Shown in pieces: positions 1-64,000 of a stretch of 64,000 nt of DNA. Under the pieces are notes generated by a model. It saw only the letters and a list, made by a program, of their open reading frames with translations, had not been told where the DNA came from and did no database searches. Each line of letters opens with the position of its first letter. The first letter of the stretch is position 1. Made by a program: the position numbers and the translations under genes. Source of the DNA: a virus (Duplodnaviria > Caudoviricetes); IMG/VR virus record IMGVR_UViG_2663763243_000005, positions 14,632 to 78,631 of that record. One strand, written 5' to 3'.

Positions 1-376
1 TTTCGCGCTCCGTTGCCATTGCCAGATCAACTGCGTCCTGAAGCGGTGCAATAGCCTCTGCGGCTAACGTTAATAAATTGGCTTTCTTGTATTCATCTGC
101 CTTTTGCTCCAGTTCTGCATGGGTTCTTGCCAGCACCCAGCCGGAGCCATCCCATTCATAATAATTGCCATCATCGGGACAGACTGATACAACACCATAA
201 TCCCCGGCTAAAGCTCGCTGGTAGATCTCAACACAATACGTCATAGAATCTACTGGCGCGGCGCTGAAATTAAAGGTTCCACCGGCGATATTGTCAGTGA
301 TCGTAACATCAATATAGCGCTCGATATTCCGTGAGCGGGGCGCGGTGGCAGTAATTTTATCTATATCATTAATCAT
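1..376 (-). CDS. Tail fibre assembly protein (3' end outside window)
   Basis: Not in ORF track. ATG at 376 overlaps the fibre stop (ATGA). Translation MINDIDKITAT...EWDGSGWV...IAPLQDAVDLAMATERE has the Tfa-type IAPLQDAVDL motif. Confidence 0.8.
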   Translation of the reverse strand, partial: MINDIDKITATAPRSRNIERYIDVTITDNIAGGTFNFSAAPVDSMTYCVEIYQRALAGDYGVVSVCPDDGNYYEWDGSGWVLARTHAELEQKADEYKKANLLTLAAEAIAPLQDAVDLAMATERE

Positions 377-1395
377 GAGATACGCATCCATAATGTGTTT
401 CGGGTAAGGCCATCATTAACCGCCGCAAAACCTTGGCAACGCCATGTCCCGGTTAATAGTGTTTGTCCGTTATTGTAGTTTGCAACGTTATTCCACTTTA
501 ATTCACTGCCCGCTTTCACATCCCCCGGATTAACGGCATTTCCGACATTGGTAGAATTGATGGCGAAAGCATAAGAGCCAATACCGTAAGTATCCGGCAC
601 TCTGGCTTGCGCTATTACATTGGCAATATAAGTGCTTAAATAGCCGCCCCATACTGAACCGTAGACATTCCCATCCGCAGCTAACCATGCCGCCGTATTG
701 CCTGCATAAACCGCCCCAATAGATGAAATGCCACCTCCTGTTACAGTGCCTGCCGTAGTCAGACTGCCGGGTAATGTGATGGCGGCATTTGTGGATTGAA
801 CTGCATTAACAATACGTGTGTCATTGCCCGCAGCCACGGTGTTAGCGATAGACCCCACATCCAGCACTGCCGCACCTTTAAGCCCTAAATTGGTTCGTGC
901 AGTGGTCTTGTTTGCCACATCATTCAAGTTTTGGTTTTTCAGTAATGCATTGGTAGCAATTGCCGCGGTATCCGTTAAGCCAAGGTTAGCAATGGCGGCA
1001 GCTATTGCCTCCGGCCCCGCCGCCGCGATTTCAGCAAGGTTACTGGCTGTCTGCAAATAAGTGTTTGGCTCTTCTTTACGCCATACACCGATATCTAATG
1101 TGCCTGTGGGTTCTACGCCGGTGTTTTCTGACAATGCAATATAACTATTGCCACCGTGACTCACTCTCGCCCCTGCTTGGTAAGGCGCATCGGCAAACCA
1201 AATTAGCTGCCCAAGGTTTTGCAATTCCTGCAAGGCCAAATCGACCCGATTATGCCACCAGTTTTCCCACTTGGCTTCGGGCGGATCTTCTGATGCACCC
1301 CCCGCCCAACCACGCGCAATCAGACCATCGCCGGGGCGTTCAAATTGCGCAGGTACACTGGCCCACGGCTGATTAAAGCTGTCATTTCTTGCCAT
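373..1395 (-). CDS. Tail fibre protein
   Basis: Start likely MARNDS at 1395; fibre repeat QNLNDVANKTTARTNLGL; C-terminal GTWRCQG...WMRIS; follows baseplate genes. Confidence 0.85.
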   Translation of the reverse strand: MARNDSFNQPWASVPAQFERPGDGLIARGWAGGASEDPPEAKWENWWHNRVDLALQELQNLGQLIWFADAPYQAGARVSHGGNSYIALSENTGVEPTGTLDIGVWRKEEPNTYLQTASNLAEIAAAGPEAIAAAIANLGLTDTAAIATNALLKNQNLNDVANKTTARTNLGLKGAAVLDVGSIANTVAAGNDTRIVNAVQSTNAAITLPGSLTTAGTVTGGGISSIGAVYAGNTAAWLAADGNVYGSVWGGYLSTYIANVIAQARVPDTYGIGSYAFAINSTNVGNAVNPGDVKAGSELKWNNVANYNNGQTLLTGTWRCQGFAAVNDGLTRNTLWMRIS

Positions 1396-1408
1396 ATATT
1401 GGCTCCAA

Positions 1409-2053
1409 TTAGATATAAGCGCCCATGCCGTATGGCTGAGCGTCGAAGGTGCCTTTATAGGCAAAGGGATGATGGTTAACGCGGATCAGGCTGGTTTTGA
1501 CGCCTTGCGGTCGGGGGATTAAATCAAAAAGCTGAATAAGCACTAAGACATTAGCGGGGATCGGTTTATCGACCCAGATAGTTTTCATGGTCATATCCTG
1601 CCCATCGATGATGGCGGAATTAACATCCAGAATATAATCAACGGCGGTTTTGATTTCATCCAAGGTGGCGTTGGTGTTATTTTTCTGGATCTTGGCTTTG
1701 ATTAATACGCGATAGAGATAATCCGACACCGGAACTTTGCCGATTTGTTCATGCGGCGCTTTATACGGCGCAACATTATAGGGCTGTGCACCGCCAGTAC
1801 CGTTATAAGCAAATATCGATAAGTAATCGCTGCGGATGAGTGGCCGCTCAGTAAATCCGGCAATGCGGCCACAGATATCCAGTTGATCGCCCTCGGCATT
1901 ATCAATATCCAACAGGTTATTAATTTTAGTGATCTGCTCTTCCAGTGAAGATTGGCTGATATCCGGTAAAATACTGATCCATTCAAGCAGTTTCGGCGCA
2001 TTTTTATATTGCAGGTAAATCCGTGACAGCGCTTTTTTACGGTGGTTATACAT
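1409..2053 (-). CDS. Baseplate protein (DUF2612-like)
   Basis: AEGDQLDICGRIAG motif; lies after baseplate J. Confidence 0.8.
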   Translation of the reverse strand: MYNHRKKALSRIYLQYKNAPKLLEWISILPDISQSSLEEQITKINNLLDIDNAEGDQLDICGRIAGFTERPLIRSDYLSIFAYNGTGGAQPYNVAPYKAPHEQIGKVPVSDYLYRVLIKAKIQKNNTNATLDEIKTAVDYILDVNSAIIDGQDMTMKTIWVDKPIPANVLVLIQLFDLIPRPQGVKTSLIRVNHHPFAYKGTFDAQPYGMGAYI

Positions 2054-3245
2054 AAACCACCTCGATATTCTCAGTACTGAACACCCCGAGCTGATTAAAG
2101 GCTATTCTCACTGCACTCTCATTGGCCTGCTCGACAGCAGTGCCAACGGTAATCGCATTCACAAAGCCATTACCGGCCACCAAATAATTGACTGGGGTAA
2201 ATAAACGGCCCGCGCCAATACTTTCACCAATTTTAAAGCCCAACTTAGAAAAGCCATTGGTCTGATCAAAACCGGTAATGCTGTAATCGACAATCGCCTG
2301 TTTAATCTCTTCGTCAATGAATTCGCTATTACTGGCGATCTCTACCCGTACATAAACCGGTATTAGTTGGGGGCGAAAAAAGGTTACGGTGATCGGGTTA
2401 CCTTTTGGGGTAACAGTATCCAACGAGATTTTATTGGGGAAAGTGTTATAACGGTTTAACCCACAACCGGGGTTTTTATTGATGGCAATGCTGTTAATAA
2501 CATCCTCGATGCTGCCACCATCAACAAATATCGCCATTGAGTGACCGAGCACCCCATTTTCGTCGGCTTGATCCTCAAAATTTTCATAAATACGCGCCCG
2601 TTTAACATCATCAATATTGACCAGCACCGCATAAATATTATCAATCTGATTGGAGCCAGGTAACGCTACTGATTCATTGCGCCGGATGCGAAATGCGTTA
2701 TTAGTTTCTTTATCCAATCCCATTGACGCTGCAGTGTTATTTGTCACCGCCGTAATGCCGCCGATCGGTGTGGCAATAATGGTAAGATTATGACTATTGG
2801 CCTCCTGCGCACCTGCCAGCGTACAAGTGACATTCACCGTCGCATTCCCTACCGCGTCAGTTACAACATCACCATCGGTCGCCCATAAGGTATTAGTCGC
2901 CCTATTTCTGATTAATGTCCCGGCATTAATTGGAGTAAAAGCGATACCGTGAAAATTAACGGTGGCGGTTGAATAGGTCGCACTTTTGCGTTTGATTCCA
3001 GCGAACGCAGCAATGCGGTCTAATTGTTGGTCAATCGCTGAGTTGGGATCAGCGGCGTGATAAGCATTAATTACCGCTTCATCCAGATTGGCTAATGCCT
3101 CACACCAGACCGCTATTGCCAGACCATCTGGTGATTCAGGATTAATATTCCAGCCGTCATCAATAGCAAGATAGCGCTGGCGCATAGTATCCAGATATTC
3201 ACTCAGCGTGGTGCCGCTGGCCCCGTCACGATTTATGGTTGCCAT
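2046..3245 (-). CDS. Baseplate J/gp47-like protein
   Basis: QLDRIAAFAGIKRK and ETNNAFRIRR motifs; 399 aa; synteny. Confidence 0.9.
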   Translation of the reverse strand: MATINRDGASGTTLSEYLDTMRQRYLAIDDGWNINPESPDGLAIAVWCEALANLDEAVINAYHAADPNSAIDQQLDRIAAFAGIKRKSATYSTATVNFHGIAFTPINAGTLIRNRATNTLWATDGDVVTDAVGNATVNVTCTLAGAQEANSHNLTIIATPIGGITAVTNNTAASMGLDKETNNAFRIRRNESVALPGSNQIDNIYAVLVNIDDVKRARIYENFEDQADENGVLGHSMAIFVDGGSIEDVINSIAINKNPGCGLNRYNTFPNKISLDTVTPKGNPITVTFFRPQLIPVYVRVEIASNSEFIDEEIKQAIVDYSITGFDQTNGFSKLGFKIGESIGAGRLFTPVNYLVAGNGFVNAITVGTAVEQANESAVRIAFNQLGVFSTENIEVVYV

Positions 3246-3595
3246 TAGATAAGATCCTCAGTGAACAGGAAATCAAATGCGTCGTTATTAATATCAATCA
3301 CCGCGGCAAATATCGTTATTTTGCGATTTTTCATATCGAGATCCATTTCAAAGCGGTTAATAGTCAGCACGCCTTTGGCCGCCAATAAGCGCTGTTTAAT
3401 ATTGGCTTCGGCAATGTCGCGTGAAGTTTTGCCCAATATGCTTTGAAACCACGGCGTTCCCTCGGTGGCATCAAGAAAATACTCGCCAAGAAATAACCGC
3501 AGGCAGCAGATCATGGCTTGCCGGGTTTCTTCTTTGCCGCTAGCAAACTGGCTACCGTGGGTAACAATGTCACCATCTTGGAAATTGCGGATCAC
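3245..3595 (-). CDS. Baseplate wedge / sheath initiator (gp25-like)
   Basis: GTG start after GGAGG; LRLFLGEYFLD..GTPW motif. Confidence 0.75.
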   Translation of the reverse strand: MIRNFQDGDIVTHGSQFASGKEETRQAMICCLRLFLGEYFLDATEGTPWFQSILGKTSRDIAEANIKQRLLAAKGVLTINRFEMDLDMKNRKITIFAAVIDINNDAFDFLFTEDLI

Positions 3596-3667
3596 AGTGC
3601 CTCCGGAAACAAAAAGCCCCGGCATAAGCCAGGGCGATAATAGGTAGGATTCAATCAGGGTAATGAG

Positions 3668-4348
3668 CTATTGCGGCCCATCAGTGCGATCATTGCCGCG
3701 TTGCACGCCGCCGTGGTCGTGGTCGCCAACTTCCAGCTCGCCAATCGCCAAGCCACCTTGAGTGACCTCAGTACGGCCATTAAGGGTGGTTTGCCCATTA
3801 TTGGTAAACTCTGGGCCGCTATAGCTCATGCCAGATTCGGTAAGCGCCAATGTGGTACCGCCAGCCGTCAAAGTCATTCCACTATCAGTAAGGTGAATGC
3901 GCACCCCGCCACTTTTGTTACTTAAACCAATCCCCTCGGTCGGCAAGCCCGCAATCGCGGTTTGTTGTGAGCGGTAACCAGGGGCAAAGAAAGCATCGGA
4001 CGGATTAAACATCCGTGCATCCAGTGGTGCTACCGGCCCGCCCTGACTGAGCCAATTATCGATAGAACGCTGGCTGAAATGAATATAGCCCTCGGTACCC
4101 GCTGGCAGCTCATGAAAAACCGTCCATTCGGCACTGCCAGAAAATTGCACCGGCACATGTTCGATAACGGGCAGTGTCTTAAATTGACCGTCACCGATAT
4201 GACGCTGAATGCCACACTCCACCACTGCGCGTTGTAGATCGGCGTTATAGCTAATGACCTTGCCGGGCATGCCGATCATCAAGTCACGCACCGTATCGCG
4301 CTTGAGCAGCATCATGGTGGTATACAGCGGGTTGCTCTCAATCATCAT
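3668..4348 (-). CDS. Baseplate central spike (Gp138-like)
   Basis: OB-type N-terminus, beta-repeat region, C-terminal HDHGGVQRG metal-binding apex. Confidence 0.85.
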   Translation of the reverse strand: MMIESNPLYTTMMLLKRDTVRDLMIGMPGKVISYNADLQRAVVECGIQRHIGDGQFKTLPVIEHVPVQFSGSAEWTVFHELPAGTEGYIHFSQRSIDNWLSQGGPVAPLDARMFNPSDAFFAPGYRSQQTAIAGLPTEGIGLSNKSGGVRIHLTDSGMTLTAGGTTLALTESGMSYSGPEFTNNGQTTLNGRTEVTQGGLAIGELEVGDHDHGGVQRGNDRTDGPQ

Positions 4349-4352
4349 TACC

Positions 4353-5246
4353 TCAGGGCATGCGCCATTGACTGATCAGCGTAGTTTTCCACGTGTCACC
4401 CCATAGAGTGCCTTCGTGGTATGTACGCAACACATTAAACTGGCCGGTCTGCTGCTGAATATTCGCCAGATTATTAAGGTCGGTGTTATACATGCCGCTG
4501 AAATTGATCGTCCAAAAGCTCGACGTAACATTAATTACATCAGCCGGCTGAATTTGATGATTCATTTTAACGTCAATTTCCATTGTGCTTAGATACCAGC
4601 GAGGCACCCCCTCCATGCCGTTCTGAGCGGTTATATCGTGGGTTACCCCTTTTCTTGCTGCTCCTTCTCTACCCAATAAAACGCGTGTTGGCGTTAGCAT
4701 CCAGTAATATTTCCAGTCCTCCCGTAAGGCATTCAAAATATCGCGGCACAGTCGACCACCTGCATTATAGGAAAAGGCAAAACGGGGAAGGTCTGAGAAA
4801 TCACCAATCACTTCAACATCAAGACCAAATTCACCTGCGACATCTTTCAGCATTTTTATGGCGGGAGTATTGGCTCCCCATACTTTAAAACTGGCAGTAT
4901 TCCATGCCAGCCCAATCGTGCGGCAATATAACCGCAGGCAGGTATTTACCCCCTCTTTGACCACTTCGACATTGTGAATCCGTCCGCTGAATATCGTGCC
5001 GATGTTGTCGCCATAACCAGCTTTTAATACCAGGTTGCCATAACGTTTTTCTTTATCGTCATAGCGCTGAATCAAGGCGCGGGTGCGCGCTGAAATACCG
5101 TAAAGAGTGATTCTGGCAGTAGCATCGACATTCTGCGGGGTATTATCGACGGCAAAGCGGATCTCTAATGGCGGCTGATAGGTAAGTTCATCGCCACTCA
5201 CTGGGGTAATAGTCAGTAAGTAATTGCGGCCAAAATAACTACTCAT
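4353..5246 (-). CDS. Baseplate hub protein
   Basis: LKAGYGDNIGTIFSGRI motif; lies before the spike. Confidence 0.75.
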   Translation of the reverse strand: MSSYFGRNYLLTITPVSGDELTYQPPLEIRFAVDNTPQNVDATARITLYGISARTRALIQRYDDKEKRYGNLVLKAGYGDNIGTIFSGRIHNVEVVKEGVNTCLRLYCRTIGLAWNTASFKVWGANTPAIKMLKDVAGEFGLDVEVIGDFSDLPRFAFSYNAGGRLCRDILNALREDWKYYWMLTPTRVLLGREGAARKGVTHDITAQNGMEGVPRWYLSTMEIDVKMNHQIQPADVINVTSSFWTINFSGMYNTDLNNLANIQQQTGQFNVLRTYHEGTLWGDTWKTTLISQWRMP

Positions 5247-5529
5247 TATCGGGATACCATGTCAGGCGATTATTAATACCAAGATTGGCGATAGTCGGGG
5301 TCTCCCCGGCTAATATCAGCGGGCCAATATCGGTATTAAGTCCCGCCAATAAATTAACGCCAATATGCAAAGCACGTCCCAAAACTACCGGTTCGCCCTG
5401 CTCATAAATATCGACGCAGAAATAATTAAAACGGGTGAGCCAGTGCAGACGAAAAACCAAATAGTGATTATTTAATTGCACTCGGAAACGCTGCACCGCG
5501 TAACCATTGTTTAATGGGATAATCTTCAT
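5239..5529 (-). CDS. Small baseplate protein
   Basis: 96 aa, coupled to neighbours; MKIIPL N-terminus typical of this module. Confidence 0.65.
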   Translation of the reverse strand: MKIIPLNNGYAVQRFRVQLNNHYLVFRLHWLTRFNYFCVDIYEQGEPVVLGRALHIGVNLLAGLNTDIGPLILAGETPTIANLGINNRLTWYPDNE

Positions 5530-6197
5530 TACGTGGCCTCAACAAAAACTTCACCAAATGAGTATTCACGTTGCCCCTGAGTGGCAGCACTATCGCCATA
5601 AGGTAAGTTGTCATTGGTTTCAGCGACCGTGTCGTAAATAATATTGAGCTGCAACAGTTCAACCACAATCTCTAACCCGCCCTCATTCTCTTTTTTCAAT
5701 TGGGTGCGGGTATTGGTGATCAGGCAATTTTTATAGGCTGCTCCCCGGCTGGCCACTAATTCAAACGGCGTATGTGAGCGCTGCAACTCACGCAATTGCT
5801 CGAGTAAATTTTGCGAACGGGTTGAGCGCGATTGTGATCCCAAGCCGCCGGAATACAAACTGGTGCCAACCGAAGCAGCCACTCCTGCCAGCGCCGCCGC
5901 TCGGCCAGAAAGCAAACTGGCCGCCATACCAGTAGTGATACTGGCTCCGGCCCCCAGTAGTCCGGCAATGCTGTTATCTTGCTGGGCCAGCAGTTCACGA
6001 AACCAGTTATCGGACACACCGATAATCATGGTTAGCGCCAGCGCACGCGTCACGGCGTTATCATGAGCGGTATTGGCATCCTCCAGTGGAAACTCACTGA
6101 CATCAGTGCGCAGCTCGCTCGACTCTTCCAGTAATGCATCAAAATAGAGATTGCCGATTTTCGGTCGATTACGAGTAAATAATCCGGTAATAGCCAT
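5529..6197 (-). CDS. Baseplate/tail tube initiator-like protein
   Basis: FDALLEES..VSEFPLE motif; directly after the tape measure. Confidence 0.65.
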   Translation of the reverse strand: MAITGLFTRNRPKIGNLYFDALLEESSELRTDVSEFPLEDANTAHDNAVTRALALTMIIGVSDNWFRELLAQQDNSIAGLLGAGASITTGMAASLLSGRAAALAGVAASVGTSLYSGGLGSQSRSTRSQNLLEQLRELQRSHTPFELVASRGAAYKNCLITNTRTQLKKENEGGLEIVVELLQLNIIYDTVAETNDNLPYGDSAATQGQREYSFGEVFVEAT

Positions 6198-7861
6198 CAG
6201 TAGTGCTCCGTATGCATCATGTCGCGCGCTTGCTGGGCCAGTTGAGTGGTGGCCTGTAGCACCCCGTCACGGATGGATTCACTATCACCGCCCACGGTAC
6301 CCACATGGATAATGTTGTGTTGTTCCAGTCTGACATCACCACGGGCAGCGGATGCGGTGACTGCTTGCATAGGGGTTGTTTGGCGGTCGCTGTAGCCCTG
6401 AATCTCTTCCCATGAACGTTTTGGCTGAGCGTAATTTGATGATGGCAGCGAGGCCCATACACCACCCAATCCACTAGTGGCATCCGCAAAATTACCGTTC
6501 GTCACATTTTCTAGCTGACCGGCACGTTGAATCAGAAACAGCGCGGCGAGATCCTGACTGCGTGGTGAAAAGTCGGTCAGATTAAGCGCTTTGGCGGCAT
6601 CATCCCAAGAGCTGCTGGTGAACTGATAGCGCCCAGCAGCCGAGGTTTTATTTTTAGTGCCGTCTGTTTGGGTGAAATCTTTTAATTGCCGTGGGTGGTC
6701 ACTGTTGTCATAGAATTGGTCGCCACCAAACATCGTGTTATAGCCAGAATTGGCATAACTGGCAGTTCCCTCGGCATTGGATAGCACATCCAGATACTGC
6801 CGAACGTTGGGATCATCAACCAGATTATTAAGGTCACTGCTATCACTGGGGTAAGGCACGCCGGGGTTATTTTTAGCCCAGTTCTGGCGTTTGAGTGCTT
6901 CGGGATTACTCATGGCTTTGGCATCGTCGGCGCTTGTAAAAATATTACCGGGCGTTAATGCCGCCGCTGCGCCGATGGTAACCGGATTGACCAGCAAGCG
7001 TGACAACCAGCCACGCCCACCAGCAGCACCTGCGGGTGGCTTACCACCGCCAGGTAGCATGCCGCCGACAAACTTTACTGCACCAGCGGTACCGGCCAGC
7101 CCGGCAGCAGTCAGAATCGCTTTTGACACTTCGGGATTTTCTTTAATAAACTGATTAATACTTTCTAATAACGCATTGATGATTGGCAGTAAGTCGCCAC
7201 CCATTGAACGGGCCAGATTGTCAAAGTTAGTCGCCAGATCCGCCATCTCTTTATTAAACTCGTTGGCTGAGTCAATAAGCTTGGGATCGAGCGGTTTATA
7301 TAACTCTTCAAAATTTTTCAGTGAGGCATTAAGCCCCTTGCTGCCGCCTTCCAATAAGCGGGTAAAAGGATCATTATCACCGCTGCCAATTCCACTGCGC
7401 AAATTTCGCCGCTGGTCATTATCCATTTTGCCGTAAGCATCTATAAGATACTTGAGCGAGTCCATGCCGGTTTTATTGGCAAATTCAGTCGGGTTAAACG
7501 CACCATTCCAATAGGCTTTATCGCCTAACTCCCCTTGTCTGGCACGCTGTTGCAGGTCAGGGATTTTCTGCACAATCTGATTCGCCGCATCCGGACTAAG
7601 ACCAAGACTGCGCATCGCATAACGTAGGCCGTCAATCTGCTTGACGGTAAAGTTGGTAATCCTACTCAGCCTGTCCATTTCTAATACTGAGGCAGATAAA
7701 TCAGCAGTCAGGGCTTTTAAGCCAACACCGGTACCGGCGGCAGCGGCCAGTTGCAATATTCCGTCTTTAATTCCTTTAACGGCATCATTGGCGGTTTGAA
7801 AGCTCTTTGCATCTGTTTCCAGGCCAAGGGAAACCAATAGAGAATCAATTGTCTCTGACAT
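6197..7861 (-). CDS. Tape measure protein with C-terminal lambda-R-like (GH104) muramidase domain
   Basis: N-terminal TIDSLLVSLG helical region; C-terminal AEGT...YNTMFGG...SAAGRYQF...DFSPRSQD...WASLP. Confidence 0.85.
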   Translation of the reverse strand: MSETIDSLLVSLGLETDAKSFQTANDAVKGIKDGILQLAAAAGTGVGLKALTADLSASVLEMDRLSRITNFTVKQIDGLRYAMRSLGLSPDAANQIVQKIPDLQQRARQGELGDKAYWNGAFNPTEFANKTGMDSLKYLIDAYGKMDNDQRRNLRSGIGSGDNDPFTRLLEGGSKGLNASLKNFEELYKPLDPKLIDSANEFNKEMADLATNFDNLARSMGGDLLPIINALLESINQFIKENPEVSKAILTAAGLAGTAGAVKFVGGMLPGGGKPPAGAAGGRGWLSRLLVNPVTIGAAAALTPGNIFTSADDAKAMSNPEALKRQNWAKNNPGVPYPSDSSDLNNLVDDPNVRQYLDVLSNAEGTASYANSGYNTMFGGDQFYDNSDHPRQLKDFTQTDGTKNKTSAAGRYQFTSSSWDDAAKALNLTDFSPRSQDLAALFLIQRAGQLENVTNGNFADATSGLGGVWASLPSSNYAQPKRSWEEIQGYSDRQTTPMQAVTASAARGDVRLEQHNIIHVGTVGGDSESIRDGVLQATTQLAQQARDMMHTEHY

Positions 7862-7880
7862 GGAAACCTCATATTTTAGG

Positions 7881-7910
7881 TATAAAAAAACCCACGCAGT
7901 GGCGGGTTTG
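7881..7910 (-). terminator. Intrinsic terminator downstream of the TA moron
   Basis: AAACCCGCCACTGCGTGGGTTTTTTT on - strand; a second hairpin lies at ~7938-7958. Confidence 0.6.
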
Positions 7911-7959
7911 ATGTTAATTCAGGGAAGTAGAAAAGCAAAAACCCGCCGGAGCGGGTTTA

Positions 7960-8403
7960 CTAGATCTCTTGCGAAAATTTCCTTGCATACTCTGCAAGTA
8001 TTCTCATCCTATCGTAATTTTTTGCCTTATCATGCGCAGGCGGCGTAAAGACAGCAATTAGCGAGTAACTATTTTCATCAATTAACCCTTTGGCATATAC
8101 CAAGGCTGTGTCTGATGTTCTGTACCACTGTAAGACTTGCTGGTCATTAAGATTGGCTGATTTTGGTGGAGCCTTGAATTTATCATCGCCCAACTCCAAG
8201 TGAATATGCCCAAGGCCTGAGTCTTGAATATCATCAGGCCTATCATAAACAGTATCACGGCCAAAATAGTCTGGTAACTTACCAGTAGATTTGTAAATTA
8301 TGAAATCATCTAAAAGAGATTGTTTCAGTGATGGAAAATCCACAAACACCGATGAAAGATAATACTCAAAGCTGTGAGGGTTATAATCAGCGGTTATGTG
8401 CAA
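7960..8403 (-). CDS. yafO: YafO-family type II toxin (mRNA interferase)
   Basis: FGRD..Y..P...L.HIHL...QW.RTSD..LVY..G...Y.LIAVF.P.AH motif series of YafO. Confidence 0.8.
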   Translation of the reverse strand: MHITADYNPHSFEYYLSSVFVDFPSLKQSLLDDFIIYKSTGKLPDYFGRDTVYDRPDDIQDSGLGHIHLELGDDKFKAPPKSANLNDQQVLQWYRTSDTALVYAKGLIDENSYSLIAVFTPPAHDKAKNYDRMRILAEYARKFSQEI

Positions 8404-8411
8404 TTTTTGCC

Positions 8412-8984
8412 TCAGTGGAATCGACCGGACACAAATACTTCAGTACCGTGCTTTGCAAGCGCACGCAGAGCATCCTTATCGATACTACTGATAAATACTT
8501 CAACCGGCTTAGTCATCTGGTTTATCAAATGATTTAGCTTAGCTGCTGACGCCCTCGCCTGCGCTATAACCAGCAGGGGTTCCTTAACGAATTGGCGTTT
8601 ATCTTCAGCGCATCCATTATAGACATTTTTGATAGCCCCTTCTAACCCACGTAACTGAAGCTCAATAAGATCAGTTTGTACCGGGTCAAGCTGTTTAATG
8701 CAAAAATCACGTTCAGATTCAGCAGAGTTCAGTAACAGAGCATAAGCCTTATTCAGGGTCTTCGTAAGACCTTTGATGAAGCCCAAGGCTTCACTCATCA
8801 TCAGATCTCTAGCCTGGCGATTATCTTCGGCGCTCAAATTATGACCATATGGAACATCATAAAGTCGCCCGACTTCAGGACAATACATCGCTGACGCCTG
8901 GTGCATTAGCAAGCCAACTGCGGCGGTGGTCTTGAAGGTATCAAAAAATGGCATTTTTCTTCTTAGTGCGTTTTCATTATGCAT
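8412..8984 (-). CDS. Putative antitoxin, helical, not YafN/Phd-like
   Basis: Ends 8 nt upstream of the YafO-like gene; GAGGAGG RBS; no family recognised. Confidence 0.55.
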   Translation of the reverse strand: MHNENALRRKMPFFDTFKTTAAVGLLMHQASAMYCPEVGRLYDVPYGHNLSAEDNRQARDLMMSEALGFIKGLTKTLNKAYALLLNSAESERDFCIKQLDPVQTDLIELQLRGLEGAIKNVYNGCAEDKRQFVKEPLLVIAQARASAAKLNHLINQMTKPVEVFISSIDKDALRALAKHGTEVFVSGRFH

Positions 8985-9075
8985 AGCGTCCTCCTCACAT
9001 TACAGGAGTACCTCTGACAAAAAACCAAAACAACGATGGTTTGGATAATTTATATAACTACGGTTGTTGACAATG

Positions 9076-9104
9076 AGTGTATAGCTCAAGCTATATCTAA
9101 TCAA
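9076..9104 (-). promoter_or_regulatory. Sigma70 promoter of the TA moron with operator-like palindrome
   Basis: TTGATT-17nt-TACACT on - strand; inverted repeat TATAGCT-CA-AGCTATA at 9080-9095. Confidence 0.55.
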
Positions 9105-9345
9105 CTTTATGTTGCTTTCTTATGCCGTTTATAGCTCGACATCAAACCGTGAAAAGGTGCCAAAATGAGTGGGTAGGTATACACATTCGCTTTTATGGCC
9201 TCTCACAAACGCCTTATAGCTCGTTTAAATGGCTATCAATTTTATGTTTTATTTTATGCTGTTTTTTGGTCACGCTAAGGCCTCTGTTAGCTTTTACGCA
9301 ATCTACGACATAACTATCGGCGCACAGATGAGCCAGAAAGAAAAA

Positions 9346-9555
9346 CTAACTACCACCCACCCCCCTTTCCACCACCGCCGCAATTTCATCCAGCACTTCA
9401 TGCATCAGTTGCACATCATCAATGGTGTAAGTGCCATCCAGCATATCAGACCACCTTGCCAGTGGCGGGCAGTGTTGCCCGGCACCGGCGCAAGGTCGCC
9501 ATAAAAACCAGTCTACGCGGGAGGGTGCTGCGGATTGTTTTCCGCGCTTTTTCCC
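9346..9555 (-). CDS. Tail assembly chaperone C-terminal extension (-1 frameshift product)
   Basis: Open -1 frame GKKRGKQSAAPSRVDWFLWRP...DGTYTIDDVQLMHEVLD entered from slippery G GGA AAA at 9555-9549. Confidence 0.75.
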   Translation of the reverse strand, partial: GKKRGKQSAAPSRVDWFLWRPCAGAGQHCPPLARWSDMLDGTYTIDDVQLMHEVLDEIAAVVERGVGGS

Positions 9556-9902
9556 TCGCCGCTGAGTTGCCAAAAAGGGCCGATATTTTCCCTCAGTACC
9601 TGCCCCAGCAATACCAGGTAATTATGGGCTTCATCTTGGAACAGGTTTTCGCCCACCGGGATGTTATCGGATTGGCGAACGATGCTACCGCTGTTAAAAC
9701 ACAGCTCTTTCAAGCGGTTTAAGCTCATCATATCGACGGAAGCTAAACTGGCCGCCATACCCATTGCGGTGACATTGGGATTGATCGCCGGTAACAAACC
9801 AGACTTAGCGGCGATTTGCAGCATTTCCACTTGATCTTTGGCCGGTGATGTTGCCCCGCGAAAAAGGGTGTCACCGATCACGACTTCAATTTGACGCCCC
9901 AT
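9513..9902 (-). CDS. Tail assembly chaperone
   Basis: Between tube and tape measure; in-frame slippery heptamers near the 3' end. Confidence 0.8.
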   Translation of the reverse strand: MGRQIEVVIGDTLFRGATSPAKDQVEMLQIAAKSGLLPAINPNVTAMGMAASLASVDMMSLNRLKELCFNSGSIVRQSDNIPVGENLFQDEAHNYLVLLGQVLRENIGPFWQLSGEGKSAENNPQHPPA

Positions 9903-9904
9903 AA

Positions 9905-10309
9905 TTAGGTTTCCTCTGAGTCAGCAAATTCAAAAATAAATTGTTCATCCGATACACCACTTTTTCCGGCGCGGGTAGCTGAGCCACGGTTAGTCATGAT
10001 GCCGTCGAACCCGGCAAAGCGTTCATCAGTGCCGGTCTGTGAAAAGGTAAAGGTGGCATCAATGCCGGATTTCTCCACCGCCAATAACTGCCGCGCCTGC
10101 ACCGAACCGGGGATCAGGTTGATGATCAAGCGTTTGGCGCGGGTTTTATTGTCCAGCCGTACTGACGTGCCGCCGATACCGCGTTTTAGCGCGGCGCGGG
10201 GTTCTAAATCTTCAATGGTGATCGGTGGGTCGGTATCACCAAAATCATCAATCGGGATACCAAAGACGGTGAGGTTAGAACCATCAGCGCCGTATCTGTG
10301 CATGGTCAT
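9905..10309 (-). CDS. Tail tube protein
   Basis: 134 aa, beta-rich, directly after the sheath. Confidence 0.75.
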   Translation of the reverse strand: MTMHRYGADGSNLTVFGIPIDDFGDTDPPITIEDLEPRAALKRGIGGTSVRLDNKTRAKRLIINLIPGSVQARQLLAVEKSGIDATFTFSQTGTDERFAGFDGIMTNRGSATRAGKSGVSDEQFIFEFADSEET

Positions 10310-10315
10310 AAGGGA

Positions 10316-11473
10316 TTACTCCACGGTGGCATTGATTTCAGCGATATGACCGGCACGGCCTAAAATCACTAACAGGGTGGTTAACGGGTAAACGCGTTTT
10401 TTGCGTTGGTCGGAGGTCAGTGAAAGGACATCTTCAGGGCGCGAACGGATAACAAAACCAAAGTCAGCCACTTTAGTCATACCATCATCGGGATCAACAT
10501 AAGAGCCTGTACCCAGCACACCATTGTTGAAAAAGCGTTTGCAGGTAGCAGCAACCGTAGACAACAACCCGTCATAGTCGCGTGGCGTTAGCGCGCGTTT
10601 GGTGCCGACATTGGCGATATAGTTGTAGCCATCCACTTGAATATGGTTTTTCAACACATCCAGATTGACCACGTCATCGATAAACTCACCATAGGACGAC
10701 ATCGATTTACTGTTGATCACCCGGCTGTTATCAATTTGCCCCGCCAGTTCAATTTTGGTGAAAAACACTGCGTTCTTGGCTTTTAAGGCATTGTAAGCAC
10801 TGGTCGCCATATCATCGCCGATGACTCCTGGTAACACCTGATACTCGCCAGTAATAGCAGTGTTTAGTCCTGTTGGTCTGAATTTATGGAACGCCGCCGC
10901 CAATTGCACCATTGAATAGGCTTGTGTCGGATCGGTAGTGACGGACTCAGCGGTTTTATAACCCGCAAACACATGACGGTTGCCTTTGCTTTTGAGCAGT
11001 GACACCACATCATCTACCTTGTTCTGGTCAGCAATGTCGTCATCACTAAATGTCCACCAGACCGGATGACCATTCGCATCAGACCAGTCGGCCAACTGGA
11101 GAATAATGTCATTGCTGGTTAAGTCGCTTGTTTTAAAGAAGTAGTGATAACGCCAAATGCGGTCAGTGGCGCTATTGACAGTTTCCAACAGCGAATTTTC
11201 AACATTCTTCATCCAGACGGTGATTTGTGGCGGTTTGGGAATTTGCGCAAAGTAGCGAGTCGCAATGTGATAAATCGGGCTGTCCGTTTGGAAATCAGCA
11301 CCAAGTTCTGGCAGTGATGCATAGTCGCGGAATGAGTCTGCATCAAACTTTGCCGCTTCTGCTAAGTCTGACGGATCAGCAAAGGTCAGCGCACTGGAAA
11401 AATCACCGTAGCCCAACCCTGCCGCCGTCAGAATAAGATTGACGGGGATAATATTATCAACCGGATAAGCCAT
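10316..11473 (-). CDS. Tail sheath protein (DUF3383-like)
   Basis: Start likely MAYPVDNIIPV at 11473; GEFIDDVVNLD motif; C-terminal GHIAEINATVE. Confidence 0.85.
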   Translation of the reverse strand: MAYPVDNIIPVNLILTAAGLGYGDFSSALTFADPSDLAEAAKFDADSFRDYASLPELGADFQTDSPIYHIATRYFAQIPKPPQITVWMKNVENSLLETVNSATDRIWRYHYFFKTSDLTSNDIILQLADWSDANGHPVWWTFSDDDIADQNKVDDVVSLLKSKGNRHVFAGYKTAESVTTDPTQAYSMVQLAAAFHKFRPTGLNTAITGEYQVLPGVIGDDMATSAYNALKAKNAVFFTKIELAGQIDNSRVINSKSMSSYGEFIDDVVNLDVLKNHIQVDGYNYIANVGTKRALTPRDYDGLLSTVAATCKRFFNNGVLGTGSYVDPDDGMTKVADFGFVIRSRPEDVLSLTSDQRKKRVYPLTTLLVILGRAGHIAEINATVE

Positions 11474-12017
11474 AAGAGCTGTCTCTTTCTCTAATTTGAA
11501 TGTCAAACCCTGCGGCGCGTAACAGCGCGTAGGATGCGGTTTTTTCGATGAATAGATGGATGTCAGTCTGATAGCGCGGCTGTAGTCCGGCTTGTAACAG
11601 TCCGGTAAGATTTCGGAAATTGCTGGAGAAACGCCAGGCGATTTTGTGACGGAACAGATAATCACTGACGGGCATCAGAAAATTGGCATTGGCTAAATGC
11701 ATAGCGGCAGTTGCTGCGCCCGTATTGAGCAAATTGACCGACAGCAAAAATTCCATTGAGGTACAGGACGTTTCTTGTAGATCTTGCCACTCTTCCCCTA
11801 ATGCCGGATCAGTTTCAGCAATGGCCGGGATAAATTCGCGCTTGCGCCGCGTTTGCCCATAGGCCCGAACCGGCACCGGGTTATAAGTGGCATATAAGCT
11901 ATTACCGATTGGTGGGTTACGACCTTGGTCGGCTAATACAACTCGATCAAGGGGAACTGCAGCGGCGAGTGAAATGAGTTGCTGAAATACCGGATACATC
12001 TCTTCAATGGTTTCCAT
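11457..12017 (-). CDS. Tail terminator / neck protein
   Basis: Synteny between head closure and sheath. Confidence 0.6.
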   Translation of the reverse strand: METIEEMYPVFQQLISLAAAVPLDRVVLADQGRNPPIGNSLYATYNPVPVRAYGQTRRKREFIPAIAETDPALGEEWQDLQETSCTSMEFLLSVNLLNTGAATAAMHLANANFLMPVSDYLFRHKIAWRFSSNFRNLTGLLQAGLQPRYQTDIHLFIEKTASYALLRAAGFDIQIRERDSSYGLSG

Positions 12018-12436
12018 CAGTCCGCACCTCGATAGCGTTCAACCAAGGCGCGACAAAAGCTACGCCAAGGCCGGTTATCGCAAGCCACCACCCGCCATTG
12101 CCGCATTACCAGCCCGTCACTGAATTCCAGTAAGTCGCTAAATTTCCCCTCGTCATCAGGCCAGAGATAATGCACACCATCGTTGATGTGCACCACTCGC
12201 AGATCCTGCGGGTTAGCCGTGCCGCCCATGCCGATCAGCATTTGAATATCTTTCCATTTTGCTGATTGGACATTCACCTTCTGCAATTCGGTGACCTGCG
12301 GTTCTCCCTGCTGCCAAATACCGCCGGGGCCGCTATAGTCACCGGCAGTCGGTCGAATCAACCGAATACCGCCCTCAATAGGCGAATTAAAGGTGGCATC
12401 AATATGCCCGTGCATATCCAGACCATTACCGAACAT
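12017..12436 (-). CDS. Head closure / neck protein
   Basis: Synteny; 139 aa. Confidence 0.55.
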   Translation of the reverse strand: MFGNGLDMHGHIDATFNSPIEGGIRLIRPTAGDYSGPGGIWQQGEPQVTELQKVNVQSAKWKDIQMLIGMGGTANPQDLRVVHINDGVHYLWPDDEGKFSDLLEFSDGLVMRQWRVVACDNRPWRSFCRALVERYRGAD

Positions 12437-12438
12437 GA

Positions 12439-12906
12439 TTAATCCTCCACGATATGAGTAAGTGCGCCTTTTAAATCGCCATGCCTGATAAGCGGTGTTG
12501 CCGAGCCTTTAGCTGCTACGGTGGCGTCAGCATTTTTGGGCTGAATACCGGCTTCTATCGCCTCTTGGCAATAACCCACCGCACGCAGACCAATCTGATC
12601 CAGCATTTGGAATGCCGTGATTTCGCCGCGAGTGACCTGCGCCGTCAGCACACGAAAGGCTTTTTTGATGTTGTCCTGATTTTGTCGCAGTGGAACGCGC
12701 AGAAATGAGCGCTCAGGGATACGCCCGTCAGCTGAGCCAAATTCCTGTACCGCACCAATCACCACAATGGGAGCACCATCTTCATACACCCCTGTCCCCT
12801 CCGGCAGCCCCACCAGCACTCGACGTTTTGCCGTTGCCCGCTGATGGATCTGGCGCAATTTCTGCGCCAGTTTTGTCCCGCCCCGTACTTCGGCCCGAAG
12901 TTTCAT
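12439..12906 (-). CDS. Neck / virion morphogenesis protein
   Basis: QEFG...IPERSFLR...PLI..GDL motif. Confidence 0.75.
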   Translation of the reverse strand: MKLRAEVRGGTKLAQKLRQIHQRATAKRRVLVGLPEGTGVYEDGAPIVVIGAVQEFGSADGRIPERSFLRVPLRQNQDNIKKAFRVLTAQVTRGEITAFQMLDQIGLRAVGYCQEAIEAGIQPKNADATVAAKGSATPLIRHGDLKGALTHIVED

Positions 12907-13310
12907 ACCATCATGGCCCCGGTACCGGCTCGGCGGCGCAAGCGCAGGAACTCCACCCCGTAGGTGGTCAGTGGTAAATCACCATTGATATTGAGATCGT
13001 CAGCAGTCACCGCCGGAACCGCAAAAGAGGTGGATTCATCACCAACCGATTTTGATGAGATGGCATAAGCCGCCCCAACATCACCACTGATAGCCCTTTT
13101 ACGCATCACCAACCGGTGGGCAGCAAAGGCAAACAGGCCACGTTTTTTGATTGATGCCGGGCGGGCATGATATTTCAGCCAACGTTGGCCGGTTTCCGAA
13201 TCGCCCTCCTCCAATGCCTGTATCACTTCGCGCTCAGCCCATAAGGTGGTATCGCTGAACTCCGGGTAATACTCGCGAAAGTCAGCCACAATTTGTGCAG
13301 TAATATCCAC
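12903..13310 (-). CDS. Head-tail adaptor (DUF4054-like)
   Basis: FREYYPEFSD, SSKSVGDES and TTYGVEF motifs. Confidence 0.8.
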   Translation of the reverse strand: MDITAQIVADFREYYPEFSDTTLWAEREVIQALEEGDSETGQRWLKYHARPASIKKRGLFAFAAHRLVMRKRAISGDVGAAYAISSKSVGDESTSFAVPAVTADDLNINGDLPLTTYGVEFLRLRRRAGTGAMMV

Positions 13311-13334
13311 ATCTCCCCCTAAAGTAAAAACCCG

Positions 13335-13715
13335 TCACGTGGACGGGTTATCAATGTTATCGGTTTCATCCGCTGGGGTTTCTGGCTCCGTGACATCATT
13401 CTGCGCCAGCTCGGCTTTTTTGCTATCAATCGCCTTTTGCAAGGTTAACGCTTTAGCCGCCGAGGGTGCTTTTTTACCAAATAAGGCTTCATATTCATCA
13501 CGTACCGCAGTGATATCCAGCCCACTATCATCTGCATGCTCATTAAGTGGAGCATCGAATTGTTCGGCGCGCATCATGCCTGCCTGAGTAAATAAGTGGC
13601 GAGTAAAGTTGCCATTCACCGCCGCTGAATGTCCAACAGCAATAGTGATGCGCTGGCCGGTTTCCTCATCGGTCACCGTCAGCGGTGATGTGTGCAAGTT
13701 AGTGAGTTCAAACAT
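13335..13715 (-). CDS. Hypothetical head-associated protein
   Basis: ORF after the capsid gene; YEALFGKKAP HeH-like segment. Confidence 0.6.
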   Translation of the reverse strand: MFELTNLHTSPLTVTDEETGQRITIAVGHSAAVNGNFTRHLFTQAGMMRAEQFDAPLNEHADDSGLDITAVRDEYEALFGKKAPSAAKALTLQKAIDSKKAELAQNDVTEPETPADETDNIDNPST

Positions 13716-13717
13716 GA

Positions 13718-14653
13718 TTAAACCCCATCGACATAGTGAGCGGCTTTAGGAATACGCCATTCCGTGCCACCGGTACGTAAAACGGCTGGCACTTTGAAAT
13801 TAACGTTGTCTGGTGTAGCTGGTGCGAGGAAGCGCAGCGGCATCACATCGTGGCCTTTCACTACTCGCATATCTTTTTTGTACACCACTAGACGATCTTT
13901 CTTCGCTGCCCCGGCTCCGGCCAGCAAGACATCATCATCAAAATCCATATCTTTGAAGTTGGTGCGCAGGAATTCCAGCAAGGTGACATTTGAAGCGTTA
14001 TGGGTTGATAACAGGGTGCGCATCAATAATTGATGTTGTTCCGAGGGCAGAACGAAACCATTAGGGCGGTGAACCGTGACGGTATTCTTCAGGTACACCT
14101 GGTTATAAGCGGCACCAAAGAAATCAATGATCGGTTGGGTGCCCTTGGTAGGGATAGCAGCCACCAAATCGGCCAAGGTCGCCGGAGCCGCCTCAACACC
14201 CACATTGGAACTGGTATATAGCCCCTCACCAATATCACTGTGACCGAGCAAGTAAATCTTATTCAGACCTTGTTCAACCACATCTCGTACCGCCTGACCG
14301 CGCTCCGCATCCAAATTGACGTTATTGAGCATGGCAAAACCGATTTCCTCAATGGAATAGGTGTAACCCAGTGCGGCGGTTTTGATCTCATGGAAGCCCT
14401 GATTCATGGCGATATCCACCGTCGGCACGTCAGTCGAGTTCGGGCCAAATATCTGTAACTCACCACGGGCATCAATCGAGCGGAACGCCACCACTTTTAC
14501 CCAGTCTGGCGCACTGTTATCCAGTGGTAGCAATGTGCTGTACTTAAACTGCGGATATTCCAGTCGGTAAATTTCCGATTCAATATGCGCAGCTTGTTGC
14601 ACCAGAAAAGAGAGCGCCGATACTGGGCTGACGTCAAATACACTTCGTTTCAT
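13718..14653 (-). CDS. Major capsid protein (DUF2184/encapsulin-like)
   Basis: 311 aa; GYTYSIEEI and TGGTEWRIPKAAHYVDGV motifs. Confidence 0.9.
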   Translation of the reverse strand: MKRSVFDVSPVSALSFLVQQAAHIESEIYRLEYPQFKYSTLLPLDNSAPDWVKVVAFRSIDARGELQIFGPNSTDVPTVDIAMNQGFHEIKTAALGYTYSIEEIGFAMLNNVNLDAERGQAVRDVVEQGLNKIYLLGHSDIGEGLYTSSNVGVEAAPATLADLVAAIPTKGTQPIIDFFGAAYNQVYLKNTVTVHRPNGFVLPSEQHQLLMRTLLSTHNASNVTLLEFLRTNFKDMDFDDDVLLAGAGAAKKDRLVVYKKDMRVVKGHDVMPLRFLAPATPDNVNFKVPAVLRTGGTEWRIPKAAHYVDGV

Positions 14654-14671
14654 GAATATGTTCCTTTAATT

Positions 14672-15196
14672 TTACTCGCCGCCAGCAGCTGCAGGTGTAG
14701 ATGCCAGAATGCCATCAACGCGAATTTCACCCACTTCACCGGCCACTACATCATCAACCCAGCGGACAAAATCTAATTCAACTCCGGTACCGCCTGCGGT
14801 TAACCGGCCCTGATTCCCCCCTACGGCTGTAATGACTGTTACGGTTTCGCCTGCGCTGGCACCATCGACACACAAGGCAAACATCGGCCCACGACGCAGT
14901 AACGACGCCACATGATCGATCTCATAACCCACTTCATAATCTGGGGGATTAGTGGGCACGCTATTGCTGAATACCGCCATCGAACGCACGGTAAAACCGA
15001 TAATCTGTGCGGCGGTAGTGGTCTGCGTGACAGGTGCACAAGAACGCGCGCCCACCCCACGGATCACTGCCCGACCAAAGGACACCATTTTGGTTTCCAC
15101 TCGACGCGAAACCACTTCACAGACATCCGTGGTTGAAATTTGGCCCTCGTAGGCTTTACCGCGCCATTTGGTGAATTCACTCTGAGCAATCGCCAT
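14672..15196 (-). CDS. Capsid decoration/cement protein
   Basis: Between protease/scaffold and capsid; SFGRAV motif. Confidence 0.7.
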   Translation of the reverse strand: MAIAQSEFTKWRGKAYEGQISTTDVCEVVSRRVETKMVSFGRAVIRGVGARSCAPVTQTTTAAQIIGFTVRSMAVFSNSVPTNPPDYEVGYEIDHVASLLRRGPMFALCVDGASAGETVTVITAVGGNQGRLTAGGTGVELDFVRWVDDVVAGEVGEIRVDGILASTPAAAGGE

Positions 15197-16395
15197 TATT
15201 TATTCTCCGCTTGTTTGCCATAACGTTTGTCCAGCCAGCTTTGGCGCACACTGTCACGAGTCGTCTGTGCATCGCCGGTTTTGACTTTCTTCATATCGCG
15301 ACCCAAATTGATGATGGAGTCATTAACCTCATTTTTATCATCCGGATCATCGTCATCCTCGCTTTCTCGCCGCTCTTCTTCGGCGTCGAAATAAGCTGCC
15401 AGGTAAGCATCCGGCGCTTTATCCCATGAGGGGTATTTGCGGCATTTGATCCCGGCACTGTCCAGCGCGGCACGCTTGATTTTTAGTGGGTCTACCGCAT
15501 CACAGCTAAATTCTGCACCGGCAATTTTGATAGCAGAGTCACGCGCTGCCACCACATCGGCCAGCCGTTTCGAAATCGCATCCTCAGACGATTTTTCTTT
15601 TAATGCCTCGATTTCTTCATCTTTGGCATCGGCTTTGGCTTCGGCTTCCTCTTTTTTCTGTTCAGCTTCATCCTTGGCGGCTTCGGCTTTTTCCTGCCCT
15701 TCCTCTGCGTCGCTGACACGTTTTTTTAGCGCATCCATCGATGATTGGATCAGCTGCTGGGTCGCTTCGTCAGCCACCTCTACGCGCACGCCGGAATCCA
15801 GCACAACTTTATACATGGGGGTTACTCCCTTGGGTTTACGGTCAAATAACCGCGCCAGGTGTCCGGCTCTGGCCTGATCACACAGTGCGATATGGTTGAT
15901 GGTGATGGTGCATTGAATAAATTCGTAGGCAGTACCGCAGGGCGCGATACCGGGGGCATAACGGTATTCAGAGGTGTAACCGGCGGATAATTCCTCTTTA
16001 TTTTGGTTGATGGCATCAATGGCGTACTGATCTTTAATCAGCAGATCGACCACCACATAATCAGGGTCATCGCTATCCTGTCGCCCTGGCGAAATAGCAT
16101 GCCCTGCGGTGACTTGCTTAAAGGTTTGGGCATTCACCAAATCATCAGGGTGATCAATGGTGACGTCTTTATTGTCATAACTGGCCAGACTTACCGGATC
16201 AAATACCTCCGCCGGTGGCCGGTACACATTGACAATTTGACCGGGTGGCCTGTCTTTTAATCCCAATTCAGAGGCGAGATATTGCTGCACACCGACGCGC
16301 GCAACCCGCCCGGGGACTTTTAAATAGCCCTCAGGAGTCATTTCTCGTTGGGAATTAATCGGAAAGGACACGCGGTCACGAACAGTGATCCGCAT
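15196..16395 (-). CDS. Prohead protease/scaffold (DUF2213)
   Basis: TPEGYL...ARVGVQQY...VTIDHP...ELSAGY...NHIAL..ARAG; coiled-coil acidic C-terminus. Confidence 0.9.
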   Translation of the reverse strand: MRITVRDRVSFPINSQREMTPEGYLKVPGRVARVGVQQYLASELGLKDRPPGQIVNVYRPPAEVFDPVSLASYDNKDVTIDHPDDLVNAQTFKQVTAGHAISPGRQDSDDPDYVVVDLLIKDQYAIDAINQNKEELSAGYTSEYRYAPGIAPCGTAYEFIQCTITINHIALCDQARAGHLARLFDRKPKGVTPMYKVVLDSGVRVEVADEATQQLIQSSMDALKKRVSDAEEGQEKAEAAKDEAEQKKEEAEAKADAKDEEIEALKEKSSEDAISKRLADVVAARDSAIKIAGAEFSCDAVDPLKIKRAALDSAGIKCRKYPSWDKAPDAYLAAYFDAEEERRESEDDDDPDDKNEVNDSIINLGRDMKKVKTGDAQTTRDSVRQSWLDKRYGKQAENK

Positions 16396-16406
16396 AATAT
16401 ATCCTG

Positions 16407-17264
16407 TTAGTAATCAAGCCCCTTGATTTGGGGAATTGCATGACAGCGGCAACCAATATGGGCTCTGCCGGGGAATAATCCGCTTTCACCGTGATAAGCC
16501 GCGCCCCGCGACCAAAGATAAATACCCACGCCATAACCCACATTGCTGCGGGAAATTTCAAAGCATTTGATTGTGGCCCGAGGGTATTTACCGGCAGGGT
16601 TGCCTGACACTCTTACATCTTGCGAGGTAGACCAGCGGAAACGGTTAATTCCTGCGCCGACCTGCCGAGTGTGAGTAATATCACTGCGGATTTTGGCGGT
16701 TTGGTCGCGGGAAATAAGATGCGCACGCTGATAGCTGGCACCGGTCACTTGCTGGAGATTTCTGACCATGGTGCTGAGCGAGTCACCGCGCATGATGCTG
16801 TCCATCACTTCCCGCTGAATATCATCGAAATAATCAGCGGACAGCGACTTAATCAGGGCGACATTACTTTCGACCGAGGCATCGAAATAATCCACTAATG
16901 ATTCATTGACCATTAATGAGGTCATATCAATACCGATAGCGCGATTAATTTGCTCAACAAATGCCGCAGAGCTTTCAGATTCTGCGCGACTCACCACTTG
17001 CCGGGCTAATCGGTCAGCCTGACGGCCCATCACTGAACTATTAAATTTGTCGGCGGCCTGCCTGATTGACTGTTTGATGATATCGACCAGATAACTATCA
17101 GCGGTGTAATTACGGCGCAGAATTGGTGTTAATACTTCATCAATCGACTGGGCCATCATCCGAACCATTTCACGTAACTGAGCACGATAATAACGTTCGG
17201 TTTCATCTGTCAGTTTAACTGGCCTGAGTTGTGCCCTCCGGCGCGGCGGCTGGGTTTTTATCAT
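16407..17264 (-). CDS. Minor head morphogenesis protein (MuF/SPP1 gp7)
   Basis: ISRDQTAK, WSTSQDVRV and PG...GCRC motifs; true start uncertain (17264 or slightly upstream). Confidence 0.85.
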   Translation of the reverse strand: MIKTQPPRRRAQLRPVKLTDETERYYRAQLREMVRMMAQSIDEVLTPILRRNYTADSYLVDIIKQSIRQAADKFNSSVMGRQADRLARQVVSRAESESSAAFVEQINRAIGIDMTSLMVNESLVDYFDASVESNVALIKSLSADYFDDIQREVMDSIMRGDSLSTMVRNLQQVTGASYQRAHLISRDQTAKIRSDITHTRQVGAGINRFRWSTSQDVRVSGNPAGKYPRATIKCFEISRSNVGYGVGIYLWSRGAAYHGESGLFPGRAHIGCRCHAIPQIKGLDY

Positions 17265-18600
17265 CGCCTGAAGTGTTGCCAAGCCGGAATTGATAATCAC
17301 CTTGTCGCTCGGCTGACTCATCATCTTCAAGTCGGGTGATGTCATTTTCTTGAATACCATAAACCCCTTGCTCCATCAGCTTACGGGCGACCTGCGACGG
17401 CAACACCACTTTTTGCTGGAGGCGAATATCATCAGCCTGTGCATCAGCCAGTCGCTGGGCCGATATCTCGCTATCAGTTGGTTGTGACAGTGGCGCAAAA
17501 GTAAAATCCAGACCATTTGGCATGGTGCCAAGGGTCGAACGTACCAGCACCTCATCCAGTTTTTTTAGGAACGGGCGGTATTTCGCCTCCTGATCCCCTT
17601 TGATGGTGCTGAAATAATTGTTCTGGTCACCCTGCCCTGAATCGCCCATACCTTTGGCCTGTACGCCGAAGATACGAGTCATCGGAATACCTGATGCGCC
17701 TGCCGTCCACTCCATCAGCACCGCCAACACCTCCCCCAAGCCACCGAAAGAGATTTGTTTGCGATCAAGGGTTTCTTTGGAATCCAGTAACGCCAGCCGA
17801 AATAGCGATTTCATCATGCCGAAAGTGTTATAGCGTTTGGCTATCGCCTCATCCATATCGCCAGAAGCTAAATCAGTGGCCAGATTTTCTTTACTGATGG
17901 TGTCGATATTGGCTTCGAGAATTAGTGAAGAAATCCCCCCTTTGGCGGCAACGGCATCTTTCACATCCTCAAGGCAGCGCCTCAAGCGGCTATCATCCCA
18001 GCCGCCGTTAATCATGCGTAAACGCATCGGCAAGGCCGCACCGGGCGCTCGCACAAAATGGCTGAAATGGATTTTCTGCTGACCGCCGTTTACCAGGTAG
18101 TAATCCGGCTGCATAAAGTTCTCAGCCAGCGGGTTAGAAACGTTGTATTGCTGCCCATTGATCAACATGCGATCCAACACCAACAAACGCTTAAGTGAGC
18201 CTTTCTTGATATTCTTTAATTCCAATTCATGAGACAGGTCTTGGTCGGTCAGCATCAATATCCCCGCCCCGCCATACAATCCGGCCCATTTAAAGGACTC
18301 TTGGGTGACCCCCTGAATATTGAACTGGTTTTCAGCATTGCGTAGTGCGGTAGCATCATCTGACGGAAATGAGCGCCATTCGCGGGTGGCGTCATCAACC
18401 GGAATATCAATAATCGAACGGGCGATCCAGTTTTCGGTATAAGCGGCCTCTAGCTCAGCAAAATCTTGCATCGCGCCATACATAAAGCGGCTATACATGC
18501 GCCGGTCACGGTCGGTACCCATGCCCGTCATCACATTCGACAAACCATCAGCAGTCAGGCGAATGCGGGGTTTACCGCCAAAATCCAGTTTTTCACTCAT
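17215..18600 (-). CDS. Portal protein (DUF1073)
   Basis: IIDIPVDDATREW, LYGGA and GIPMTRIFG motifs; follows TerL. Confidence 0.9.
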   Translation of the reverse strand: MSEKLDFGGKPRIRLTADGLSNVMTGMGTDRDRRMYSRFMYGAMQDFAELEAAYTENWIARSIIDIPVDDATREWRSFPSDDATALRNAENQFNIQGVTQESFKWAGLYGGAGILMLTDQDLSHELELKNIKKGSLKRLLVLDRMLINGQQYNVSNPLAENFMQPDYYLVNGGQQKIHFSHFVRAPGAALPMRLRMINGGWDDSRLRRCLEDVKDAVAAKGGISSLILEANIDTISKENLATDLASGDMDEAIAKRYNTFGMMKSLFRLALLDSKETLDRKQISFGGLGEVLAVLMEWTAGASGIPMTRIFGVQAKGMGDSGQGDQNNYFSTIKGDQEAKYRPFLKKLDEVLVRSTLGTMPNGLDFTFAPLSQPTDSEISAQRLADAQADDIRLQQKVVLPSQVARKLMEQGVYGIQENDITRLEDDESAERQGDYQFRLGNTSGDDKNPAAAPEGTTQAS

Positions 18601-18602
18601 CG

Positions 18603-20246
18603 TTAAACCCACTTGTCATAACTGATGCTGCCACCAGCAATTAATTCGATCTCTATCGAATCCATAATTGTATCGAGGATGTCGTCGTTTTTATGGCTAT
18701 CATCTGCTGAGAAATCAGCGCATTCCGTCAGTGCAGGCAGCACCCAATCCGTCGAGGCAGCCACCGCGCCATCCCAGTAATACACCTGCGGGATTTTTTG
18801 ACCGTCGTCAGTCATCAGTGCCGGAAGATAGACACAACCGGTTTTCATCTGCGGAATGGTATTCAGGCAACGGATCAGCTTATTTTGGCCTGAGCCGCGC
18901 GGGATGGTCAGAATGGGAATACTTTTACGTTTTACCAGCGTGGTAATCAGACCTTGCCCGGCTTGCTTATCCTCAATCCCCATATGGCGTAATGGCGCGG
19001 GGCGTTTCGGATTATACGGCCGCCATTTCTCCCATAAGTCTTGCGCGGTGGTCAGTAAGTCCTCCGGATCCCAGCGGCCACGCACACTGTCAATAATGTA
19101 GAGATTGCCATCAACCCCCATCCCCACCAGGGTAAAGACGGTGTAATCGTTGTAATCTTCAATTTTGCCGGAGTTGGTATCGACATAAACGGCGCGGTGA
19201 GTCAGCGGGGGTAAGTGGGTGTAGCGTTTAAACCAGTCGGTATCAATTAACCCGCCAGTCAATGCCCGTGGGCGCTGCATATATTGCGACATGAAAGTGT
19301 ATTCGTCGCTTTCCCACAACCGCAGCAAATCACCGACATATTCGTTTACCGGCCAGTAAGACCAATAACGCACCCCGCCGACCACCACACTTTCACTATT
19401 TTTTACCGAGAACCAACATTGTGAGCGCCACGGCTCCGGCAACGCATCAATGTATTCTTCACTGACCAGCGCCGGAATGGTGATGTGGTGAAAATCCACT
19501 CCCATCTTGCCGGACAGCATAAATCCGGTAGCGTCATCGGTATGAAGTCGCTGCTGGATAGAAACAAACGGGGTTGGATGCTCTTTGCTCTTATCACCGC
19601 GCCGTGAGCGGATGGTGTTCACTAAGATACGGTTCGCACTGGCCCGTTTGGTGGCCGAAAACATATCTTCGGGTTTGTTGTAATCATCCAGCCCAACAAA
19701 ACCGGAAAAATCAGGTCCGGGAAAACCTGCACGACCACCAGTTAATTGCCCACCGCTGGAGCGGGAAACCGTCTGCCCCACCATCCGGCCACGGCTATTA
19801 ACAATTTCCCACTCTTCTGCCTGATTAATACCAAAACGGCAAGGCCACAGTGATTGATACTCAGGGCTGGCGATAATATCGCGGGTGCGGCGGCTATTGC
19901 GTTTTACCAGTGTGTCAGCAAACGACACATTGAGATTACGAAAGCGTCGTAACTGGCCGGTCTGCACCAACATATTGATATAGGCTGGCAAATGAACCGA
20001 AATAAACTCGGTTTTAGTCCCACCAGGCGGTACATTCACAATCAGGTTGCGCGGTTGCAGCCGGTTATTGACCAAATCATCCAGCTTTGCGGCCATCATT
20101 TTATGATGCCAGTTCACCAATAGTCGGTCACTCTGCAACAGCTCAAACCAAATACGAGTGAAATTAAGAAAAGACTTTTCCGATCGGGATTTCAGGGCGA
20201 CACGCGACGGGAAATCCAGATTTTCCCATTCGAGAATATCGCTCAT
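18603..20246 (-). CDS. terL: Terminase large subunit
   Basis: Walker A variant NVPPGGTKT, LDDYNKP, QQRLHTDD, nuclease IEDK and NDDILD motifs. Confidence 0.95.
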   Translation of the reverse strand: MSDILEWENLDFPSRVALKSRSEKSFLNFTRIWFELLQSDRLLVNWHHKMMAAKLDDLVNNRLQPRNLIVNVPPGGTKTEFISVHLPAYINMLVQTGQLRRFRNLNVSFADTLVKRNSRRTRDIIASPEYQSLWPCRFGINQAEEWEIVNSRGRMVGQTVSRSSGGQLTGGRAGFPGPDFSGFVGLDDYNKPEDMFSATKRASANRILVNTIRSRRGDKSKEHPTPFVSIQQRLHTDDATGFMLSGKMGVDFHHITIPALVSEEYIDALPEPWRSQCWFSVKNSESVVVGGVRYWSYWPVNEYVGDLLRLWESDEYTFMSQYMQRPRALTGGLIDTDWFKRYTHLPPLTHRAVYVDTNSGKIEDYNDYTVFTLVGMGVDGNLYIIDSVRGRWDPEDLLTTAQDLWEKWRPYNPKRPAPLRHMGIEDKQAGQGLITTLVKRKSIPILTIPRGSGQNKLIRCLNTIPQMKTGCVYLPALMTDDGQKIPQVYYWDGAVAASTDWVLPALTECADFSADDSHKNDDILDTIMDSIEIELIAGGSISYDKWV

Positions 20247-20475
20247 GTGGTGATCCTGTGGGGTGGTGTTTTTGTGCCATTAACCCAATTAGTATTTAGA
20301 GTTTCCTACTTAATGTTTTTACAAAAAACAAGTAGTGTCAGTAATAGCATGATAAAATTATACTTTCGTTATAACTATTGAGTAATTAATTAGGTTTTAG
20401 TATGTTTTTTCATCAGAAAAAATACACGTAACCTTCGTGATTACATTTCCCTGACCTCTTGTGGAGAGCATTGTT

Positions 20476-20841
20476 ATGTCAAAAAATAAAATGAAAAACG
20501 CTAATAGATTCCACATCGAAAAATATAAATGTGGTGAATGCACTACTGATTACGAATGTTCGGATGTCGAAAACAGTTGGACATGCCCAAAATGTGGTTT
20601 TCGCATCGATATTTATGCGGAAGATGACTCTGGGGAAAGAGGCGTATTCGTTCGCAAAAGAGCTGATGAGGTTGAAGTCGGCGATTTAGTCCGCCCTTAT
20701 GGATTTCCGATAAATAAAGATTTTCAAGTCCTTGGAATACACAATTTAAAGGGTGGAATTCTTGGTATAGGTTTGAAAGAATACACTCAAATTAAATTAA
20801 CCCCAGATGAATGCGTTAGTTGCCGAGTCGGAGGATGGTAA
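20476..20841 (+). CDS. Zinc-ribbon protein (moron)
   Basis: CGEC...CPKC; opposite strand to terminase genes; AT-rich upstream region; GGAG RBS before ATG 20476. Confidence 0.75.
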   Translation: MSKNKMKNANRFHIEKYKCGECTTDYECSDVENSWTCPKCGFRIDIYAEDDSGERGVFVRKRADEVEVGDLVRPYGFPINKDFQVLGIHNLKGGILGIGLKEYTQIKLTPDECVSCRVGGW

Positions 20842-20970
20842 GTACTCGTCGCTTAACGACATAATCATTTTATACAGAAAAGGTGGCTGTAGTAAAAACA
20901 GACAGTCGCCACTTTCATTCAATCTTGCGTGTTTTTAAATTTAAGTACCAATTAACGATTTAATCCTGAC

Positions 20971-21978
20971 TCAATCCAACCCCGGCAATTTACCCTCTAG
21001 CATCTGCTGTGCTTTCGCATAATCTTCTGGCGTGTAACTCACCTGGCTAATGGCACCACCATCAGGGCCGCTGATTTCGGTCTTATTTTTCAGCATACCC
21101 AAATGCTGCCCAACCATTTTTAGCGCGTCGTCCTGATTACGGGTAATGACTTCTAAGCCAAACTTACCTTGCTTAACACCGGCATAAAGGCGGCGTGCCG
21201 AAATCGATAAATCCCGCGAATCGTGGAAATGCGCCCTGCCTTGCCCCTCACCATTGCAACGTGGGCAATCTGGATTAGGATCGAGCGTACTGTCAAAACC
21301 GTAACCGCCATCATCCAGTGGCGCAGGTTTACCGTTATTGGTTCTTTTCTCTGACTCTTCCTGATATTCCTGCTCGTTAATCCACTGGTATTTATTATCA
21401 ATCCCCCAGCAGTGACGACAACATAAACGGCGAAACTCTGAAATTTCGTTGGCATTAGCCGTGGCGATATCCCACCACCAATTTAAAACGGCATCCTGCG
21501 TGATATGCGTCCGTTTTTCTCTGGCTTCCATAGCATCGCGGATGGCTTTGTTTACCGATACATGGCGATACAACCGACGGGCAGCGGCAGCACCGGTTAA
21601 TCCCTCGCATTTATATCCGGCCCGTTTATATGCCGCCGTCTTATCTAAATCAATTAAATACTCACTAACAAATTTCGCCTGCATATCGTTAAGCCCGTAT
21701 CTACTGGCGATAGAGCTGCTTTCTTCAATTTGATTTTCAATTTCAGGCAATTCTATATTTTCAATTTTCGAAATTGATTTTTTATCTTTGGTTCGCAGGT
21801 TCGCACCGGAATTATGCGAACCTGTTTTGCGAACCTTTTCGGGCTTAGGCCATTCATCAGCTTTAGCCCTCTTCCGTACTGCGGTATCACTTACACCGTG
21901 CTTTTCAGCTAACGCACGAATTGAAAGTGGCCCAGCACAGTATTCGTGCTCTATCGCCTCCCAATCCGGCTTTTTCAT
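20971..21978 (-). CDS. terS: Terminase small subunit with Cys-rich insertion
   Basis: KPDWEAIE..Y HTH; FVSEYLIDL..TAAYKRAGY; CRHC...CPRC; HLGML...EISGPDGG. Confidence 0.9.
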   Translation of the reverse strand: MKKPDWEAIEHEYCAGPLSIRALAEKHGVSDTAVRKRAKADEWPKPEKVRKTGSHNSGANLRTKDKKSISKIENIELPEIENQIEESSSIASRYGLNDMQAKFVSEYLIDLDKTAAYKRAGYKCEGLTGAAAARRLYRHVSVNKAIRDAMEAREKRTHITQDAVLNWWWDIATANANEISEFRRLCCRHCWGIDNKYQWINEQEYQEESEKRTNNGKPAPLDDGGYGFDSTLDPNPDCPRCNGEGQGRAHFHDSRDLSISARRLYAGVKQGKFGLEVITRNQDDALKMVGQHLGMLKNKTEISGPDGGAISQVSYTPEDYAKAQQMLEGKLPGLD

Positions 21979-22057
21979 TTTTTACTCACACAATTGGTGT
22001 TGAACCATTCCCAGTATATTCTGTTAACTCTCACATCAAAGAACTGGGAGGTTCGAC

Positions 22058-22492
22058 ATGTCAGGTTATTCAAACTTATGGCACAGCATAGAGAATCACG
22101 TCAATGAAGTCCGTAGCATCAAAAACGTTGGCTACATAGATGTAAATGACAGCCTAAAAGTCGCTAATAGGACAATGCAGATATTTATACTGGATGTTTT
22201 CTTACATGAACATAGTAAGAAATACGGTTCGGGTGTATTCCCTTTAAAAGGTAAGAATGCCCTGCACCACAAAATCCTGATGAAATACAAATGGCCGCTG
22301 TCCGTTATACGGGAGATGAGCCTAAATGATTCCCTTTTTGTTCTTCAGGACGAGCTGACTATTGCGAACCTACCTGAAGATGCTCAGAAGTATTTGTCGC
22401 ATCAGGAAGGGACGGTTCAGATTGCTTTTGATGATCTACTGGATGATGAGTGGAATCCAGCTTTTGGCGAACTATTCCTGCAAAGGCAATAG
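22058..22492 (+). CDS. Phage-associated hypothetical protein (possibly ECs1072-like), moron
   Basis: GGGAGG RBS; opposite strand; LKGKNALHH...SLNDSLF motif recalled from ECs1072-type proteins. Confidence 0.65.
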   Translation: MSGYSNLWHSIENHVNEVRSIKNVGYIDVNDSLKVANRTMQIFILDVFLHEHSKKYGSGVFPLKGKNALHHKILMKYKWPLSVIREMSLNDSLFVLQDELTIANLPEDAQKYLSHQEGTVQIAFDDLLDDEWNPAFGELFLQRQ

Positions 22493-22658
22493 TACTGACT
22501 TCTTGGTACTCATTGCTTAATTCAGCAAGCTTTTCATTCAAATGTATTTGCTGATTTTCATTTGAAATAAGATGGCCGAGAGCTAATAGTTGCTCGGCCA
22601 GCCAATTGCTTAACTCATGATTATTCAAATTTCCGGAATAAATATAGGGTTTGTTCAT
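22359..22658 (-). CDS. Hypothetical protein, 3' end possibly replaced by the opposing moron
   Basis: AAGGA RBS and operon orientation, but last 134 nt overlap the + strand gene. Confidence 0.35.
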   Translation of the reverse strand: MNKPYIYSGNLNNHELSNWLAEQLLALGHLISNENQQIHLNEKLAELSNEYQEVSTIAFAGIVRQKLDSTHHPVDHQKQSEPSLPDATNTSEHLQVGSQ

Positions 22659-22693
22659 ATCATTTTCCTTATGGATGAAATGACAATAGGTAA

Positions 22694-22957
22694 CTATTGT
22701 TGAGGTTTTAAATGTTCCAGCAAGAAAATCATGGCTCGCGTGTCGCCTTTCTTGGCTTTGATAAAGAGAGAATTGGATATATCCGCTATCCCTTTGGCTT
22801 TTCCCCGGCGAACAGCCAGCCGGTAAAGCGAGATTGCTGATTTATCTTTCCTTAAATTATCAATGTCGATTTCCAGTGTGTCGGCTATCTGCTGTTCCGT
22901 TAATCCACGCCCTGCAAATGCTTCGACTTTATCGAGCGTCGGCTTATCCATCGTCAT
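22694..22957 (-). CDS. Small HTH protein (TerS-like HTH)
   Basis: GLTEQQIADTLEI HTH; AKKGDTRAMIFLL; ATGA-coupled to the mom-like gene. Confidence 0.75.
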   Translation of the reverse strand: MTMDKPTLDKVEAFAGRGLTEQQIADTLEIDIDNLRKDKSAISLYRLAVRRGKAKGIADISNSLFIKAKKGDTRAMIFLLEHLKPQQ

Positions 22958-23568
22958 GCCCTCTTTGGATAGGGTTTATGACGTGATATCAGGATTTTTT
23001 TCATTTTCTTGTCGAGGGGCATCAGGTATTTATGCTTTCCTGATGTTTTGAACTCTTGGGCGTTGGGATCTAAATGCTGTCGAATTGATTCAAGGTTTTG
23101 CTTTACCCCTTTGGCAGAAACACTGCGCGGGTGGGTTTTCTTACCTTTGATGATGAATGCGCCCACAGTTCCTGTACCAAACAGCCCCTCATATATCCAA
23201 TTGGTAGCCTGATAAATTCCGCCATGATGATTTTGGTCTTTATCTGCATAGGAGACGATTAGCCGCAGACCGGGGCAAACATCAGCGAGAAATTTAATCG
23301 CTTTTGCCAATATCTGACTAACTGGCGATATGTGTTGGCGTAGTGCCACACGGGTAAGTTCGCACACTTGATCCTGCTGCAAACTGTAAGGTTGCCCGAT
23401 ATGGTTATTGGCACCGCGGCTAAAAATAACGACACCAATAAATTTCCCATCTTCCCATGCACCCACTTTTACCAATTTTCCGACCGGCACCGCCTTTGCA
23501 TAATGCCAGTTAAGGCAGGCAAAGCTGGCAGCCTGATGAGTCGCCCAATCCACCGTGAGTGTTGTCAT
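22954..23568 (-). CDS. mom: Mom-family adenine modification enzyme (GNAT fold)
   Basis: WHY, ELTRVAL, IVSYAD..Q.H.G.IYQATNWIY.G and KHKY motifs of the Mu Mom family. Confidence 0.8.
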   Translation of the reverse strand: MTTLTVDWATHQAASFACLNWHYAKAVPVGKLVKVGAWEDGKFIGVVIFSRGANNHIGQPYSLQQDQVCELTRVALRQHISPVSQILAKAIKFLADVCPGLRLIVSYADKDQNHHGGIYQATNWIYEGLFGTGTVGAFIIKGKKTHPRSVSAKGVKQNLESIRQHLDPNAQEFKTSGKHKYLMPLDKKMKKILISRHKPYPKRA

Positions 23569-24137
23569 AAAACACCCCCACAGTGTGGGCAGAGTTTGGC
23601 GTCCAGGTGATCGAGCTTTCCCTGATCATCTTCGTTACCAGGCAGAAAATCGACATTCAACATTTGATCGATTTCATCAGACGAAAATCCGGTTAGACCA
23701 AGGTCAAAATTTTCTGCCAATAAATCACTTAACTCTAAAGTTAAGAGATCCTGATCCCACCCGGCATTCAGCGGCAATTTATTGTCAGCAAGACGATAGG
23801 CTTTTTTCTCAGACTCCGTTAACCCAGATAATGTGATGGTAGGAACTTGTTCAATACCCAACTGTTCCGCTGCCAATAAACGACCATGACCCGCAATTAC
23901 CTCACCCCGTTCATCAATAAGGATCGGGTTTGTCCAACCGAACTGTTTAATACTCGCTGCAACTTCATCTACTTGCTCCGCTGAGTGTGTTCTCGCATTT
24001 TTTGCGTAAACAATCAACGAATTGAGTAATTTATAGGCTATCTCTAATTTATTCTGATTTTTTACTATGGTCATTTTGCATGTTCCAACTATTATGACCC
24101 TGCTCTCGAGAGCAAGTGGGCCTTGGTTCGTACTCAT
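23565..24137 (-). CDS. ParB/Srx N-terminal domain protein with C-terminal CPHCG knuckle
   Basis: NARTHS..QV...SIKQFGWTNPILID...IAGHGRL.AA...YRLADNKL. Confidence 0.9.
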   Translation of the reverse strand: MSTNQGPLALESRVIIVGTCKMTIVKNQNKLEIAYKLLNSLIVYAKNARTHSAEQVDEVAASIKQFGWTNPILIDERGEVIAGHGRLLAAEQLGIEQVPTITLSGLTESEKKAYRLADNKLPLNAGWDQDLLTLELSDLLAENFDLGLTGFSSDEIDQMLNVDFLPGNEDDQGKLDHLDAKLCPHCGGVL

Positions 24138-24200
24138 GACCTTACCTGTGGGTATGAATGGCCGTTAGTAGCTACAACTACCAGCGGTCGCCCACCTTCC
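24101..24200 (+). ncRNA. Predicted cis-antisense RNA to the parB-mom leader
   Basis: Three-way junction closed by GTGGGC/GCCCAC; two hairpins with G-U pairs only on +; loop ACCTTACC complementary to the SD of ATG 24137; TATTAT -10 at 24090-24095. Confidence 0.55.
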
Positions 24201-24563
24201 TAAATAAAAAAACCACCAGCAACCATGCTCAGGGTGAGCGGAAGGTGTTACTGATGGCTTTGCTTGCGCATTATCAATGGCACTCAGTGAATGCTATTGA
24301 TAATGCTATAGTTCTGCTATTCACATGCTCATTTCTAGATTTTTACCACAGTGGGCTATATAAACCTCAGAAGTCGGAAATTACCCTCAAGGGTTTATTT
24401 ATCGCCTCAACGCAAGCTTTAGACAAAATGTTTTTTGGCAAAATATATGAGGAACTATTGTTTAGTTGCTTTCCAGTTAGGCCTCACTATAAGTTTCCTT
24501 GATCAAAATTGAGGAGACTTATACTTTCATCAGCATATGAAAAAATCTTAGGAACAACATATC

Positions 24564-25073
24564 GTGGAGAAAGAATTAGTTAGTCAACTTATTACCGCAG
24601 GAGCGGCTCTCTTTGGATCGCTTGTTGGTATCTTTGGCGGCTTTTTTTCAACAAAGCATTTGACCTCGTTGACCCAAAGAAGAGAGGCTTCAAACATCGA
24701 GAACGGTTTGACTGCCGAAGTATTGTCTATTGCAGCCGTTTGGCGTATTGATGAGCTTCATGAAATGTTCAAAACATTATTAACCCCATCTAATTTAAAA
24801 CCATCAGATTGGCCAAGGAAAATTGTTCGGCATATACCAAAGGGAATGAATGTTATTTTTGAGTCAAATGTTTCTAAGATTGGTATGATACGACCAGAAC
24901 TAGCATCTCTTGTTATTCAGTTTCATCAATCAATGAATGCTATTGAAGTCCTTTTTATGGCAAAACGTAGCGGATTTGAGTCAGTGTTTACAGACCATGA
25001 TGCTGTACGTGTTTTTAACTTTATCTGTCAGGCCAAAAGACACAAAGATGGAATTATTGCATTAGCTAGCTGA
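24564..25073 (+). CDS. Membrane-anchored hypothetical protein (moron)
   Basis: N-terminal TM LITAGAALFGSLVGIFGGFF; opposite strand; AT-rich. Confidence 0.7.
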   Translation: MEKELVSQLITAGAALFGSLVGIFGGFFSTKHLTSLTQRREASNIENGLTAEVLSIAAVWRIDELHEMFKTLLTPSNLKPSDWPRKIVRHIPKGMNVIFESNVSKIGMIRPELASLVIQFHQSMNAIEVLFMAKRSGFESVFTDHDAVRVFNFICQAKRHKDGIIALAS

Positions 25074-25180
25074 ATAGATGTGTTGATTTTTCTGGTTCTG
25101 GGAATTTTTTGTCTTTGTTCCTCATCCATTACAGAGAACTTAACCATTGTAATGGATATAAATAACCGCCCGTAGGCGGT

Positions 25181-25588
25181 TCAGTCAGGTAGACCAAATT
25201 TCTTTTTCGCATACGACTTTAGCAGCTCAATTCCGATATCCTTTAGGACAGTAATTGGCTGCTCGCCAATCTGTTTTAGCTTTTCAAAAACACTTTTATC
25301 TTGCAGGGCAGACGCAAAGTCATAGCCATCTGACGTTAGTCTGACGGTTGTATTCCATGAATCAATTCTATTTAACGTATACATAAGTCCTAGCTTTTTA
25401 GGGTCATATAAAACCAAATCAATAGTACTCACGTAACCTTTTTCTATCAGCATCAAATAATGGAAATATCCTTTCTCCGATGAAATATCGAATCCTTTTT
25501 CCTCTAACTCTTTCGTGCTTACAAAAGGCATTTCAGAACCTGAAAAAACTTCAAGCATACGTTTGAGGTATTCTAAATCTGTCTTCAT
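25181..25588 (-). CDS. DUF2513-like winged-helix protein
   Basis: MKTDLEYLK...FHY..L...RLTSDGYDF...VFEKLK pattern. Confidence 0.7.
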   Translation of the reverse strand: MKTDLEYLKRMLEVFSGSEMPFVSTKELEEKGFDISSEKGYFHYLMLIEKGYVSTIDLVLYDPKKLGLMYTLNRIDSWNTTVRLTSDGYDFASALQDKSVFEKLKQIGEQPITVLKDIGIELLKSYAKKKFGLPD

Positions 25589-25772
25589 TTATGGTGTCCC
25601 TACTTTACGAAGCGTAGCTCATGGTAAATGATTAATCATTAATGACAAATTTTTCACATCTAAGTATACGATCAGAATTTTTCCGCAGGGTTACGGTGCT
25701 TCACAGCATGACTCTCAAACTTCTCGTGTTTACGGCCTTAAGTTGGGTCATCAAAGTATTGAGGATCCATAT

Positions 25773-25901
25773 TTAACCTGAGTAAATACTGATGTGAATG
25801 AAACTGAACAGCCACAGAATGAATTCAATCACTCCCCAGCCAACAACGGCGCAGATGCAGCCAAGAATAATAAAAATCCCTGTACCCGGTAAGTTATACA
25901 T
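25773..25901 (-). CDS. 42-aa membrane peptide after the o-spanin
   Basis: TAATG overlap with the Rz1 stop; MYNLPGTGIFIILGCICAVVGWGVIEFILWLFSFIHISIYSG. Confidence 0.6.
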   Translation of the reverse strand: MYNLPGTGIFIILGCICAVVGWGVIEFILWLFSFIHISIYSG

Positions 25902-26164
25902 TACGTTTTTCTCCCAGAATTCTGCCGCCAACTAATGACCTCATCCAGCCGCCCCTTACAAATCCGCAGCTCATGCTTCAATGCCAGCGCATACAGCCCG
26001 CTATCGCCCCAAGTCGTACCGACGAACTCCGGTACCTCGCATTCAGTTAATACTGATTCTGGCGGTAACAATACAGGACAGGTTGCTGGTGGACGTGGTA
26101 GCGACTTACTCGCGCAAGATGTTAATGCTAGCGTCAGGCATGCGCTGAATAGCACACTTATCAT
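25901..26164 (-). CDS. rz1: o-spanin lipoprotein (Rz1-like)
   Basis: Lipobox LALTSC, Pro-rich, overlaps the i-spanin 3' end. Confidence 0.8.
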   Translation of the reverse strand: MISVLFSACLTLALTSCASKSLPRPPATCPVLLPPESVLTECEVPEFVGTTWGDSGLYALALKHELRICKGRLDEVISWRQNSGRKT

Positions 26165-26438
26165 CTGACGACGCCGCCAGAAACCGCTTAAGCCGGTCTT
26201 CACTTTCATTGCGTAGTTTCCTTTCTTTATCTAACTGGCGGGCGGTGGCTGCTCGGTTGGCGGCTTCATTCACCTGGTATGCATCGATGATGTTGCCCAG
26301 TGCTGTGTTTGTGGCTTGCTCATCACTCAGCGCTTTTTCCGCTTTTTGGATATCATTTGAGAGGCGATAACTGTTAAAGAACAGAGCCGACACAACCACC
26401 ACCAGCACAGCAATAAGTATTCCAATGGCCTTATTCAT
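26106..26438 (-). CDS. rz: i-spanin (Rz/DUF2570-like)
   Basis: N-terminal TM, coiled coil, DKCA..MP C-terminus; follows the endolysin. Confidence 0.85.
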   Translation of the reverse strand: MNKAIGILIAVLVVVVSALFFNSYRLSNDIQKAEKALSDEQATNTALGNIIDAYQVNEAANRAATARQLDKERKLRNESEDRLKRFLAASSDDKCAIQRMPDASINILRE

Positions 26439-26964
26439 CCAGCCCCCAACAGGTCAGCTCACTTTCCTGTGCACGGCGTTCAATCTGCCCGTAACAGTTA
26501 TTTGAGCGGATATTGCAATCCTTACCACCATCTCGAACCCAGCGTTTGATTTCAGCGCATGCACCTCTACGGTCGCCAGCATTGAGTTTTCGATAGAACG
26601 TGGAGGTGAGACATTTACTCGGGCCGATGTTATAGGGACAAAACGAAGCGATACCGGCAATCTGTGGTTCAGTCAGCGGTACCCGGACATTTATCTTTAC
26701 CCAATTGATAGCCTTGTCAGCCTCCAGCTTATTTACCGCAGCGCATTTCTCCGCTGACAGCTTCATCCCTTTCACTACCGGTTTGCCATCAACTTGAGTC
26801 GCACCACGGCAAACAGTCCAAATCCCCTTTCCATCTGGATAAGCTACCAGCCTGTTACCCTCTTTCTCATCCAAAAGCTGATCAAGAATTATTGTGGCCG
26901 GTGCTGCAACCATAATCAGAGCCAGGACAGTCGCGCTCAATTTGCTTTTTGTCGAGGCCATCAC
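26431..26964 (-). CDS. SAR endolysin (GH24 lysozyme)
   Basis: Weakly hydrophobic N-terminal SAR segment, then EG...AY.D..G.WTVC.G.T catalytic motif. Confidence 0.9.
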   Translation of the reverse strand: MMASTKSKLSATVLALIMVAAPATIILDQLLDEKEGNRLVAYPDGKGIWTVCRGATQVDGKPVVKGMKLSAEKCAAVNKLEADKAINWVKINVRVPLTEPQIAGIASFCPYNIGPSKCLTSTFYRKLNAGDRRGACAEIKRWVRDGGKDCNIRSNNCYGQIERRAQESELTCWGLDE

Positions 26965-27176
26965 TCACCATCCGGTTTATAGCCGTGGCGTCTGTCCCAA
27001 ATTTTCACGCCAGCATTAAGCAAAAATGTCAGGGCCATAAAAAACAAAGAGCCAAGTACGCCGATAACTGTCCACTCATCAGGTGTGAATCCAGCAATCA
27101 GCTCTTTAACCCAAAAAATGAAACTACCACCCGACACGGTATAGGAGACCGCTGTTGTTATATTGCTCATTTTCAT
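26961..27176 (-). CDS. Class II holin (pinholin-like) with M-K-M dual start
   Basis: 71 aa from ATG 27176 (GGAGGGGG RBS); two TMs; basic C-terminus. Confidence 0.85.
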   Translation of the reverse strand: MKMSNITTAVSYTVSGGSFIFWVKELIAGFTPDEWTVIGVLGSLFFMALTFLLNAGVKIWDRRHGYKPDGE

Positions 27177-27282
27177 AGTCTCCCCCTCCCTGATGGGTTG
27201 GGTTGGGTGTGAAGCGGAAAGAAAATACGCCACAATCACATGATAATTATGTGTATTGCAGATTATCTGGGCGCAAAAACGG

Positions 27283-27380
27283 AAAAACCCCGCAAAAAGC
27301 GAGGTTTTTTTGAGTTGTGTAAGCTACGTGACTAAGTAACTATGCTTATCAGAATATAACTATTTTTGCGTACGCGTTAT
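27283..27380 (-). promoter_or_regulatory. Late promoter pR' and terminator tR'
   Basis: TAACGCGTACGCAAAAA...TATTCT...CACGTAGC then hairpin AACCTCGC-TTTT-GCGGGGTT and U-tract, upstream of the holin. Confidence 0.65.
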
Positions 27381-27459
27381 TTTTTTTGTATTGTATTTTT
27401 GGAACAAGTTTTTTCAACTAGTAACATTCAGCAATTATTCACTTATACAAGGAAGAAAA

Positions 27460-28275
27460 ATGAATTTCAGTGATACTAAAAGTAGTGAGTTTCCTAAAAA
27501 AACTGTTGTTAATGTATTTGAAGTAAATCAAGACTCCAGTAACTCACTGTTCTCCTCTTTGCAACAGTGTGCGAACTTCAAGCAAGATGCCGAATTTAAG
27601 ATAAACTCGACTAGAACTATACGTATACGTAAGATTAACTACGACGGAAATAACTGCTACTGTCACATTACTTTCTACAATCCAAAAGAAAGCGTATCCA
27701 TAACGCCAATAACGAGCACTGCGCTGGATTTATTAGATGTGGATAACTACGACACTTGTCATCTATTTATGCTTGTGAATGGAAATCGTATACGTGCAAT
27801 ATCACAAATATCCTATAACTGGATGGATAAAAAAATAAAATTATTTTTAGATCAATTGAGTATTTACGTAAAACCAACTGTAGTATTAGACCAAGAAGTA
27901 ATTCAATCGATTAAAGATGAAGGATTTTCATCATTACATGTAAATGCAACCATTCACTCAACTACATTTAAAGATGATGCTATAACAGGTATTTTTAGAA
28001 AGGTTCCCAAGGCAGGAAGTAATGGCATTTATGGGAATATCACTTTTTCATCTAAAAATAATCCTGCAATCGCAGTTTCAGTTGAGAATAACACTCAGTC
28101 TTGGGTTGATGATTTAGGCTCTGATTTTTATATAAAAACAAAAAAAGGACAAAAAATAACTGGCGATAAAATAAAACTCCATAGGATGTATTATACTTTA
28201 CCCTATGGTTCTAAAACAATAACTTCCTCATCTGCTTTTGAAATTCTTTATCATTTTAAGTTAAATGTGTTATAA
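27460..28275 (+). CDS. Hypothetical soluble protein, RexA-like size and layout (candidate defence sensor)
   Basis: 271 aa from ATG 27460 (AAGGA RBS); very AT-rich; first gene of a two-gene moron. Confidence 0.7.
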   Translation: MNFSDTKSSEFPKKTVVNVFEVNQDSSNSLFSSLQQCANFKQDAEFKINSTRTIRIRKINYDGNNCYCHITFYNPKESVSITPITSTALDLLDVDNYDTCHLFMLVNGNRIRAISQISYNWMDKKIKLFLDQLSIYVKPTVVLDQEVIQSIKDEGFSSLHVNATIHSTTFKDDAITGIFRKVPKAGSNGIYGNITFSSKNNPAIAVSVENNTQSWVDDLGSDFYIKTKKGQKITGDKIKLHRMYYTLPYGSKTITSSSAFEILYHFKLNVL

Positions 28276-28310
28276 TTAAATGAGTAACAAGATGAAAGAG
28301 GGTTGTTATA

Positions 28311-28820
28311 ATGAAAATTAAAGATCTCGATTGGAAATTAATTTCAACCCTAATTATATTTATAATACTGTCTATTTGCTTTTCTTTTTTCTTGGGAAGA
28401 AATCTTTCATCAAATGAAAATGCATTAAATTTAATTGCGAACGTATTTGCCGTTCTGAGTGGTTTTTTATTGTTAGTTATAACAATGACTAGTGACACTG
28501 CATCTATTTCCTCAGGATTATCACAAACTGAAAAAAACAATCAAAAAACAAGATTTAACATAAGATTCAAACGATACTATTTACTTTTTTCATTGTATTT
28601 TTTCGTTTTGTTAATGATTTTCATTTACTACATAATATGTAAAAAACCTAATGCTATTGATTCATTAATATTAACTTATTTTCGTATATCGTTAGAGTAT
28701 TTAATTGCATTTTTCACATCACTATCATTTTCACTTTCCTTATTGATCCCAATATTGATAAGAGAGCTGTACTTCGAAAAAATAGAGCTCTCAGAAAAAA
28801 AAGATAATCATGATGACTAG
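28311..28820 (+). CDS. Four-TM membrane protein, RexB-like (candidate defence effector)
   Basis: Four hydrophobic segments, IANVFAVLSGFLL motif; GAGGG RBS. Confidence 0.75.
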   Translation: MKIKDLDWKLISTLIIFIILSICFSFFLGRNLSSNENALNLIANVFAVLSGFLLLVITMTSDTASISSGLSQTEKNNQKTRFNIRFKRYYLLFSLYFFVLLMIFIYYIICKKPNAIDSLILTYFRISLEYLIAFFTSLSFSLSLLIPILIRELYFEKIELSEKKDNHDD

Positions 28821-28822
28821 GT

Positions 28823-29230
28823 TTAGTCTTGACCTATATTTCTATCAAGAATACACAATACCCCACCAATAAACCCTATTGCCGTTTGCATCTCTTTCCT
28901 GATTGTCCCATCTGAGCACTTACGCCTTTTCGCTATCATTCGCAGTGAAACACCGTATACATAGTGCAAAATCACCAGCTCATACTCTTCTGGTTTATAC
29001 TTTTTCAATCGCGCCACACAGCCATCAATCATAATGCCGTCATCATCACAGCACTGTGGCCGTGATTTGTTGGTATATGGGAGTAGCCCCTTAAAGCCTG
29101 CGGCAATAGGTTGCCAATCTACCTGGCTATTATCATTAGCGGCCCATGCTCCCCAAAGCTCCAATAGATATTGAATATCCAGCATTGTTTTTTCCTGCTC
29201 TGACGGCAGGCTTTGCGGTGCGGCTCTCAT
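28823..29230 (-). CDS. Q: Late antiterminator Q
   Basis: DIQYLLELWGAWA...IAAGFKGLLP...CCDDDG...SDGTIRKEMQTA.GFI. Confidence 0.9.
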   Translation of the reverse strand: MRAAPQSLPSEQEKTMLDIQYLLELWGAWAANDNSQVDWQPIAAGFKGLLPYTNKSRPQCCDDDGIMIDGCVARLKKYKPEEYELVILHYVYGVSLRMIAKRRKCSDGTIRKEMQTAIGFIGGVLCILDRNIGQD

Positions 29231-29511
29231 AACTTACCTTCCTTTCGTAAAATATACTGGGTGCGCATAACGCCCTCGGCGTGATACAGACGGGCGGTGT
29301 CACTATCAATTAAACGGGTGCGCCGGTCACATTCGTCATGACATGCACCGCATCCCCAAGCCCCCTGCTCATCAGGTGGTTTGAGGGCGGTGCCACAGGT
29401 ACCCGCCAATCGGTAATGAGCCAGAACCACAGTTTCGGAATTGCCATTGCATATGCCGGGGATTCTTATTTGACACTCACGCCCCCTTGCCTCTTTGCGT
29501 AAATTAGCCAT
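29227..29511 (-). CDS. DUF1364/YbcO-like nuclease-fold protein
   Basis: LRKEARGRECQIRIPGIC...TVVLAHYR...C..CHD. Confidence 0.85.
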   Translation of the reverse strand: MANLRKEARGRECQIRIPGICNGNSETVVLAHYRLAGTCGTALKPPDEQGAWGCGACHDECDRRTRLIDSDTARLYHAEGVMRTQYILRKEGKL

Positions 29512-29519
29512 AAATCCCC

Positions 29520-30113
29520 CTACGCATAACTTAATAGCTGGCTGGCGGCATTCTCGGCAGCAGCTGGCGTGCTAAAAGTTTTGTTCAGGATAAATTGCCA
29601 AAGCACATCAAGAGTGGCTTTGTAGAGTTCAGCAAATTCGGTATCGTCCATCGAAGCAAAAGAGATCGATTTAGGCTCTTTAAATTGCGAGCCATCCGGC
29701 ATTTGAATAATGGCGTAATAACCAGCTTGAATGGTTGTCCAGCGGCGAAAAGCATCAAAGGATTTAAGCAGGGTTACGCGGTCGGCCCGCTGTTCTGCCA
29801 GGGTATCGAGGTACTGACGGGCTAATTCTTCCAGCGTATCGCTATGACCGGCATATTCTGCCAAATAGTTTACATAGCCGCGCACCAGTTTCTTTTCTTC
29901 AGGCGATATAGTGCCACCGGAGGGTGTCCAGTAATCAAAACCCAGATTCAATAAAGAGAAGTATTTACGGTGAAACTTTGGATTGCGGACCTGCTTAAAA
30001 TCAGCGGTGAGAATAGCCCCCAGCTTGACTTTATAATGCAGAAAATCTCTAACATCGGGCGTGGCCGGTGTCAGTGTCTCATTGCCAGATTTGATAAACG
30101 AAAGTTGTGCCAT
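29520..30113 (-). CDS. DUF1367 family protein
   Basis: RNPKFHRKYFSLL...KSFDAFR...KSISFASMD. Confidence 0.85.
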   Translation of the reverse strand: MAQLSFIKSGNETLTPATPDVRDFLHYKVKLGAILTADFKQVRNPKFHRKYFSLLNLGFDYWTPSGGTISPEEKKLVRGYVNYLAEYAGHSDTLEELARQYLDTLAEQRADRVTLLKSFDAFRRWTTIQAGYYAIIQMPDGSQFKEPKSISFASMDDTEFAELYKATLDVLWQFILNKTFSTPAAAENAASQLLSYA

Positions 30114-30186
30114 CTTGCCCCCAAGGGTGATGACACAACAACAACTTAGGTTGTCAGTTGTTCAGGCTGACTTGGTTATTATACCG

Positions 30187-30369
30187 TTAAATATCAGGGA
30201 TTGTAATGATATACCCCGCTCTTTCTGCCATCTCGATAAAGGCTGGCAGCGTTGCTATAAACTGATCGGGTTTTAATTGTGCAATACTTATTATGTTACC
30301 TTTTTCACTATGAATTACAGTTCGGCCATCCGCTGGTAAGTGTTGAATCAAGTTTTCTATAGTAATCAT
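30187..30369 (-). CDS. Small hypothetical protein
   Basis: 60 aa ORF in operon orientation, ending F.EMAERAGY. Confidence 0.55.
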   Translation of the reverse strand: MITIENLIQHLPADGRTVIHSEKGNIISIAQLKPDQFIATLPAFIEMAERAGYIITIPDI

Positions 30370-30516
30370 TAAGCTAATACCTTTATGATCTCAATAACCC
30401 CATACAGGGGACCTGGTTCAACCGATTTCATGTGAATGTCAGTTAAGTAAAGTTTCATATTCTAAATAGCGGATATAACCACATAAAAAGTATGAATATC
30501 AGCAATTTCTTGTTGA

Positions 30517-32712
30517 TTATGCCGCCATCCTCCAGATACACAGCTCTGGCATATTGGCCCTTACCAGTGCCTCGGCAAAGGGTGGCGGCACCGCATTGCC
30601 ACATCTTGCTACCTGTTCAGATTTGGGCCAGAGGGTGCCATCAATATCCCGATCAATAATGTAATCTGGCGGGAACCCGCTGGCGTTGTAGAGTTCACGG
30701 GCAATCAACATGCGCATACAAATATCAACGATGATGTATTCGCCTACCGATAGATATTGTGGTCGTGGTGCGGGGAATAAATGCCAGTCGTCTGGTAAAT
30801 CGCTGAAATGATCCACCAGCCGAGCACAGTTCCAGGCGTTATAGCGCTGCTCGTCGCTCAGAGGTTCAACATCAAAATTGTTTTCCACCAAGCCAAAACG
30901 CTCTTTAGTCGTCACCGCGTGTATTGGTTCCGAGAGATCTACTGAGCCACCGGTACCGTAATACTTGGTCAGAAAGGCGTTTATTATCCCGACATGATTA
31001 CCGCCGGCGGTTAAGGTCGGTACCGGTTCAGTGATCGGTTTACCATCGCGGCATGTGCCGCGCAATTGCACCAGGTGAGATGTACAAAGCGCGTGGTGAT
31101 CAACCGTGGTGATGGTGTGCAATGGCTGGTTAATATTGATGCCTGCACCGGTATAATTGCCACCGTAATGCTTTACCAAATGGGCAGCGACCATACCCAT
31201 GGCATGACCATTACCACCAGGGCGAACCGATGTACCGGCGGTGACTGTGGATAATGGCTCATCACATTGTTGGCCTATAGCGCCGGTTCTAAATTTGGTT
31301 ATATGCGGTGCCAGTATTGCACTGGCTAACTGGCTTTTACCTCCCCCACCCGCCGTAACGGTACCCAACGGTGTATTGATATCATTTGCCGTACTGTTAC
31401 CGAACTGACGCACAACAACAGGCGCAGCGACAGCAAAACCATGTGTTCTGGTAATGGTCTGCAACGGATCACGTAATGATTGCCCACGGAAGCAATCATA
31501 TTTGGTTTTGGTGCTGGTGTGGTTGCACTTCACCGCATACGGCTCCAGCAATAAATGCTCGGCCTTGCTGGTGATGGTGGTTAGCGGTTGGTCTATTGGA
31601 TACTGCAGACGATCGCCACCGAAACCGGTTTGGCCCAACCGCACAATAAACGGATCAGGGTTATCTATAACAAAGCGTTGCAGCCCTTTGACGATGCGCC
31701 GCAAGGTATTATCAGCCAAATCTTTCTTGCGACCGAAAATAGAGCGTGTTGGCTGGCTCCAGTCGATACATTCGGCCGCCGTTCGCCAAGGTTGCAGCAT
31801 GCCAGAAAGCACATCCGTAGAGTTTGGTGCGCCGTGGCTAGGTTCCGGCCAGACAACCGATTCACCGTCACAACGCCCGACCACAAACAGCCGTTTTCTG
31901 ATGGTCGGTGTGCCGTAATCACAGGCTTTCAGTTCTCGATGGTCCACGTTATACCCCAGCCCTGAAACCAACCTTGCCGCTTCAGGGCCATTGATATCTA
32001 TCTTCAAAAACTCACACACTTCGGTCAGCGCTGGATGATTGCCATCAATACCGGTACCCAGCATGTCAATAAATGCCTTGAACGTTTCCCCTTTACGGGC
32101 TGGATCGGGTCGGTGATTACCCTGGCTATCCGTCAATAATGGCCCCCAGCCGCGAAACTCTTCGACGTTCTCCAACATCAGAAAGCGTGGGCGGACTGCC
32201 AGCGCCCAGCGCAATACCACCCAGGCTAAACCACGAATTTCTTTCTTAACCGGCGTGCCGCCCTTGGCTTTGGAGAAGTGGCGGCAATCAGGACTGAACC
32301 AACCCAGCAATACCGGCAAACCGCCCGTTGATATGAGCGGGTCAACACTGAAAATATCCTCAGGGTAATGCAACGTACGTGGGTGATTGATGGCATGCAT
32401 CGCCATCGCCACTGGGTTATGGTTCATGGCAATATGTGGCTCATAGCCCAATGCTTGCTTAATCCCCTCGCAGCTCCCACCGCCACCAGCGAACCCCACA
32501 ACCACCAAACCATCCTGCAAATCAGGCCGCGCTACCGTGATTTCTTTACGTCGCGCCCATGCATGAGCCGCCTGTTGGATATGCTGCGGATTATCTCGAT
32601 TTAAAAACATCTGGTTCATTTGGAGCAAAAGCTGTTGCTGGTGGTCGGGACTCAAAGCATGTACCGGTATAACCGATGAGGCACATTGATTTACTTCCGT
32701 AGGCCAGATCAT
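30517..32712 (-). CDS. C5 DNA cytosine methyltransferase
   Basis: Motifs FAGGGG, SPDC, ENV, R.RLF, GNAV; central region of repeated P..T.T units. Confidence 0.92.
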   Translation of the reverse strand: MIWPTEVNQCASSVIPVHALSPDHQQQLLLQMNQMFLNRDNPQHIQQAAHAWARRKEITVARPDLQDGLVVVGFAGGGGSCEGIKQALGYEPHIAMNHNPVAMAMHAINHPRTLHYPEDIFSVDPLISTGGLPVLLGWFSPDCRHFSKAKGGTPVKKEIRGLAWVVLRWALAVRPRFLMLENVEEFRGWGPLLTDSQGNHRPDPARKGETFKAFIDMLGTGIDGNHPALTEVCEFLKIDINGPEAARLVSGLGYNVDHRELKACDYGTPTIRKRLFVVGRCDGESVVWPEPSHGAPNSTDVLSGMLQPWRTAAECIDWSQPTRSIFGRKKDLADNTLRRIVKGLQRFVIDNPDPFIVRLGQTGFGGDRLQYPIDQPLTTITSKAEHLLLEPYAVKCNHTSTKTKYDCFRGQSLRDPLQTITRTHGFAVAAPVVVRQFGNSTANDINTPLGTVTAGGGGKSQLASAILAPHITKFRTGAIGQQCDEPLSTVTAGTSVRPGGNGHAMGMVAAHLVKHYGGNYTGAGININQPLHTITTVDHHALCTSHLVQLRGTCRDGKPITEPVPTLTAGGNHVGIINAFLTKYYGTGGSVDLSEPIHAVTTKERFGLVENNFDVEPLSDEQRYNAWNCARLVDHFSDLPDDWHLFPAPRPQYLSVGEYIIVDICMRMLIARELYNASGFPPDYIIDRDIDGTLWPKSEQVARCGNAVPPPFAEALVRANMPELCIWRMAA

Positions 32713-33209
32713 TTAGCACCCCCGCCTTTTGTTTTGGCCCTGAGTATCGAATCCACATAAAAACGCTCACTGACATTGTGCAAGGTAAATTCCGCTACCG
32801 GTTTTTCATCGCGGGTAATATCAACATGTGGCGATTTCATCAAGCCAATCATACGCATCTGCAACATGCGCAGCGTAATGCCGTGATCCGGATAGGATTT
32901 ATCAAGCGCGGCAAGAATACCGGTATAGGTCAATGTTTTACCCAGCATCACTGCCACCAGCTCACTGGCTTTTAGCCGTAGTGCTGATGATGTGTTAGAT
33001 TTTTTAGCCGCTTTAGACTTCTCTGATTTCGTTGCTGCCGATGTAGGAATTACCACCTTTTTCGGCTTGACCGGCGGCGTATAAGGCGCTCGGCATCTGG
33101 CGCGAGCCGCCATTCCCCAGGCATCAATGATGCAGGATGAATGATCACATTTGTCGTCAATCACTGGCCGATTATCATTGATAAAATTATTACAGTTATT
33201 AATTTCCAT
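32709..33209 (-). CDS. Hypothetical early protein
   Basis: Starts in a CGAGGTATGACCAATG box; coupled to the methylase. Confidence 0.7.
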   Translation of the reverse strand: MEINNCNNFINDNRPVIDDKCDHSSCIIDAWGMAARARCRAPYTPPVKPKKVVIPTSAATKSEKSKAAKKSNTSSALRLKASELVAVMLGKTLTYTGILAALDKSYPDHGITLRMLQMRMIGLMKSPHVDITRDEKPVAEFTLHNVSERFYVDSILRAKTKGGGAK

Positions 33210-33226
33210 TGGTCATACCTCGCTCA

Positions 33227-33625
33227 CTACAGGGAATTCTTGTAATCCGTTGCTAACTTTTGCACCCGCCGACATTGGTCTAAATCAAACATGCCGATAT
33301 GGCATTGAGACATTGAAATCTCTAACTGTCCGGCCAACCATTCATATGCTTCTGGTCGCTTCATGCCAAACTCTTGCCACAGCGGATCAAATGCGGCATG
33401 TGCCAACCGCTTCGCCGCTCGTAACTGAGCGTTAGCCAGACGGCCAAGGGGATAAGCATCACTGTTTTTGTGACAGCCCACATAGGCCCCACAAGGCGCA
33501 CATGACCAAAAGAACTGTGAAGCTAAGTCTTGCCGCTGAGGGTAAATTTCATGTCCCCGCACCAGCTTCGCCCCTTTGCCGCAGTAATCGCAAAAGACCG
33601 CTCGGTTGATATTGATCGTTTCCAC
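33227..33625 (-). CDS. Zinc-finger protein (DUF3268-like)
   Basis: CDYC...C.PCGAYVGCH...PLGRLAN..LR...AH..FDPLW...CHIGMF. Confidence 0.8.
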   Translation of the reverse strand: METININRAVFCDYCGKGAKLVRGHEIYPQRQDLASQFFWSCAPCGAYVGCHKNSDAYPLGRLANAQLRAAKRLAHAAFDPLWQEFGMKRPEAYEWLAGQLEISMSQCHIGMFDLDQCRRVQKLATDYKNSL

Positions 33626-33628
33626 TTT

Positions 33629-34576
33629 TTAATCTCCGCTATAGGGCTGTTCACCACTTTCGGTGTAAGCCTGTTTGAGATAACCCCGCCAGGCGTTATG
33701 AGCTATCGTTTCGTTTTTCATCCGTAAATTGGCATTTTGGGCTTGTTTCAATGCCCTGCGTTCGGCTGAGTTTTTTGGCTCATTACCCTTGAGTACCAGC
33801 CGCCGGAATGCGCCTTCAAAATCAATATTCAAATGCCCTGTATGGGACTGGCTGGCTTTCGGCTCAAACAATCCCTGCCACTCATTGGCAATGCTTTGAG
33901 CAATGACCACCGCTGGTGCATGGCCGTTTTCCTTGAATATCGCCAGCTGATTGATTGCGCCCATTGCCCCCTGTTTGGTTTTAATTGGTTTTTTTAAATC
34001 ACAACGAAATTGAACCCACTCTTCCCACAACTCAGTCGGTAACCATTCCGGCAGTTCGATATTTAACGGATCAAATGTCTTACCTTCCCTTTTCCCCTTG
34101 GGGGGTACAGGGGGGTTTTCTTTTAGTTCTTTCTCTTCCTCTAACTCTTCCTCTGGTAACGCTTTTTGATCCGGTGGTGTAACGCCGCCAGCGTTACCTT
34201 TGTTGTTACGTTTTGATTTCGAATCTCTAAATTCAGTAACGCGCCTACTTGTAACTGCCCGTTTTTTAGAGCCTTTTCCGTTATGGCGGTCAAAGTCAGG
34301 AAAGTACATTTTCCCGCCGTCATGTTTTAACCATCCAACTGTTATCAGTGCATCAGCAAAACCAGACATAAAAGTGATACGGTCAATACCAATTCTTGTA
34401 ACGCTGACGGCGTTACCATCTGCGTTACCGTCGATGGTCTGTTGGTCAGCCCAGACCCAAACACGAATTAATTTCCCAAGCACTGTATCTGGGTCGATAT
34501 TCAGGATTTCAGCCAGTTGGAAGATCTCCGGTTTATCTGGAGTAATCACTTCGACTTTTATCCAACTTGATGCCAT
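33629..34576 (-). CDS. Replication initiation protein (O-like)
   Basis: WIKVE..TPDKPE N-terminus; LPEWL...W.EWVQFR...QSIANEWQGLF; position after the cII analogue. Confidence 0.8.
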   Translation of the reverse strand: MASSWIKVEVITPDKPEIFQLAEILNIDPDTVLGKLIRVWVWADQQTIDGNADGNAVSVTRIGIDRITFMSGFADALITVGWLKHDGGKMYFPDFDRHNGKGSKKRAVTSRRVTEFRDSKSKRNNKGNAGGVTPPDQKALPEEELEEEKELKENPPVPPKGKREGKTFDPLNIELPEWLPTELWEEWVQFRCDLKKPIKTKQGAMGAINQLAIFKENGHAPAVVIAQSIANEWQGLFEPKASQSHTGHLNIDFEGAFRRLVLKGNEPKNSAERRALKQAQNANLRMKNETIAHNAWRGYLKQAYTESGEQPYSGD

Positions 34577-34588
34577 ACCTACCCCGAT

Positions 34589-34777
34589 TCAGTGCTGCTC
34601 TGTAACGCTGATAACGTTACATTTGGCGTGACTAGTATTAAAAAGAGCGTTAAATGCTCTCCGTTGCCCTTGCATGGCTTCACGGGTAAATTGCCGTAAA
34701 ATCACCCGCGCCATATTTGCTGTGATAGGCATATTCCCGTACCGATAACCATTGCGATAAGTCAGTTTTTTAGCCAT
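34589..34777 (-). CDS. Small hypothetical protein
   Basis: 62 aa; GGAGG-like RBS; overlaps the upstream gene. Confidence 0.6.
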   Translation of the reverse strand: MAKKLTYRNGYRYGNMPITANMARVILRQFTREAMQGQRRAFNALFNTSHAKCNVISVTEQH

Positions 34778-35021
34778 GTGGCACCCGCCACGGCTTTTTA
34801 GCTTTAACGACTTTCGCTACCGGTTTATCCCGCATCCGCTTATAAGGCTTGGCGTATGTCTTAGCCCAAACTAACGCGCTGGCAAATGTAGAGTTCGGCG
34901 TATCGGTGTAATGCTTACCGCCTTGAATAGCCGCCGATCTGGCGACTGTCTCGCTAAAACCGGCACGTTGCAGTTCATCTCGTAATTGTTGCTCGACTTG
35001 TTCTCTGGAAAATCTGGCCAT
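34770..35021 (-). CDS. Small hypothetical protein
   Basis: 83 aa; starts in a CGAGGTATGACCAATG box. Confidence 0.7.
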   Translation of the reverse strand: MARFSREQVEQQLRDELQRAGFSETVARSAAIQGGKHYTDTPNSTFASALVWAKTYAKPYKRMRDKPVAKVVKAKKPWRVPHG

Positions 35022-35034
35022 TGGTCATACCTCG

Positions 35035-35475
35035 TTATGCAATCAACTGCTGTGTCAGCGGAATAAGTGCATGTATCGCCTCAGTGGCTTTAATTAATTT
35101 CTGCGACATATCAGAGCAGCCCAACAACACCGCACTCATCGCCAGCGAGAAATCGCGCAATGCTTGTGCCGCCAAATAATTCACTGAATTGGGGTTTTCC
35201 AATCTGGCACGCCGCTCTCCTGGCAATGCCTGAAGAATGGCTGGGGTAAGTTCGGCGATTTTTGCTCTGGCCTTGTCAGTGTCACTATCAACCCAGCGGA
35301 ACAAGCGCTGTTTGTTGTTGTATGTAGCGTGTTCATCCTCAATGGGCGTGAGTGGAAGCTCATCACCACCGAGATCGAAATAAGCCTGTGCCACTTCTGC
35401 CGCGACAATTTCTTGTTTGGTTTCTGCTGCCCAACTCCGCAATTCTGCGCAGATGGCATCATGTTTTAATTTCAC
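35035..35475 (-). CDS. ydaT: YdaT-family CII-equivalent regulator
   Basis: KHDAI..L.SWAA...QE.VAAE...AY...NNKQRLFRWV..DT......EL.PAI..ALP; position after cro. Confidence 0.8.
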   Translation of the reverse strand: MKLKHDAICAELRSWAAETKQEIVAAEVAQAYFDLGGDELPLTPIEDEHATYNNKQRLFRWVDSDTDKARAKIAELTPAILQALPGERRARLENPNSVNYLAAQALRDFSLAMSAVLLGCSDMSQKLIKATEAIHALIPLTQQLIA

Positions 35476-35493
35476 AGCGACCTCCTTATGAAA

Positions 35494-35513
35494 GCTGATT
35501 TTTAAAAATCAGC
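35494..35513. promoter_or_regulatory. YdaT-type operator (pRE position)
   Basis: Perfect palindrome GCTGATT-TTTAAA-AATCAGC, close to the TTGATT-N6-AATCAA site reported for YdaT. Confidence 0.7.
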
Positions 35514-35515
35514 GT

Positions 35516-35713
35516 TTACTGTGCTGGTGTTATAGGCTTGTCATAATCAATAGGGTCGTAATGCAATTCGCCATTAGAGGCTTTCTCTAATCGAACGGCC
35601 CTTTTCTCTGGGACTAAATCACCCCAAGCAGAAACTGATGGCGGCTTAACCCCCGCAGCTTTTGCCAGAGCACTCTTGGTGCCGAAATATTGAATGGCAT
35701 CTTTTTTTAACAC
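35516..35713 (-). CDS. cro: Cro-like repressor (DicC/YdaS type)
   Basis: GTG start after AGGAGAGG; AIQYFGTKSALAKAAGV...VSAWG..VP..RA. Confidence 0.85.
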   Translation of the reverse strand: MLKKDAIQYFGTKSALAKAAGVKPPSVSAWGDLVPEKRAVRLEKASNGELHYDPIDYDKPITPAQ

Positions 35714-35727
35714 GTCGCCTCTCCTGC

Positions 35728-35795
35728 TGTTAGATTTAGTTAACAAGTTATTTGTTCAGGAAATTTAAGTCAAGAGAATTTAGAATTACCTAACT
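35728..35795. promoter_or_regulatory. Three OR-like operators between cro and cI
   Basis: 18-bp imperfect palindromes (TGTTA-N8-TAACA type) starting at 35728, 35753 and 35778, 25 bp apart. Confidence 0.6.
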
Positions 35796-36188
35796 ATGAA
35801 AAATCCCGGTGAACGCATCAGAGAGCGGCGAAATGAGCTGCAACTAACCCAACGCAGCCTTGCAAAGGCGGTGAAAGTGTCCCATGTCACCATTTCACAA
35901 TGGGAAAGCAACGACAGTTCACCTTCTGGCAAAAATCTATTTGCCCTGAGTACCGCATTACAGTGCTCACCAACGTGGATTTTATACGGGGATACAGATC
36001 AATCCCCCTCACCCGCAGTAAAGATCCCACCTGAACTTGATGAGAGAGAAGCTGAACTAATTCAATTGTTTGCGTCTCTTCCTGAATCAGAAAAAGAGCG
36101 GCACTTAACAGACCTTCGGCTTAAAGTTGATGAGTTAAACCGACTTTTTGAAGAGCTGTTACAAACCAGAAAAAAACTCGCCAAATAA
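35796..36188 (+). CDS. cI: CI-like repressor (DicA/RacR type, no S24 peptidase domain)
   Basis: GERIRERR..L.LTQ..LAK.V.VS..TISQWE HTH; divergent from cro. Confidence 0.9.
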   Translation: MKNPGERIRERRNELQLTQRSLAKAVKVSHVTISQWESNDSSPSGKNLFALSTALQCSPTWILYGDTDQSPSPAVKIPPELDEREAELIQLFASLPESEKERHLTDLRLKVDELNRLFEELLQTRKKLAK

Positions 36189-36231
36189 ATATTCATACTT
36201 TTCAAATTCTTACCGCTAATTTCGCCCTTAT

Positions 36232-36283
36232 TGTTAAGTTTGTTTAAATTTACGATTGAATTTATTGTTAGTTTAAATTAACT
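36232..36283. promoter_or_regulatory. Two OL-like operators
   Basis: TGTTAAGTTTGTTTAAAT (36232) and TGTTAGTTTAAATTAACT (36266) resemble the OR sites. Confidence 0.5.
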
Positions 36284-36361
36284 TTAACCCATCAACGGCA
36301 CAACAGCCGCTTAGGTAAGCAAGTTCTGACAATCTGAAAGCAGATAAAAAGGGATAAGGCG

Positions 36362-36673
36362 ATGGCATTAGATCACGGAATATTAAACCTACCCCTCACT
36401 AAACGTGGGAATAGCGATTTTCACAAAGAGCTTGATGCTCACCTGAAAAGTGAAAAACGTATTGCGGCAGATAAACGCTTCGTAGCCGCTTCAAACTTTA
36501 ACGCTAACAAAGCTGCTGCACTTGAAGCCTTCAATCGTATCAGCGATACACTGTTAAAAGCAGAGGCGAAAAAACGTGGTGTAAGAGCAAGATCCCTGAA
36601 AAAAATTATTCGTGAAACATGTTCAGATAATCCAGTTAAGGCAATAAAGATTTTAGAATTGTTAACTGAATAG
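36362..36673 (+). CDS. Hypothetical basic early protein
   Basis: First ORF of the pL-like operon; RBS present. Confidence 0.65.
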   Translation: MALDHGILNLPLTKRGNSDFHKELDAHLKSEKRIAADKRFVAASNFNANKAAALEAFNRISDTLLKAEAKKRGVRARSLKKIIRETCSDNPVKAIKILELLTE

Positions 36674-36785
36674 GAACAACATAGTTAATATAAAAGAGTT
36701 ATTAGAAAAGATTCGTGAAATTATAGCGGGGTTAATAACGAGGCAATCATATGTTCATTTTCAATTTTTAATATTCAGGAAATTT

Positions 36786-36959
36786 ATGGAGCAACTATTA
36801 TTCGCTTTAGTTGTATCGGTATGCCCTGCTCATGAAATTTGTAGGGATATTGTCTATGAAGTTTATGACACCCAACAAGAATGTGAAAAAGTCATTTTCG
36901 AAAATAGGTTATTCAACGGCAACTGCTACCCAGTCGATGCCATTATTCATCAACAATAA
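36786..36959 (+). CDS. DUF1482 family small protein
   Basis: 57 aa, below ORF-track cutoff: MEQLLFALVVSVC...C.D....VYDTQQEC......GNCYPVD.IIH; AGGA RBS. Confidence 0.75.
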   Translation: MEQLLFALVVSVCPAHEICRDIVYEVYDTQQECEKVIFENRLFNGNCYPVDAIIHQQ

Positions 36960-36972
36960 CGAGGTATGACCA

Positions 36973-37305
36973 ATGAAATTTAAAGAAATTAAATTATCTA
37001 TTAAACCACTTTATAATGACGTTGCTCAGTTATCCGCAGAAAATGAAGTAATCGGCTATGCCGTTAAAAATAAAGAGGCTAATTCACCGCTGGCTTCTAT
37101 TATTTTACCTAATGGTGAACTTTTAGGGGATTACCATTGTATGGGCTGTGCAATTAAAGCCGCCACTAAACATTATATTGGCATTGGCGAAGATGAAGCC
37201 ATTGAGGCCAATTTCAGCTTCGGTAATAACAACGTCCGTAACTTATTATTAGCTGCATTGTTATCAAGTGTTGTTGATGATTTAACCACTCAATCCAGAC
37301 ATTAA
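36973..37305 (+). CDS. Hypothetical early protein
   Basis: 110 aa; HCMGC motif; starts in the repeated box. Confidence 0.7.
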   Translation: MKFKEIKLSIKPLYNDVAQLSAENEVIGYAVKNKEANSPLASIILPNGELLGDYHCMGCAIKAATKHYIGIGEDEAIEANFSFGNNNVRNLLLAALLSSVVDDLTTQSRH

Positions 37306-37400
37306 TAATTGCAGTCAACACCAGTGAAACGGTCGTAAAACTCAGCTTATTAAAGTGGATATATCGACGCCGAAAACGTAACCGGCATTAAAACAGACGT

Positions 37401-37512
37401 AAAAAAGCCCACACAAGGTGGGCAATCTTACCGGCTTAACGTCCCGGTGACGGCAGAGTCAGCGACCAAACCGACTCTAGCGAGGTATGACCAATGGCTT
37501 CCACCACTGGAC
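37401..37512 (-). ncRNA. Predicted antisense sRNA complementary to the six-fold repeated RBS/start box
   Basis: TTGTCT-18-TATAAT promoter (37548-37519), two internal hairpins, terminator GCCCAC-CTTGT-GTGGGC-TTTTTT (37423-37401). Confidence 0.65.
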
Positions 37513-37808
37513 GCCGAAATTATAGCGAGATCTCTATGCAAAAGACAACACTTAGAATCCTGGCTGATTCTATCGTCATCGCTAATGCTGCTAAATCCCC
37601 CGCATTAGTCGAAGTTGGAGCGAGTCCAGACGCGATAATGGGCACTGTTTCAGATCTAATAGAATCCGGCATTGTAGATGTACGTGATTTAATTTCTCTG
37701 GCTTTAGAGCAAATTAAAAAATGTGACTCTACGTCGTTAGATCATGTATTACCCACAGATGAATTAATAGCACTGACCGATTGTTATTATCAGATTAAAA
37801 ATAATTAG
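37494..37808 (+). CDS. Hypothetical protein under cis-antisense control
   Basis: 104 aa; starts in the repeated box; antisense promoter lies in its first codons. Confidence 0.7.
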   Translation: MASTTGRRNYSEISMQKTTLRILADSIVIANAAKSPALVEVGASPDAIMGTVSDLIESGIVDVRDLISLALEQIKKCDSTSLDHVLPTDELIALTDCYYQIKNN

Positions 37809-37821
37809 CGAGGAATGACCA

Positions 37822-39975
37822 ATGAGCTTATTTGTATGTGGGTTTCTACCCAAAAAATCAGCTATGGCAAATGGTGCTGTAGCCATGGCGATTACTGTTG
37901 ATGCCAAAAATCAAAAAATGGCAACAATGAAATCCACCATGTTATTAGAAGGGGAATTCCCCGGATCAAGTGGTAATTTCTTTGCACCTAAAGTGTGTGC
38001 TGATCGTGTGGGTTCCCCTCGACCGCCGGTACATGATGATGCTGAAGATAATGCCATATTCAGCACTGAATGGATGGAACATAATCAATGGAATGATGAA
38101 ACTAAAGAATTTGAACCTATCGTTATTGATAATACTGACGAAATTGACAATGTTAAAAACATCTTCGATTTACCAATTAACGTAAGAATTGCATATGTTT
38201 TATTATATGGCGTAGAGCCTGAAATTGTTGATAGCCATCTATTATCTAATGCATACGATTTAATTAATGATGATGAATCAGAGCCGTTATATCGTGCAGT
38301 TATTGATGGCTTGCCACGCTTACCACAAGTTAAGCACATGTACATCACTACATTGGCACAACTCATTGATGATGTTCAGGCCCACACTCCGGTATTTAAA
38401 TCATGGCCGGACGTTAACAAGTTTGCTGAAAAGTGGATCAACTCTCGTCCAGATGAGCGGGAACACCCTGACAATCAAGCGAATGAACAAGCCAATTCAT
38501 CGCCTACGCCAGCGAGTCATCGTGAACGCGATTATAAGCATGATTACGCCTCTCTCGATCTTGAAGTCGCCTGCGCCCTGTTCCCCGGTGATTATGATGT
38601 TTGGGAAGTGCCATCATCCATTTATCGTGGCGCTAAAGAAAAAGTAGAAAAAGGTGATGAGGCTTGGCGGCGCTGGTCAACTGCTTTACGGATTATCCCT
38701 GCCATTTTAGCGGTTTCCCGTGATGATCTGTTTGCAATGATCCGCAGTGCTGAACTGGATATTCATAAAGACCCAGCCAAGCTGAAAGCCTATATCAATC
38801 AGTGTTTACAGCTTGATGTAATCAAAGCCGATGATGTGAAAACAGCAAACCTTGGCGATGGCAAATTTAGTGTTGATGGCTTGACCGGCGCAGCCAACGA
38901 TTCACCGGCGAATACCAGCACAATCGAAAAACCAAAAACTGTTACAAAAGTGCCAAAAGGTGCAACAGAACAGCCCAATCATGTATCAAACATTGCAAAT
39001 AGCACCATTAATGACGAAACAGCGACCATTAACGCCGAGACCCATACCAATGAGCAGATAGAGTCTGAATCACCGCATCCTACCGCAGATGAGTTCCAAC
39101 AGCGGGCATCACAGATCGATCAGGATATCTCTAAGTTACCCAAAGAGTCTCAGGATAATTTAAGTATCTGGAAATCAGTACAGCGCACCGATCCCGCGCG
39201 TACCAAGCGCAAAGATACGACCAAAAATGGCAAAGTCATTCGCTCTGTGACCAGCATCAATCCTACCTATCAGACAATGAGAGCCACGGAAATCTTTGGC
39301 CCCTTTGGTAGCGGCTGGGGCGTGGATATTATCAGTGAGGAATTTATACCCGGCATCCCATTTATGGAGTCGATTCTGGATAGCAACAATCGAGAGATCG
39401 GGCGCAAGCCCATGCGTGATGGGGATGGCACCATTCTACGGACATCCAACCACACTATGCGGATTGAACTGTGGTACCAACACGCAGGAGGTCGGGGCCG
39501 CTTCCCCGCTTTTGGTCATACCAAACATATTTATCAGAGTACCAACGGTTTCATTTGTGACGATGAAGTCAGCAAAAAAAGCCTAACGGACGCCACGACC
39601 AAAGCATTAGCACAGCTTGGTTTCAGCGCTGATGTGTTTATGGGTCTGTTTGATGATGCTGAATACACCGCCGACAATAATATTGAGTTCGGTATTAAAA
39701 ATGCCAGCACTAAAGCTGATGATGTGGTTCGTCTACGTAAAGAGTTAGACGACAAATTCAAAGCCAATACCGAGACGATGAAAACAGCAGTCACGGCGAA
39801 TGAAGTGACAAAAATCAGCACCTCACTAACACGCACCATCGGGGTTCATCTCAAGAATGCCGAATCATCCCATGATGATGAACACGTCAAATATCTGACC
39901 GGCCGTCTAACCCGTTTGAATCAAATCAAAGATGAGTGCCTGACAAAATTTGTCACTGAGGGAGAAAAAGCATGA
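37822..39975 (+). CDS. RecE-N-like region fused to a Rad52/Sak-like annealing domain
   Basis: N-terminal part like the exonuclease VIII N-region (LDLEVACAL, WRRWSTALR); C-terminal ATEIFGPFG.GWG...KKSLTDATTKAL..LGFSADVF. Confidence 0.7.
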   Translation: MSLFVCGFLPKKSAMANGAVAMAITVDAKNQKMATMKSTMLLEGEFPGSSGNFFAPKVCADRVGSPRPPVHDDAEDNAIFSTEWMEHNQWNDETKEFEPIVIDNTDEIDNVKNIFDLPINVRIAYVLLYGVEPEIVDSHLLSNAYDLINDDESEPLYRAVIDGLPRLPQVKHMYITTLAQLIDDVQAHTPVFKSWPDVNKFAEKWINSRPDEREHPDNQANEQANSSPTPASHRERDYKHDYASLDLEVACALFPGDYDVWEVPSSIYRGAKEKVEKGDEAWRRWSTALRIIPAILAVSRDDLFAMIRSAELDIHKDPAKLKAYINQCLQLDVIKADDVKTANLGDGKFSVDGLTGAANDSPANTSTIEKPKTVTKVPKGATEQPNHVSNIANSTINDETATINAETHTNEQIESESPHPTADEFQQRASQIDQDISKLPKESQDNLSIWKSVQRTDPARTKRKDTTKNGKVIRSVTSINPTYQTMRATEIFGPFGSGWGVDIISEEFIPGIPFMESILDSNNREIGRKPMRDGDGTILRTSNHTMRIELWYQHAGGRGRFPAFGHTKHIYQSTNGFICDDEVSKKSLTDATTKALAQLGFSADVFMGLFDDAEYTADNNIEFGIKNASTKADDVVRLRKELDDKFKANTETMKTAVTANEVTKISTSLTRTIGVHLKNAESSHDDEHVKYLTGRLTRLNQIKDECLTKFVTEGEKA

Positions 39976-40484
39976 GCACAAGCGCCATATCATTAGCCAC
40001 TGATTACCGAAAATTGCAGGAAATGGCCGATAGCGGTGATGAACTCACCCCCGAAATGGTCGCTGACACTCTCTCTGGTATTGAGGGCATGCTGGAAGAT
40101 AAGTTCGATGCCTTGATGGCATTGGTTCGTAACACGCTGGGTCAGGCAGAGATATGTGCCAACGAAGCCAAGCGGATGAGTGCACGCAAGAAAAGTTTTG
40201 ATAATCAGGCTGAAATCTACCGTAAATATATATTGGAATGCATGATTCAGGCCGGCAAAGACTCGATCAAAACGGCGTCTAATACATTCACTGCCCGAAA
40301 AGGGACAAAAAAACTCGTTATCACCGATGTAAATTTGTTGCCTGATGAATATGTAGACTCCGTTTCTCAGGTGCAAATTATCACCACCCCAAAAGCCGAT
40401 GAAATCAAAGCTGCCTTAAATGAGGGCCTATTGATAGCCGGTGCCAAGTTTGAAACTGGCGAACGTTCGTTAGCCGTCCGCTAA
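39972..40484 (+). CDS. Gp157-family protein
   Basis: DTL.GIEG..EDK...E.KR...RKKS......LPDEY...IKAAL..G..I.GA. Confidence 0.85.
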   Translation: MSTSAISLATDYRKLQEMADSGDELTPEMVADTLSGIEGMLEDKFDALMALVRNTLGQAEICANEAKRMSARKKSFDNQAEIYRKYILECMIQAGKDSIKTASNTFTARKGTKKLVITDVNLLPDEYVDSVSQVQIITTPKADEIKAALNEGLLIAGAKFETGERSLAVR

Positions 40485-40501
40485 CTGATTTTTAAAAATC
40501 A
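40485..40501. promoter_or_regulatory. Second YdaT-type operator upstream of xis-int (pI-like position)
   Basis: CTGATT-TTTAAA-AATCA(A), same 17 bp as the cro-ydaT site. Confidence 0.65.
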
Positions 40502-40556
40502 AAACTGAACCGGTCAGCGCGTTACTATGCTGGCCGGTCATATCGAGGTATGACCA

Positions 40557-40871
40557 ATGGCTAAATTAATGACATTAACCGAATGGTGTGATGAAACGTA
40601 TGCGACTGACAAGCCGACGATTCAAACACTCCAACGCTGGGCCAGAAACGGTAACTTTTACCCTGCGGCAGAAAAACACGGCAGACAGTATAGGGTAAAA
40701 CCTAATGCTATTTATATCGATCCGAAGGATTTCAATCTCGGTAAAAAAATCAAAGATGCCAAAAGCGCGGCCCCTGCGCGGAATGCGTTTATGGAGAAAG
40801 TGATCAATGACTCGGCGGAAAAAGTACGATGCGAACTTACCGCGCAATCTCACCTATCGCCATCGCTATAA
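40557..40871 (+). CDS. xis: Excisionase
   Basis: MTLTEW...P...TL.RWAR.G..YP...KHGR.YRV...A.Y; overlaps int. Confidence 0.9.
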   Translation: MAKLMTLTEWCDETYATDKPTIQTLQRWARNGNFYPAAEKHGRQYRVKPNAIYIDPKDFNLGKKIKDAKSAAPARNAFMEKVINDSAEKVRCELTAQSHLSPSL

Positions 40872-41886
40872 ATCATACTATTGGCGCAATCCGTTAACAG
40901 GGAAAGAAATCCCGTTAGGCCAAATCTCCCGCAGAGAAGCCGTTTCACAATCTATCGAGGCCAATAATTATGTTGAGCAAAACTACTCTCCTGTATTACT
41001 ACTGGAAAAATTGAAAGGCACACAAGAGTACACAATGACCTCCTGGCTTGAACGTTACGATGTCATATACAAGCGCAGAGAATTGGCAATGAACACTTAC
41101 AAAGTTCGCAAGGGGCAAATAGCCATGATCAGCGAAAAGATGGGCAATATGGTTCTGGCTAAAATCACCACCCGTCACGTTGCTGAATTTCTAGAGTTTT
41201 GGGTGGCACAGGACAAAAAAACCATGGCCGCCACCATGCGATCAGTGTTGTCTGATATTTTCCGAGAGGCGATTGTCGAGGGCCATATAGATAATAATCC
41301 AGTGACACCGACACGCTCAGCTAAACCGGTGGTGAAACGTGAGCGCCTGGAACTGGATCAGTATCTCGCTATTCGTGAGGTCGCTGACACATTACCGGCG
41401 TGGTTTGGGCTATCAATGGATCTGGCACTGGTGACGGGCCAACGACGTGAAGATTTATCACTGATGCGCTTTGACCAGATTGTTGATGGCAGATTACAGA
41501 TAGACCAAGGCAAAACAGGAGCCATGATCTCCCTGCCCTTAGATCTTGAGCTTAAAGCCGTTGGCCTACGTCTTAACACCGTGATTGAACAATGTAGATT
41601 AGCCAGTAAGACTGATTTTATGATAAGTGCTGGCATCAGAAAAAATAGCCCTGATGGCTCACTGCATCCAGATAGCCTGACAAAGAAATTCGTAACGGCG
41701 AGAAAAGGAACAGATTTTCGTTTTGATGAGAGTCCACCAACTTTTCACGAGATCAGAAGTCTCGCTGGGCGATTGTATGAAAAGGAAAAAGGTAAAGAAT
41801 TTGCGATGAAACTGCTGGGGCATAAATCGGAGAAGATGACGAACAAGTATCTTGATACGAGGGGTAAAGAATACGTAATGCTATAA
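40807..41886 (+). CDS. int: Lambda-family tyrosine integrase
   Basis: Arm-binding N-terminus; catalytic GQRRED, FHEIRSL, LGHKS and KY residues. Confidence 0.97.
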   Translation: MTRRKKYDANLPRNLTYRHRYKSYYWRNPLTGKEIPLGQISRREAVSQSIEANNYVEQNYSPVLLLEKLKGTQEYTMTSWLERYDVIYKRRELAMNTYKVRKGQIAMISEKMGNMVLAKITTRHVAEFLEFWVAQDKKTMAATMRSVLSDIFREAIVEGHIDNNPVTPTRSAKPVVKRERLELDQYLAIREVADTLPAWFGLSMDLALVTGQRREDLSLMRFDQIVDGRLQIDQGKTGAMISLPLDLELKAVGLRLNTVIEQCRLASKTDFMISAGIRKNSPDGSLHPDSLTKKFVTARKGTDFRFDESPPTFHEIRSLAGRLYEKEKGKEFAMKLLGHKSEKMTNKYLDTRGKEYVML

Positions 41887-41964
41887 AAGACCGAATATCA
41901 AAATTCGTGTAATTTTCGTGTATTTTCGTTTTTACTAAAAAATAACCTTTAAAATCAACAAGTT

Positions 41965-41988
41965 AAAAAGAGACCGAATACGATTCCT
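41965..41988. repeat. att core (3' end of SdsR/RyeB) at the junction of two prophages
   Basis: AAAAAGAGACCGAATACGATTCCT matches the reverse complement of the SdsR terminator as recalled; flanked by ~10-bp spaced TTCG arm-type repeats at 41901-41930 and 42107-42136. Confidence 0.75.
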
Positions 41989-42152
41989 AAAGGTGAGAAT
42001 TCTTAAATTTATCTATATAAAACAATAAGATAATCAGAGTTATGACCTTTAGTCTGCGTTTGACACCGTCTTTAAAAGATCAACATGATCATATACTTAT
42101 TATCTATTTCGAAAATACTCGGGAAAAGTTCGGGCGCTAAAATGAGGGAAAC

Positions 42153-42365
42153 ATGATATCGACACTATTTATAGTCAGCCTAATACTAGCCGCAGTAATG
42201 ATCACCATTCACCCTGCTCTCTGTGTCCCGTTTGTTATCGCTGCTTACCTGTTAGCAGGTAAAGGCAATATGCACATGGATAGTAATACCAGCATCATTT
42301 TAGGGATCATCGGATTTATTCTGTTATTGGTTCTGTTCGTCATTGTGAATGACGCCTTCAAATAA
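42153..42365 (+). CDS. Small membrane protein
   Basis: 70 aa, almost entirely hydrophobic; GAGGG RBS. Confidence 0.7.
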   Translation: MISTLFIVSLILAAVMITIHPALCVPFVIAAYLLAGKGNMHMDSNTSIILGIIGFILLLVLFVIVNDAFK

Positions 42366-42478
42366 TTATTGATGGTGTAATGTAGATTAATCGCCGGATG
42401 CAACACATTGGTCGAATTGCTTAAAAATTGATTATTTGGTTAAATAATGCCATTTGATAAAAGGACTTGGGGTGAATT

Positions 42479-43036
42479 TTGCACTGCTGGAATTGGCATG
42501 ATTTTGAAGACGAGACGGAAGTTACCGAACATGACGAGTTTGACCAATACAACTTCAGCTCTGAATATGAGCCAAGAGAGCTGGTTGCCAGACAATTTTG
42601 GGTTGGAAAAGCTGAATCCGGTCACTTCTATACTATTGGTTTTGTAAAGATCGAAAAGCAATCTGTACTCAACAGCCTTTTAGGTGAGATGATCTACAGT
42701 AATCATCCCCTTGCCATTCCTAAAAGTGGCGCTTGGGTGGTAACATTCGACCTTGCCGATGAAGAAAATGATTTCGCTCATGTTAAACTTGATTATAAGG
42801 CTATAAAGGATTTAGTGTCTGAGGTTGCTTGTGCAGTTTATGACCATTATAATGTAACTAAGGCTGGGCTTTACTGTTGGTATGCTGCAAGGAAAGAACT
42901 TCTAAGCATTTATGATACGGCTCTCGGATTTGACTCTGACCGAAACATTAAGCTCAAGGTAATACCTTCTACGTCCAACTTTAATAAATTAGGTGATCAA
43001 GGGAGGGGTTATGCAATCATCACGAAATACTACTGA
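42479..43036 (+). CDS. Hypothetical acidic protein, possible degenerate GNAT-like fold
   Basis: TTG start after GGGGTG; beta-beta-helix-beta-helix pattern ending LYCWYAARKELLSIYD. Confidence 0.65.
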   Translation: MHCWNWHDFEDETEVTEHDEFDQYNFSSEYEPRELVARQFWVGKAESGHFYTIGFVKIEKQSVLNSLLGEMIYSNHPLAIPKSGAWVVTFDLADEENDFAHVKLDYKAIKDLVSEVACAVYDHYNVTKAGLYCWYAARKELLSIYDTALGFDSDRNIKLKVIPSTSNFNKLGDQGRGYAIITKYY

Positions 43037-43580
43037 ATTCCCGCCTGGCGATCAGCTTTATGCATCGTTGAATCGTAAGCTGAAAAAGACTTCAGCCAAC
43101 ATAACAAAGCGTAAACTTAATACTGGCGAGTACGTGATGTATCAAGGCAGAATAGTACCGGCTAATGTCGTAGAAGAGGCTAAAGCGGAAGCAGTAGAGG
43201 AAAGGCAGAGTCTCACTCATATTGCTGCAGATCGGCCAATGAGACACGTACTATTTCAGCCACTACGCGCTGGCCACCTAGGAGCTAAACGCCTGGATTC
43301 TGGTGCATGGATTGCGTGGATTGGTAGTCGGAAAAGCGTAACAGCCACTTCGGTAGAGACTTCAATCCGTCATCCGATGCACGTTATGGTAGCTGTACCC
43401 ATTAGACAAGATAGTTCTCAGGAGGTGCCAAAAGACGGCCAGCTCTTTTCTTATGATGCTAAATCTGGGCAGATGCTTCTGGTTGTAGCTCACGGGAAGA
43501 TTGGCGGCATGGTCAGGCGTTCGCACCGCTCAAGATCCCAGCAGCAAGCCATGGGGAACGTAGTTCTCAAAGCCAAATAG
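43011..43580 (+). CDS. Hypothetical basic protein, second gene of the operon
   Basis: GGGAGGGG RBS before ATG 43011; overlaps the upstream stop. Confidence 0.7.
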   Translation: MQSSRNTTEFPPGDQLYASLNRKLKKTSANITKRKLNTGEYVMYQGRIVPANVVEEAKAEAVEERQSLTHIAADRPMRHVLFQPLRAGHLGAKRLDSGAWIAWIGSRKSVTATSVETSIRHPMHVMVAVPIRQDSSQEVPKDGQLFSYDAKSGQMLLVVAHGKIGGMVRRSHRSRSQQQAMGNVVLKAK

Positions 43581-43598
43581 CCCCGAAAGGGGCTTTTT
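43579..43598 (+). terminator. Intrinsic terminator
   Basis: AGCCCC-GAAA-GGGGCT followed by a T-run. Confidence 0.8.
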
Positions 43599-43798
43599 AC
43601 TACCTGCTATTAAATCTACTCTGGTTCGGAAATTTTAGACCATCCTTGGCAATTCATGTTGACCTATCAAGCCGCATGGCAAAGTGCGCTAAAGCTGTAC
43701 GGTGTATATTTATAATCCGAAGGGGCTATTAACCGTAATATCGCTTTTGTAAGGAAGCGAGAACAAATGTATCTTGCTGCAGCAGAACTAGTGACTGG

Positions 43799-44410
43799 CT
43801 AAAACAATTCCATGGTTTGCCCAGAGGCTGGCCCCGGTTTTAGTGCAAAAGTACCTTTGATCGGTTCATCCAGCAGCAGAAATTTATCCAATTGCAGAGC
43901 GGGGATAAATTTAAAACCTTCTTGCCCACGAGCTCTAGCTATTTCTCTAGTTTCCATGAGTATTCTACCAAGTACATTCATCCCGTAAAAGCTGCCATCT
44001 GATTCACGACGAGCTCCCCAAAAAAGGTCTTTTTCAGAATGTTCAACAATATTAATAACACCAGTAGAATTAAGGAGTTGAAAAAAAACCTCCCAATTTT
44101 GGCAAAGTTTTATGCGGACGCACCATTTCATTATGGAGACTCGATTTTTCTCCCAACCATCACGTGTTTTCGGCTCATAGTATCTGGCTACTTGCTTCGC
44201 CTCAAAGGGGTTGCTTAGGGTGATTATCTCCTTTTGTATTTCCGGATAGTCTGGGTAACGGCAGGCCTGATAGAGGATTTCACTAGACTGGATAGGAATA
44301 TCGTTAACATACAGCGGAAATCCTCGCGCCATGTTAGATAGCCCGCCCCATTTTTCCGTCGTTTTTCTGAAACTGACTGTCTCATTGTTTGGATAAATTC
44401 GGTAGCTCAT
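43799..44410 (-). CDS. NADAR (YbiA-like) domain protein
   Basis: GLSNM, SE.LYQA, W......MK.....K, IVEHS..D.FWGA and G.N.LGRILME motifs. Confidence 0.9.
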   Translation of the reverse strand: MSYRIYPNNETVSFRKTTEKWGGLSNMARGFPLYVNDIPIQSSEILYQACRYPDYPEIQKEIITLSNPFEAKQVARYYEPKTRDGWEKNRVSIMKWCVRIKLCQNWEVFFQLLNSTGVINIVEHSEKDLFWGARRESDGSFYGMNVLGRILMETREIARARGQEGFKFIPALQLDKFLLLDEPIKGTFALKPGPASGQTMELF

Positions 44411-44412
44411 AG

Positions 44413-45492
44413 TTACTGATTATACCCGGTTCTGCGCATCAATGGATACCAGCAATCCAGTGCCCAGTTTGGGATCCCATCGCGCTCATATCTTCCCCAC
44501 CAGAAAGCTAATGGAGTATTATTTGGACAATTTCGATAAGTGAAAATGGTTCCACCGAACCCTAGTCCAGGGAATGTTGAAAAGCCGAGAGGTTTGAGAA
44601 TCGGAGCGGGATTTTGACTTTGCTGAAGTATATAAAAACCAGCCTTTGTCAGTGCATATTCAAAACGATAGCGATCAGCCATCTTGAGGAATATGTCGTT
44701 TGGCCTAAAATGGGTCCTTTCAGTGCCTTTGCGCGATGTATAGATCGCCGGATGTTGGATCCAGTCTGGTAGGTCAATACCATTACTACGTAACCAGAAA
44801 ACTTCAGAAGATGAGGAATAACTAAGGCGATTTTCGCGCGTTTTGATGAATCCGTTTTTTTTGATAATAAGTCTGATATTTCGCCCTTGAAACCTTTCCG
44901 CAAGAGTTGTCTCTAGCATATAAGTTGCATATCTATGAGTCCCTAGGAACCACACGCGGATAGTCACATTACTTAGGTTAAAGTGTTCTACAAACCAAGT
45001 AATATCGCTAAAAGCCTTGTTCCCTGAAAAACAAACATCGTCGAAGTAAATGAATTTATTGAATTGTGCAACTCTTTTGTTTTTGGAATTTCTTGATAAG
45101 GTAACTATACCTAATCCTTCGAATCCCTCTGCTTGGGTTTCTAAAAGTTCCAGTAAATTAATCTGACTAGTCCCACGATTTGTTTCTTGTATATTAAGGA
45201 ATGCTGATTCGTGGATAATAGGTCTATTATTCTCACTCCTGAGAATATCATTAATTTTTTCTACATAATCATTTTTGTTGATATATGCATTTCGAAGTAA
45301 CGCCAGCGTTTGCTCAAGAATGAAAAGTTTGTCTCTTTCCTCAAATTGCTCAATCCAGCGACCTACATGTACTGAGTTCATCCCCTGCCGAGGGGCAAGT
45401 TCATAGCCCACAAGAATTTCTGCAATTTGTTCTTGTATAGCATTTTTTTGTTCGGATTCATTATTGTCCATAGGATTTTCACACATAATCAC
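44413..45492 (-). CDS. Phosphoribosyltransferase-like protein (PRTase-CE type)
   Basis: PRPP-loop FIYFDDVCFSGNK; N-terminal RWIEQF; C-terminal PLGF...G....F.YRNCPNNTP..FW. Confidence 0.8.
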   Translation of the reverse strand: MIMCENPMDNNESEQKNAIQEQIAEILVGYELAPRQGMNSVHVGRWIEQFEERDKLFILEQTLALLRNAYINKNDYVEKINDILRSENNRPIIHESAFLNIQETNRGTSQINLLELLETQAEGFEGLGIVTLSRNSKNKRVAQFNKFIYFDDVCFSGNKAFSDITWFVEHFNLSNVTIRVWFLGTHRYATYMLETTLAERFQGRNIRLIIKKNGFIKTRENRLSYSSSSEVFWLRSNGIDLPDWIQHPAIYTSRKGTERTHFRPNDIFLKMADRYRFEYALTKAGFYILQQSQNPAPILKPLGFSTFPGLGFGGTIFTYRNCPNNTPLAFWWGRYERDGIPNWALDCWYPLMRRTGYNQ

Positions 45493-45853
45493 TCCTTTTT
45501 ATACAGTCAACAAGACCAGTCCCAAAATTTTGTGAGTACACATGTGTAGTTTAATATAATGCTGTAGTATCACAATTTCATAATAACACATTGATTTATA
45601 TTCTTTTAAAGATCACTTTCACAAAAATGAATTTACGTGCATGTCTATCTGAATCAGAAGAATTATAGCGCCGCACTTAATGTAGATTTACCATTTTCTT
45701 AAGTACTCTTTTGGCACAGAGCCTTCTGTCAGATCTAATTACACTCAGGCGAGGCTGCAATCGAATTGGCAAGCCAAACCATCTATAACCATAACAAAAT
45801 CACTTTACCCAAAAGTTAATAAATCAGGGAGTCCTTCCAAACTCCCTTTCAAT

Positions 45854-48800
45854 TCACTTATTAAAGTACGGATTCACCCTTTCCACCGCCTGCTTTACCA
45901 GTTTATTTCTGGTTGCCATCAACCGGTCAATTTTTTCTCTTTTCTGATCCGCTGTTAGTATCCGGTCCCGCCTCATCATTTCAATCTGGGCATTCAGTGC
46001 TTTCACTTGCTTTTGCGTCGCTGTTAGCCCCTGACGCTGCGATAATTTCCCTCTATTTTCCTCTATCAATTCATTAGCATCATCGCCACGCCCCTGCTTA
46101 CGGAAGCTGTTAATAGTGCTGTTGATCTGGTTGGCTTCGGTCATCATGCGGTAAAAATCTTCAGTGAACTGGGTAGACTTGGCCGGATCTGAACCTCTGA
46201 AGAATGATTTAATCACCGGTAACTCATCCAACCGCATGGCCGGGGTTTCGCCGTAGTCTTTCAGGTTACGCATCAGAAGATTGGTCGCCCCCATCACATA
46301 GCCGCCCAAGCTGCCGGTGTAACCCATCACAATATGATCCAGCATCTTCGGTGACATATTGGTCGCCTCACCTATTTCACGCATTAATAGGCTGGTCTGG
46401 TCATTATAACGGGCCCCGGCCATCAAATTGCTGTCGGCCATGTTCTCAATCGGCCCACCTTTGAAGAAATCATAGTTAACATAAGCCTCGGCAATCGGCA
46501 TCGCGACTTGTGGGATAGGGTTGAATGCCATCGTTTCCATAAAGTTATGTGCCACCAGCTTGCCAAATTTAGCCCCGGTATCTTTACCGCCCAGCGCGCG
46601 GACAAACCGCTCAGGTAAAGTGCCAAATATCGCGCCAAACTCGAACGGTTTTGGAAAGCGGATATGCTGATCACCAATCCACGCATGCCAATAGGTGTCT
46701 TTATCCCAGTCTTGTAGCTCTTCATAACGTTTGTCGTCCCAATTCAGCGCCATCAGTGCCAGCGAGGCGGCGGTGATCATGCCGCCGCGTTTCAGCACTT
46801 CGCGCGGATTCTCTTTGATAGCTCGGCCTAATTTACTCAGCCCCTGCATCCGGGCGTTGAAGAACGGCAGCATATCACTCAGGTTTATCATGATATTACT
46901 GGCCCCCATCATGCTGAAATCCATCAAGTCACGCGACTCAAATGCTGCCTGCGCCTTACTTTTCCCTGATTTAATGGCGGATTCATATGTGGCCAGTCGG
47001 TTGGCGTTTTCTGCTGCTTCACTGAGATTTTTATATTTATGCAAACCCTGTTCAATCTTGCCCATCACCTCTTTGCTGTTGCGGGCGATTGAGGACTCAA
47101 ATTCTAGTATCTGACTATCGTTGTAACCTTTACGCCGTAGAACACTACGAATGGTTTTAGCAGTCGATGCCGGATCATAAACATTCGAATAACCACCACC
47201 AAAAGTGGCACCGGCAAACATCATATCCACCAGGCTATCATCAGTGCGTAATGCTTTTTTAAATCCGGCCCATGAAGCGATAACCGGCTTAAAACCATCT
47301 TTGTTAATGGCCCATGAATGAATAGAGTCACGCATAAAGTTACGGATGATAAAATCAGGCATTGATGTGGTGCTGACGGTCAGTACCTTTTTAGCCTGGC
47401 GGGCCGCTTTCATAAAGGTGGAATTACTGCGCTCAAGGTCAATCATGGTAAAGGCGCGATACAGTTCAGGATCATTAACCTGTACCAGTTTTTCCTGCCC
47501 ATCAACAAACACCTTCACCACATCTTTGCCGATGCGCTCAAAGTCCATCTTGTTCGGTGATTCAATCACCTCCAGCACACCAGTATCAGCAAGGTTCACC
47601 ACTGACCTGCGCATTGCTTCATTTTTCATCGAAGCATCGACCGATTTCGCCACGTAGTTAAACAGGTTTTCGATAGGATCCTTAATGGTCAAATCGCTGC
47701 CTTTTAACTTGCGCACGGTACTGCTCTGGTTAGCAATGCCTTTACTGGTCCACGGCCCCTTCACCTCACCATTTTCTGCTTCACGGTAATAGGGCAAGTA
47801 CCAGGCATCCTCCCACTGTGCGCGGCTTTCTGGATCAATCAATCCCATATCCTGTTGCAGATCCAGAATCGACTTAATAAAGGCATCATACTTTTTCTTT
47901 TGACCTTCGAATAAAGCCTCATTACCCCGGTTGAGGGTTTTCATATAAGCAATTTCGTCAGCATTAAAGTTGTTCTCTTTGCCCTCTTTCATCAGTCGTT
48001 CAGAGCGATGGCCGGCGATCCATTTAAAGAAGTTTTCCCGATGGTTTCCCAGTCCGTCGAGAATACCCATAAGAGCATCCTCTTTACCGGTACCGGATTG
48101 ACGCTCGATTATCCCTTCGGCTTTGTTATAGCGCGGCAAGCCATGCTCTAAAGTGGCAGCAGTAACAGAGCCTGCTCCGGCAGCCATACGCGCTCCAATG
48201 TAGGCAGAACTTCGTGCATCATTGATACCAGCGGCATCTTCGGCATACTTCAGCGGAGCCATGCCATCAAAGGTTTTAGTATTGAGTTTACGGCCGGTTT
48301 CTTTTAGCCAGGCTTTCAGTTCCGTTTTATCTTTGCTGGTCACGGTGCCGTAGAAAGTCTTGGCCTTATCAAACCACCCCTGCTCAACGTTAAAGCCCAT
48401 TTTGCGGTTGGTTTCAGCATCCATTGATGGGTTAGCAGTGCGGGAGTAAAGTGCCTTATTCTTGCGAATATCGGTCGATGAGAGTATATTTTCAACTGAA
48501 TCTTGATTTGGTGAACCGCGTTTGAGCAATTGAAGCTCTTGGGCCGTACCAGATTGGGATTCTGAACCCTGATAAGTGTTCTCCTTGGGCAATTGGAGCC
48601 CAACAGAACGAAGCTTATCGGGGTTTTGTTTTTCTCGGCGGTATAACGCTAAACCAGCATCCTCCATACCTTGAACTTTCGCCATGCCCCCCACTGTGCC
48701 GTACACTGAAGCAACTCGATTAACTTCCAAGCGCCCACGTTTTGCATTCATATGAATAGCAGTAACCACCGGGTTTCCGTTTGCATCATGAGCCTCCAGA

Positions 48801-51800
48801 AGAGCAACTATTGCGTTATCCTGTGTTGCTGAGCGATATACTGCTAACGGGTCATGCATCAGCTCAGGAAGCTGCTCAATGACCTCAGTCGGTACGTTGT
48901 GTTTTATTCCATTGGTCGCTTTACGTACCGTATCACGAGAAATTACCATCTCCACATTGGGAGCGCCAAGCGCACGGAGTACCGGCGGTGTTCTGCCTAT
49001 TGAAACCGTTATGTCATCGGACCGTAACGAACGCATCGCTTTATCAAGCTCAGATCTATATTGTTCGGATTCCACTGGTAATGGCTTGAGTGGGTCCACA
49101 TCATCATGTTTCGAATACAGTGCGTCTGACCGAGAGAAAGTATTATCGAACTCCCGCGTTCCCGGCTGTTCACCATCATACATAGCCGTCTTTTTGAAGC
49201 GCCCGGCGACCGTGCGCAGAATATTACGTATTTCCGTTGGGGAAATGTCATTCGCATTCATGATGCCCGTTTTCTTCAATCCATTGATCAGCACAGAAAC
49301 AAAACGGTTCCACATCGCCCCAAGACCGCTGAGTTCTGAGCGCTCCGCCATGTGGGCTAAGAATTCATTAGCCTGCATTTCAGGGGACTCATTGCGGTAT
49401 GATTTATCGACTTCCCGCCAAACATCCTGAATTTCTTTATTTTTGCTGTCGCGAGTCTGATGTAATACGCGCATGATACGGTCGTATTCCACATCACCAA
49501 TGACTGAAGCCAGCCCGTGGTGCGCCAAGACCTCATGACGTAATTTCGCCCGAAGCTCGCGGTCGGAAGTAATGTTATCCGCCACCACAATCACCCGGCT
49601 GAGTTCCGGCTGATAAATAGCATGGACAATGCCGAATTCTTTCGGGATCCCGCTCGGCATCATGGCAGCCGCTTCAGCTTGGGTTTGCACTACCTTAACT
49701 TTGATTTTGGCTGCGCCATTCAAATTGCGCACCCAGACATCAGCGATAACTTGGGCCCGCCCTTGCCGTATTCCCTGAGTGGGTTTGTCGCCAGCGGCGG
49801 TATGACCGGTATCTGAAATCACATTGCCTTTGCCAATGTCAGTACCCTTACGCGAATAGAAAGCGATACCTTTATCGGTTGGCTTGGTTTTGAGGGTTTG
49901 GAATAGGTGATCAAATGCCTGGCGCACGCCGCCATTTAATTCAGCTTCGGTTGGATAAGCATAGGTTTTAGGATTTGCGTGTTCGTCAGCTTTGCGCAGG
50001 TTAACCAGATAATCGTTAGTGATACCTTTACTCTCGGCTTTATCCAGCAGATAGCGTTCAAATGCTCGCGCTGACATTTCCAGTTTAGTTGTCCAATATG
50101 CTTTGCTTCGCCCACTGTCCAGTATTGCCGCCCGTTCCCTCATTCCACTATTAGTGACTTTCATGACTGCGCTCTTAAAGGCGTCATATACCTCTTGCCT
50201 GACCGGATGAGTAATCTCTTGCCTTTTACCACTGCTAAGCTCATAACGAGGTCGTATACGATCGGTAATAAATTCAGATGAACGCTTACCGGACGACTCG
50301 CCATGGACATCATAGGTACCAAAATAGTTATCCAGTGCATGGAACCACTCATGTGCAAGTGAGCCTGCGCCATTACCTTTAGTTAGATTGATAACCACTT
50401 GCCCAGGCTCATAATGAGCTTTGGCCCCCGCCTTACCTCGCGCGCCAAATGCCAAGCCCAATTCGCCATTCAATGACAGCGATTTTGGCGGCACATTCAG
50501 TAATTCGGCCATATCAACCAACGAGTCATAAGCATCGTTTAATTCAGTTTGGCGGCGTGCTCCCTCAACATAGTTACCAAACTGAACACCTCGGAAGCCG
50601 AAGGCATCACTAAATTGTTCAGGCGTCACATTGCCCTTACGGCGCTCAATGCCGGTACGTGGCTCATTGGTCGCTTTGCGTTGTTCCTCCCGAGAGACTT
50701 TGCGTAATTTATCCAGTTTGGCTTCTATTTCTGCGCGGTTCTCTGCCAGATAAGCGCGTGCCTCATTGGGTGTTTTGAAGCCCGCTTTCAGCGGCAAAAT
50801 GCCCATGGCCCCTTTGTAGCCAATAAACACGCTCTTATCTGCCCGCCGGGTATAGATCTCTAACTTAGCCTGTCTAGGCGTTAACTGAGCCTGTTTAAGC
50901 GCGTCATCTCCTTTATCACTATTAATCTTGGTCTCAATAAATTCCTTGGCTTTGGGTAATAGCTCCGGCATTGAACCCGCTGAAATATCAGTTTTCATCC
51001 CTCCAGGGGTAACCAGCTCATATAGGGTTTTCCCACCGGGATAGCTCTTGCCATCAAAGTAAGTGTAATGGCCGGAACGAATTGAGTATTTTGACGCTTC
51101 GGCCATCTGCTCAGGCTTAAACTGCGAGATTAAGTCAATAGCATCTGCGGCAGATCGTAAGGAGGACTTACTGCGAAAAATGGTTTTTATATCATCAACA
51201 CTCGCATGGCTATTGATAATAGAACTCGCTAAATCACGAACCCCCTTAACCTGTTCAGCCCACTGATTAAGCTTATAAGGGGATCCCGGTTTGTTCGGGA
51301 TAAACGAGCGCAATGCTGCAAGTAATGCCAGTTTCTCTGGTTCAATGCCATTTTCATGCATTTTGCTGTAATCAGGGTGTGGGAAGAGTTTCGAAAGAGG
51401 CTGTTTCTTAATTTCTTCGATATCACGGTCGGCTTTCAGTGACTCGGCCAACTGGCCCCATTTATGCTTCGCCGCCCCCTTAAGTTCCTCACCAAAATCA
51501 TCAATTTTTACGTTACTGTTTTTGGCTGGCTGCTCACCAGATGCCACAACGCCCTCATTGGAGGGCGCTGTTTTCGTGTTAGCTGTTGTGGATTCCGGCG
51601 GCAGACGCACACCAAAGCCATCACCAACGGGTTCAATCACCGCCCCCGGTATCTTGGCCCACTTCGTGAATCTGGCTACTTTCTCATTGGGGAATGGCTT
51701 ACCGTGGTGCAATCTCAACTCACCTTGTGGACTTTCTGGCTCAATGTGACCTTCTTTGGTTGATGCAATACCGCTATCAGTTGATTTTGCAGGTAATCGC

Positions 51801-54037
51801 ACGCCAAAACCGTCGCCTACTGGCTCAATAACAGCACCTGGCATTTTTGCCCACTTAGTGAATCTGGCCACTTTCTCATTAGGGAATGGCTTGCCGTGAT
51901 GCAATCTCAACTCGCCAAGAGTTTCACCTTTTGCATAAGCTTCGGTACGTGCATCTATAGGGACACCACCAGCACGCTGACGCTGATCGGTAATCGCTGT
52001 TTCAGACTGTTCCCCCATAGCCTCAGTAAAGCGGCGCACATCTTTACGCTGCCCCCCGTCAAATTGTGGCGCTTGCCCAGATTGAACCTCATCCGGGTTA
52101 GTGGCTGGCCCATCAGCAAAGATGATGTTTTTATCCGTAATGGCCTGCGGATCCGTTTGCCCATCGTAGGTATGGGTTTCGCGCACCGCAGCTTGTTGCT
52201 CTGCCTGCTCTCTCGGCAAATACACTTGCCCTCGAGTCTGCTCTCCGGCAGTAAATTGCGGCGCGGCACCGGCTTGGGTTTCATCACCTTGAATTGGCCC
52301 CGGCATAGGGAAACCTTCGCCCGGATGAATATTACCGGGAGCTGGCAGGCGTGGCGTTCGCTGCGCCCGAATCTGGTCGGCTTGCTCAAGTATCGCTAAT
52401 TCATCAGGGGTAAAACCTTGCTCTCCTGATTCCATTTGCTGCTGAATAAGATCTTGTGCGGTCGGCTGTGCTTCTGGCTCTGCCAGTGAACGCTGAACAT
52501 CGCTATCATCAGCAAAGCCTTGCACCCGAGGATCCTGACGTAAATAAGCTGGGGTATCGCGGAAATCATCAATTTGAGAGTTGGGTACACCATTTTCACT
52601 CACTGAACTCCTCTGTACAGCCACTTCAGGGGAAGCCTGATTTTCTGCCTGCGGTGTAACCTCCTGCTGTTTGGAGGGATCGATATTTTCAGATACGGGT
52701 GAACCGTCAGCATTAACTGGGTTTTCTGATGTTGCTTCTGCTGCTGATCTGTGGCCGCGAATTCCACCGACAGTACCGGCTGCGCCACCAATAGCACCAC
52801 CTAGTACCATATTATTGACGCCAGTCTCTAGCACATCTTTCATTGGATCTATCTTCTGTCCCGCAGTATCGATCAATTGACGGTTTTGAAGATAACGTTG
52901 GGATGTGCCTTGTACTAACTCAGTCCCCCCTTCTGCAACCGTACCCGTTGCAAATCCTGACATGACACTTTTCGCAGCTCCCTTTTTGGTCAAAAGGTTA
53001 AGAATGGTGTGATCTCCAAGCGTCGATGCGGCAATATTTATCGCTAACATGCGTGGGTCAGCGGTAATACTCCCGGCAGCCTGCTCTGCAACTTGACTAC
53101 GTGCCAGTGTTAGTTTTTGAGTGTCAGATAACTCTTTATGCGCGGGATCACTATCTACCTGAGAAAATGCTTTCTGAAATGTCGGACTCGCAATGAGTTG
53201 TTCAAAAGGTATCGCGTTTATTTCATCACGTAATTCATTACCAGATGCACCCTGAGCAGAGCCAGCCATGATCCCAACATATCCTGTTTTCTGCGCGACC
53301 TGCCTCGCCTGAGATGCCGTCTCTCTTGCCGTCATTCTGGCTGCTTCTTCGGGTAATGTCTTGCTGAGTCGATTAAATACAGCCTGCTCTACTGCTCGTT
53401 CTGCTCCCTGAGCCCCCATCTTGGCAATCCAACCACCAGTGAGCATTTGTGCAATACTTGGAACCGCATTCATCATCCAGGTATCTTTATCAAACAAACC
53501 ACTACCGGCCTTCCAGTTACCTTGCTTATCTTTCTCTACAAATTTTAGTGCGGCTGCATCTCTAGCGCCTTCGCTATAGCTACTTTGGATTTCTTTTGAA
53601 ACTTCTCCAGTCAATGAACCCGCACTTTTTATGAACGCGGTACCCGTAGCAGATAGAGGATTTCCCGAATTTTCACGCATTACATTTAGCATTTCGGGAC
53701 TGACAGGGATATTAATTGCAGGCTCTCTCTCGCCATTACGATACTCCTCAGCCTTGCTTCCCAATTTTTGGACACCAGCATTAAATAACTGAGCACCACT
53801 ATGCACCAATTCGAAGGGGGCTGAGGCTATAGCAAGACCAACATCTTTTAAACCTATACTAGGGTCATTACTCTGCGGCGCTTTTGACTGTCGCCCAGCG
53901 GCTTCACGCGCGGCCCTAACGGCACCCCAGTCAAAACCGGTATTAGCATTCTCACCGGGCTGCTGGATATTGAGTGTTTCACGATTACTGTTATTGGTTT
54001 GCTCTTCTGGACGTTGTTGCTGCGGATCGTAGGTCAT
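45854..54037 (-). CDS. Giant polyvalent/ejection protein (LPD1-like, metallopeptidase-like, MuF-C-like, LPD38-like domains)
   Basis: 2727 aa; FGFRGVQFGN...GSLAHEWFHALD; RHEVLAHHGL; G.TPPVL; PFFNARMQG...RFPKPFE. Confidence 0.85.
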   Translation of the reverse strand: MTYDPQQQRPEEQTNNSNRETLNIQQPGENANTGFDWGAVRAAREAAGRQSKAPQSNDPSIGLKDVGLAIASAPFELVHSGAQLFNAGVQKLGSKAEEYRNGEREPAINIPVSPEMLNVMRENSGNPLSATGTAFIKSAGSLTGEVSKEIQSSYSEGARDAAALKFVEKDKQGNWKAGSGLFDKDTWMMNAVPSIAQMLTGGWIAKMGAQGAERAVEQAVFNRLSKTLPEEAARMTARETASQARQVAQKTGYVGIMAGSAQGASGNELRDEINAIPFEQLIASPTFQKAFSQVDSDPAHKELSDTQKLTLARSQVAEQAAGSITADPRMLAINIAASTLGDHTILNLLTKKGAAKSVMSGFATGTVAEGGTELVQGTSQRYLQNRQLIDTAGQKIDPMKDVLETGVNNMVLGGAIGGAAGTVGGIRGHRSAAEATSENPVNADGSPVSENIDPSKQQEVTPQAENQASPEVAVQRSSVSENGVPNSQIDDFRDTPAYLRQDPRVQGFADDSDVQRSLAEPEAQPTAQDLIQQQMESGEQGFTPDELAILEQADQIRAQRTPRLPAPGNIHPGEGFPMPGPIQGDETQAGAAPQFTAGEQTRGQVYLPREQAEQQAAVRETHTYDGQTDPQAITDKNIIFADGPATNPDEVQSGQAPQFDGGQRKDVRRFTEAMGEQSETAITDQRQRAGGVPIDARTEAYAKGETLGELRLHHGKPFPNEKVARFTKWAKMPGAVIEPVGDGFGVRLPAKSTDSGIASTKEGHIEPESPQGELRLHHGKPFPNEKVARFTKWAKIPGAVIEPVGDGFGVRLPPESTTANTKTAPSNEGVVASGEQPAKNSNVKIDDFGEELKGAAKHKWGQLAESLKADRDIEEIKKQPLSKLFPHPDYSKMHENGIEPEKLALLAALRSFIPNKPGSPYKLNQWAEQVKGVRDLASSIINSHASVDDIKTIFRSKSSLRSAADAIDLISQFKPEQMAEASKYSIRSGHYTYFDGKSYPGGKTLYELVTPGGMKTDISAGSMPELLPKAKEFIETKINSDKGDDALKQAQLTPRQAKLEIYTRRADKSVFIGYKGAMGILPLKAGFKTPNEARAYLAENRAEIEAKLDKLRKVSREEQRKATNEPRTGIERRKGNVTPEQFSDAFGFRGVQFGNYVEGARRQTELNDAYDSLVDMAELLNVPPKSLSLNGELGLAFGARGKAGAKAHYEPGQVVINLTKGNGAGSLAHEWFHALDNYFGTYDVHGESSGKRSSEFITDRIRPRYELSSGKRQEITHPVRQEVYDAFKSAVMKVTNSGMRERAAILDSGRSKAYWTTKLEMSARAFERYLLDKAESKGITNDYLVNLRKADEHANPKTYAYPTEAELNGGVRQAFDHLFQTLKTKPTDKGIAFYSRKGTDIGKGNVISDTGHTAAGDKPTQGIRQGRAQVIADVWVRNLNGAAKIKVKVVQTQAEAAAMMPSGIPKEFGIVHAIYQPELSRVIVVADNITSDRELRAKLRHEVLAHHGLASVIGDVEYDRIMRVLHQTRDSKNKEIQDVWREVDKSYRNESPEMQANEFLAHMAERSELSGLGAMWNRFVSVLINGLKKTGIMNANDISPTEIRNILRTVAGRFKKTAMYDGEQPGTREFDNTFSRSDALYSKHDDVDPLKPLPVESEQYRSELDKAMRSLRSDDITVSIGRTPPVLRALGAPNVEMVISRDTVRKATNGIKHNVPTEVIEQLPELMHDPLAVYRSATQDNAIVALLEAHDANGNPVVTAIHMNAKRGRLEVNRVASVYGTVGGMAKVQGMEDAGLALYRREKQNPDKLRSVGLQLPKENTYQGSESQSGTAQELQLLKRGSPNQDSVENILSSTDIRKNKALYSRTANPSMDAETNRKMGFNVEQGWFDKAKTFYGTVTSKDKTELKAWLKETGRKLNTKTFDGMAPLKYAEDAAGINDARSSAYIGARMAAGAGSVTAATLEHGLPRYNKAEGIIERQSGTGKEDALMGILDGLGNHRENFFKWIAGHRSERLMKEGKENNFNADEIAYMKTLNRGNEALFEGQKKKYDAFIKSILDLQQDMGLIDPESRAQWEDAWYLPYYREAENGEVKGPWTSKGIANQSSTVRKLKGSDLTIKDPIENLFNYVAKSVDASMKNEAMRRSVVNLADTGVLEVIESPNKMDFERIGKDVVKVFVDGQEKLVQVNDPELYRAFTMIDLERSNSTFMKAARQAKKVLTVSTTSMPDFIIRNFMRDSIHSWAINKDGFKPVIASWAGFKKALRTDDSLVDMMFAGATFGGGYSNVYDPASTAKTIRSVLRRKGYNDSQILEFESSIARNSKEVMGKIEQGLHKYKNLSEAAENANRLATYESAIKSGKSKAQAAFESRDLMDFSMMGASNIMINLSDMLPFFNARMQGLSKLGRAIKENPREVLKRGGMITAASLALMALNWDDKRYEELQDWDKDTYWHAWIGDQHIRFPKPFEFGAIFGTLPERFVRALGGKDTGAKFGKLVAHNFMETMAFNPIPQVAMPIAEAYVNYDFFKGGPIENMADSNLMAGARYNDQTSLLMREIGEATNMSPKMLDHIVMGYTGSLGGYVMGATNLLMRNLKDYGETPAMRLDELPVIKSFFRGSDPAKSTQFTEDFYRMMTEANQINSTINSFRKQGRGDDANELIEENRGKLSQRQGLTATQKQVKALNAQIEMMRRDRILTADQKREKIDRLMATRNKLVKQAVERVNPYFNK
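51599..51916 (-). repeat. 42-codon internal duplication in the giant protein
   Basis: 51599-51724 and 51791-51916 both encode GELRLHHGKPFPNEKVARFTKWAK(I/M)PGAVIEPVGDGFGVRLP. Confidence 0.95.
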
Positions 54038-54056
54038 TTAACAGACTCCAAATTTT

Positions 54057-54100
54057 AGGCATAAAAAAAGCCCCACTAAAAAGTGAGGCTTGGCATCTTT
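54057..54100 (-). terminator. Intrinsic terminator, copy 1 of an identical 44-bp repeat
   Basis: AAGCCTCAC-TTTTTA-GTGGGGCTT plus T-run on -; identical to 62056-62099. Confidence 0.8.
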
Positions 54101-54158
54101 CTGTAAACTATCTTAAAATCTTATTCTTTGGAAGTATCACTTACCCAAGAGCTAAATC

Positions 54159-54938
54159 ATGACTAAAGAAGAACAATATTATCGAGAAATATCGACAAAA
54201 CGCTTCAAAATCACATTTCATGAAAATGATAAAGCGAAAGTAAAATGTCCAATATGTTTAAAATCTGATGCGTATCTGTCTTGGGAGACCATGCAACTAG
54301 AAGAGACTCAAGAATCTGTCAAATATAGGAGTCATGAAGAGTGGGAACCAGATTGGCTAGAGTACGACTATTCGGCCACCTATGAATGTGTCGAATGCAA
54401 ACAAAGAATACGTTCGTTGGGAACTGCTGCTAACCGTTATCATGAAAATTATGACCCTCGTACTGGAGATCATTATATCGATGAGTATAAGGTCTTTAGC
54501 CCTCAGTTTTTCCTACCATCATTAGTCATATTCGAACCTACGCAGCAATGCCCTAAAGAGGTCAAAAAAGTTTTGTTTGACTCGTTTAAACTGGCCTTTT
54601 GTGATATCCCTTCGGCTGCAAATAAAGTCCGTGTTGCATTAGAAGTATTAATATCTTTAGAAATACCAGCGAATGAGCTAGTAAATAAAACCTTACATCA
54701 GAGAATCCCTCTCTTAGAAGCAAAGTATCCAACTATTGATGGAATTAAAGATATATCTCTTGCCATAAAATGGATTGGAAATGCTGGCAGTCATCAGCAA
54801 GATGGTGTTCCAGAGTTTGCATTAAAATTTGCGTATGAGGCATTTGAAGTTATTTTGAGAGAAATATATGAAACCAAAAAATCAACTATTGGCGAAATGT
54901 CTGGGTTAGTAAATACTTTGAAGGGAAAGTTTAACTGA
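54159..54938 (+). CDS. Zn-ribbon + DUF4145 (HEPN-like) protein, moron
   Basis: CPIC...CVEC; SAANKVRVALE...L.QRI...IKWIGNAGSH. Confidence 0.8.
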   Translation: MTKEEQYYREISTKRFKITFHENDKAKVKCPICLKSDAYLSWETMQLEETQESVKYRSHEEWEPDWLEYDYSATYECVECKQRIRSLGTAANRYHENYDPRTGDHYIDEYKVFSPQFFLPSLVIFEPTQQCPKEVKKVLFDSFKLAFCDIPSAANKVRVALEVLISLEIPANELVNKTLHQRIPLLEAKYPTIDGIKDISLAIKWIGNAGSHQQDGVPEFALKFAYEAFEVILREIYETKKSTIGEMSGLVNTLKGKFN

Positions 54939-56330
54939 CTATTTCTTAGTTGATAATCGTTGTATTTCCCTTAACTGCTGGGCGGTATTACTATCATCTG
55001 TTGGACCGTTTTGAACTTGATTGGGCGGTGTACTCTGTGGCTGCCCTTTCCCTTGCTGTGTCTGCTGTCGCAGTTGTTTCCATGCCATAAAGAACTGTTG
55101 ATCCTGCGGGCTATTCAGGTCGGGAACTTCACCAAACTCTTTTCGATACTCACCGGAAAATGCTTCCAACTCAGCTGGGTCAATCTGAGATTGATTCTGA
55201 GAACCACGGCCCCCACCAACACCATAGAGTTCAGATGCTTGCTGGCGGCGCTGCTCAGAGTTGCCCTTAATCTCCAGCTTTGCGGCGGCCAACTGTTTTT
55301 CATCCATCATCGCGCCATCTTTATTTAGCGCGGCCAGCTGCTTACCCTCATCTTTGCTGATATCCAACAGTTCTTTGCGATAGCCCTCACTTTCCTGACG
55401 CATGGCGGCTTTATCTGGCGGGTTAACCATACTGCCAATAAACTTGGCTCGTTCTGGCTGGTTAAGTTGCCCTACCATCTGGCTATAGCCTCTGACTTTA
55501 TTCATAAACTCATCGATAGGGATTTTCGCTACCTGGTTATCATTCACATCAGCAGAACCAAATTGGGTCATAGGTTTGTTGGCGGTCGAACCATCGCTGT
55601 AGGTGACTTTCAGACCGGGAATAACAAACTTACCATCTTCACTGATACCAATATGTGCCAACTCTTTGCTCTTAATCTTCTTCCCTGACTCTGGATCGAC
55701 TTCATCAATATTGCGTTCAATATATGGGGCAAGCACAGTATTCATCGTTTTTAATACTTTCGGGTCGTTATAGTTCATTTCCCCGGAAAGCACCTTCGGC
55801 ATAATCTGGTTAATCTCCATCACGTTATCAATTGCTCCCTGACCAAAGAAACGAGATGGATGCAGTGGATTATCCTTTGAAATTTGCCCATACAATTGGG
55901 GGTCAACCTGACCGGAGGTTTCAATCTGCTTGTACAGCGCCTGAACAACCGGCATTTCTTCTTGCATGCGCTGCTGGCGTTCAGCTTGAGAACGCTGGAA
56001 ATTAAACTCGCTCTTACGCATATTGAGTTCCTGCGCCCGCATCCCTAAGCTGGCATTGGCCGTGCGCTGACTCGCCTGCGCCAAGCCATAGTTCTTATTC
56101 CACTGCTCATCACCCACGCTATCACGCTGCGATTTATATTGGTGATCACGATTGTCGGTCTCTTTGCGCCAATCCACCTGATCTTTCGCCAGGCCATAGT
56201 TACGATCAGAGTCCTTAACCTGTTGCTGTTGTGCCGCATCCCGCAAACCTAGCTCGCGATTACGGCTAATCGCCTGATCCGCCGTGTTGAAGCCCGCCAG
56301 AAATCCGTCAGCTAAACCTTGTACACCCAT
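54939..56330 (-). CDS. Internal virion/DNA ejection protein
   Basis: GLADGFLAGF N-terminus, Q-rich coiled coil; precedes the giant protein. Confidence 0.7.
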   Translation of the reverse strand: MGVQGLADGFLAGFNTADQAISRNRELGLRDAAQQQQVKDSDRNYGLAKDQVDWRKETDNRDHQYKSQRDSVGDEQWNKNYGLAQASQRTANASLGMRAQELNMRKSEFNFQRSQAERQQRMQEEMPVVQALYKQIETSGQVDPQLYGQISKDNPLHPSRFFGQGAIDNVMEINQIMPKVLSGEMNYNDPKVLKTMNTVLAPYIERNIDEVDPESGKKIKSKELAHIGISEDGKFVIPGLKVTYSDGSTANKPMTQFGSADVNDNQVAKIPIDEFMNKVRGYSQMVGQLNQPERAKFIGSMVNPPDKAAMRQESEGYRKELLDISKDEGKQLAALNKDGAMMDEKQLAAAKLEIKGNSEQRRQQASELYGVGGGRGSQNQSQIDPAELEAFSGEYRKEFGEVPDLNSPQDQQFFMAWKQLRQQTQQGKGQPQSTPPNQVQNGPTDDSNTAQQLREIQRLSTKK

Positions 56331-56342
56331 AATAATGATCCT

Positions 56343-56603
56343 TTAGAAGAAACTACTGGCCAGCAAACCCACTGCGGCACCAATACCCGCACCAATCGGC
56401 CCACCCGCAGCACCATAGGTGGCACCCACCGCCATGCCAGTACCGGCCCCGACGCCAATCATGCTCATTTGGCTCTGTTTCTGTTGGGATTTGAGCTGCT
56501 CATTGGCAGATTCGCGCTGTATCTCACGGTTAGAAGCATCACCTAGCCCTTGCATGGCCTGCTGCCGAGTATCCCGTGCAACATCAATCAGTCCGTATCC
56601 CAT
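56343..56603 (-). CDS. Small ejection protein with glycine zipper
   Basis: C-terminal GPIGAGIGAAVGLL. Confidence 0.7.
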   Translation of the reverse strand: MGYGLIDVARDTRQQAMQGLGDASNREIQRESANEQLKSQQKQSQMSMIGVGAGTGMAVGATYGAAGGPIGAGIGAAVGLLASSFF

Positions 56604-56986
56604 TAGTGACTCCCCCCGCCAATACTCATTTGCTCACGTAGACTTGCACTGCCACCGGTTAAAATATTCATCTGCCGATCTTGCTCAGCCTCCCGGATTC
56701 CATTCTTCGCCCCGGCAGTGGCCAGTGCCGAGCGCAGACCTAAACTGTTATCGTTCGGGTTTGCCGTCTGAGTAGTGCCATAACGCGCCAACTGATTTTG
56801 AGTACCCAACTGAGCAGAACGCAGACTGTTGGCAGAGCTATCACTGACGCGGGTTAATTGCTGATTCATCAGTTCGCCGCTGGTAGCCAAACCCATCAGC
56901 TCTTTTTGCTTTGGATAAAAACGAGTGAGCCAATCGTTATACTGATCACGAATAAGATTGGCATAGGTATCAGATGCTTGTCCCAT
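56603..56986 (-). CDS. Small virion protein
   Basis: Coupled ORF; AGGAGG RBS. Confidence 0.7.
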   Translation of the reverse strand: MGQASDTYANLIRDQYNDWLTRFYPKQKELMGLATSGELMNQQLTRVSDSSANSLRSAQLGTQNQLARYGTTQTANPNDNSLGLRSALATAGAKNGIREAEQDRQMNILTGGSASLREQMSIGGGSH

Positions 56987-57001
56987 AACTACCTCCTATC
57001 A

Positions 57002-57637
57002 TTAGCTGCCGCCAAAGATGCCAGTGGATTTACTACTCACGTCTTTGAGACCATAAGTCGATTTGCTGCTGACATCCTTTACCCCATAATTACGAGCGGC
57101 CATACCACCCGCAGCACCAACTAATTGCCCTACTGCCTGTCGGTCGCTAAGTGACTTCTGTGCATCGCTGGTCGCTTTACTTAAACTCTGGCTGGCAATG
57201 TTGCTATAACCAGACAGTGCATCAGCTTTTTGCCCTGAACCCATAGCGACAACATCCTGTAAGCCGGCGACATATTTATCCTGTTGTGAGGTTTGCGCCC
57301 GGTTGGTGGTGTCGATTTGCCCTGCTACTTGGTCACTTTGCAGCGTTTGCAGTGCTCCCTGAAACTTACCGCTACTCGGATCAACACCACCGGCTGCCAG
57401 TTCCGTCGCCGCCTGTTGGCGTGCCTTACCAAACTCCTGTTGATAACCTAAGTTGACGGTCCCAGCAGCATCATCGTATTTCGACTCGTTATTCATACTG
57501 TCTACTTTGCTAATAAACAGATTTTCCATTGGCTTAAGTTCGTTCTGGTACAGCGTCCATTGTTTACCCGCAATTTCAGCCGCTGCCAGTTCCTGAGAGG
57601 TTTCTTTAACCTCGGTGCTACCGCCACCTTTGCCCAT
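57002..57637 (-). CDS. Internal virion protein
   Basis: MGKGGGS N-terminus, GVDPSSG motif, Ala/Gln-rich. Confidence 0.75.
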   Translation of the reverse strand: MGKGGGSTEVKETSQELAAAEIAGKQWTLYQNELKPMENLFISKVDSMNNESKYDDAAGTVNLGYQQEFGKARQQAATELAAGGVDPSSGKFQGALQTLQSDQVAGQIDTTNRAQTSQQDKYVAGLQDVVAMGSGQKADALSGYSNIASQSLSKATSDAQKSLSDRQAVGQLVGAAGGMAARNYGVKDVSSKSTYGLKDVSSKSTGIFGGS

Positions 57638-57652
57638 AATGACCTCCCATTT

Positions 57653-57799
57653 TCACCACCAACGAACTACGGATAGCACGCTGGCCACACCATATAAAAT
57701 ACCGACCAGTACAGTGAAGTAATACATGCGCCGGAGTGTTTTACTTCGTTCAAACAGTTCTAGAGCTTTCACAACCCATTCTCCTAGGTTAATATTCAC
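57653..57799 (-). CDS. 48-aa single-TM peptide ending RWW (type I toxin-like)
   Basis: Below ORF-track cutoff: (M)NINLGEWVVKALELFERSKTLRRMYYFTVLVGILYGVASVLSVVRWW; SD-like GGAG before two possible GTG starts. Confidence 0.6.
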   Translation of the reverse strand: MNINLGEWVVKALELFERSKTLRRMYYFTVLVGILYGVASVLSVVRWW

Positions 57800-57801
57800 C
57801 C

Positions 57802-57872
57802 ATCTTCTCCCTTGCCTTTTTCAAGGTGCAGAAAGTAGAAAGCCCCGACTGCGGCTAACAGTTCGGGGCTTT
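57802..57872 (+). ncRNA. Predicted antisense RNA to the RWW peptide leader
   Basis: TTCACA-16-TAATAT (57768-57795); ends in hairpin AAAGCCCCGA...TCGGGGCTTT. Confidence 0.45.
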
Positions 57873-57892
57873 CGCTTATCTACTCGTTTACA

Positions 57893-58267
57893 TTAAACCG
57901 GTATTTTGAATTTCATCAGTCCATCTTCGTCCACCAGACGCTCAAAACCGAGACGCCGCGCAATTCGGATAAACCCTTTTCGTGCTGTATAAAACTCCGC
58001 CCAGCGCCCGCCTATCATCCGAGTCAGTTGCTGAACCTCTGGGGTGTACTTAACCAAACCTTGCTGCCCGCTACTAATACCCAGCCAAACCACCACATAA
58101 GGAATGCCTTCTTTCATTCGCGGGCGCAGGACTATCACTGCATCGTCCGCTGAAAAGCAAAACGCCTGCTTGTTACGGCAGGCGTCTTGGACATGAATGA
58201 GCAAATCAGGATCACCAGCATCGCTAGCGATTTGCGCCAGTTTAGAATTTAAAATAGTTTGCTGCAT
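57893..58267 (-). CDS. GNAT-like virion morphogenesis protein
   Basis: 124 aa, RKGF...ARRLGF C-terminal pattern; precedes the ejection genes. Confidence 0.6.
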   Translation of the reverse strand: MQQTILNSKLAQIASDAGDPDLLIHVQDACRNKQAFCFSADDAVIVLRPRMKEGIPYVVVWLGISSGQQGLVKYTPEVQQLTRMIGGRWAEFYTARKGFIRIARRLGFERLVDEDGLMKFKIPV

Positions 58268-59240
58268 CCAACACCATGATAGGGATACTTGAAACGTAAT
58301 AGGTTAATGGGCCATGGGATGCCGGTTGATTTCTGGCCCATCCCCAAGCAGGGCCAATCTGCGTGCCGTTGCTGTTCACCCAGACATAAACCTGCCACGG
58401 GTAACTGTACATCGCACCAATATTGCACGGCGCGTACATGGGTCGGGCAATGCCCTCGATACTCCGCATTGAGCCTAATGCTGCACCGGTTAAAGGAACC
58501 AATTTAGGGCGGGCCAAAATATCGTAGCCCGAGTTATAAACCACTGAGCCATTTTGTTTCGAATAGATTTCCAAGCCATATTTGCTGCGATTTAACTCAC
58601 CATTACCAAAAATACAGACCTTGGCTCTAATGGTCGCGCCGCCACCGCCATTGACATAAAAAACCCGATATCGGCGGTCAGTGGGGTCAGGCGACATACA
58701 AATGGTTTTACTGGCATCTGTTGTGTAGAAATAACACATCACCTGATCGGCTGCGAAGGCCGGATTAATATTACTGGGTAACCAGCCATCATTTATATCA
58801 ACTTCACCTTTAAATAACAGGCAAGAGAATTGACTGATATTGCTAATGCCGGTGAAGTTATTAACCCCCATAAATTGGATACCATAACCGCCCACCGATC
58901 CAGAAGCGGGCCAGATATAAACACCATAATATGAAGCAGGAATTGCACCATAATAATTAACTGAGTTTACTTTCAGTGTACGGTTAGCGTCTAAATAAGG
59001 TTGATTATAAGCGAATCCACCTGGTACCCACTGACTACCACTAACGGTGTAATCAAGCCAGGCATAAGAAGACATCCAAAGAAAATAGTCATAGCCAGAA
59101 GGAATAGTAATCCCCGTATTCCATTCCCCATATGAAGTACCTTTACTGCCCATGCCAACTATTTTAGTGACCGTAGTTTTGTTATCCATCACCACCGATG
59201 TGCCATCAGGACGGAAGACTTCTAAACCGTAGCGCGACAC
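58242..59240 (-). CDS. Tail tip accessory protein
   Basis: Repeated YGLE(V/I)/YGIQ modules, Gly/aromatic-rich; follows the J-like gene. Confidence 0.65.
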   Translation of the reverse strand: MSRYGLEVFRPDGTSVVMDNKTTVTKIVGMGSKGTSYGEWNTGITIPSGYDYFLWMSSYAWLDYTVSGSQWVPGGFAYNQPYLDANRTLKVNSVNYYGAIPASYYGVYIWPASGSVGGYGIQFMGVNNFTGISNISQFSCLLFKGEVDINDGWLPSNINPAFAADQVMCYFYTTDASKTICMSPDPTDRRYRVFYVNGGGGATIRAKVCIFGNGELNRSKYGLEIYSKQNGSVVYNSGYDILARPKLVPLTGAALGSMRSIEGIARPMYAPCNIGAMYSYPWQVYVWVNSNGTQIGPAWGWARNQPASHGPLTYYVSSIPIMVLDAANYFKF

Positions 59241-59306
59241 TGCCAGACACCATTAAAATTAAACTCAGGGGGAGGATTCTTACCCACGGACATACACGCG
59301 GTTAAA

Positions 59307-60413
59307 CTAATCAAGCTTGCCAAGACGAACCATAAGCGCACCTTTCTCATCATAAACCTCTATTCTCTCGTTAGTGATAACAAGGCCGATGCTGCCCGCA
59401 CCTTGTCTAATAGTGATTCTTCCCGTATTTGAAACACTGAATAGGTCGCCAATTTTCAGATTACCGACGGCGTCTACGGTGAATTTACCGTTATTGATAA
59501 TTGCGCTATTGAGCGTGGGCGTTGAAATGCTGATTCCTGCTTTAACTTCATCAGCGATAATGGTTTGAGCATTTAAAATTTTGATGGTGGCTTCACGGAT
59601 AGCAGCTTCATCAATAACTACTCGCCCGTCAGAAATAGAAAACGGAATAGCATAAGAACCGGTATCAGTAGGATTGTTTGGGTCAAAGACAAAAAACTGA
59701 CTGGCCGATATGGCGACCTGAGCAATGGGTTTACCCTCAGCATCCCTGCCAGCGACAATTCCGATACCTGCGGTGATGCCGCTGGCATCAACTTTGGTGC
59801 TCCACATTTTTTGAAATGCCTGGCCGCCATTCTGGTCAAGATCATTGACGCTATTGGCGAGATCACCGATTAATGGCGATTCATTAATTTCCTTATTAAT
59901 CAGGTCAATGATTTCATCAATATCAGCAGCGGTTTTGGCCGGAGTTCCCTCACTGGCATTAAATGGCCCCGCCACACCTGCGGAGTTAATAAAGCGGATC
60001 CAGTAATAACCTTGCCAACCCGGATCAACCGGGTCGCCATAAACCGCCGCCGCCGAGCTGGCTACCATCACCGCATTAGCCAGGTTATCTTCAGTGCTGC
60101 GATAGATTTCCGTCAGCGAATGCCCACGGTAATTCGGCATCTCCCATTCCAGCAGTACCGCGCCAAAACCGCCGTTGGCTTTAAAGTTTCGTGGTTGAGT
60201 GGGAAAAGAGGGGGCTGGGCCAGTATTATCATTGGGATGAGGTTTGAGCTGTAATTTACCGCCCGCCCCTGCACGTAACTTGGCTAAATCCAAATCAGCC
60301 AACTCGGCATAAGTGACGGCACGATTACGACCGTCACCGCGCTGCCCGGTCAACACCTCAATATTTTCAGAGAGTGCCGCAGCATCACGACCCGCACGGA
60401 ATCCTTTGGTCAT
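59307..60413 (-). CDS. Tail tip fibre protein (Fn3-like + DUF1983-like)
   Basis: WSTKVD...AGIGI...ASQF...PF....G.V.I..A.I; C-terminal IEVYDEKG..VRLG. Confidence 0.75.
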   Translation of the reverse strand: MTKGFRAGRDAAALSENIEVLTGQRGDGRNRAVTYAELADLDLAKLRAGAGGKLQLKPHPNDNTGPAPSFPTQPRNFKANGGFGAVLLEWEMPNYRGHSLTEIYRSTEDNLANAVMVASSAAAVYGDPVDPGWQGYYWIRFINSAGVAGPFNASEGTPAKTAADIDEIIDLINKEINESPLIGDLANSVNDLDQNGGQAFQKMWSTKVDASGITAGIGIVAGRDAEGKPIAQVAISASQFFVFDPNNPTDTGSYAIPFSISDGRVVIDEAAIREATIKILNAQTIIADEVKAGISISTPTLNSAIINNGKFTVDAVGNLKIGDLFSVSNTGRITIRQGAGSIGLVITNERIEVYDEKGALMVRLGKLD

Positions 60414-62038
60414 GCTGGCATCTCCGCCATTGAGGTACTCAGGGTAATACGGTCAACTTGCGCGTAACCCCAGACCTCAACCGTCCATTTGCGGCCGGTG
60501 ATCGGCGGCAACTTCAGAAGCCCATCCATTAAGGAGCCCGGCGGCAGCGACAGCACCGGCGCACCATCAACAATCAAATTGACCCCCACGCGAATTACAC
60601 TCTCACTCATGATGCGCAAGCAGGAAAATGAGGTGCCGGGAGGGGCCAGAAATGGCTTGCTGCGCCATGTAATCGGCAACGGCGTGGTGCTGACTTGAGA
60701 GATGGTTAATTTATCGCCTTTAATGGTGTAGAGCGTATCCGACTCCAGATCATTAAAAGCAGTATCAAAAACGGTGGTCAGGTGGCGGATATCCATCGCT
60801 TGCGGATCGAAAATAAATCCGGCGCTGGTTCCTTTTTCCGTCTGGTAAATCGCCAGATATTCGCCTTCCACCTGCCATGCTTTGATACTTTCAGGATTGA
60901 AGTTTTTCCGCCATTGCCGTGGCTCGATAATCTGCTCAGTGGCAACTAATGCATTGCCAGCACTATCAACCGATACCAACCCATTGGGTGACGCGTAGAG
61001 CGCAAAGCTATCCATACTCACCATGCTGCGGCGGCTGACACAGGCTTGCATCACCGGTAACTTGGCGTTGGTTATATTGGACGGAGTGATACCACTGAAC
61101 AGATAAGGCCGCCCTTTGGTTCCCACCACCAGCCCGGCACCAATAGGTGCAATAGCCACAATATCGTGCTCGGTACTTTGCTTGTAATTTTCCGGCCAGG
61201 CATAGGGGAGAAACGCCTCAGAGAACATGACTTGGTTACCAGCAAAACCAGCGGCTATACCGTTTGCCATCAGGCACAAACCAATCATTTCATCTGGCGG
61301 CATCAGGAAGTTTTCGGTTTCCAATACCGGCCCAAGTTCTTTATCAAGCAAAGTGTCCTGATACACAAGCACACCAACGTCCAACTCGACCAACAGCAGA
61401 TAATCAGCAACCCCACCGCCAGATGCAGAGCGATAAATGCGGCGGCGGGTGATATTTGAATTCTGGCTGCCCGGTGGTTGCAGGGCGAGATCTACGCTAC
61501 TGCCGGGGTACACAATGGTCACTTCCTGCGAAACTGGCCCCGGCGGCCCCTCTTCCCCGTAGCCCGTGACATAGGTTTCAACATAAAAACGGGTATCGTC
61601 ATCGGTTGGATCATCATCACCATGATCAGCTGGCGGCGTAATTGCAGTGACCTCAATAGGATTAACTGGAGCTGGAATGCCCAGCCGAAAACTCACCGCC
61701 GGGAAATTACCCTCTCCTTGAGTCGCTATTTCATTGCTGGTGACCTTGGGATATTTGCCATCAGTGAAATAGACCCGCTCATATTTATCCTGCGCCACCG
61801 GGCTGCGGATTGCATCTGCCAAGTCAGTCCAGGCAAACCAATAATCATCGCGGTAACGGAAAATAGTGGTTGGCTTCAACTTAAATGTTTTCCCACTATC
61901 AACATCCGCCATAACCGGTGTAATAACGCCGTGGCGAAAATGGCAGTTTTTAGCAATGGTCGCCGCTTGCTCTGGCAATAGATGTGGCACTGCCCGCGGC
62001 ATTTCGCCACGCATGGTAGTGATATCGATAGCTGACAT
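60410..62038 (-). CDS. Tail nozzle/stabilisation-type protein
   Basis: 542 aa beta-rich; FSE...PYAWP, ACVSRRS and TWRSKPF motifs. Confidence 0.7.
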   Translation of the reverse strand: MSAIDITTMRGEMPRAVPHLLPEQAATIAKNCHFRHGVITPVMADVDSGKTFKLKPTTIFRYRDDYWFAWTDLADAIRSPVAQDKYERVYFTDGKYPKVTSNEIATQGEGNFPAVSFRLGIPAPVNPIEVTAITPPADHGDDDPTDDDTRFYVETYVTGYGEEGPPGPVSQEVTIVYPGSSVDLALQPPGSQNSNITRRRIYRSASGGGVADYLLLVELDVGVLVYQDTLLDKELGPVLETENFLMPPDEMIGLCLMANGIAAGFAGNQVMFSEAFLPYAWPENYKQSTEHDIVAIAPIGAGLVVGTKGRPYLFSGITPSNITNAKLPVMQACVSRRSMVSMDSFALYASPNGLVSVDSAGNALVATEQIIEPRQWRKNFNPESIKAWQVEGEYLAIYQTEKGTSAGFIFDPQAMDIRHLTTVFDTAFNDLESDTLYTIKGDKLTISQVSTTPLPITWRSKPFLAPPGTSFSCLRIMSESVIRVGVNLIVDGAPVLSLPPGSLMDGLLKLPPITGRKWTVEVWGYAQVDRITLSTSMAEMPA

Positions 62039-62055
62039 AGTGAGTGATTTCCGAC

Positions 62056-62099
62056 AGGCATAAAAAAAGCCCCACTAAAAAGTGAGGCTTGGCATCTTT
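62056..62099 (-). terminator. Intrinsic terminator, copy 2 of the 44-bp repeat
   Basis: Identical to 54057-54100. Confidence 0.8.
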
Positions 62100-62319
62100 G
62101 GGTAATTTAGCGCGTTGTTGATAAGAGAGCAATGGGGTATTTATTTAATTTAAGGCGCATAACGACCAGGCTGCGAGGTAGAGGATATTTTTCAATATAT
62201 GTGGGAAATATCTGATGTTGTTATATTTTCAGAATTTTGCTCGCCATAATTGTTTGGAGTAATCATCCAAATCCAATATGCTTAGGCGGGAATATATAGG
62301 GCAATAACAAGGAAAAGTT

Positions 62320-62775
62320 ATGGATACGGTTGAGCAACTCAATGGAACATATTTTTATAAAGGAATGGTAAACCTTACGCCGCAGGAATTATTATTTTGG
62401 GTTATGATTGACGTTACAGAGGAGCAGTTAGGTGTACAAGATATGGTAGCTGTTGCATCCCTTATTCTTGGCGGTAACTATATTTCAGTCCCCGGAAAAC
62501 CATTAACTGCAACGCCGGGAACCTCCCCCGCCTCCCTATTTTTTAGAAAACATCTACGCTATACCTTTAAGAGTCGGGTTCTTCCTACTCTCACACAAAA
62601 ATCTTTTAGCTTAAGAAAGATAAAAATATTTTGGGTAAACAACCTAGGGGCGTTTGTTGGTCGTGCTGTCCCTGTCGTTGGATGGATTATTTTAGCTAAT
62701 GATATAACTCAGATCAGCATTAAGACGGCTACACGCTACAACAATATTGTCCGAATGGAAGATCAATTATGGTAA
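62320..62775 (+). CDS. STM2901-family protein
   Basis: MDTVEQLNGTYFY.G..NL...EL.FW...GTSPAS...LGAFVGRAVPVVGW. Confidence 0.8.
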   Translation: MDTVEQLNGTYFYKGMVNLTPQELLFWVMIDVTEEQLGVQDMVAVASLILGGNYISVPGKPLTATPGTSPASLFFRKHLRYTFKSRVLPTLTQKSFSLRKIKIFWVNNLGAFVGRAVPVVGWIILANDITQISIKTATRYNNIVRMEDQLW

Positions 62776-63095
62776 CGTCCCCCAATGTTGAACAGCAGGT
62801 TATCGAGTTTTTTAAAAAAGAACTTCCTTTGGTAACAACAATTACCTTCAAAAAAATCCCTGTTGAAGTCGATTCTGCGCTGCAAAATAATTTTGTATTT
62901 GAAGACATAAGTGATGCCACCGACGCCTATTTCAAAGCATTTAACGTCAATTATGATAATTTCTATTGGAGTAATTATTTTCCTTGGAAAGAAAAAGGAC
63001 TCTTTTCTCGTAAAGAACCTATCCAAAATAAAAAGCCACTGACAATAAGAATGTTTGCAGAATCTGCAAAAGCTGGCCGCTGGCTATACGATTGA
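62769..63095 (+). CDS. DUF1493-family protein
   Basis: YF..FNV....F.W.NYFP...PLTIRMFAESAKAGRWLYD. Confidence 0.85.
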   Translation: MVTSPNVEQQVIEFFKKELPLVTTITFKKIPVEVDSALQNNFVFEDISDATDAYFKAFNVNYDNFYWSNYFPWKEKGLFSRKEPIQNKKPLTIRMFAESAKAGRWLYD

Positions 63096-63129
63096 AATAG
63101 CCGGGTAATTAAGCCCGGTTTTGCTATCC

Positions 63130-63522
63130 CTATTCCGGCGCTGTCGGCCACCCAATATCCGGCGCAAGAGAAACATCAGCGTTTTTCACTGCAATACGGT
63201 ATTGCTTCCACGCTTTCAAATCAGATCGCAGTTTATCTGGCACATCTTCTTCACTATCCACCAGCCCCTCAATCTCATCAGTAATAGCACCAATGATGTC
63301 CGATGCGTGAGATAAAATAGCTGTTTGCTTTTGCGTAGCTTCAATAATCATCTGTTGCAGAACGCGCGGCGCGGGGCCAGGTAACCATTCACCATTTTCA
63401 TTTGCGTAGTAAGTAGGATCGGGTCGTGGGCCAGACATGATGACGTAGCTATCTGGCAAAGCAAAAGGTTCGATGTAAGAAATACTCTCGGTAGATTCAC
63501 CGGGTATCGCGTAAATAACCAT
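63130..63522 (-). CDS. Tail fibre assembly protein
   Basis: LKAWKQYRI.V...D...APDI.WP..PE C-terminus. Confidence 0.85.
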   Translation of the reverse strand: MVIYAIPGESTESISYIEPFALPDSYVIMSGPRPDPTYYANENGEWLPGPAPRVLQQMIIEATQKQTAILSHASDIIGAITDEIEGLVDSEEDVPDKLRSDLKAWKQYRIAVKNADVSLAPDIGWPTAPE

Positions 63523-63529
63523 AGTTACC

Positions 63530-64000
63530 TCAATCTATTGTCCATACAGCAACTCTGTATGGGAGTGTTGTAGCAACATTGGCATTATTTGAAAATCCAT
63601 TTAAAGTCAATGGGCTATACGAACCGAGCTGTTGGTTTGCAGAAACCACAACAATCTTGTCATCTACATATGAAGCGGCTATCCCATAGGATGATGAACC
63701 AGAACCAATATTACTACCGTCTCGCATTTCACCCCATGCACCAACTAGAACTTCAACACGGCAATCGGTTTTTCTGCCGGGAAATGGGTTAGTAACTTCA
63801 ACGCGCTGTGACAGGGTTATATTTCCCGGTGATGCCTGAGTTCCTCCTGGGTAAACATATGCGAATTGTGGTTGCTTTCTAGCCTCTAATGTCGTGACTC
63901 GAGTTGTCAGCAATGTTATTTGAGTCGCCAGCTCCAGCGCATTTATCTGACCTTCATTGAATGCCGTACCAGCAAGTAGAATGACATAGCAACCCGTTGC
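63530..64000 (-). CDS. Tail fibre protein, C-terminal part (5' end outside window)
   Basis: Frame stays open to the window edge (ATGCYVILLAGTAFNEGQINALELATQI...); upstream of the Tfa gene. Confidence 0.75.
   Translation of the reverse strand, partial: ATGCYVILLAGTAFNEGQINALELATQITLLTTRVTTLEARKQPQFAYVYPGGTQASPGNITLSQRVEVTNPFPGRKTDCRVEVLVGAWGEMRDGSNIGSGSSSYGIAASYVDDKIVVVSANQQLGSYSPLTLNGFSNNANVATTLPYRVAVWTID

What the first reader, a model, noticed from the sequence alone, without database searches (positions are those of the whole stretch)
43799..45492. PRTase + NADAR two-gene operon: candidate phosphoribosylation writer/eraser defence or TA system
Seen: an AT-rich operon with 2 nt between genes, near the att end of prophage B. 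It encodes a PRTase with an intact DD..SG PRPP loop and NCPNNT tail, then an intact NADAR. Known: NADAR enzymes cleave N-glycosidic ribose bonds (YbiA; DarG1 reverses DarT1 guanine ADP-ribosylation), and a PRTase-containing toxin acts in ShosTA with a DprA-like partner. Here no ADP-ribosyltransferase or DprA gene is visible. Inference: the PRTase adds phosphoribose to a nucleotide or nucleic acid and NADAR removes it, giving a toxin/antitoxin pair with new chemistry, probably anti-phage.
Basis: partly seen in the sequence, partly recalled or inferred. Interest (0 to 1): 0.85.

Follow-up and report, generated by a model that had tools for sequence, protein, structure and literature searches.

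The report
Prophage copy of DS-32 phage defence
This two-gene operon is a member of DS-32, a phosphoribosyltransferase-plus-NADAR anti-phage system already validated in E. coli, so the find itself is ordinary, but how the pair works is still unknown and its relatives hint that it acts on DNA.

Summary
Two intact genes lie on the minus strand 2 nt apart: a PRTase-CE protein (44413-45492, likely start ATG 45486) and a NADAR protein (43799-44410). They have their own AT-rich promoter region.

It is not a new system. Both proteins pass NCBIfam's equivalog cut-offs for DS32_1 and DS32_2. DS-32 is a PRTase + NADAR pair shown to protect E. coli from phages in the DefensePredictor study. Its authors already likened the NADAR to DarG and suggested toxin-antitoxin partner swapping. 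No mechanism is published in what I could search.

New context found here:
- A NADAR gene follows the PRTase in 81 of 81 related loci across many phyla.
- In 38 of 77 complete cases the NADAR has a C-terminal extension. By Pfam these are HsdS-type in 30, DUF1156 methylase-type in 4 and helix-hairpin-helix in 2.
- A Q-x-x-[L/M]-F peptide resembling the beta-clamp-binding motif follows the NADAR core in 39 of 75 distinct tails.

These points favour a writer/eraser pair acting on DNA. This is inferred and untested.

Verdict: new member of a known kind, moderate interest.

The parts
45493..45853 (-). Own upstream region of the operon: 34% GC, promoter-like hexamers (TTAAAA-18-TATTAT with TG at 45609-45580; another at 45581-45553), and AGGAG at 45496-45492
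   Evidence: A terminator-like hairpin of the upstream 2727-aa gene lies at 45847-45826. These are consensus matches only.
44413..45492 (-). DS-32A: PRTase-CE phosphoribosyltransferase-like protein, 359 aa as an ORF and probably 357 aa from ATG 45486
   Evidence: NF053875 DS32_1_antiphage 272.6 bits (cut-off 250), Pfam PF24390 120.7 bits, phrog_8525 E 1e-112. AlphaFold2 model pLDDT 87.9; the best Foldseek hits are type I PRTases.
45022..45042 (-). PRPP-loop motif D151-D152-V-C-F-S156-G157
   Evidence: D151, D152 and G157 are invariant in 26 sequences. The motif aligns with the PRPP loop of PyrR, 'ILVDDVLYTG'; regex hit.
44512..44526 (-). P323-N-N-T-P327, the PNNxP motif shared with retron-associated PRTases
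   Evidence: Invariant. The retron motif Gx14PNNxP is described in PMC12746101. Here the spacing from G309 is 13 residues, so the exact regex fails.
43799..44410 (-). DS-32B: YbiA-type NADAR N-glycosidase, 203 aa
   Evidence: NF053876 DS32_2_antiphage 263.2 bits (cut-off 240), Pfam NADAR 73.4 bits. phmmer to YbiA 2b3w E 2.6e-14. AlphaFold2 pLDDT 93.1; Foldseek to YbiA TM 0.78 and to 8bau TM 0.70. E44, E123, D128, W131 and G132 are invariant in 31 sequences.
43802..43819 (-). C-terminal peptide Q-T-M-E-L-F in a tail predicted to be disordered; a weak, one-residue-longer form of the family's Q-x-x-[L/M]-F motif
   Evidence: Residues 194-203 have pLDDT < 50. The motif occurs in 39 of 75 distinct tails against a shuffle mean of 0.4. 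The clamp-binding consensus QL(S/D)LF is from PMC9690074 section 1.4.
43579..43594 (.). Two-way terminator-like hairpin about 200 nt past the NADAR stop, shared with the convergent plus-strand unit 42153-43580
   Evidence: Pattern match only.

Best explanation
The operon is a member of DS-32, a two-gene anti-phage system carried here as a self-promoted cassette between two phage-like regions.

Most likely mechanism:
- DS-32A is the effector. It is a type I PRTase that uses PRPP to attach 5-phosphoribose to a nitrogen of a nucleobase, most likely in DNA, which would make lesions that block replication.
- DS-32B is the antidote. It is a YbiA-type NADAR N-glycosidase that cuts that ribosyl-nitrogen bond and keeps host DNA clean.
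- The antidote appears to be held on DNA. In this branch that would be through a C-terminal peptide like the beta-clamp-binding motif. In other lineages it is through fusion to HsdS, a DUF1156 methylase or a helix-hairpin-helix domain.
- Infection would tip the balance so that phage DNA, or the infected cell, is poisoned.

Shown here: family membership, gene order, intact motifs, the two folds, and strict linkage of the two genes.

Shown by others for a relative: protection from phage.

Inferred: use of PRPP, the acceptor, toxicity of A, reversal by B, and clamp binding.

My odds:
- member of DS-32: 0.9
- defensive in its host: 0.75
- B neutralises A's product enzymatically: 0.55
- the substrate is DNA: 0.4
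For: Membership:
- Both proteins exceed NCBIfam's equivalog cut-offs, 272.6 against 250 and 263.2 against 240.
- DS-32 as a PRTase + NADAR pair reduced plating or plaque size of E. coli phages when cloned with its native promoter (preprint sections 7 and 9).

The enzymes look active:
- The PRPP loop and the C-terminal motifs are invariant, and the fold is that of a type I PRTase.
- The NADAR aligns with YbiA through the SE..YQ and D..WG segments, and these residues are invariant.

Linkage:
- A NADAR gene lies directly downstream on the same strand in 77 of 81 loci by ORF search. tblastn finds it in the other 4, where it is cut by contig ends.
- These 81 are the best 80 of 248 genomic relatives plus 1 viral contig.

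Pointers to DNA:
- Of 77 complete NADAR ORFs, 38 carry extensions. By Pfam, 30 have Methylase_S (HsdS), 4 have DUF1156 and 2 have HhH_3.
- The gene upstream of the PRTase is an N6 DNA methylase (HsdM-type) in 24 of 35 fused loci.
- A PRTase-CE relative carries an HRDC domain.
- Q..[LM]F occurs in 39 of 75 distinct tails against a shuffle mean of 0.4 and a maximum of 3. It sits in a tail predicted to be disordered and matches QL(S/D)LF.

Chemistry of relatives:
- All NADARs tested remove ADP-ribose from guanine in DNA, and YbiA cleaves N-glycosidic bonds of riboflavin intermediates (PMC11125620 and PMC11543638, passages).
- The PRTase toxin ShosT binds PRPP but none of the purines tested, and its antitoxin binds DNA (PMC11961720, section 7 and abstract).

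The NADAR is more conserved than the PRTase in 77 of 77 loci, with medians of 45.9% and 29.8% identity among the 73 distant ones. That fits an antidote constrained by catalysis.
Against: - No experiment on this locus exists, and none on the mechanism of DS-32 is known to me.
- The window's own tail, QTMELF, fits the clamp motif poorly, with Q one residue too far from LF.
- 36 of 75 distinct tails lack Q..[LM]F.
- The sequences are related, so the shuffle control overstates the significance of the motif.
- The one metabolite result for a PRTase-CE-type effector, Retron-Eco11, is a fall of about 50% in PRPP, not a DNA adduct. That effector was not toxic alone (PMC12746101).
- ShosT is reported to disturb purine metabolism.
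- Fusion to HsdS could serve to couple or guard the restriction system, without DNA being the substrate.
- The identity of these proteins to the E. coli DS-32 that was tested is unknown. It is given only in supplementary tables, which I could not open. The scores are only 22-23 bits above the cut-offs.
Confidence: 0.5

Rival explanations
1. Poisoning of the nucleotide pool. DS-32A spends PRPP or makes a toxic small phosphoribosyl compound, as reported for Retron-Eco11 and ShosT. DS-32B hydrolyses that small molecule, as YbiA does with riboflavin intermediates. A variant of this idea is that the two enzymes run a futile cycle: base plus PRPP gives a nucleotide, which is split back to base plus ribose-5-phosphate. 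That would drain PRPP during infection, and neither protein would be an antitoxin.
For: Activation of Retron-Eco11 lowered PRPP by about 50% (PMC12746101). ShosT 'disrupts purine metabolism' (PMC11961720 abstract). DS-32B is closest to YbiA (E 2.6e-14, TM 0.78) and nearly reaches TIGR02464, the riboflavin-intermediate N-glycosidase model (62 bits against 73.7). Strict linkage in 81 of 81 loci fits two co-operating enzymes equally well.
Against: This does not explain why the NADAR is fused to HsdS, DNA methylase or HhH domains in 36 of 77 loci, nor the clamp-like peptide, nor the HRDC fusion of a PRTase relative. ShosT bound none of the purines tested.
Confidence: 0.28
2. Neutralisation by binding. 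DS-32B holds DS-32A inactive through direct contact, as DarG also does with DarT. The conserved C-terminal peptide would be the docking element, or a degron that makes the antidote short-lived. NADAR catalysis would be secondary.
For: The genes are 2 nt apart, which suggests coupled translation. The tail motif is conserved and predicted to be disordered. DarG binds DarT directly, and the authors raise the same possibility for NADARs (PMC11125620 discussion). ShosA's unstable C-terminus triggers ShosTA.
Against: The NADAR active-site residues are invariant across phyla, and the NADAR is far more conserved than its partner in 77 of 77 loci. That is unusual for a purely binding antitoxin. In the HsdS fusions the motif is internal, which argues against a C-terminal degron. 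ShosT and ShosA do not bind each other.
Confidence: 0.15
3. Not a defence system in this host. The pair would be a phage auxiliary or counter-defence module, for example nucleotide or NAD salvage or removal of host ADP-ribose marks from phage DNA, or else a decayed passenger.
For: The operon sits in phage-like DNA. Orphan NADARs of T4-like phages neutralise DarTG1 (10.1101/2024.07.11.602962; abstract seen in the listing).
Against: Both proteins match the validated defence system at equivalog level. Both frames are intact with invariant motifs. The same pair sits inside restriction-modification operons in bacteria and in the gpA-to-portal interval of a P2-like phage. That interval being a defence hotspot is recalled from Rousset et al. 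2022, of which I saw only the title and abstract in the listing.
Confidence: 0.07

Closest known systems
DS-32 (DefensePredictor-discovered system 32; NCBIfam NF053875 and NF053876)
   Same: The same two families in the same order, PRTase then NADAR, and both above the equivalog cut-offs. DS-32 was validated as anti-phage in E. coli MG1655 from its native promoter.
   Different: The locus lies in a different host lineage; the closest homologues are in Sodalis, Serratia, Proteus, Pectobacterium and Rahnella. There is no megablast match in 5,426 E. coli genomes. The scores are only just over the cut-offs. Identity to the tested E. coli proteins and their phage spectrum are unknown to me because the supplements are closed.
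DarTG1 (DarT1 ADP-ribosyltransferase toxin plus NADAR antitoxin)
   Same: Toxin gene first and NADAR second. The NADAR hydrolyses a ribosyl-nitrogen bond on guanine in DNA, and the system is anti-phage (PMC11543638 and PMC11125620, passages).
   Different: There is no ART domain here. The donor would be PRPP and not NAD+. The NADAR is YbiA-like (Glu in 'IVE', closest to 2b3w) and not of the DarT1-linked BC4488 type. The DefensePredictor authors found no similarity between DS-32A and DarT.
ShosTA
   Same: A PRTase-domain toxin whose DD pair is needed for toxicity. The acceptor is unknown, the antitoxin is linked to DNA, and neutralisation needs no binding.
   Different: ShosT has an N-terminal pyrophosphatase-like domain, and its partner is DprA-like. 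Neither is present here. PADLOC gave no ShosT match. The PRTase belongs to Pfam PRTase-CE.
Retron type III-A PRTase effectors (Retron-Eco11)
   Same: The same Pfam family and a shared PNNxP motif, with weak PADLOC PRTase_III-A matches at E 2e-6. These are anti-phage effectors dependent on the PRPP loop.
   Different: There is no reverse transcriptase and no retron RNA (none among the ORFs scanned; Rfam 0 matches). The partner here is a NADAR. The glycine-to-PNN spacing is 13 and not 14.
E. coli K-12 ybiA with ybiB, and YarT-YbiA
   Same: A YbiA-type NADAR is encoded with a DNA-binding PRTase-like protein (YbiB) in a LexA-controlled operon. In myxobacteria a YbiA-type NADAR is the antitoxin of an ART toxin (PMC11125620).
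   Different: From my own knowledge, YbiB belongs to a different PRTase fold class (TrpD2). No defence role is reported for ybiA and ybiB.

Membership tests
DS-32 anti-phage system | Protein A matches NF053875 (DS32_1, equivalog) at or above 250 bits | tested here: met
   272.6 bits, E 4.5e-81, profile positions 3-322 of 322.
DS-32 anti-phage system | Protein B matches NF053876 (DS32_2, equivalog) at or above 240 bits | tested here: met
   263.2 bits, E 6.8e-79, profile positions 1-181 of 181.
DS-32 anti-phage system | Two adjacent genes on the same strand, PRTase then NADAR | tested here: met
   2 nt between them. The same order is seen in 81 of 81 related loci.
DS-32 anti-phage system | Protects cells from phage | not testable with these tools
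   Shown only for the E. coli system of the preprint.
Type I phosphoribosyltransferases | PRPP loop: hydrophobic strand, two acidic residues, then [ST]-G | tested here: met
   F-I-Y-F-D151-D152-V-C-F-S-G157; aligned to the PyrR PRPP loop (E 0.17 only).
Type I phosphoribosyltransferases | Rossmann-like PRTase core fold | tested here: met
   The top Foldseek hits are HGPRT, UPRT, OPRT and XGPRT, with probability 0.94-1.0, E 1e-3 to 1e-2 and target TM 0.3-0.55, covering the core only.
Type I phosphoribosyltransferases | Transfers phosphoribose from PRPP to an acceptor | not testable with these tools
NADAR superfamily, YbiA branch | NADAR domain and fold | tested here: met
   Pfam 73.4 bits against 35.1. 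Foldseek to 2b3w E 8e-9 and TM 0.78; to 8bau TM 0.70.
NADAR superfamily, YbiA branch | Conserved catalytic residues, with Glu (not Asp or His) in the last strand | tested here: inconclusive
   E44, E123 and D128 are invariant and align with YbiA's SE, VEH and ND..WG segments. Which residue the papers number as catalytic was not checked against a structure.
DarTG1 | DarT1 ADP-ribosyltransferase toxin next to the NADAR | tested here: not met
   The partner is PRTase-CE. Neither protein matches an ART domain or a PADLOC DarT model, and the two flanking ORFs scanned (42479-43036 and 42993-43580) have none either.
ShosTA | ShosT (pyrophosphatase-like domain plus PRTase) with DprA-like ShosA | tested here: not met
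   No DprA and no PADLOC ShosT or ShosA match. The N-terminal region is helical and not Rossmann-like.
Retron type III-A | Reverse transcriptase and ncRNA next to the PRTase | tested here: not met
   No RT family in the two flanking ORFs scanned (42479-43036, 42993-43580), and the upstream neighbour is the 2727-aa virion-type protein. Rfam gave 0 matches in the window. Only weak PRTase_III-A similarity.
Beta-clamp-binding proteins | QL(S/D)LF-like peptide in a flexible terminus | tested here: inconclusive
   In the family, Q..[LM]F occurs in 39 of 75 distinct tails. The window protein ends in QTMELF in a disordered tail, which is an imperfect match. Binding was not tested.

The most novel reading that the evidence does not exclude
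DS-32 writes and erases a DNA mark not yet described: 5-phosphoribosylation of a base from PRPP. Self is told from non-self by where the eraser sits. The NADAR rides on the host beta-clamp, or in other lineages is built into the HsdS or methylase subunit of a restriction system. Host DNA is therefore cleaned continuously. Phage DNA copied by a phage replisome is not cleaned and becomes blocked. The hsdM - PRTase - NADAR::hsdS operons would then be restriction systems with a second, lesion-based arm.
Probability: 0.25. Interest if true: 0.85.

Novelty: new member of a known kind. Interest (0 to 1): 0.42.

Why it matters
As a locus it adds only a prophage-borne, divergent member to a published defence family that is rare. 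DS-32A was found in 3 of 401 genomes sampled from the order of one carrier.

The wider pattern found on the way is more useful. The PRTase and the NADAR are linked in every locus examined, across many phyla. The NADAR is repeatedly fused to DNA-recognition subunits and carries a peptide like the clamp-binding motif.

If this holds, it gives a concrete and testable route to the unknown acceptor of defence PRTases, a question also left open for ShosT and for retron effectors. It also points to a possible new DNA modification.

Tried and rejected
Searches that found nothing:
- Megablast of the operon against E. coli genomes and phages gave no match.
- Megablast of window 45800-64000 against phages gave no match. 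Window 20000-43700 gave only short hits at about 75% identity to a replication gene and an integrase.
- tblastn of the PRTase against GenBank phages gave no match.
- A single-protein scan of genome contigs found no relative. The alignment-based scan was needed.
- A profile search of PDB sequences with the PRTase alignment gave only marginal PyrR hits, E 0.17 or weaker.

Prophage borders:
- No tRNA, no Rfam match, and no direct repeat of 17 nt or more linking 41.8-45.9 kb to the rest of the 78.6-kb record. The att site and the owner prophage stay undefined.
- The gene next to the 79%-identical PRTase in L001 is unrelated to the window's 2727-aa gene, so the cassette moves between phage backbones.

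Motif: the exact retron motif Gx14PNNxP is not matched.

Literature limits:
- No paper listed in the top 15 holds NADAR together with HsdS or type I restriction.
- Five papers hold both 'NADAR domain' and 'clamp'. I therefore do not claim that the clamp link is absent from print.
- Supplementary tables of the DefensePredictor paper (DS-32 sequences and phage spectrum) were closed.
Full report
**1. What is in the sequence.**

Two minus-strand ORFs occupy the stated coordinates: 44413..45492 (359 aa) and 43799..44410 (203 aa). The junction reads TAA-CT-ATG, so 2 nt separate them.

The ORF finder starts the first gene at GTG 45492. An ATG at 45486 sits 5 nt after AGGAG and gives 357 aa, the length of most of the closest homologues. 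I take that as the real start.

A 361-nt intergenic stretch of 34% GC lies upstream. It follows a terminator-like hairpin of the preceding gene and holds promoter-like hexamers. The pair therefore looks like its own transcription unit. GC is 39.4% and 42.8% for the two genes, against 46.4% for the window.

**2. Identity.**

*Gene 1*
- Pfam PRTase-CE, 120.7 bits.
- phrog_8525, E 1e-112.
- NCBIfam NF053875 'DS32_1_antiphage', 272.6 bits against a curated cut-off of 250.

*Gene 2*
- Pfam NADAR, 73.4 bits.
- NF053876 'DS32_2_antiphage', 263.2 bits against 240.
- PADLOC (2023) gives only weak hits, to retron PRTase_III-A and to PDC-M42C.

*What DS-32 is.* DS-32 comes from the DefensePredictor study. 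I read sections 7 and 9 and the figure legends of the preprint 10.1101/2025.01.08.631726, and passages of the Science version PMC13092281.
- Transcription units were cloned with their native promoters on a low-copy plasmid in E. coli MG1655.
- A unit counted as validated if it gave smaller plaques or at least a ten-fold lower efficiency of plating against a panel of 24 phages.
- DS-32 is described as a PRTase (A) plus a NADAR protein (B).
- B resembles DarG in structure, while A resembles DarT in neither sequence nor structure.
- The authors suggest 'TA partner swapping' and a distinct mechanism.

The phage spectrum and the sequences are in supplements I could not open.

**3. State of the two enzymes.**

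*PRTase.* In a 26-sequence alignment spanning 25-83% identity, the PRPP-loop residues Y149, D151, D152 and G157 are invariant. So is a C-terminal block: P301-L-G303, G311-F-G313, N321, P323-N-N325, P327-L328, W331, P350-L351.
- The AlphaFold2 model is confident (pLDDT 87.9, pTM 0.87).
- Its best PDB matches are type I PRTases (HGPRT, UPRT, OPRT, XGPRT). Probabilities are high but TM scores are modest, because only the core of about 150 residues aligns.
- The PNNxP motif is the one noted for retron PRTase effectors (PMC12746101), although the glycine spacing is 13 and not 14.

*NADAR.* The protein aligns with E. coli YbiA at E 2.6e-14.
- Its model has pLDDT 93.1 and superposes on YbiA (TM 0.78) and on the Phytophthora NADAR bound to ADP-ribose (TM 0.70).
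- E44, Y47, Q48, C50, R51, E123, D128, W131 and G132 are invariant in 31 partners from many phyla.

Both proteins look catalytically intact.

**4. Genomic setting.**

The window is bases 14632-78631 of a 78.6-kb record held as a virus.
- Window 1-41.9 kb is a complete phage-like region. It has terminase, portal, a tail protein with tape-measure-like and lysozyme matches, an exonuclease, a DNA methylase and a lambda-type integrase at 40807-41886.
- 45.8-64 kb holds late genes of a second element. These are a 2727-aa virion-type giant protein, an internal virion protein, a tail fibre and a tail-fibre assembly protein.
- The operon lies between the two, next to a convergent plus-strand unit of three ORFs with no family match.

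I could not find an att repeat, a tRNA or an Rfam match. 'Near the att end of prophage B' is therefore plausible but unproven.

A cassette with a PRTase 79% and a NADAR 90% identical lies in an IMG/VR contig, between a P2-type gpA nickase and the portal gene, beside an HNH gene. I recall that interval as the P2 defence hotspot of Rousset et al. 2022, of which I saw only the title and abstract in a search listing. The cassette thus moves between unrelated phage backbones.

The system is rare. DS-32A was found in 3 of 401 genomes sampled from the order of one carrier. phmmer against 1.84 billion representatives gives 631 relatives at E <= 1e-3.

**5. New context bearing on mechanism.**

An alignment-based scan of species-representative genomes found 248 relatives. 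The best 80 were fetched, and one viral contig was added.

*Linkage.* A NADAR ORF lies directly downstream on the same strand in 77 of these 81 loci. In the other four, tblastn finds it cut off by the contig end. That makes 81 of 81. The hosts range over Proteobacteria, Bacteroidales, Chloroflexota, Planctomycetota, Acidobacteriota, Spirochaetia, Patescibacteria and others, going by the record titles.

*Fusions of the NADAR.* The 77 complete NADAR ORFs divide as follows:

| Form | Number |
|---|---|
| Stand-alone | 39 |
| Extension of 120-164 aa | 3 |
| Extension of 460-570 aa | 31 |
| Extension of 1000-1170 aa | 4 |

- Pfam on the 38 extended proteins finds Methylase_S (the HsdS specificity domain) in 30, DUF1156 in 4 (with weak methylase matches in single members) and HhH_3 in 2.
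- The gene just upstream of the PRTase was scanned in 35 of these loci, the 31 + 4 with long extensions. It is an N6 DNA methylase of HsdM type in 24, a SNF2 helicase with NOV_C in 4, and has GmrSD_N in 4.
- The recurrent layout is therefore hsdM - PRTase - NADAR::hsdS.

*Fusions of the PRTase.* Longer PRTase-CE relatives carry LRR, Sel1, FGE-sulfatase, DnaJ, nucleoside-deoxyribosyltransferase-like or HRDC domains. This is the pattern of an effector joined to sensor or nucleic-acid-binding modules.

*Relative conservation.* The NADAR is more conserved than the PRTase in all 77 loci compared. Medians among the 73 distant ones are 45.9% and 29.8% identity.

**6. A tail motif.**

Beyond the NADAR core the sequence becomes variable, but a short peptide recurs. 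Examples are QPSLF, QGSLF, QLSLF, QIDLF, QSELF and QSDMF.
- Q..[LM]F occurs in 39 of 75 distinct tails, against a mean of 0.4 and a maximum of 3 in 1000 shuffles. Relatedness inflates this contrast. The point is that the motif persists inside an otherwise unconserved segment.
- In stand-alone proteins it sits at the very end. 28 of 40 have [LMIF]F within the last nine residues.
- In the HsdS fusions it lies in the linker.
- It matches the bacterial beta-clamp-binding consensus QL(S/D)LF, 'at their C-terminus' (PMC9690074, section 1.4).

The window protein ends in GQTMELF, in a tail with pLDDT below 50. That is a weaker form, one residue longer. Whether it binds the clamp, binds the PRTase or acts as a degron is open. 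The internal position in the fusions argues against a degron.

**7. How it most likely works.**

*Published facts about relatives*
- NADARs cleave ribosyl-nitrogen bonds. YbiA does so on riboflavin intermediates, and every NADAR tested does so on ADP-ribosyl-guanine in DNA. The DarT1 linkage is at guanine N2 (PMC11543638 and PMC11125620).
- Some NADARs also act on ADP-ribosyl-cytidine (PMC12945103, abstract).
- ShosT binds PRPP, needs its DD pair for toxicity, bound none of the purines tested, and is countered by a DNA-binding protein without direct contact (PMC11961720 section 7; PMC12961424 abstract and section headings).

*Best reading.* Combined with sections 5 and 6, my best reading is a toxin/antidote pair. 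A transfers phosphoribose from PRPP to a base in DNA. B removes it and is kept on DNA. I put the enzymatic-antidote step at about 0.55 and DNA as the substrate at about 0.4.

*Main rival.* The main rival is metabolic: loss of PRPP or a toxic small product. Activation of Retron-Eco11 halved PRPP. The two DS-32 enzymes could even form a futile cycle that hydrolyses PRPP.

*Other rivals.* A binding-type antitoxin and a non-defence role are less likely, for the reasons given under the rival explanations.

**8. Verdict.**

This is a new, prophage-borne member of the published DS-32 family, and the mechanism of that family is still unknown.

The restriction-system fusions and the clamp-like peptide are, as far as my limited searches show, not described. 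They are leads and not results.

Noticed in passing
L018-L077 (31 loci) and L030, L070, L074, L079: In distant bacteria the PRTase-NADAR pair is built into restriction-modification operons as hsdM - PRTase - NADAR::hsdS. Pfam finds the HsdS domain in 30 of the 38 extended NADAR proteins. In 4 loci the NADAR is fused to a DUF1156 methylase-type protein downstream of a SNF2/NOV_C helicase gene.
   Followed up: partly
L003:5001-8641: The Enterobacter mori locus has two PRTase paralogues in tandem (5001-5984 and 7071-8024, both about 44% identical to the window's) followed by a single NADAR gene.
   Followed up: no
window 45854-54037 (-): A 2727-aa phage protein matches phrog_616 (1290 bits) and, weakly, a DarB-like antirestriction family. 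It holds an HEWFH stretch, which I recall as metallopeptidase-like; no tool tested this. It looks like a polyvalent virion protein.
   Followed up: partly
window 42153-43580 (+): A convergent unit of three ORFs (70-aa hydrophobic, 185 aa, 195 aa) ends at a strong hairpin at 43579-43594. The 185-aa and 195-aa ORFs have no family match in Pfam, NCBIfam, PHROGs or PADLOC apart from a marginal RNA_ligase hit (E 0.024); the 70-aa ORF was not scanned. It may be another unknown moron.
   Followed up: partly
window 41895-41940: Just past the integrase stop there are close direct repeats of the type ATTTTCGTGTA in AT-rich DNA. They may be integrase arm-type sites marking the att region.
   Followed up: no
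window 30517-32712 (-): A 731-aa DNA methyltransferase (phrog_116, phrog_23072) lies in the first phage-like region.
   Followed up: no
L001:3906-6829: A cassette with a PRTase 79% and a NADAR 90% identical lies between a P2-type gpA nickase gene and the portal gene of an IMG/VR contig, next to an HNH endonuclease gene on the opposite strand.
   Followed up: partly
P0148, P0151, P0200, P0133, P0236: PRTase-CE relatives are fused to FGE-sulfatase, LRR, Sel1, HRDC and nucleoside-deoxyribosyltransferase-like domains. This suggests a modular effector used in several other, undescribed systems.
   Followed up: no
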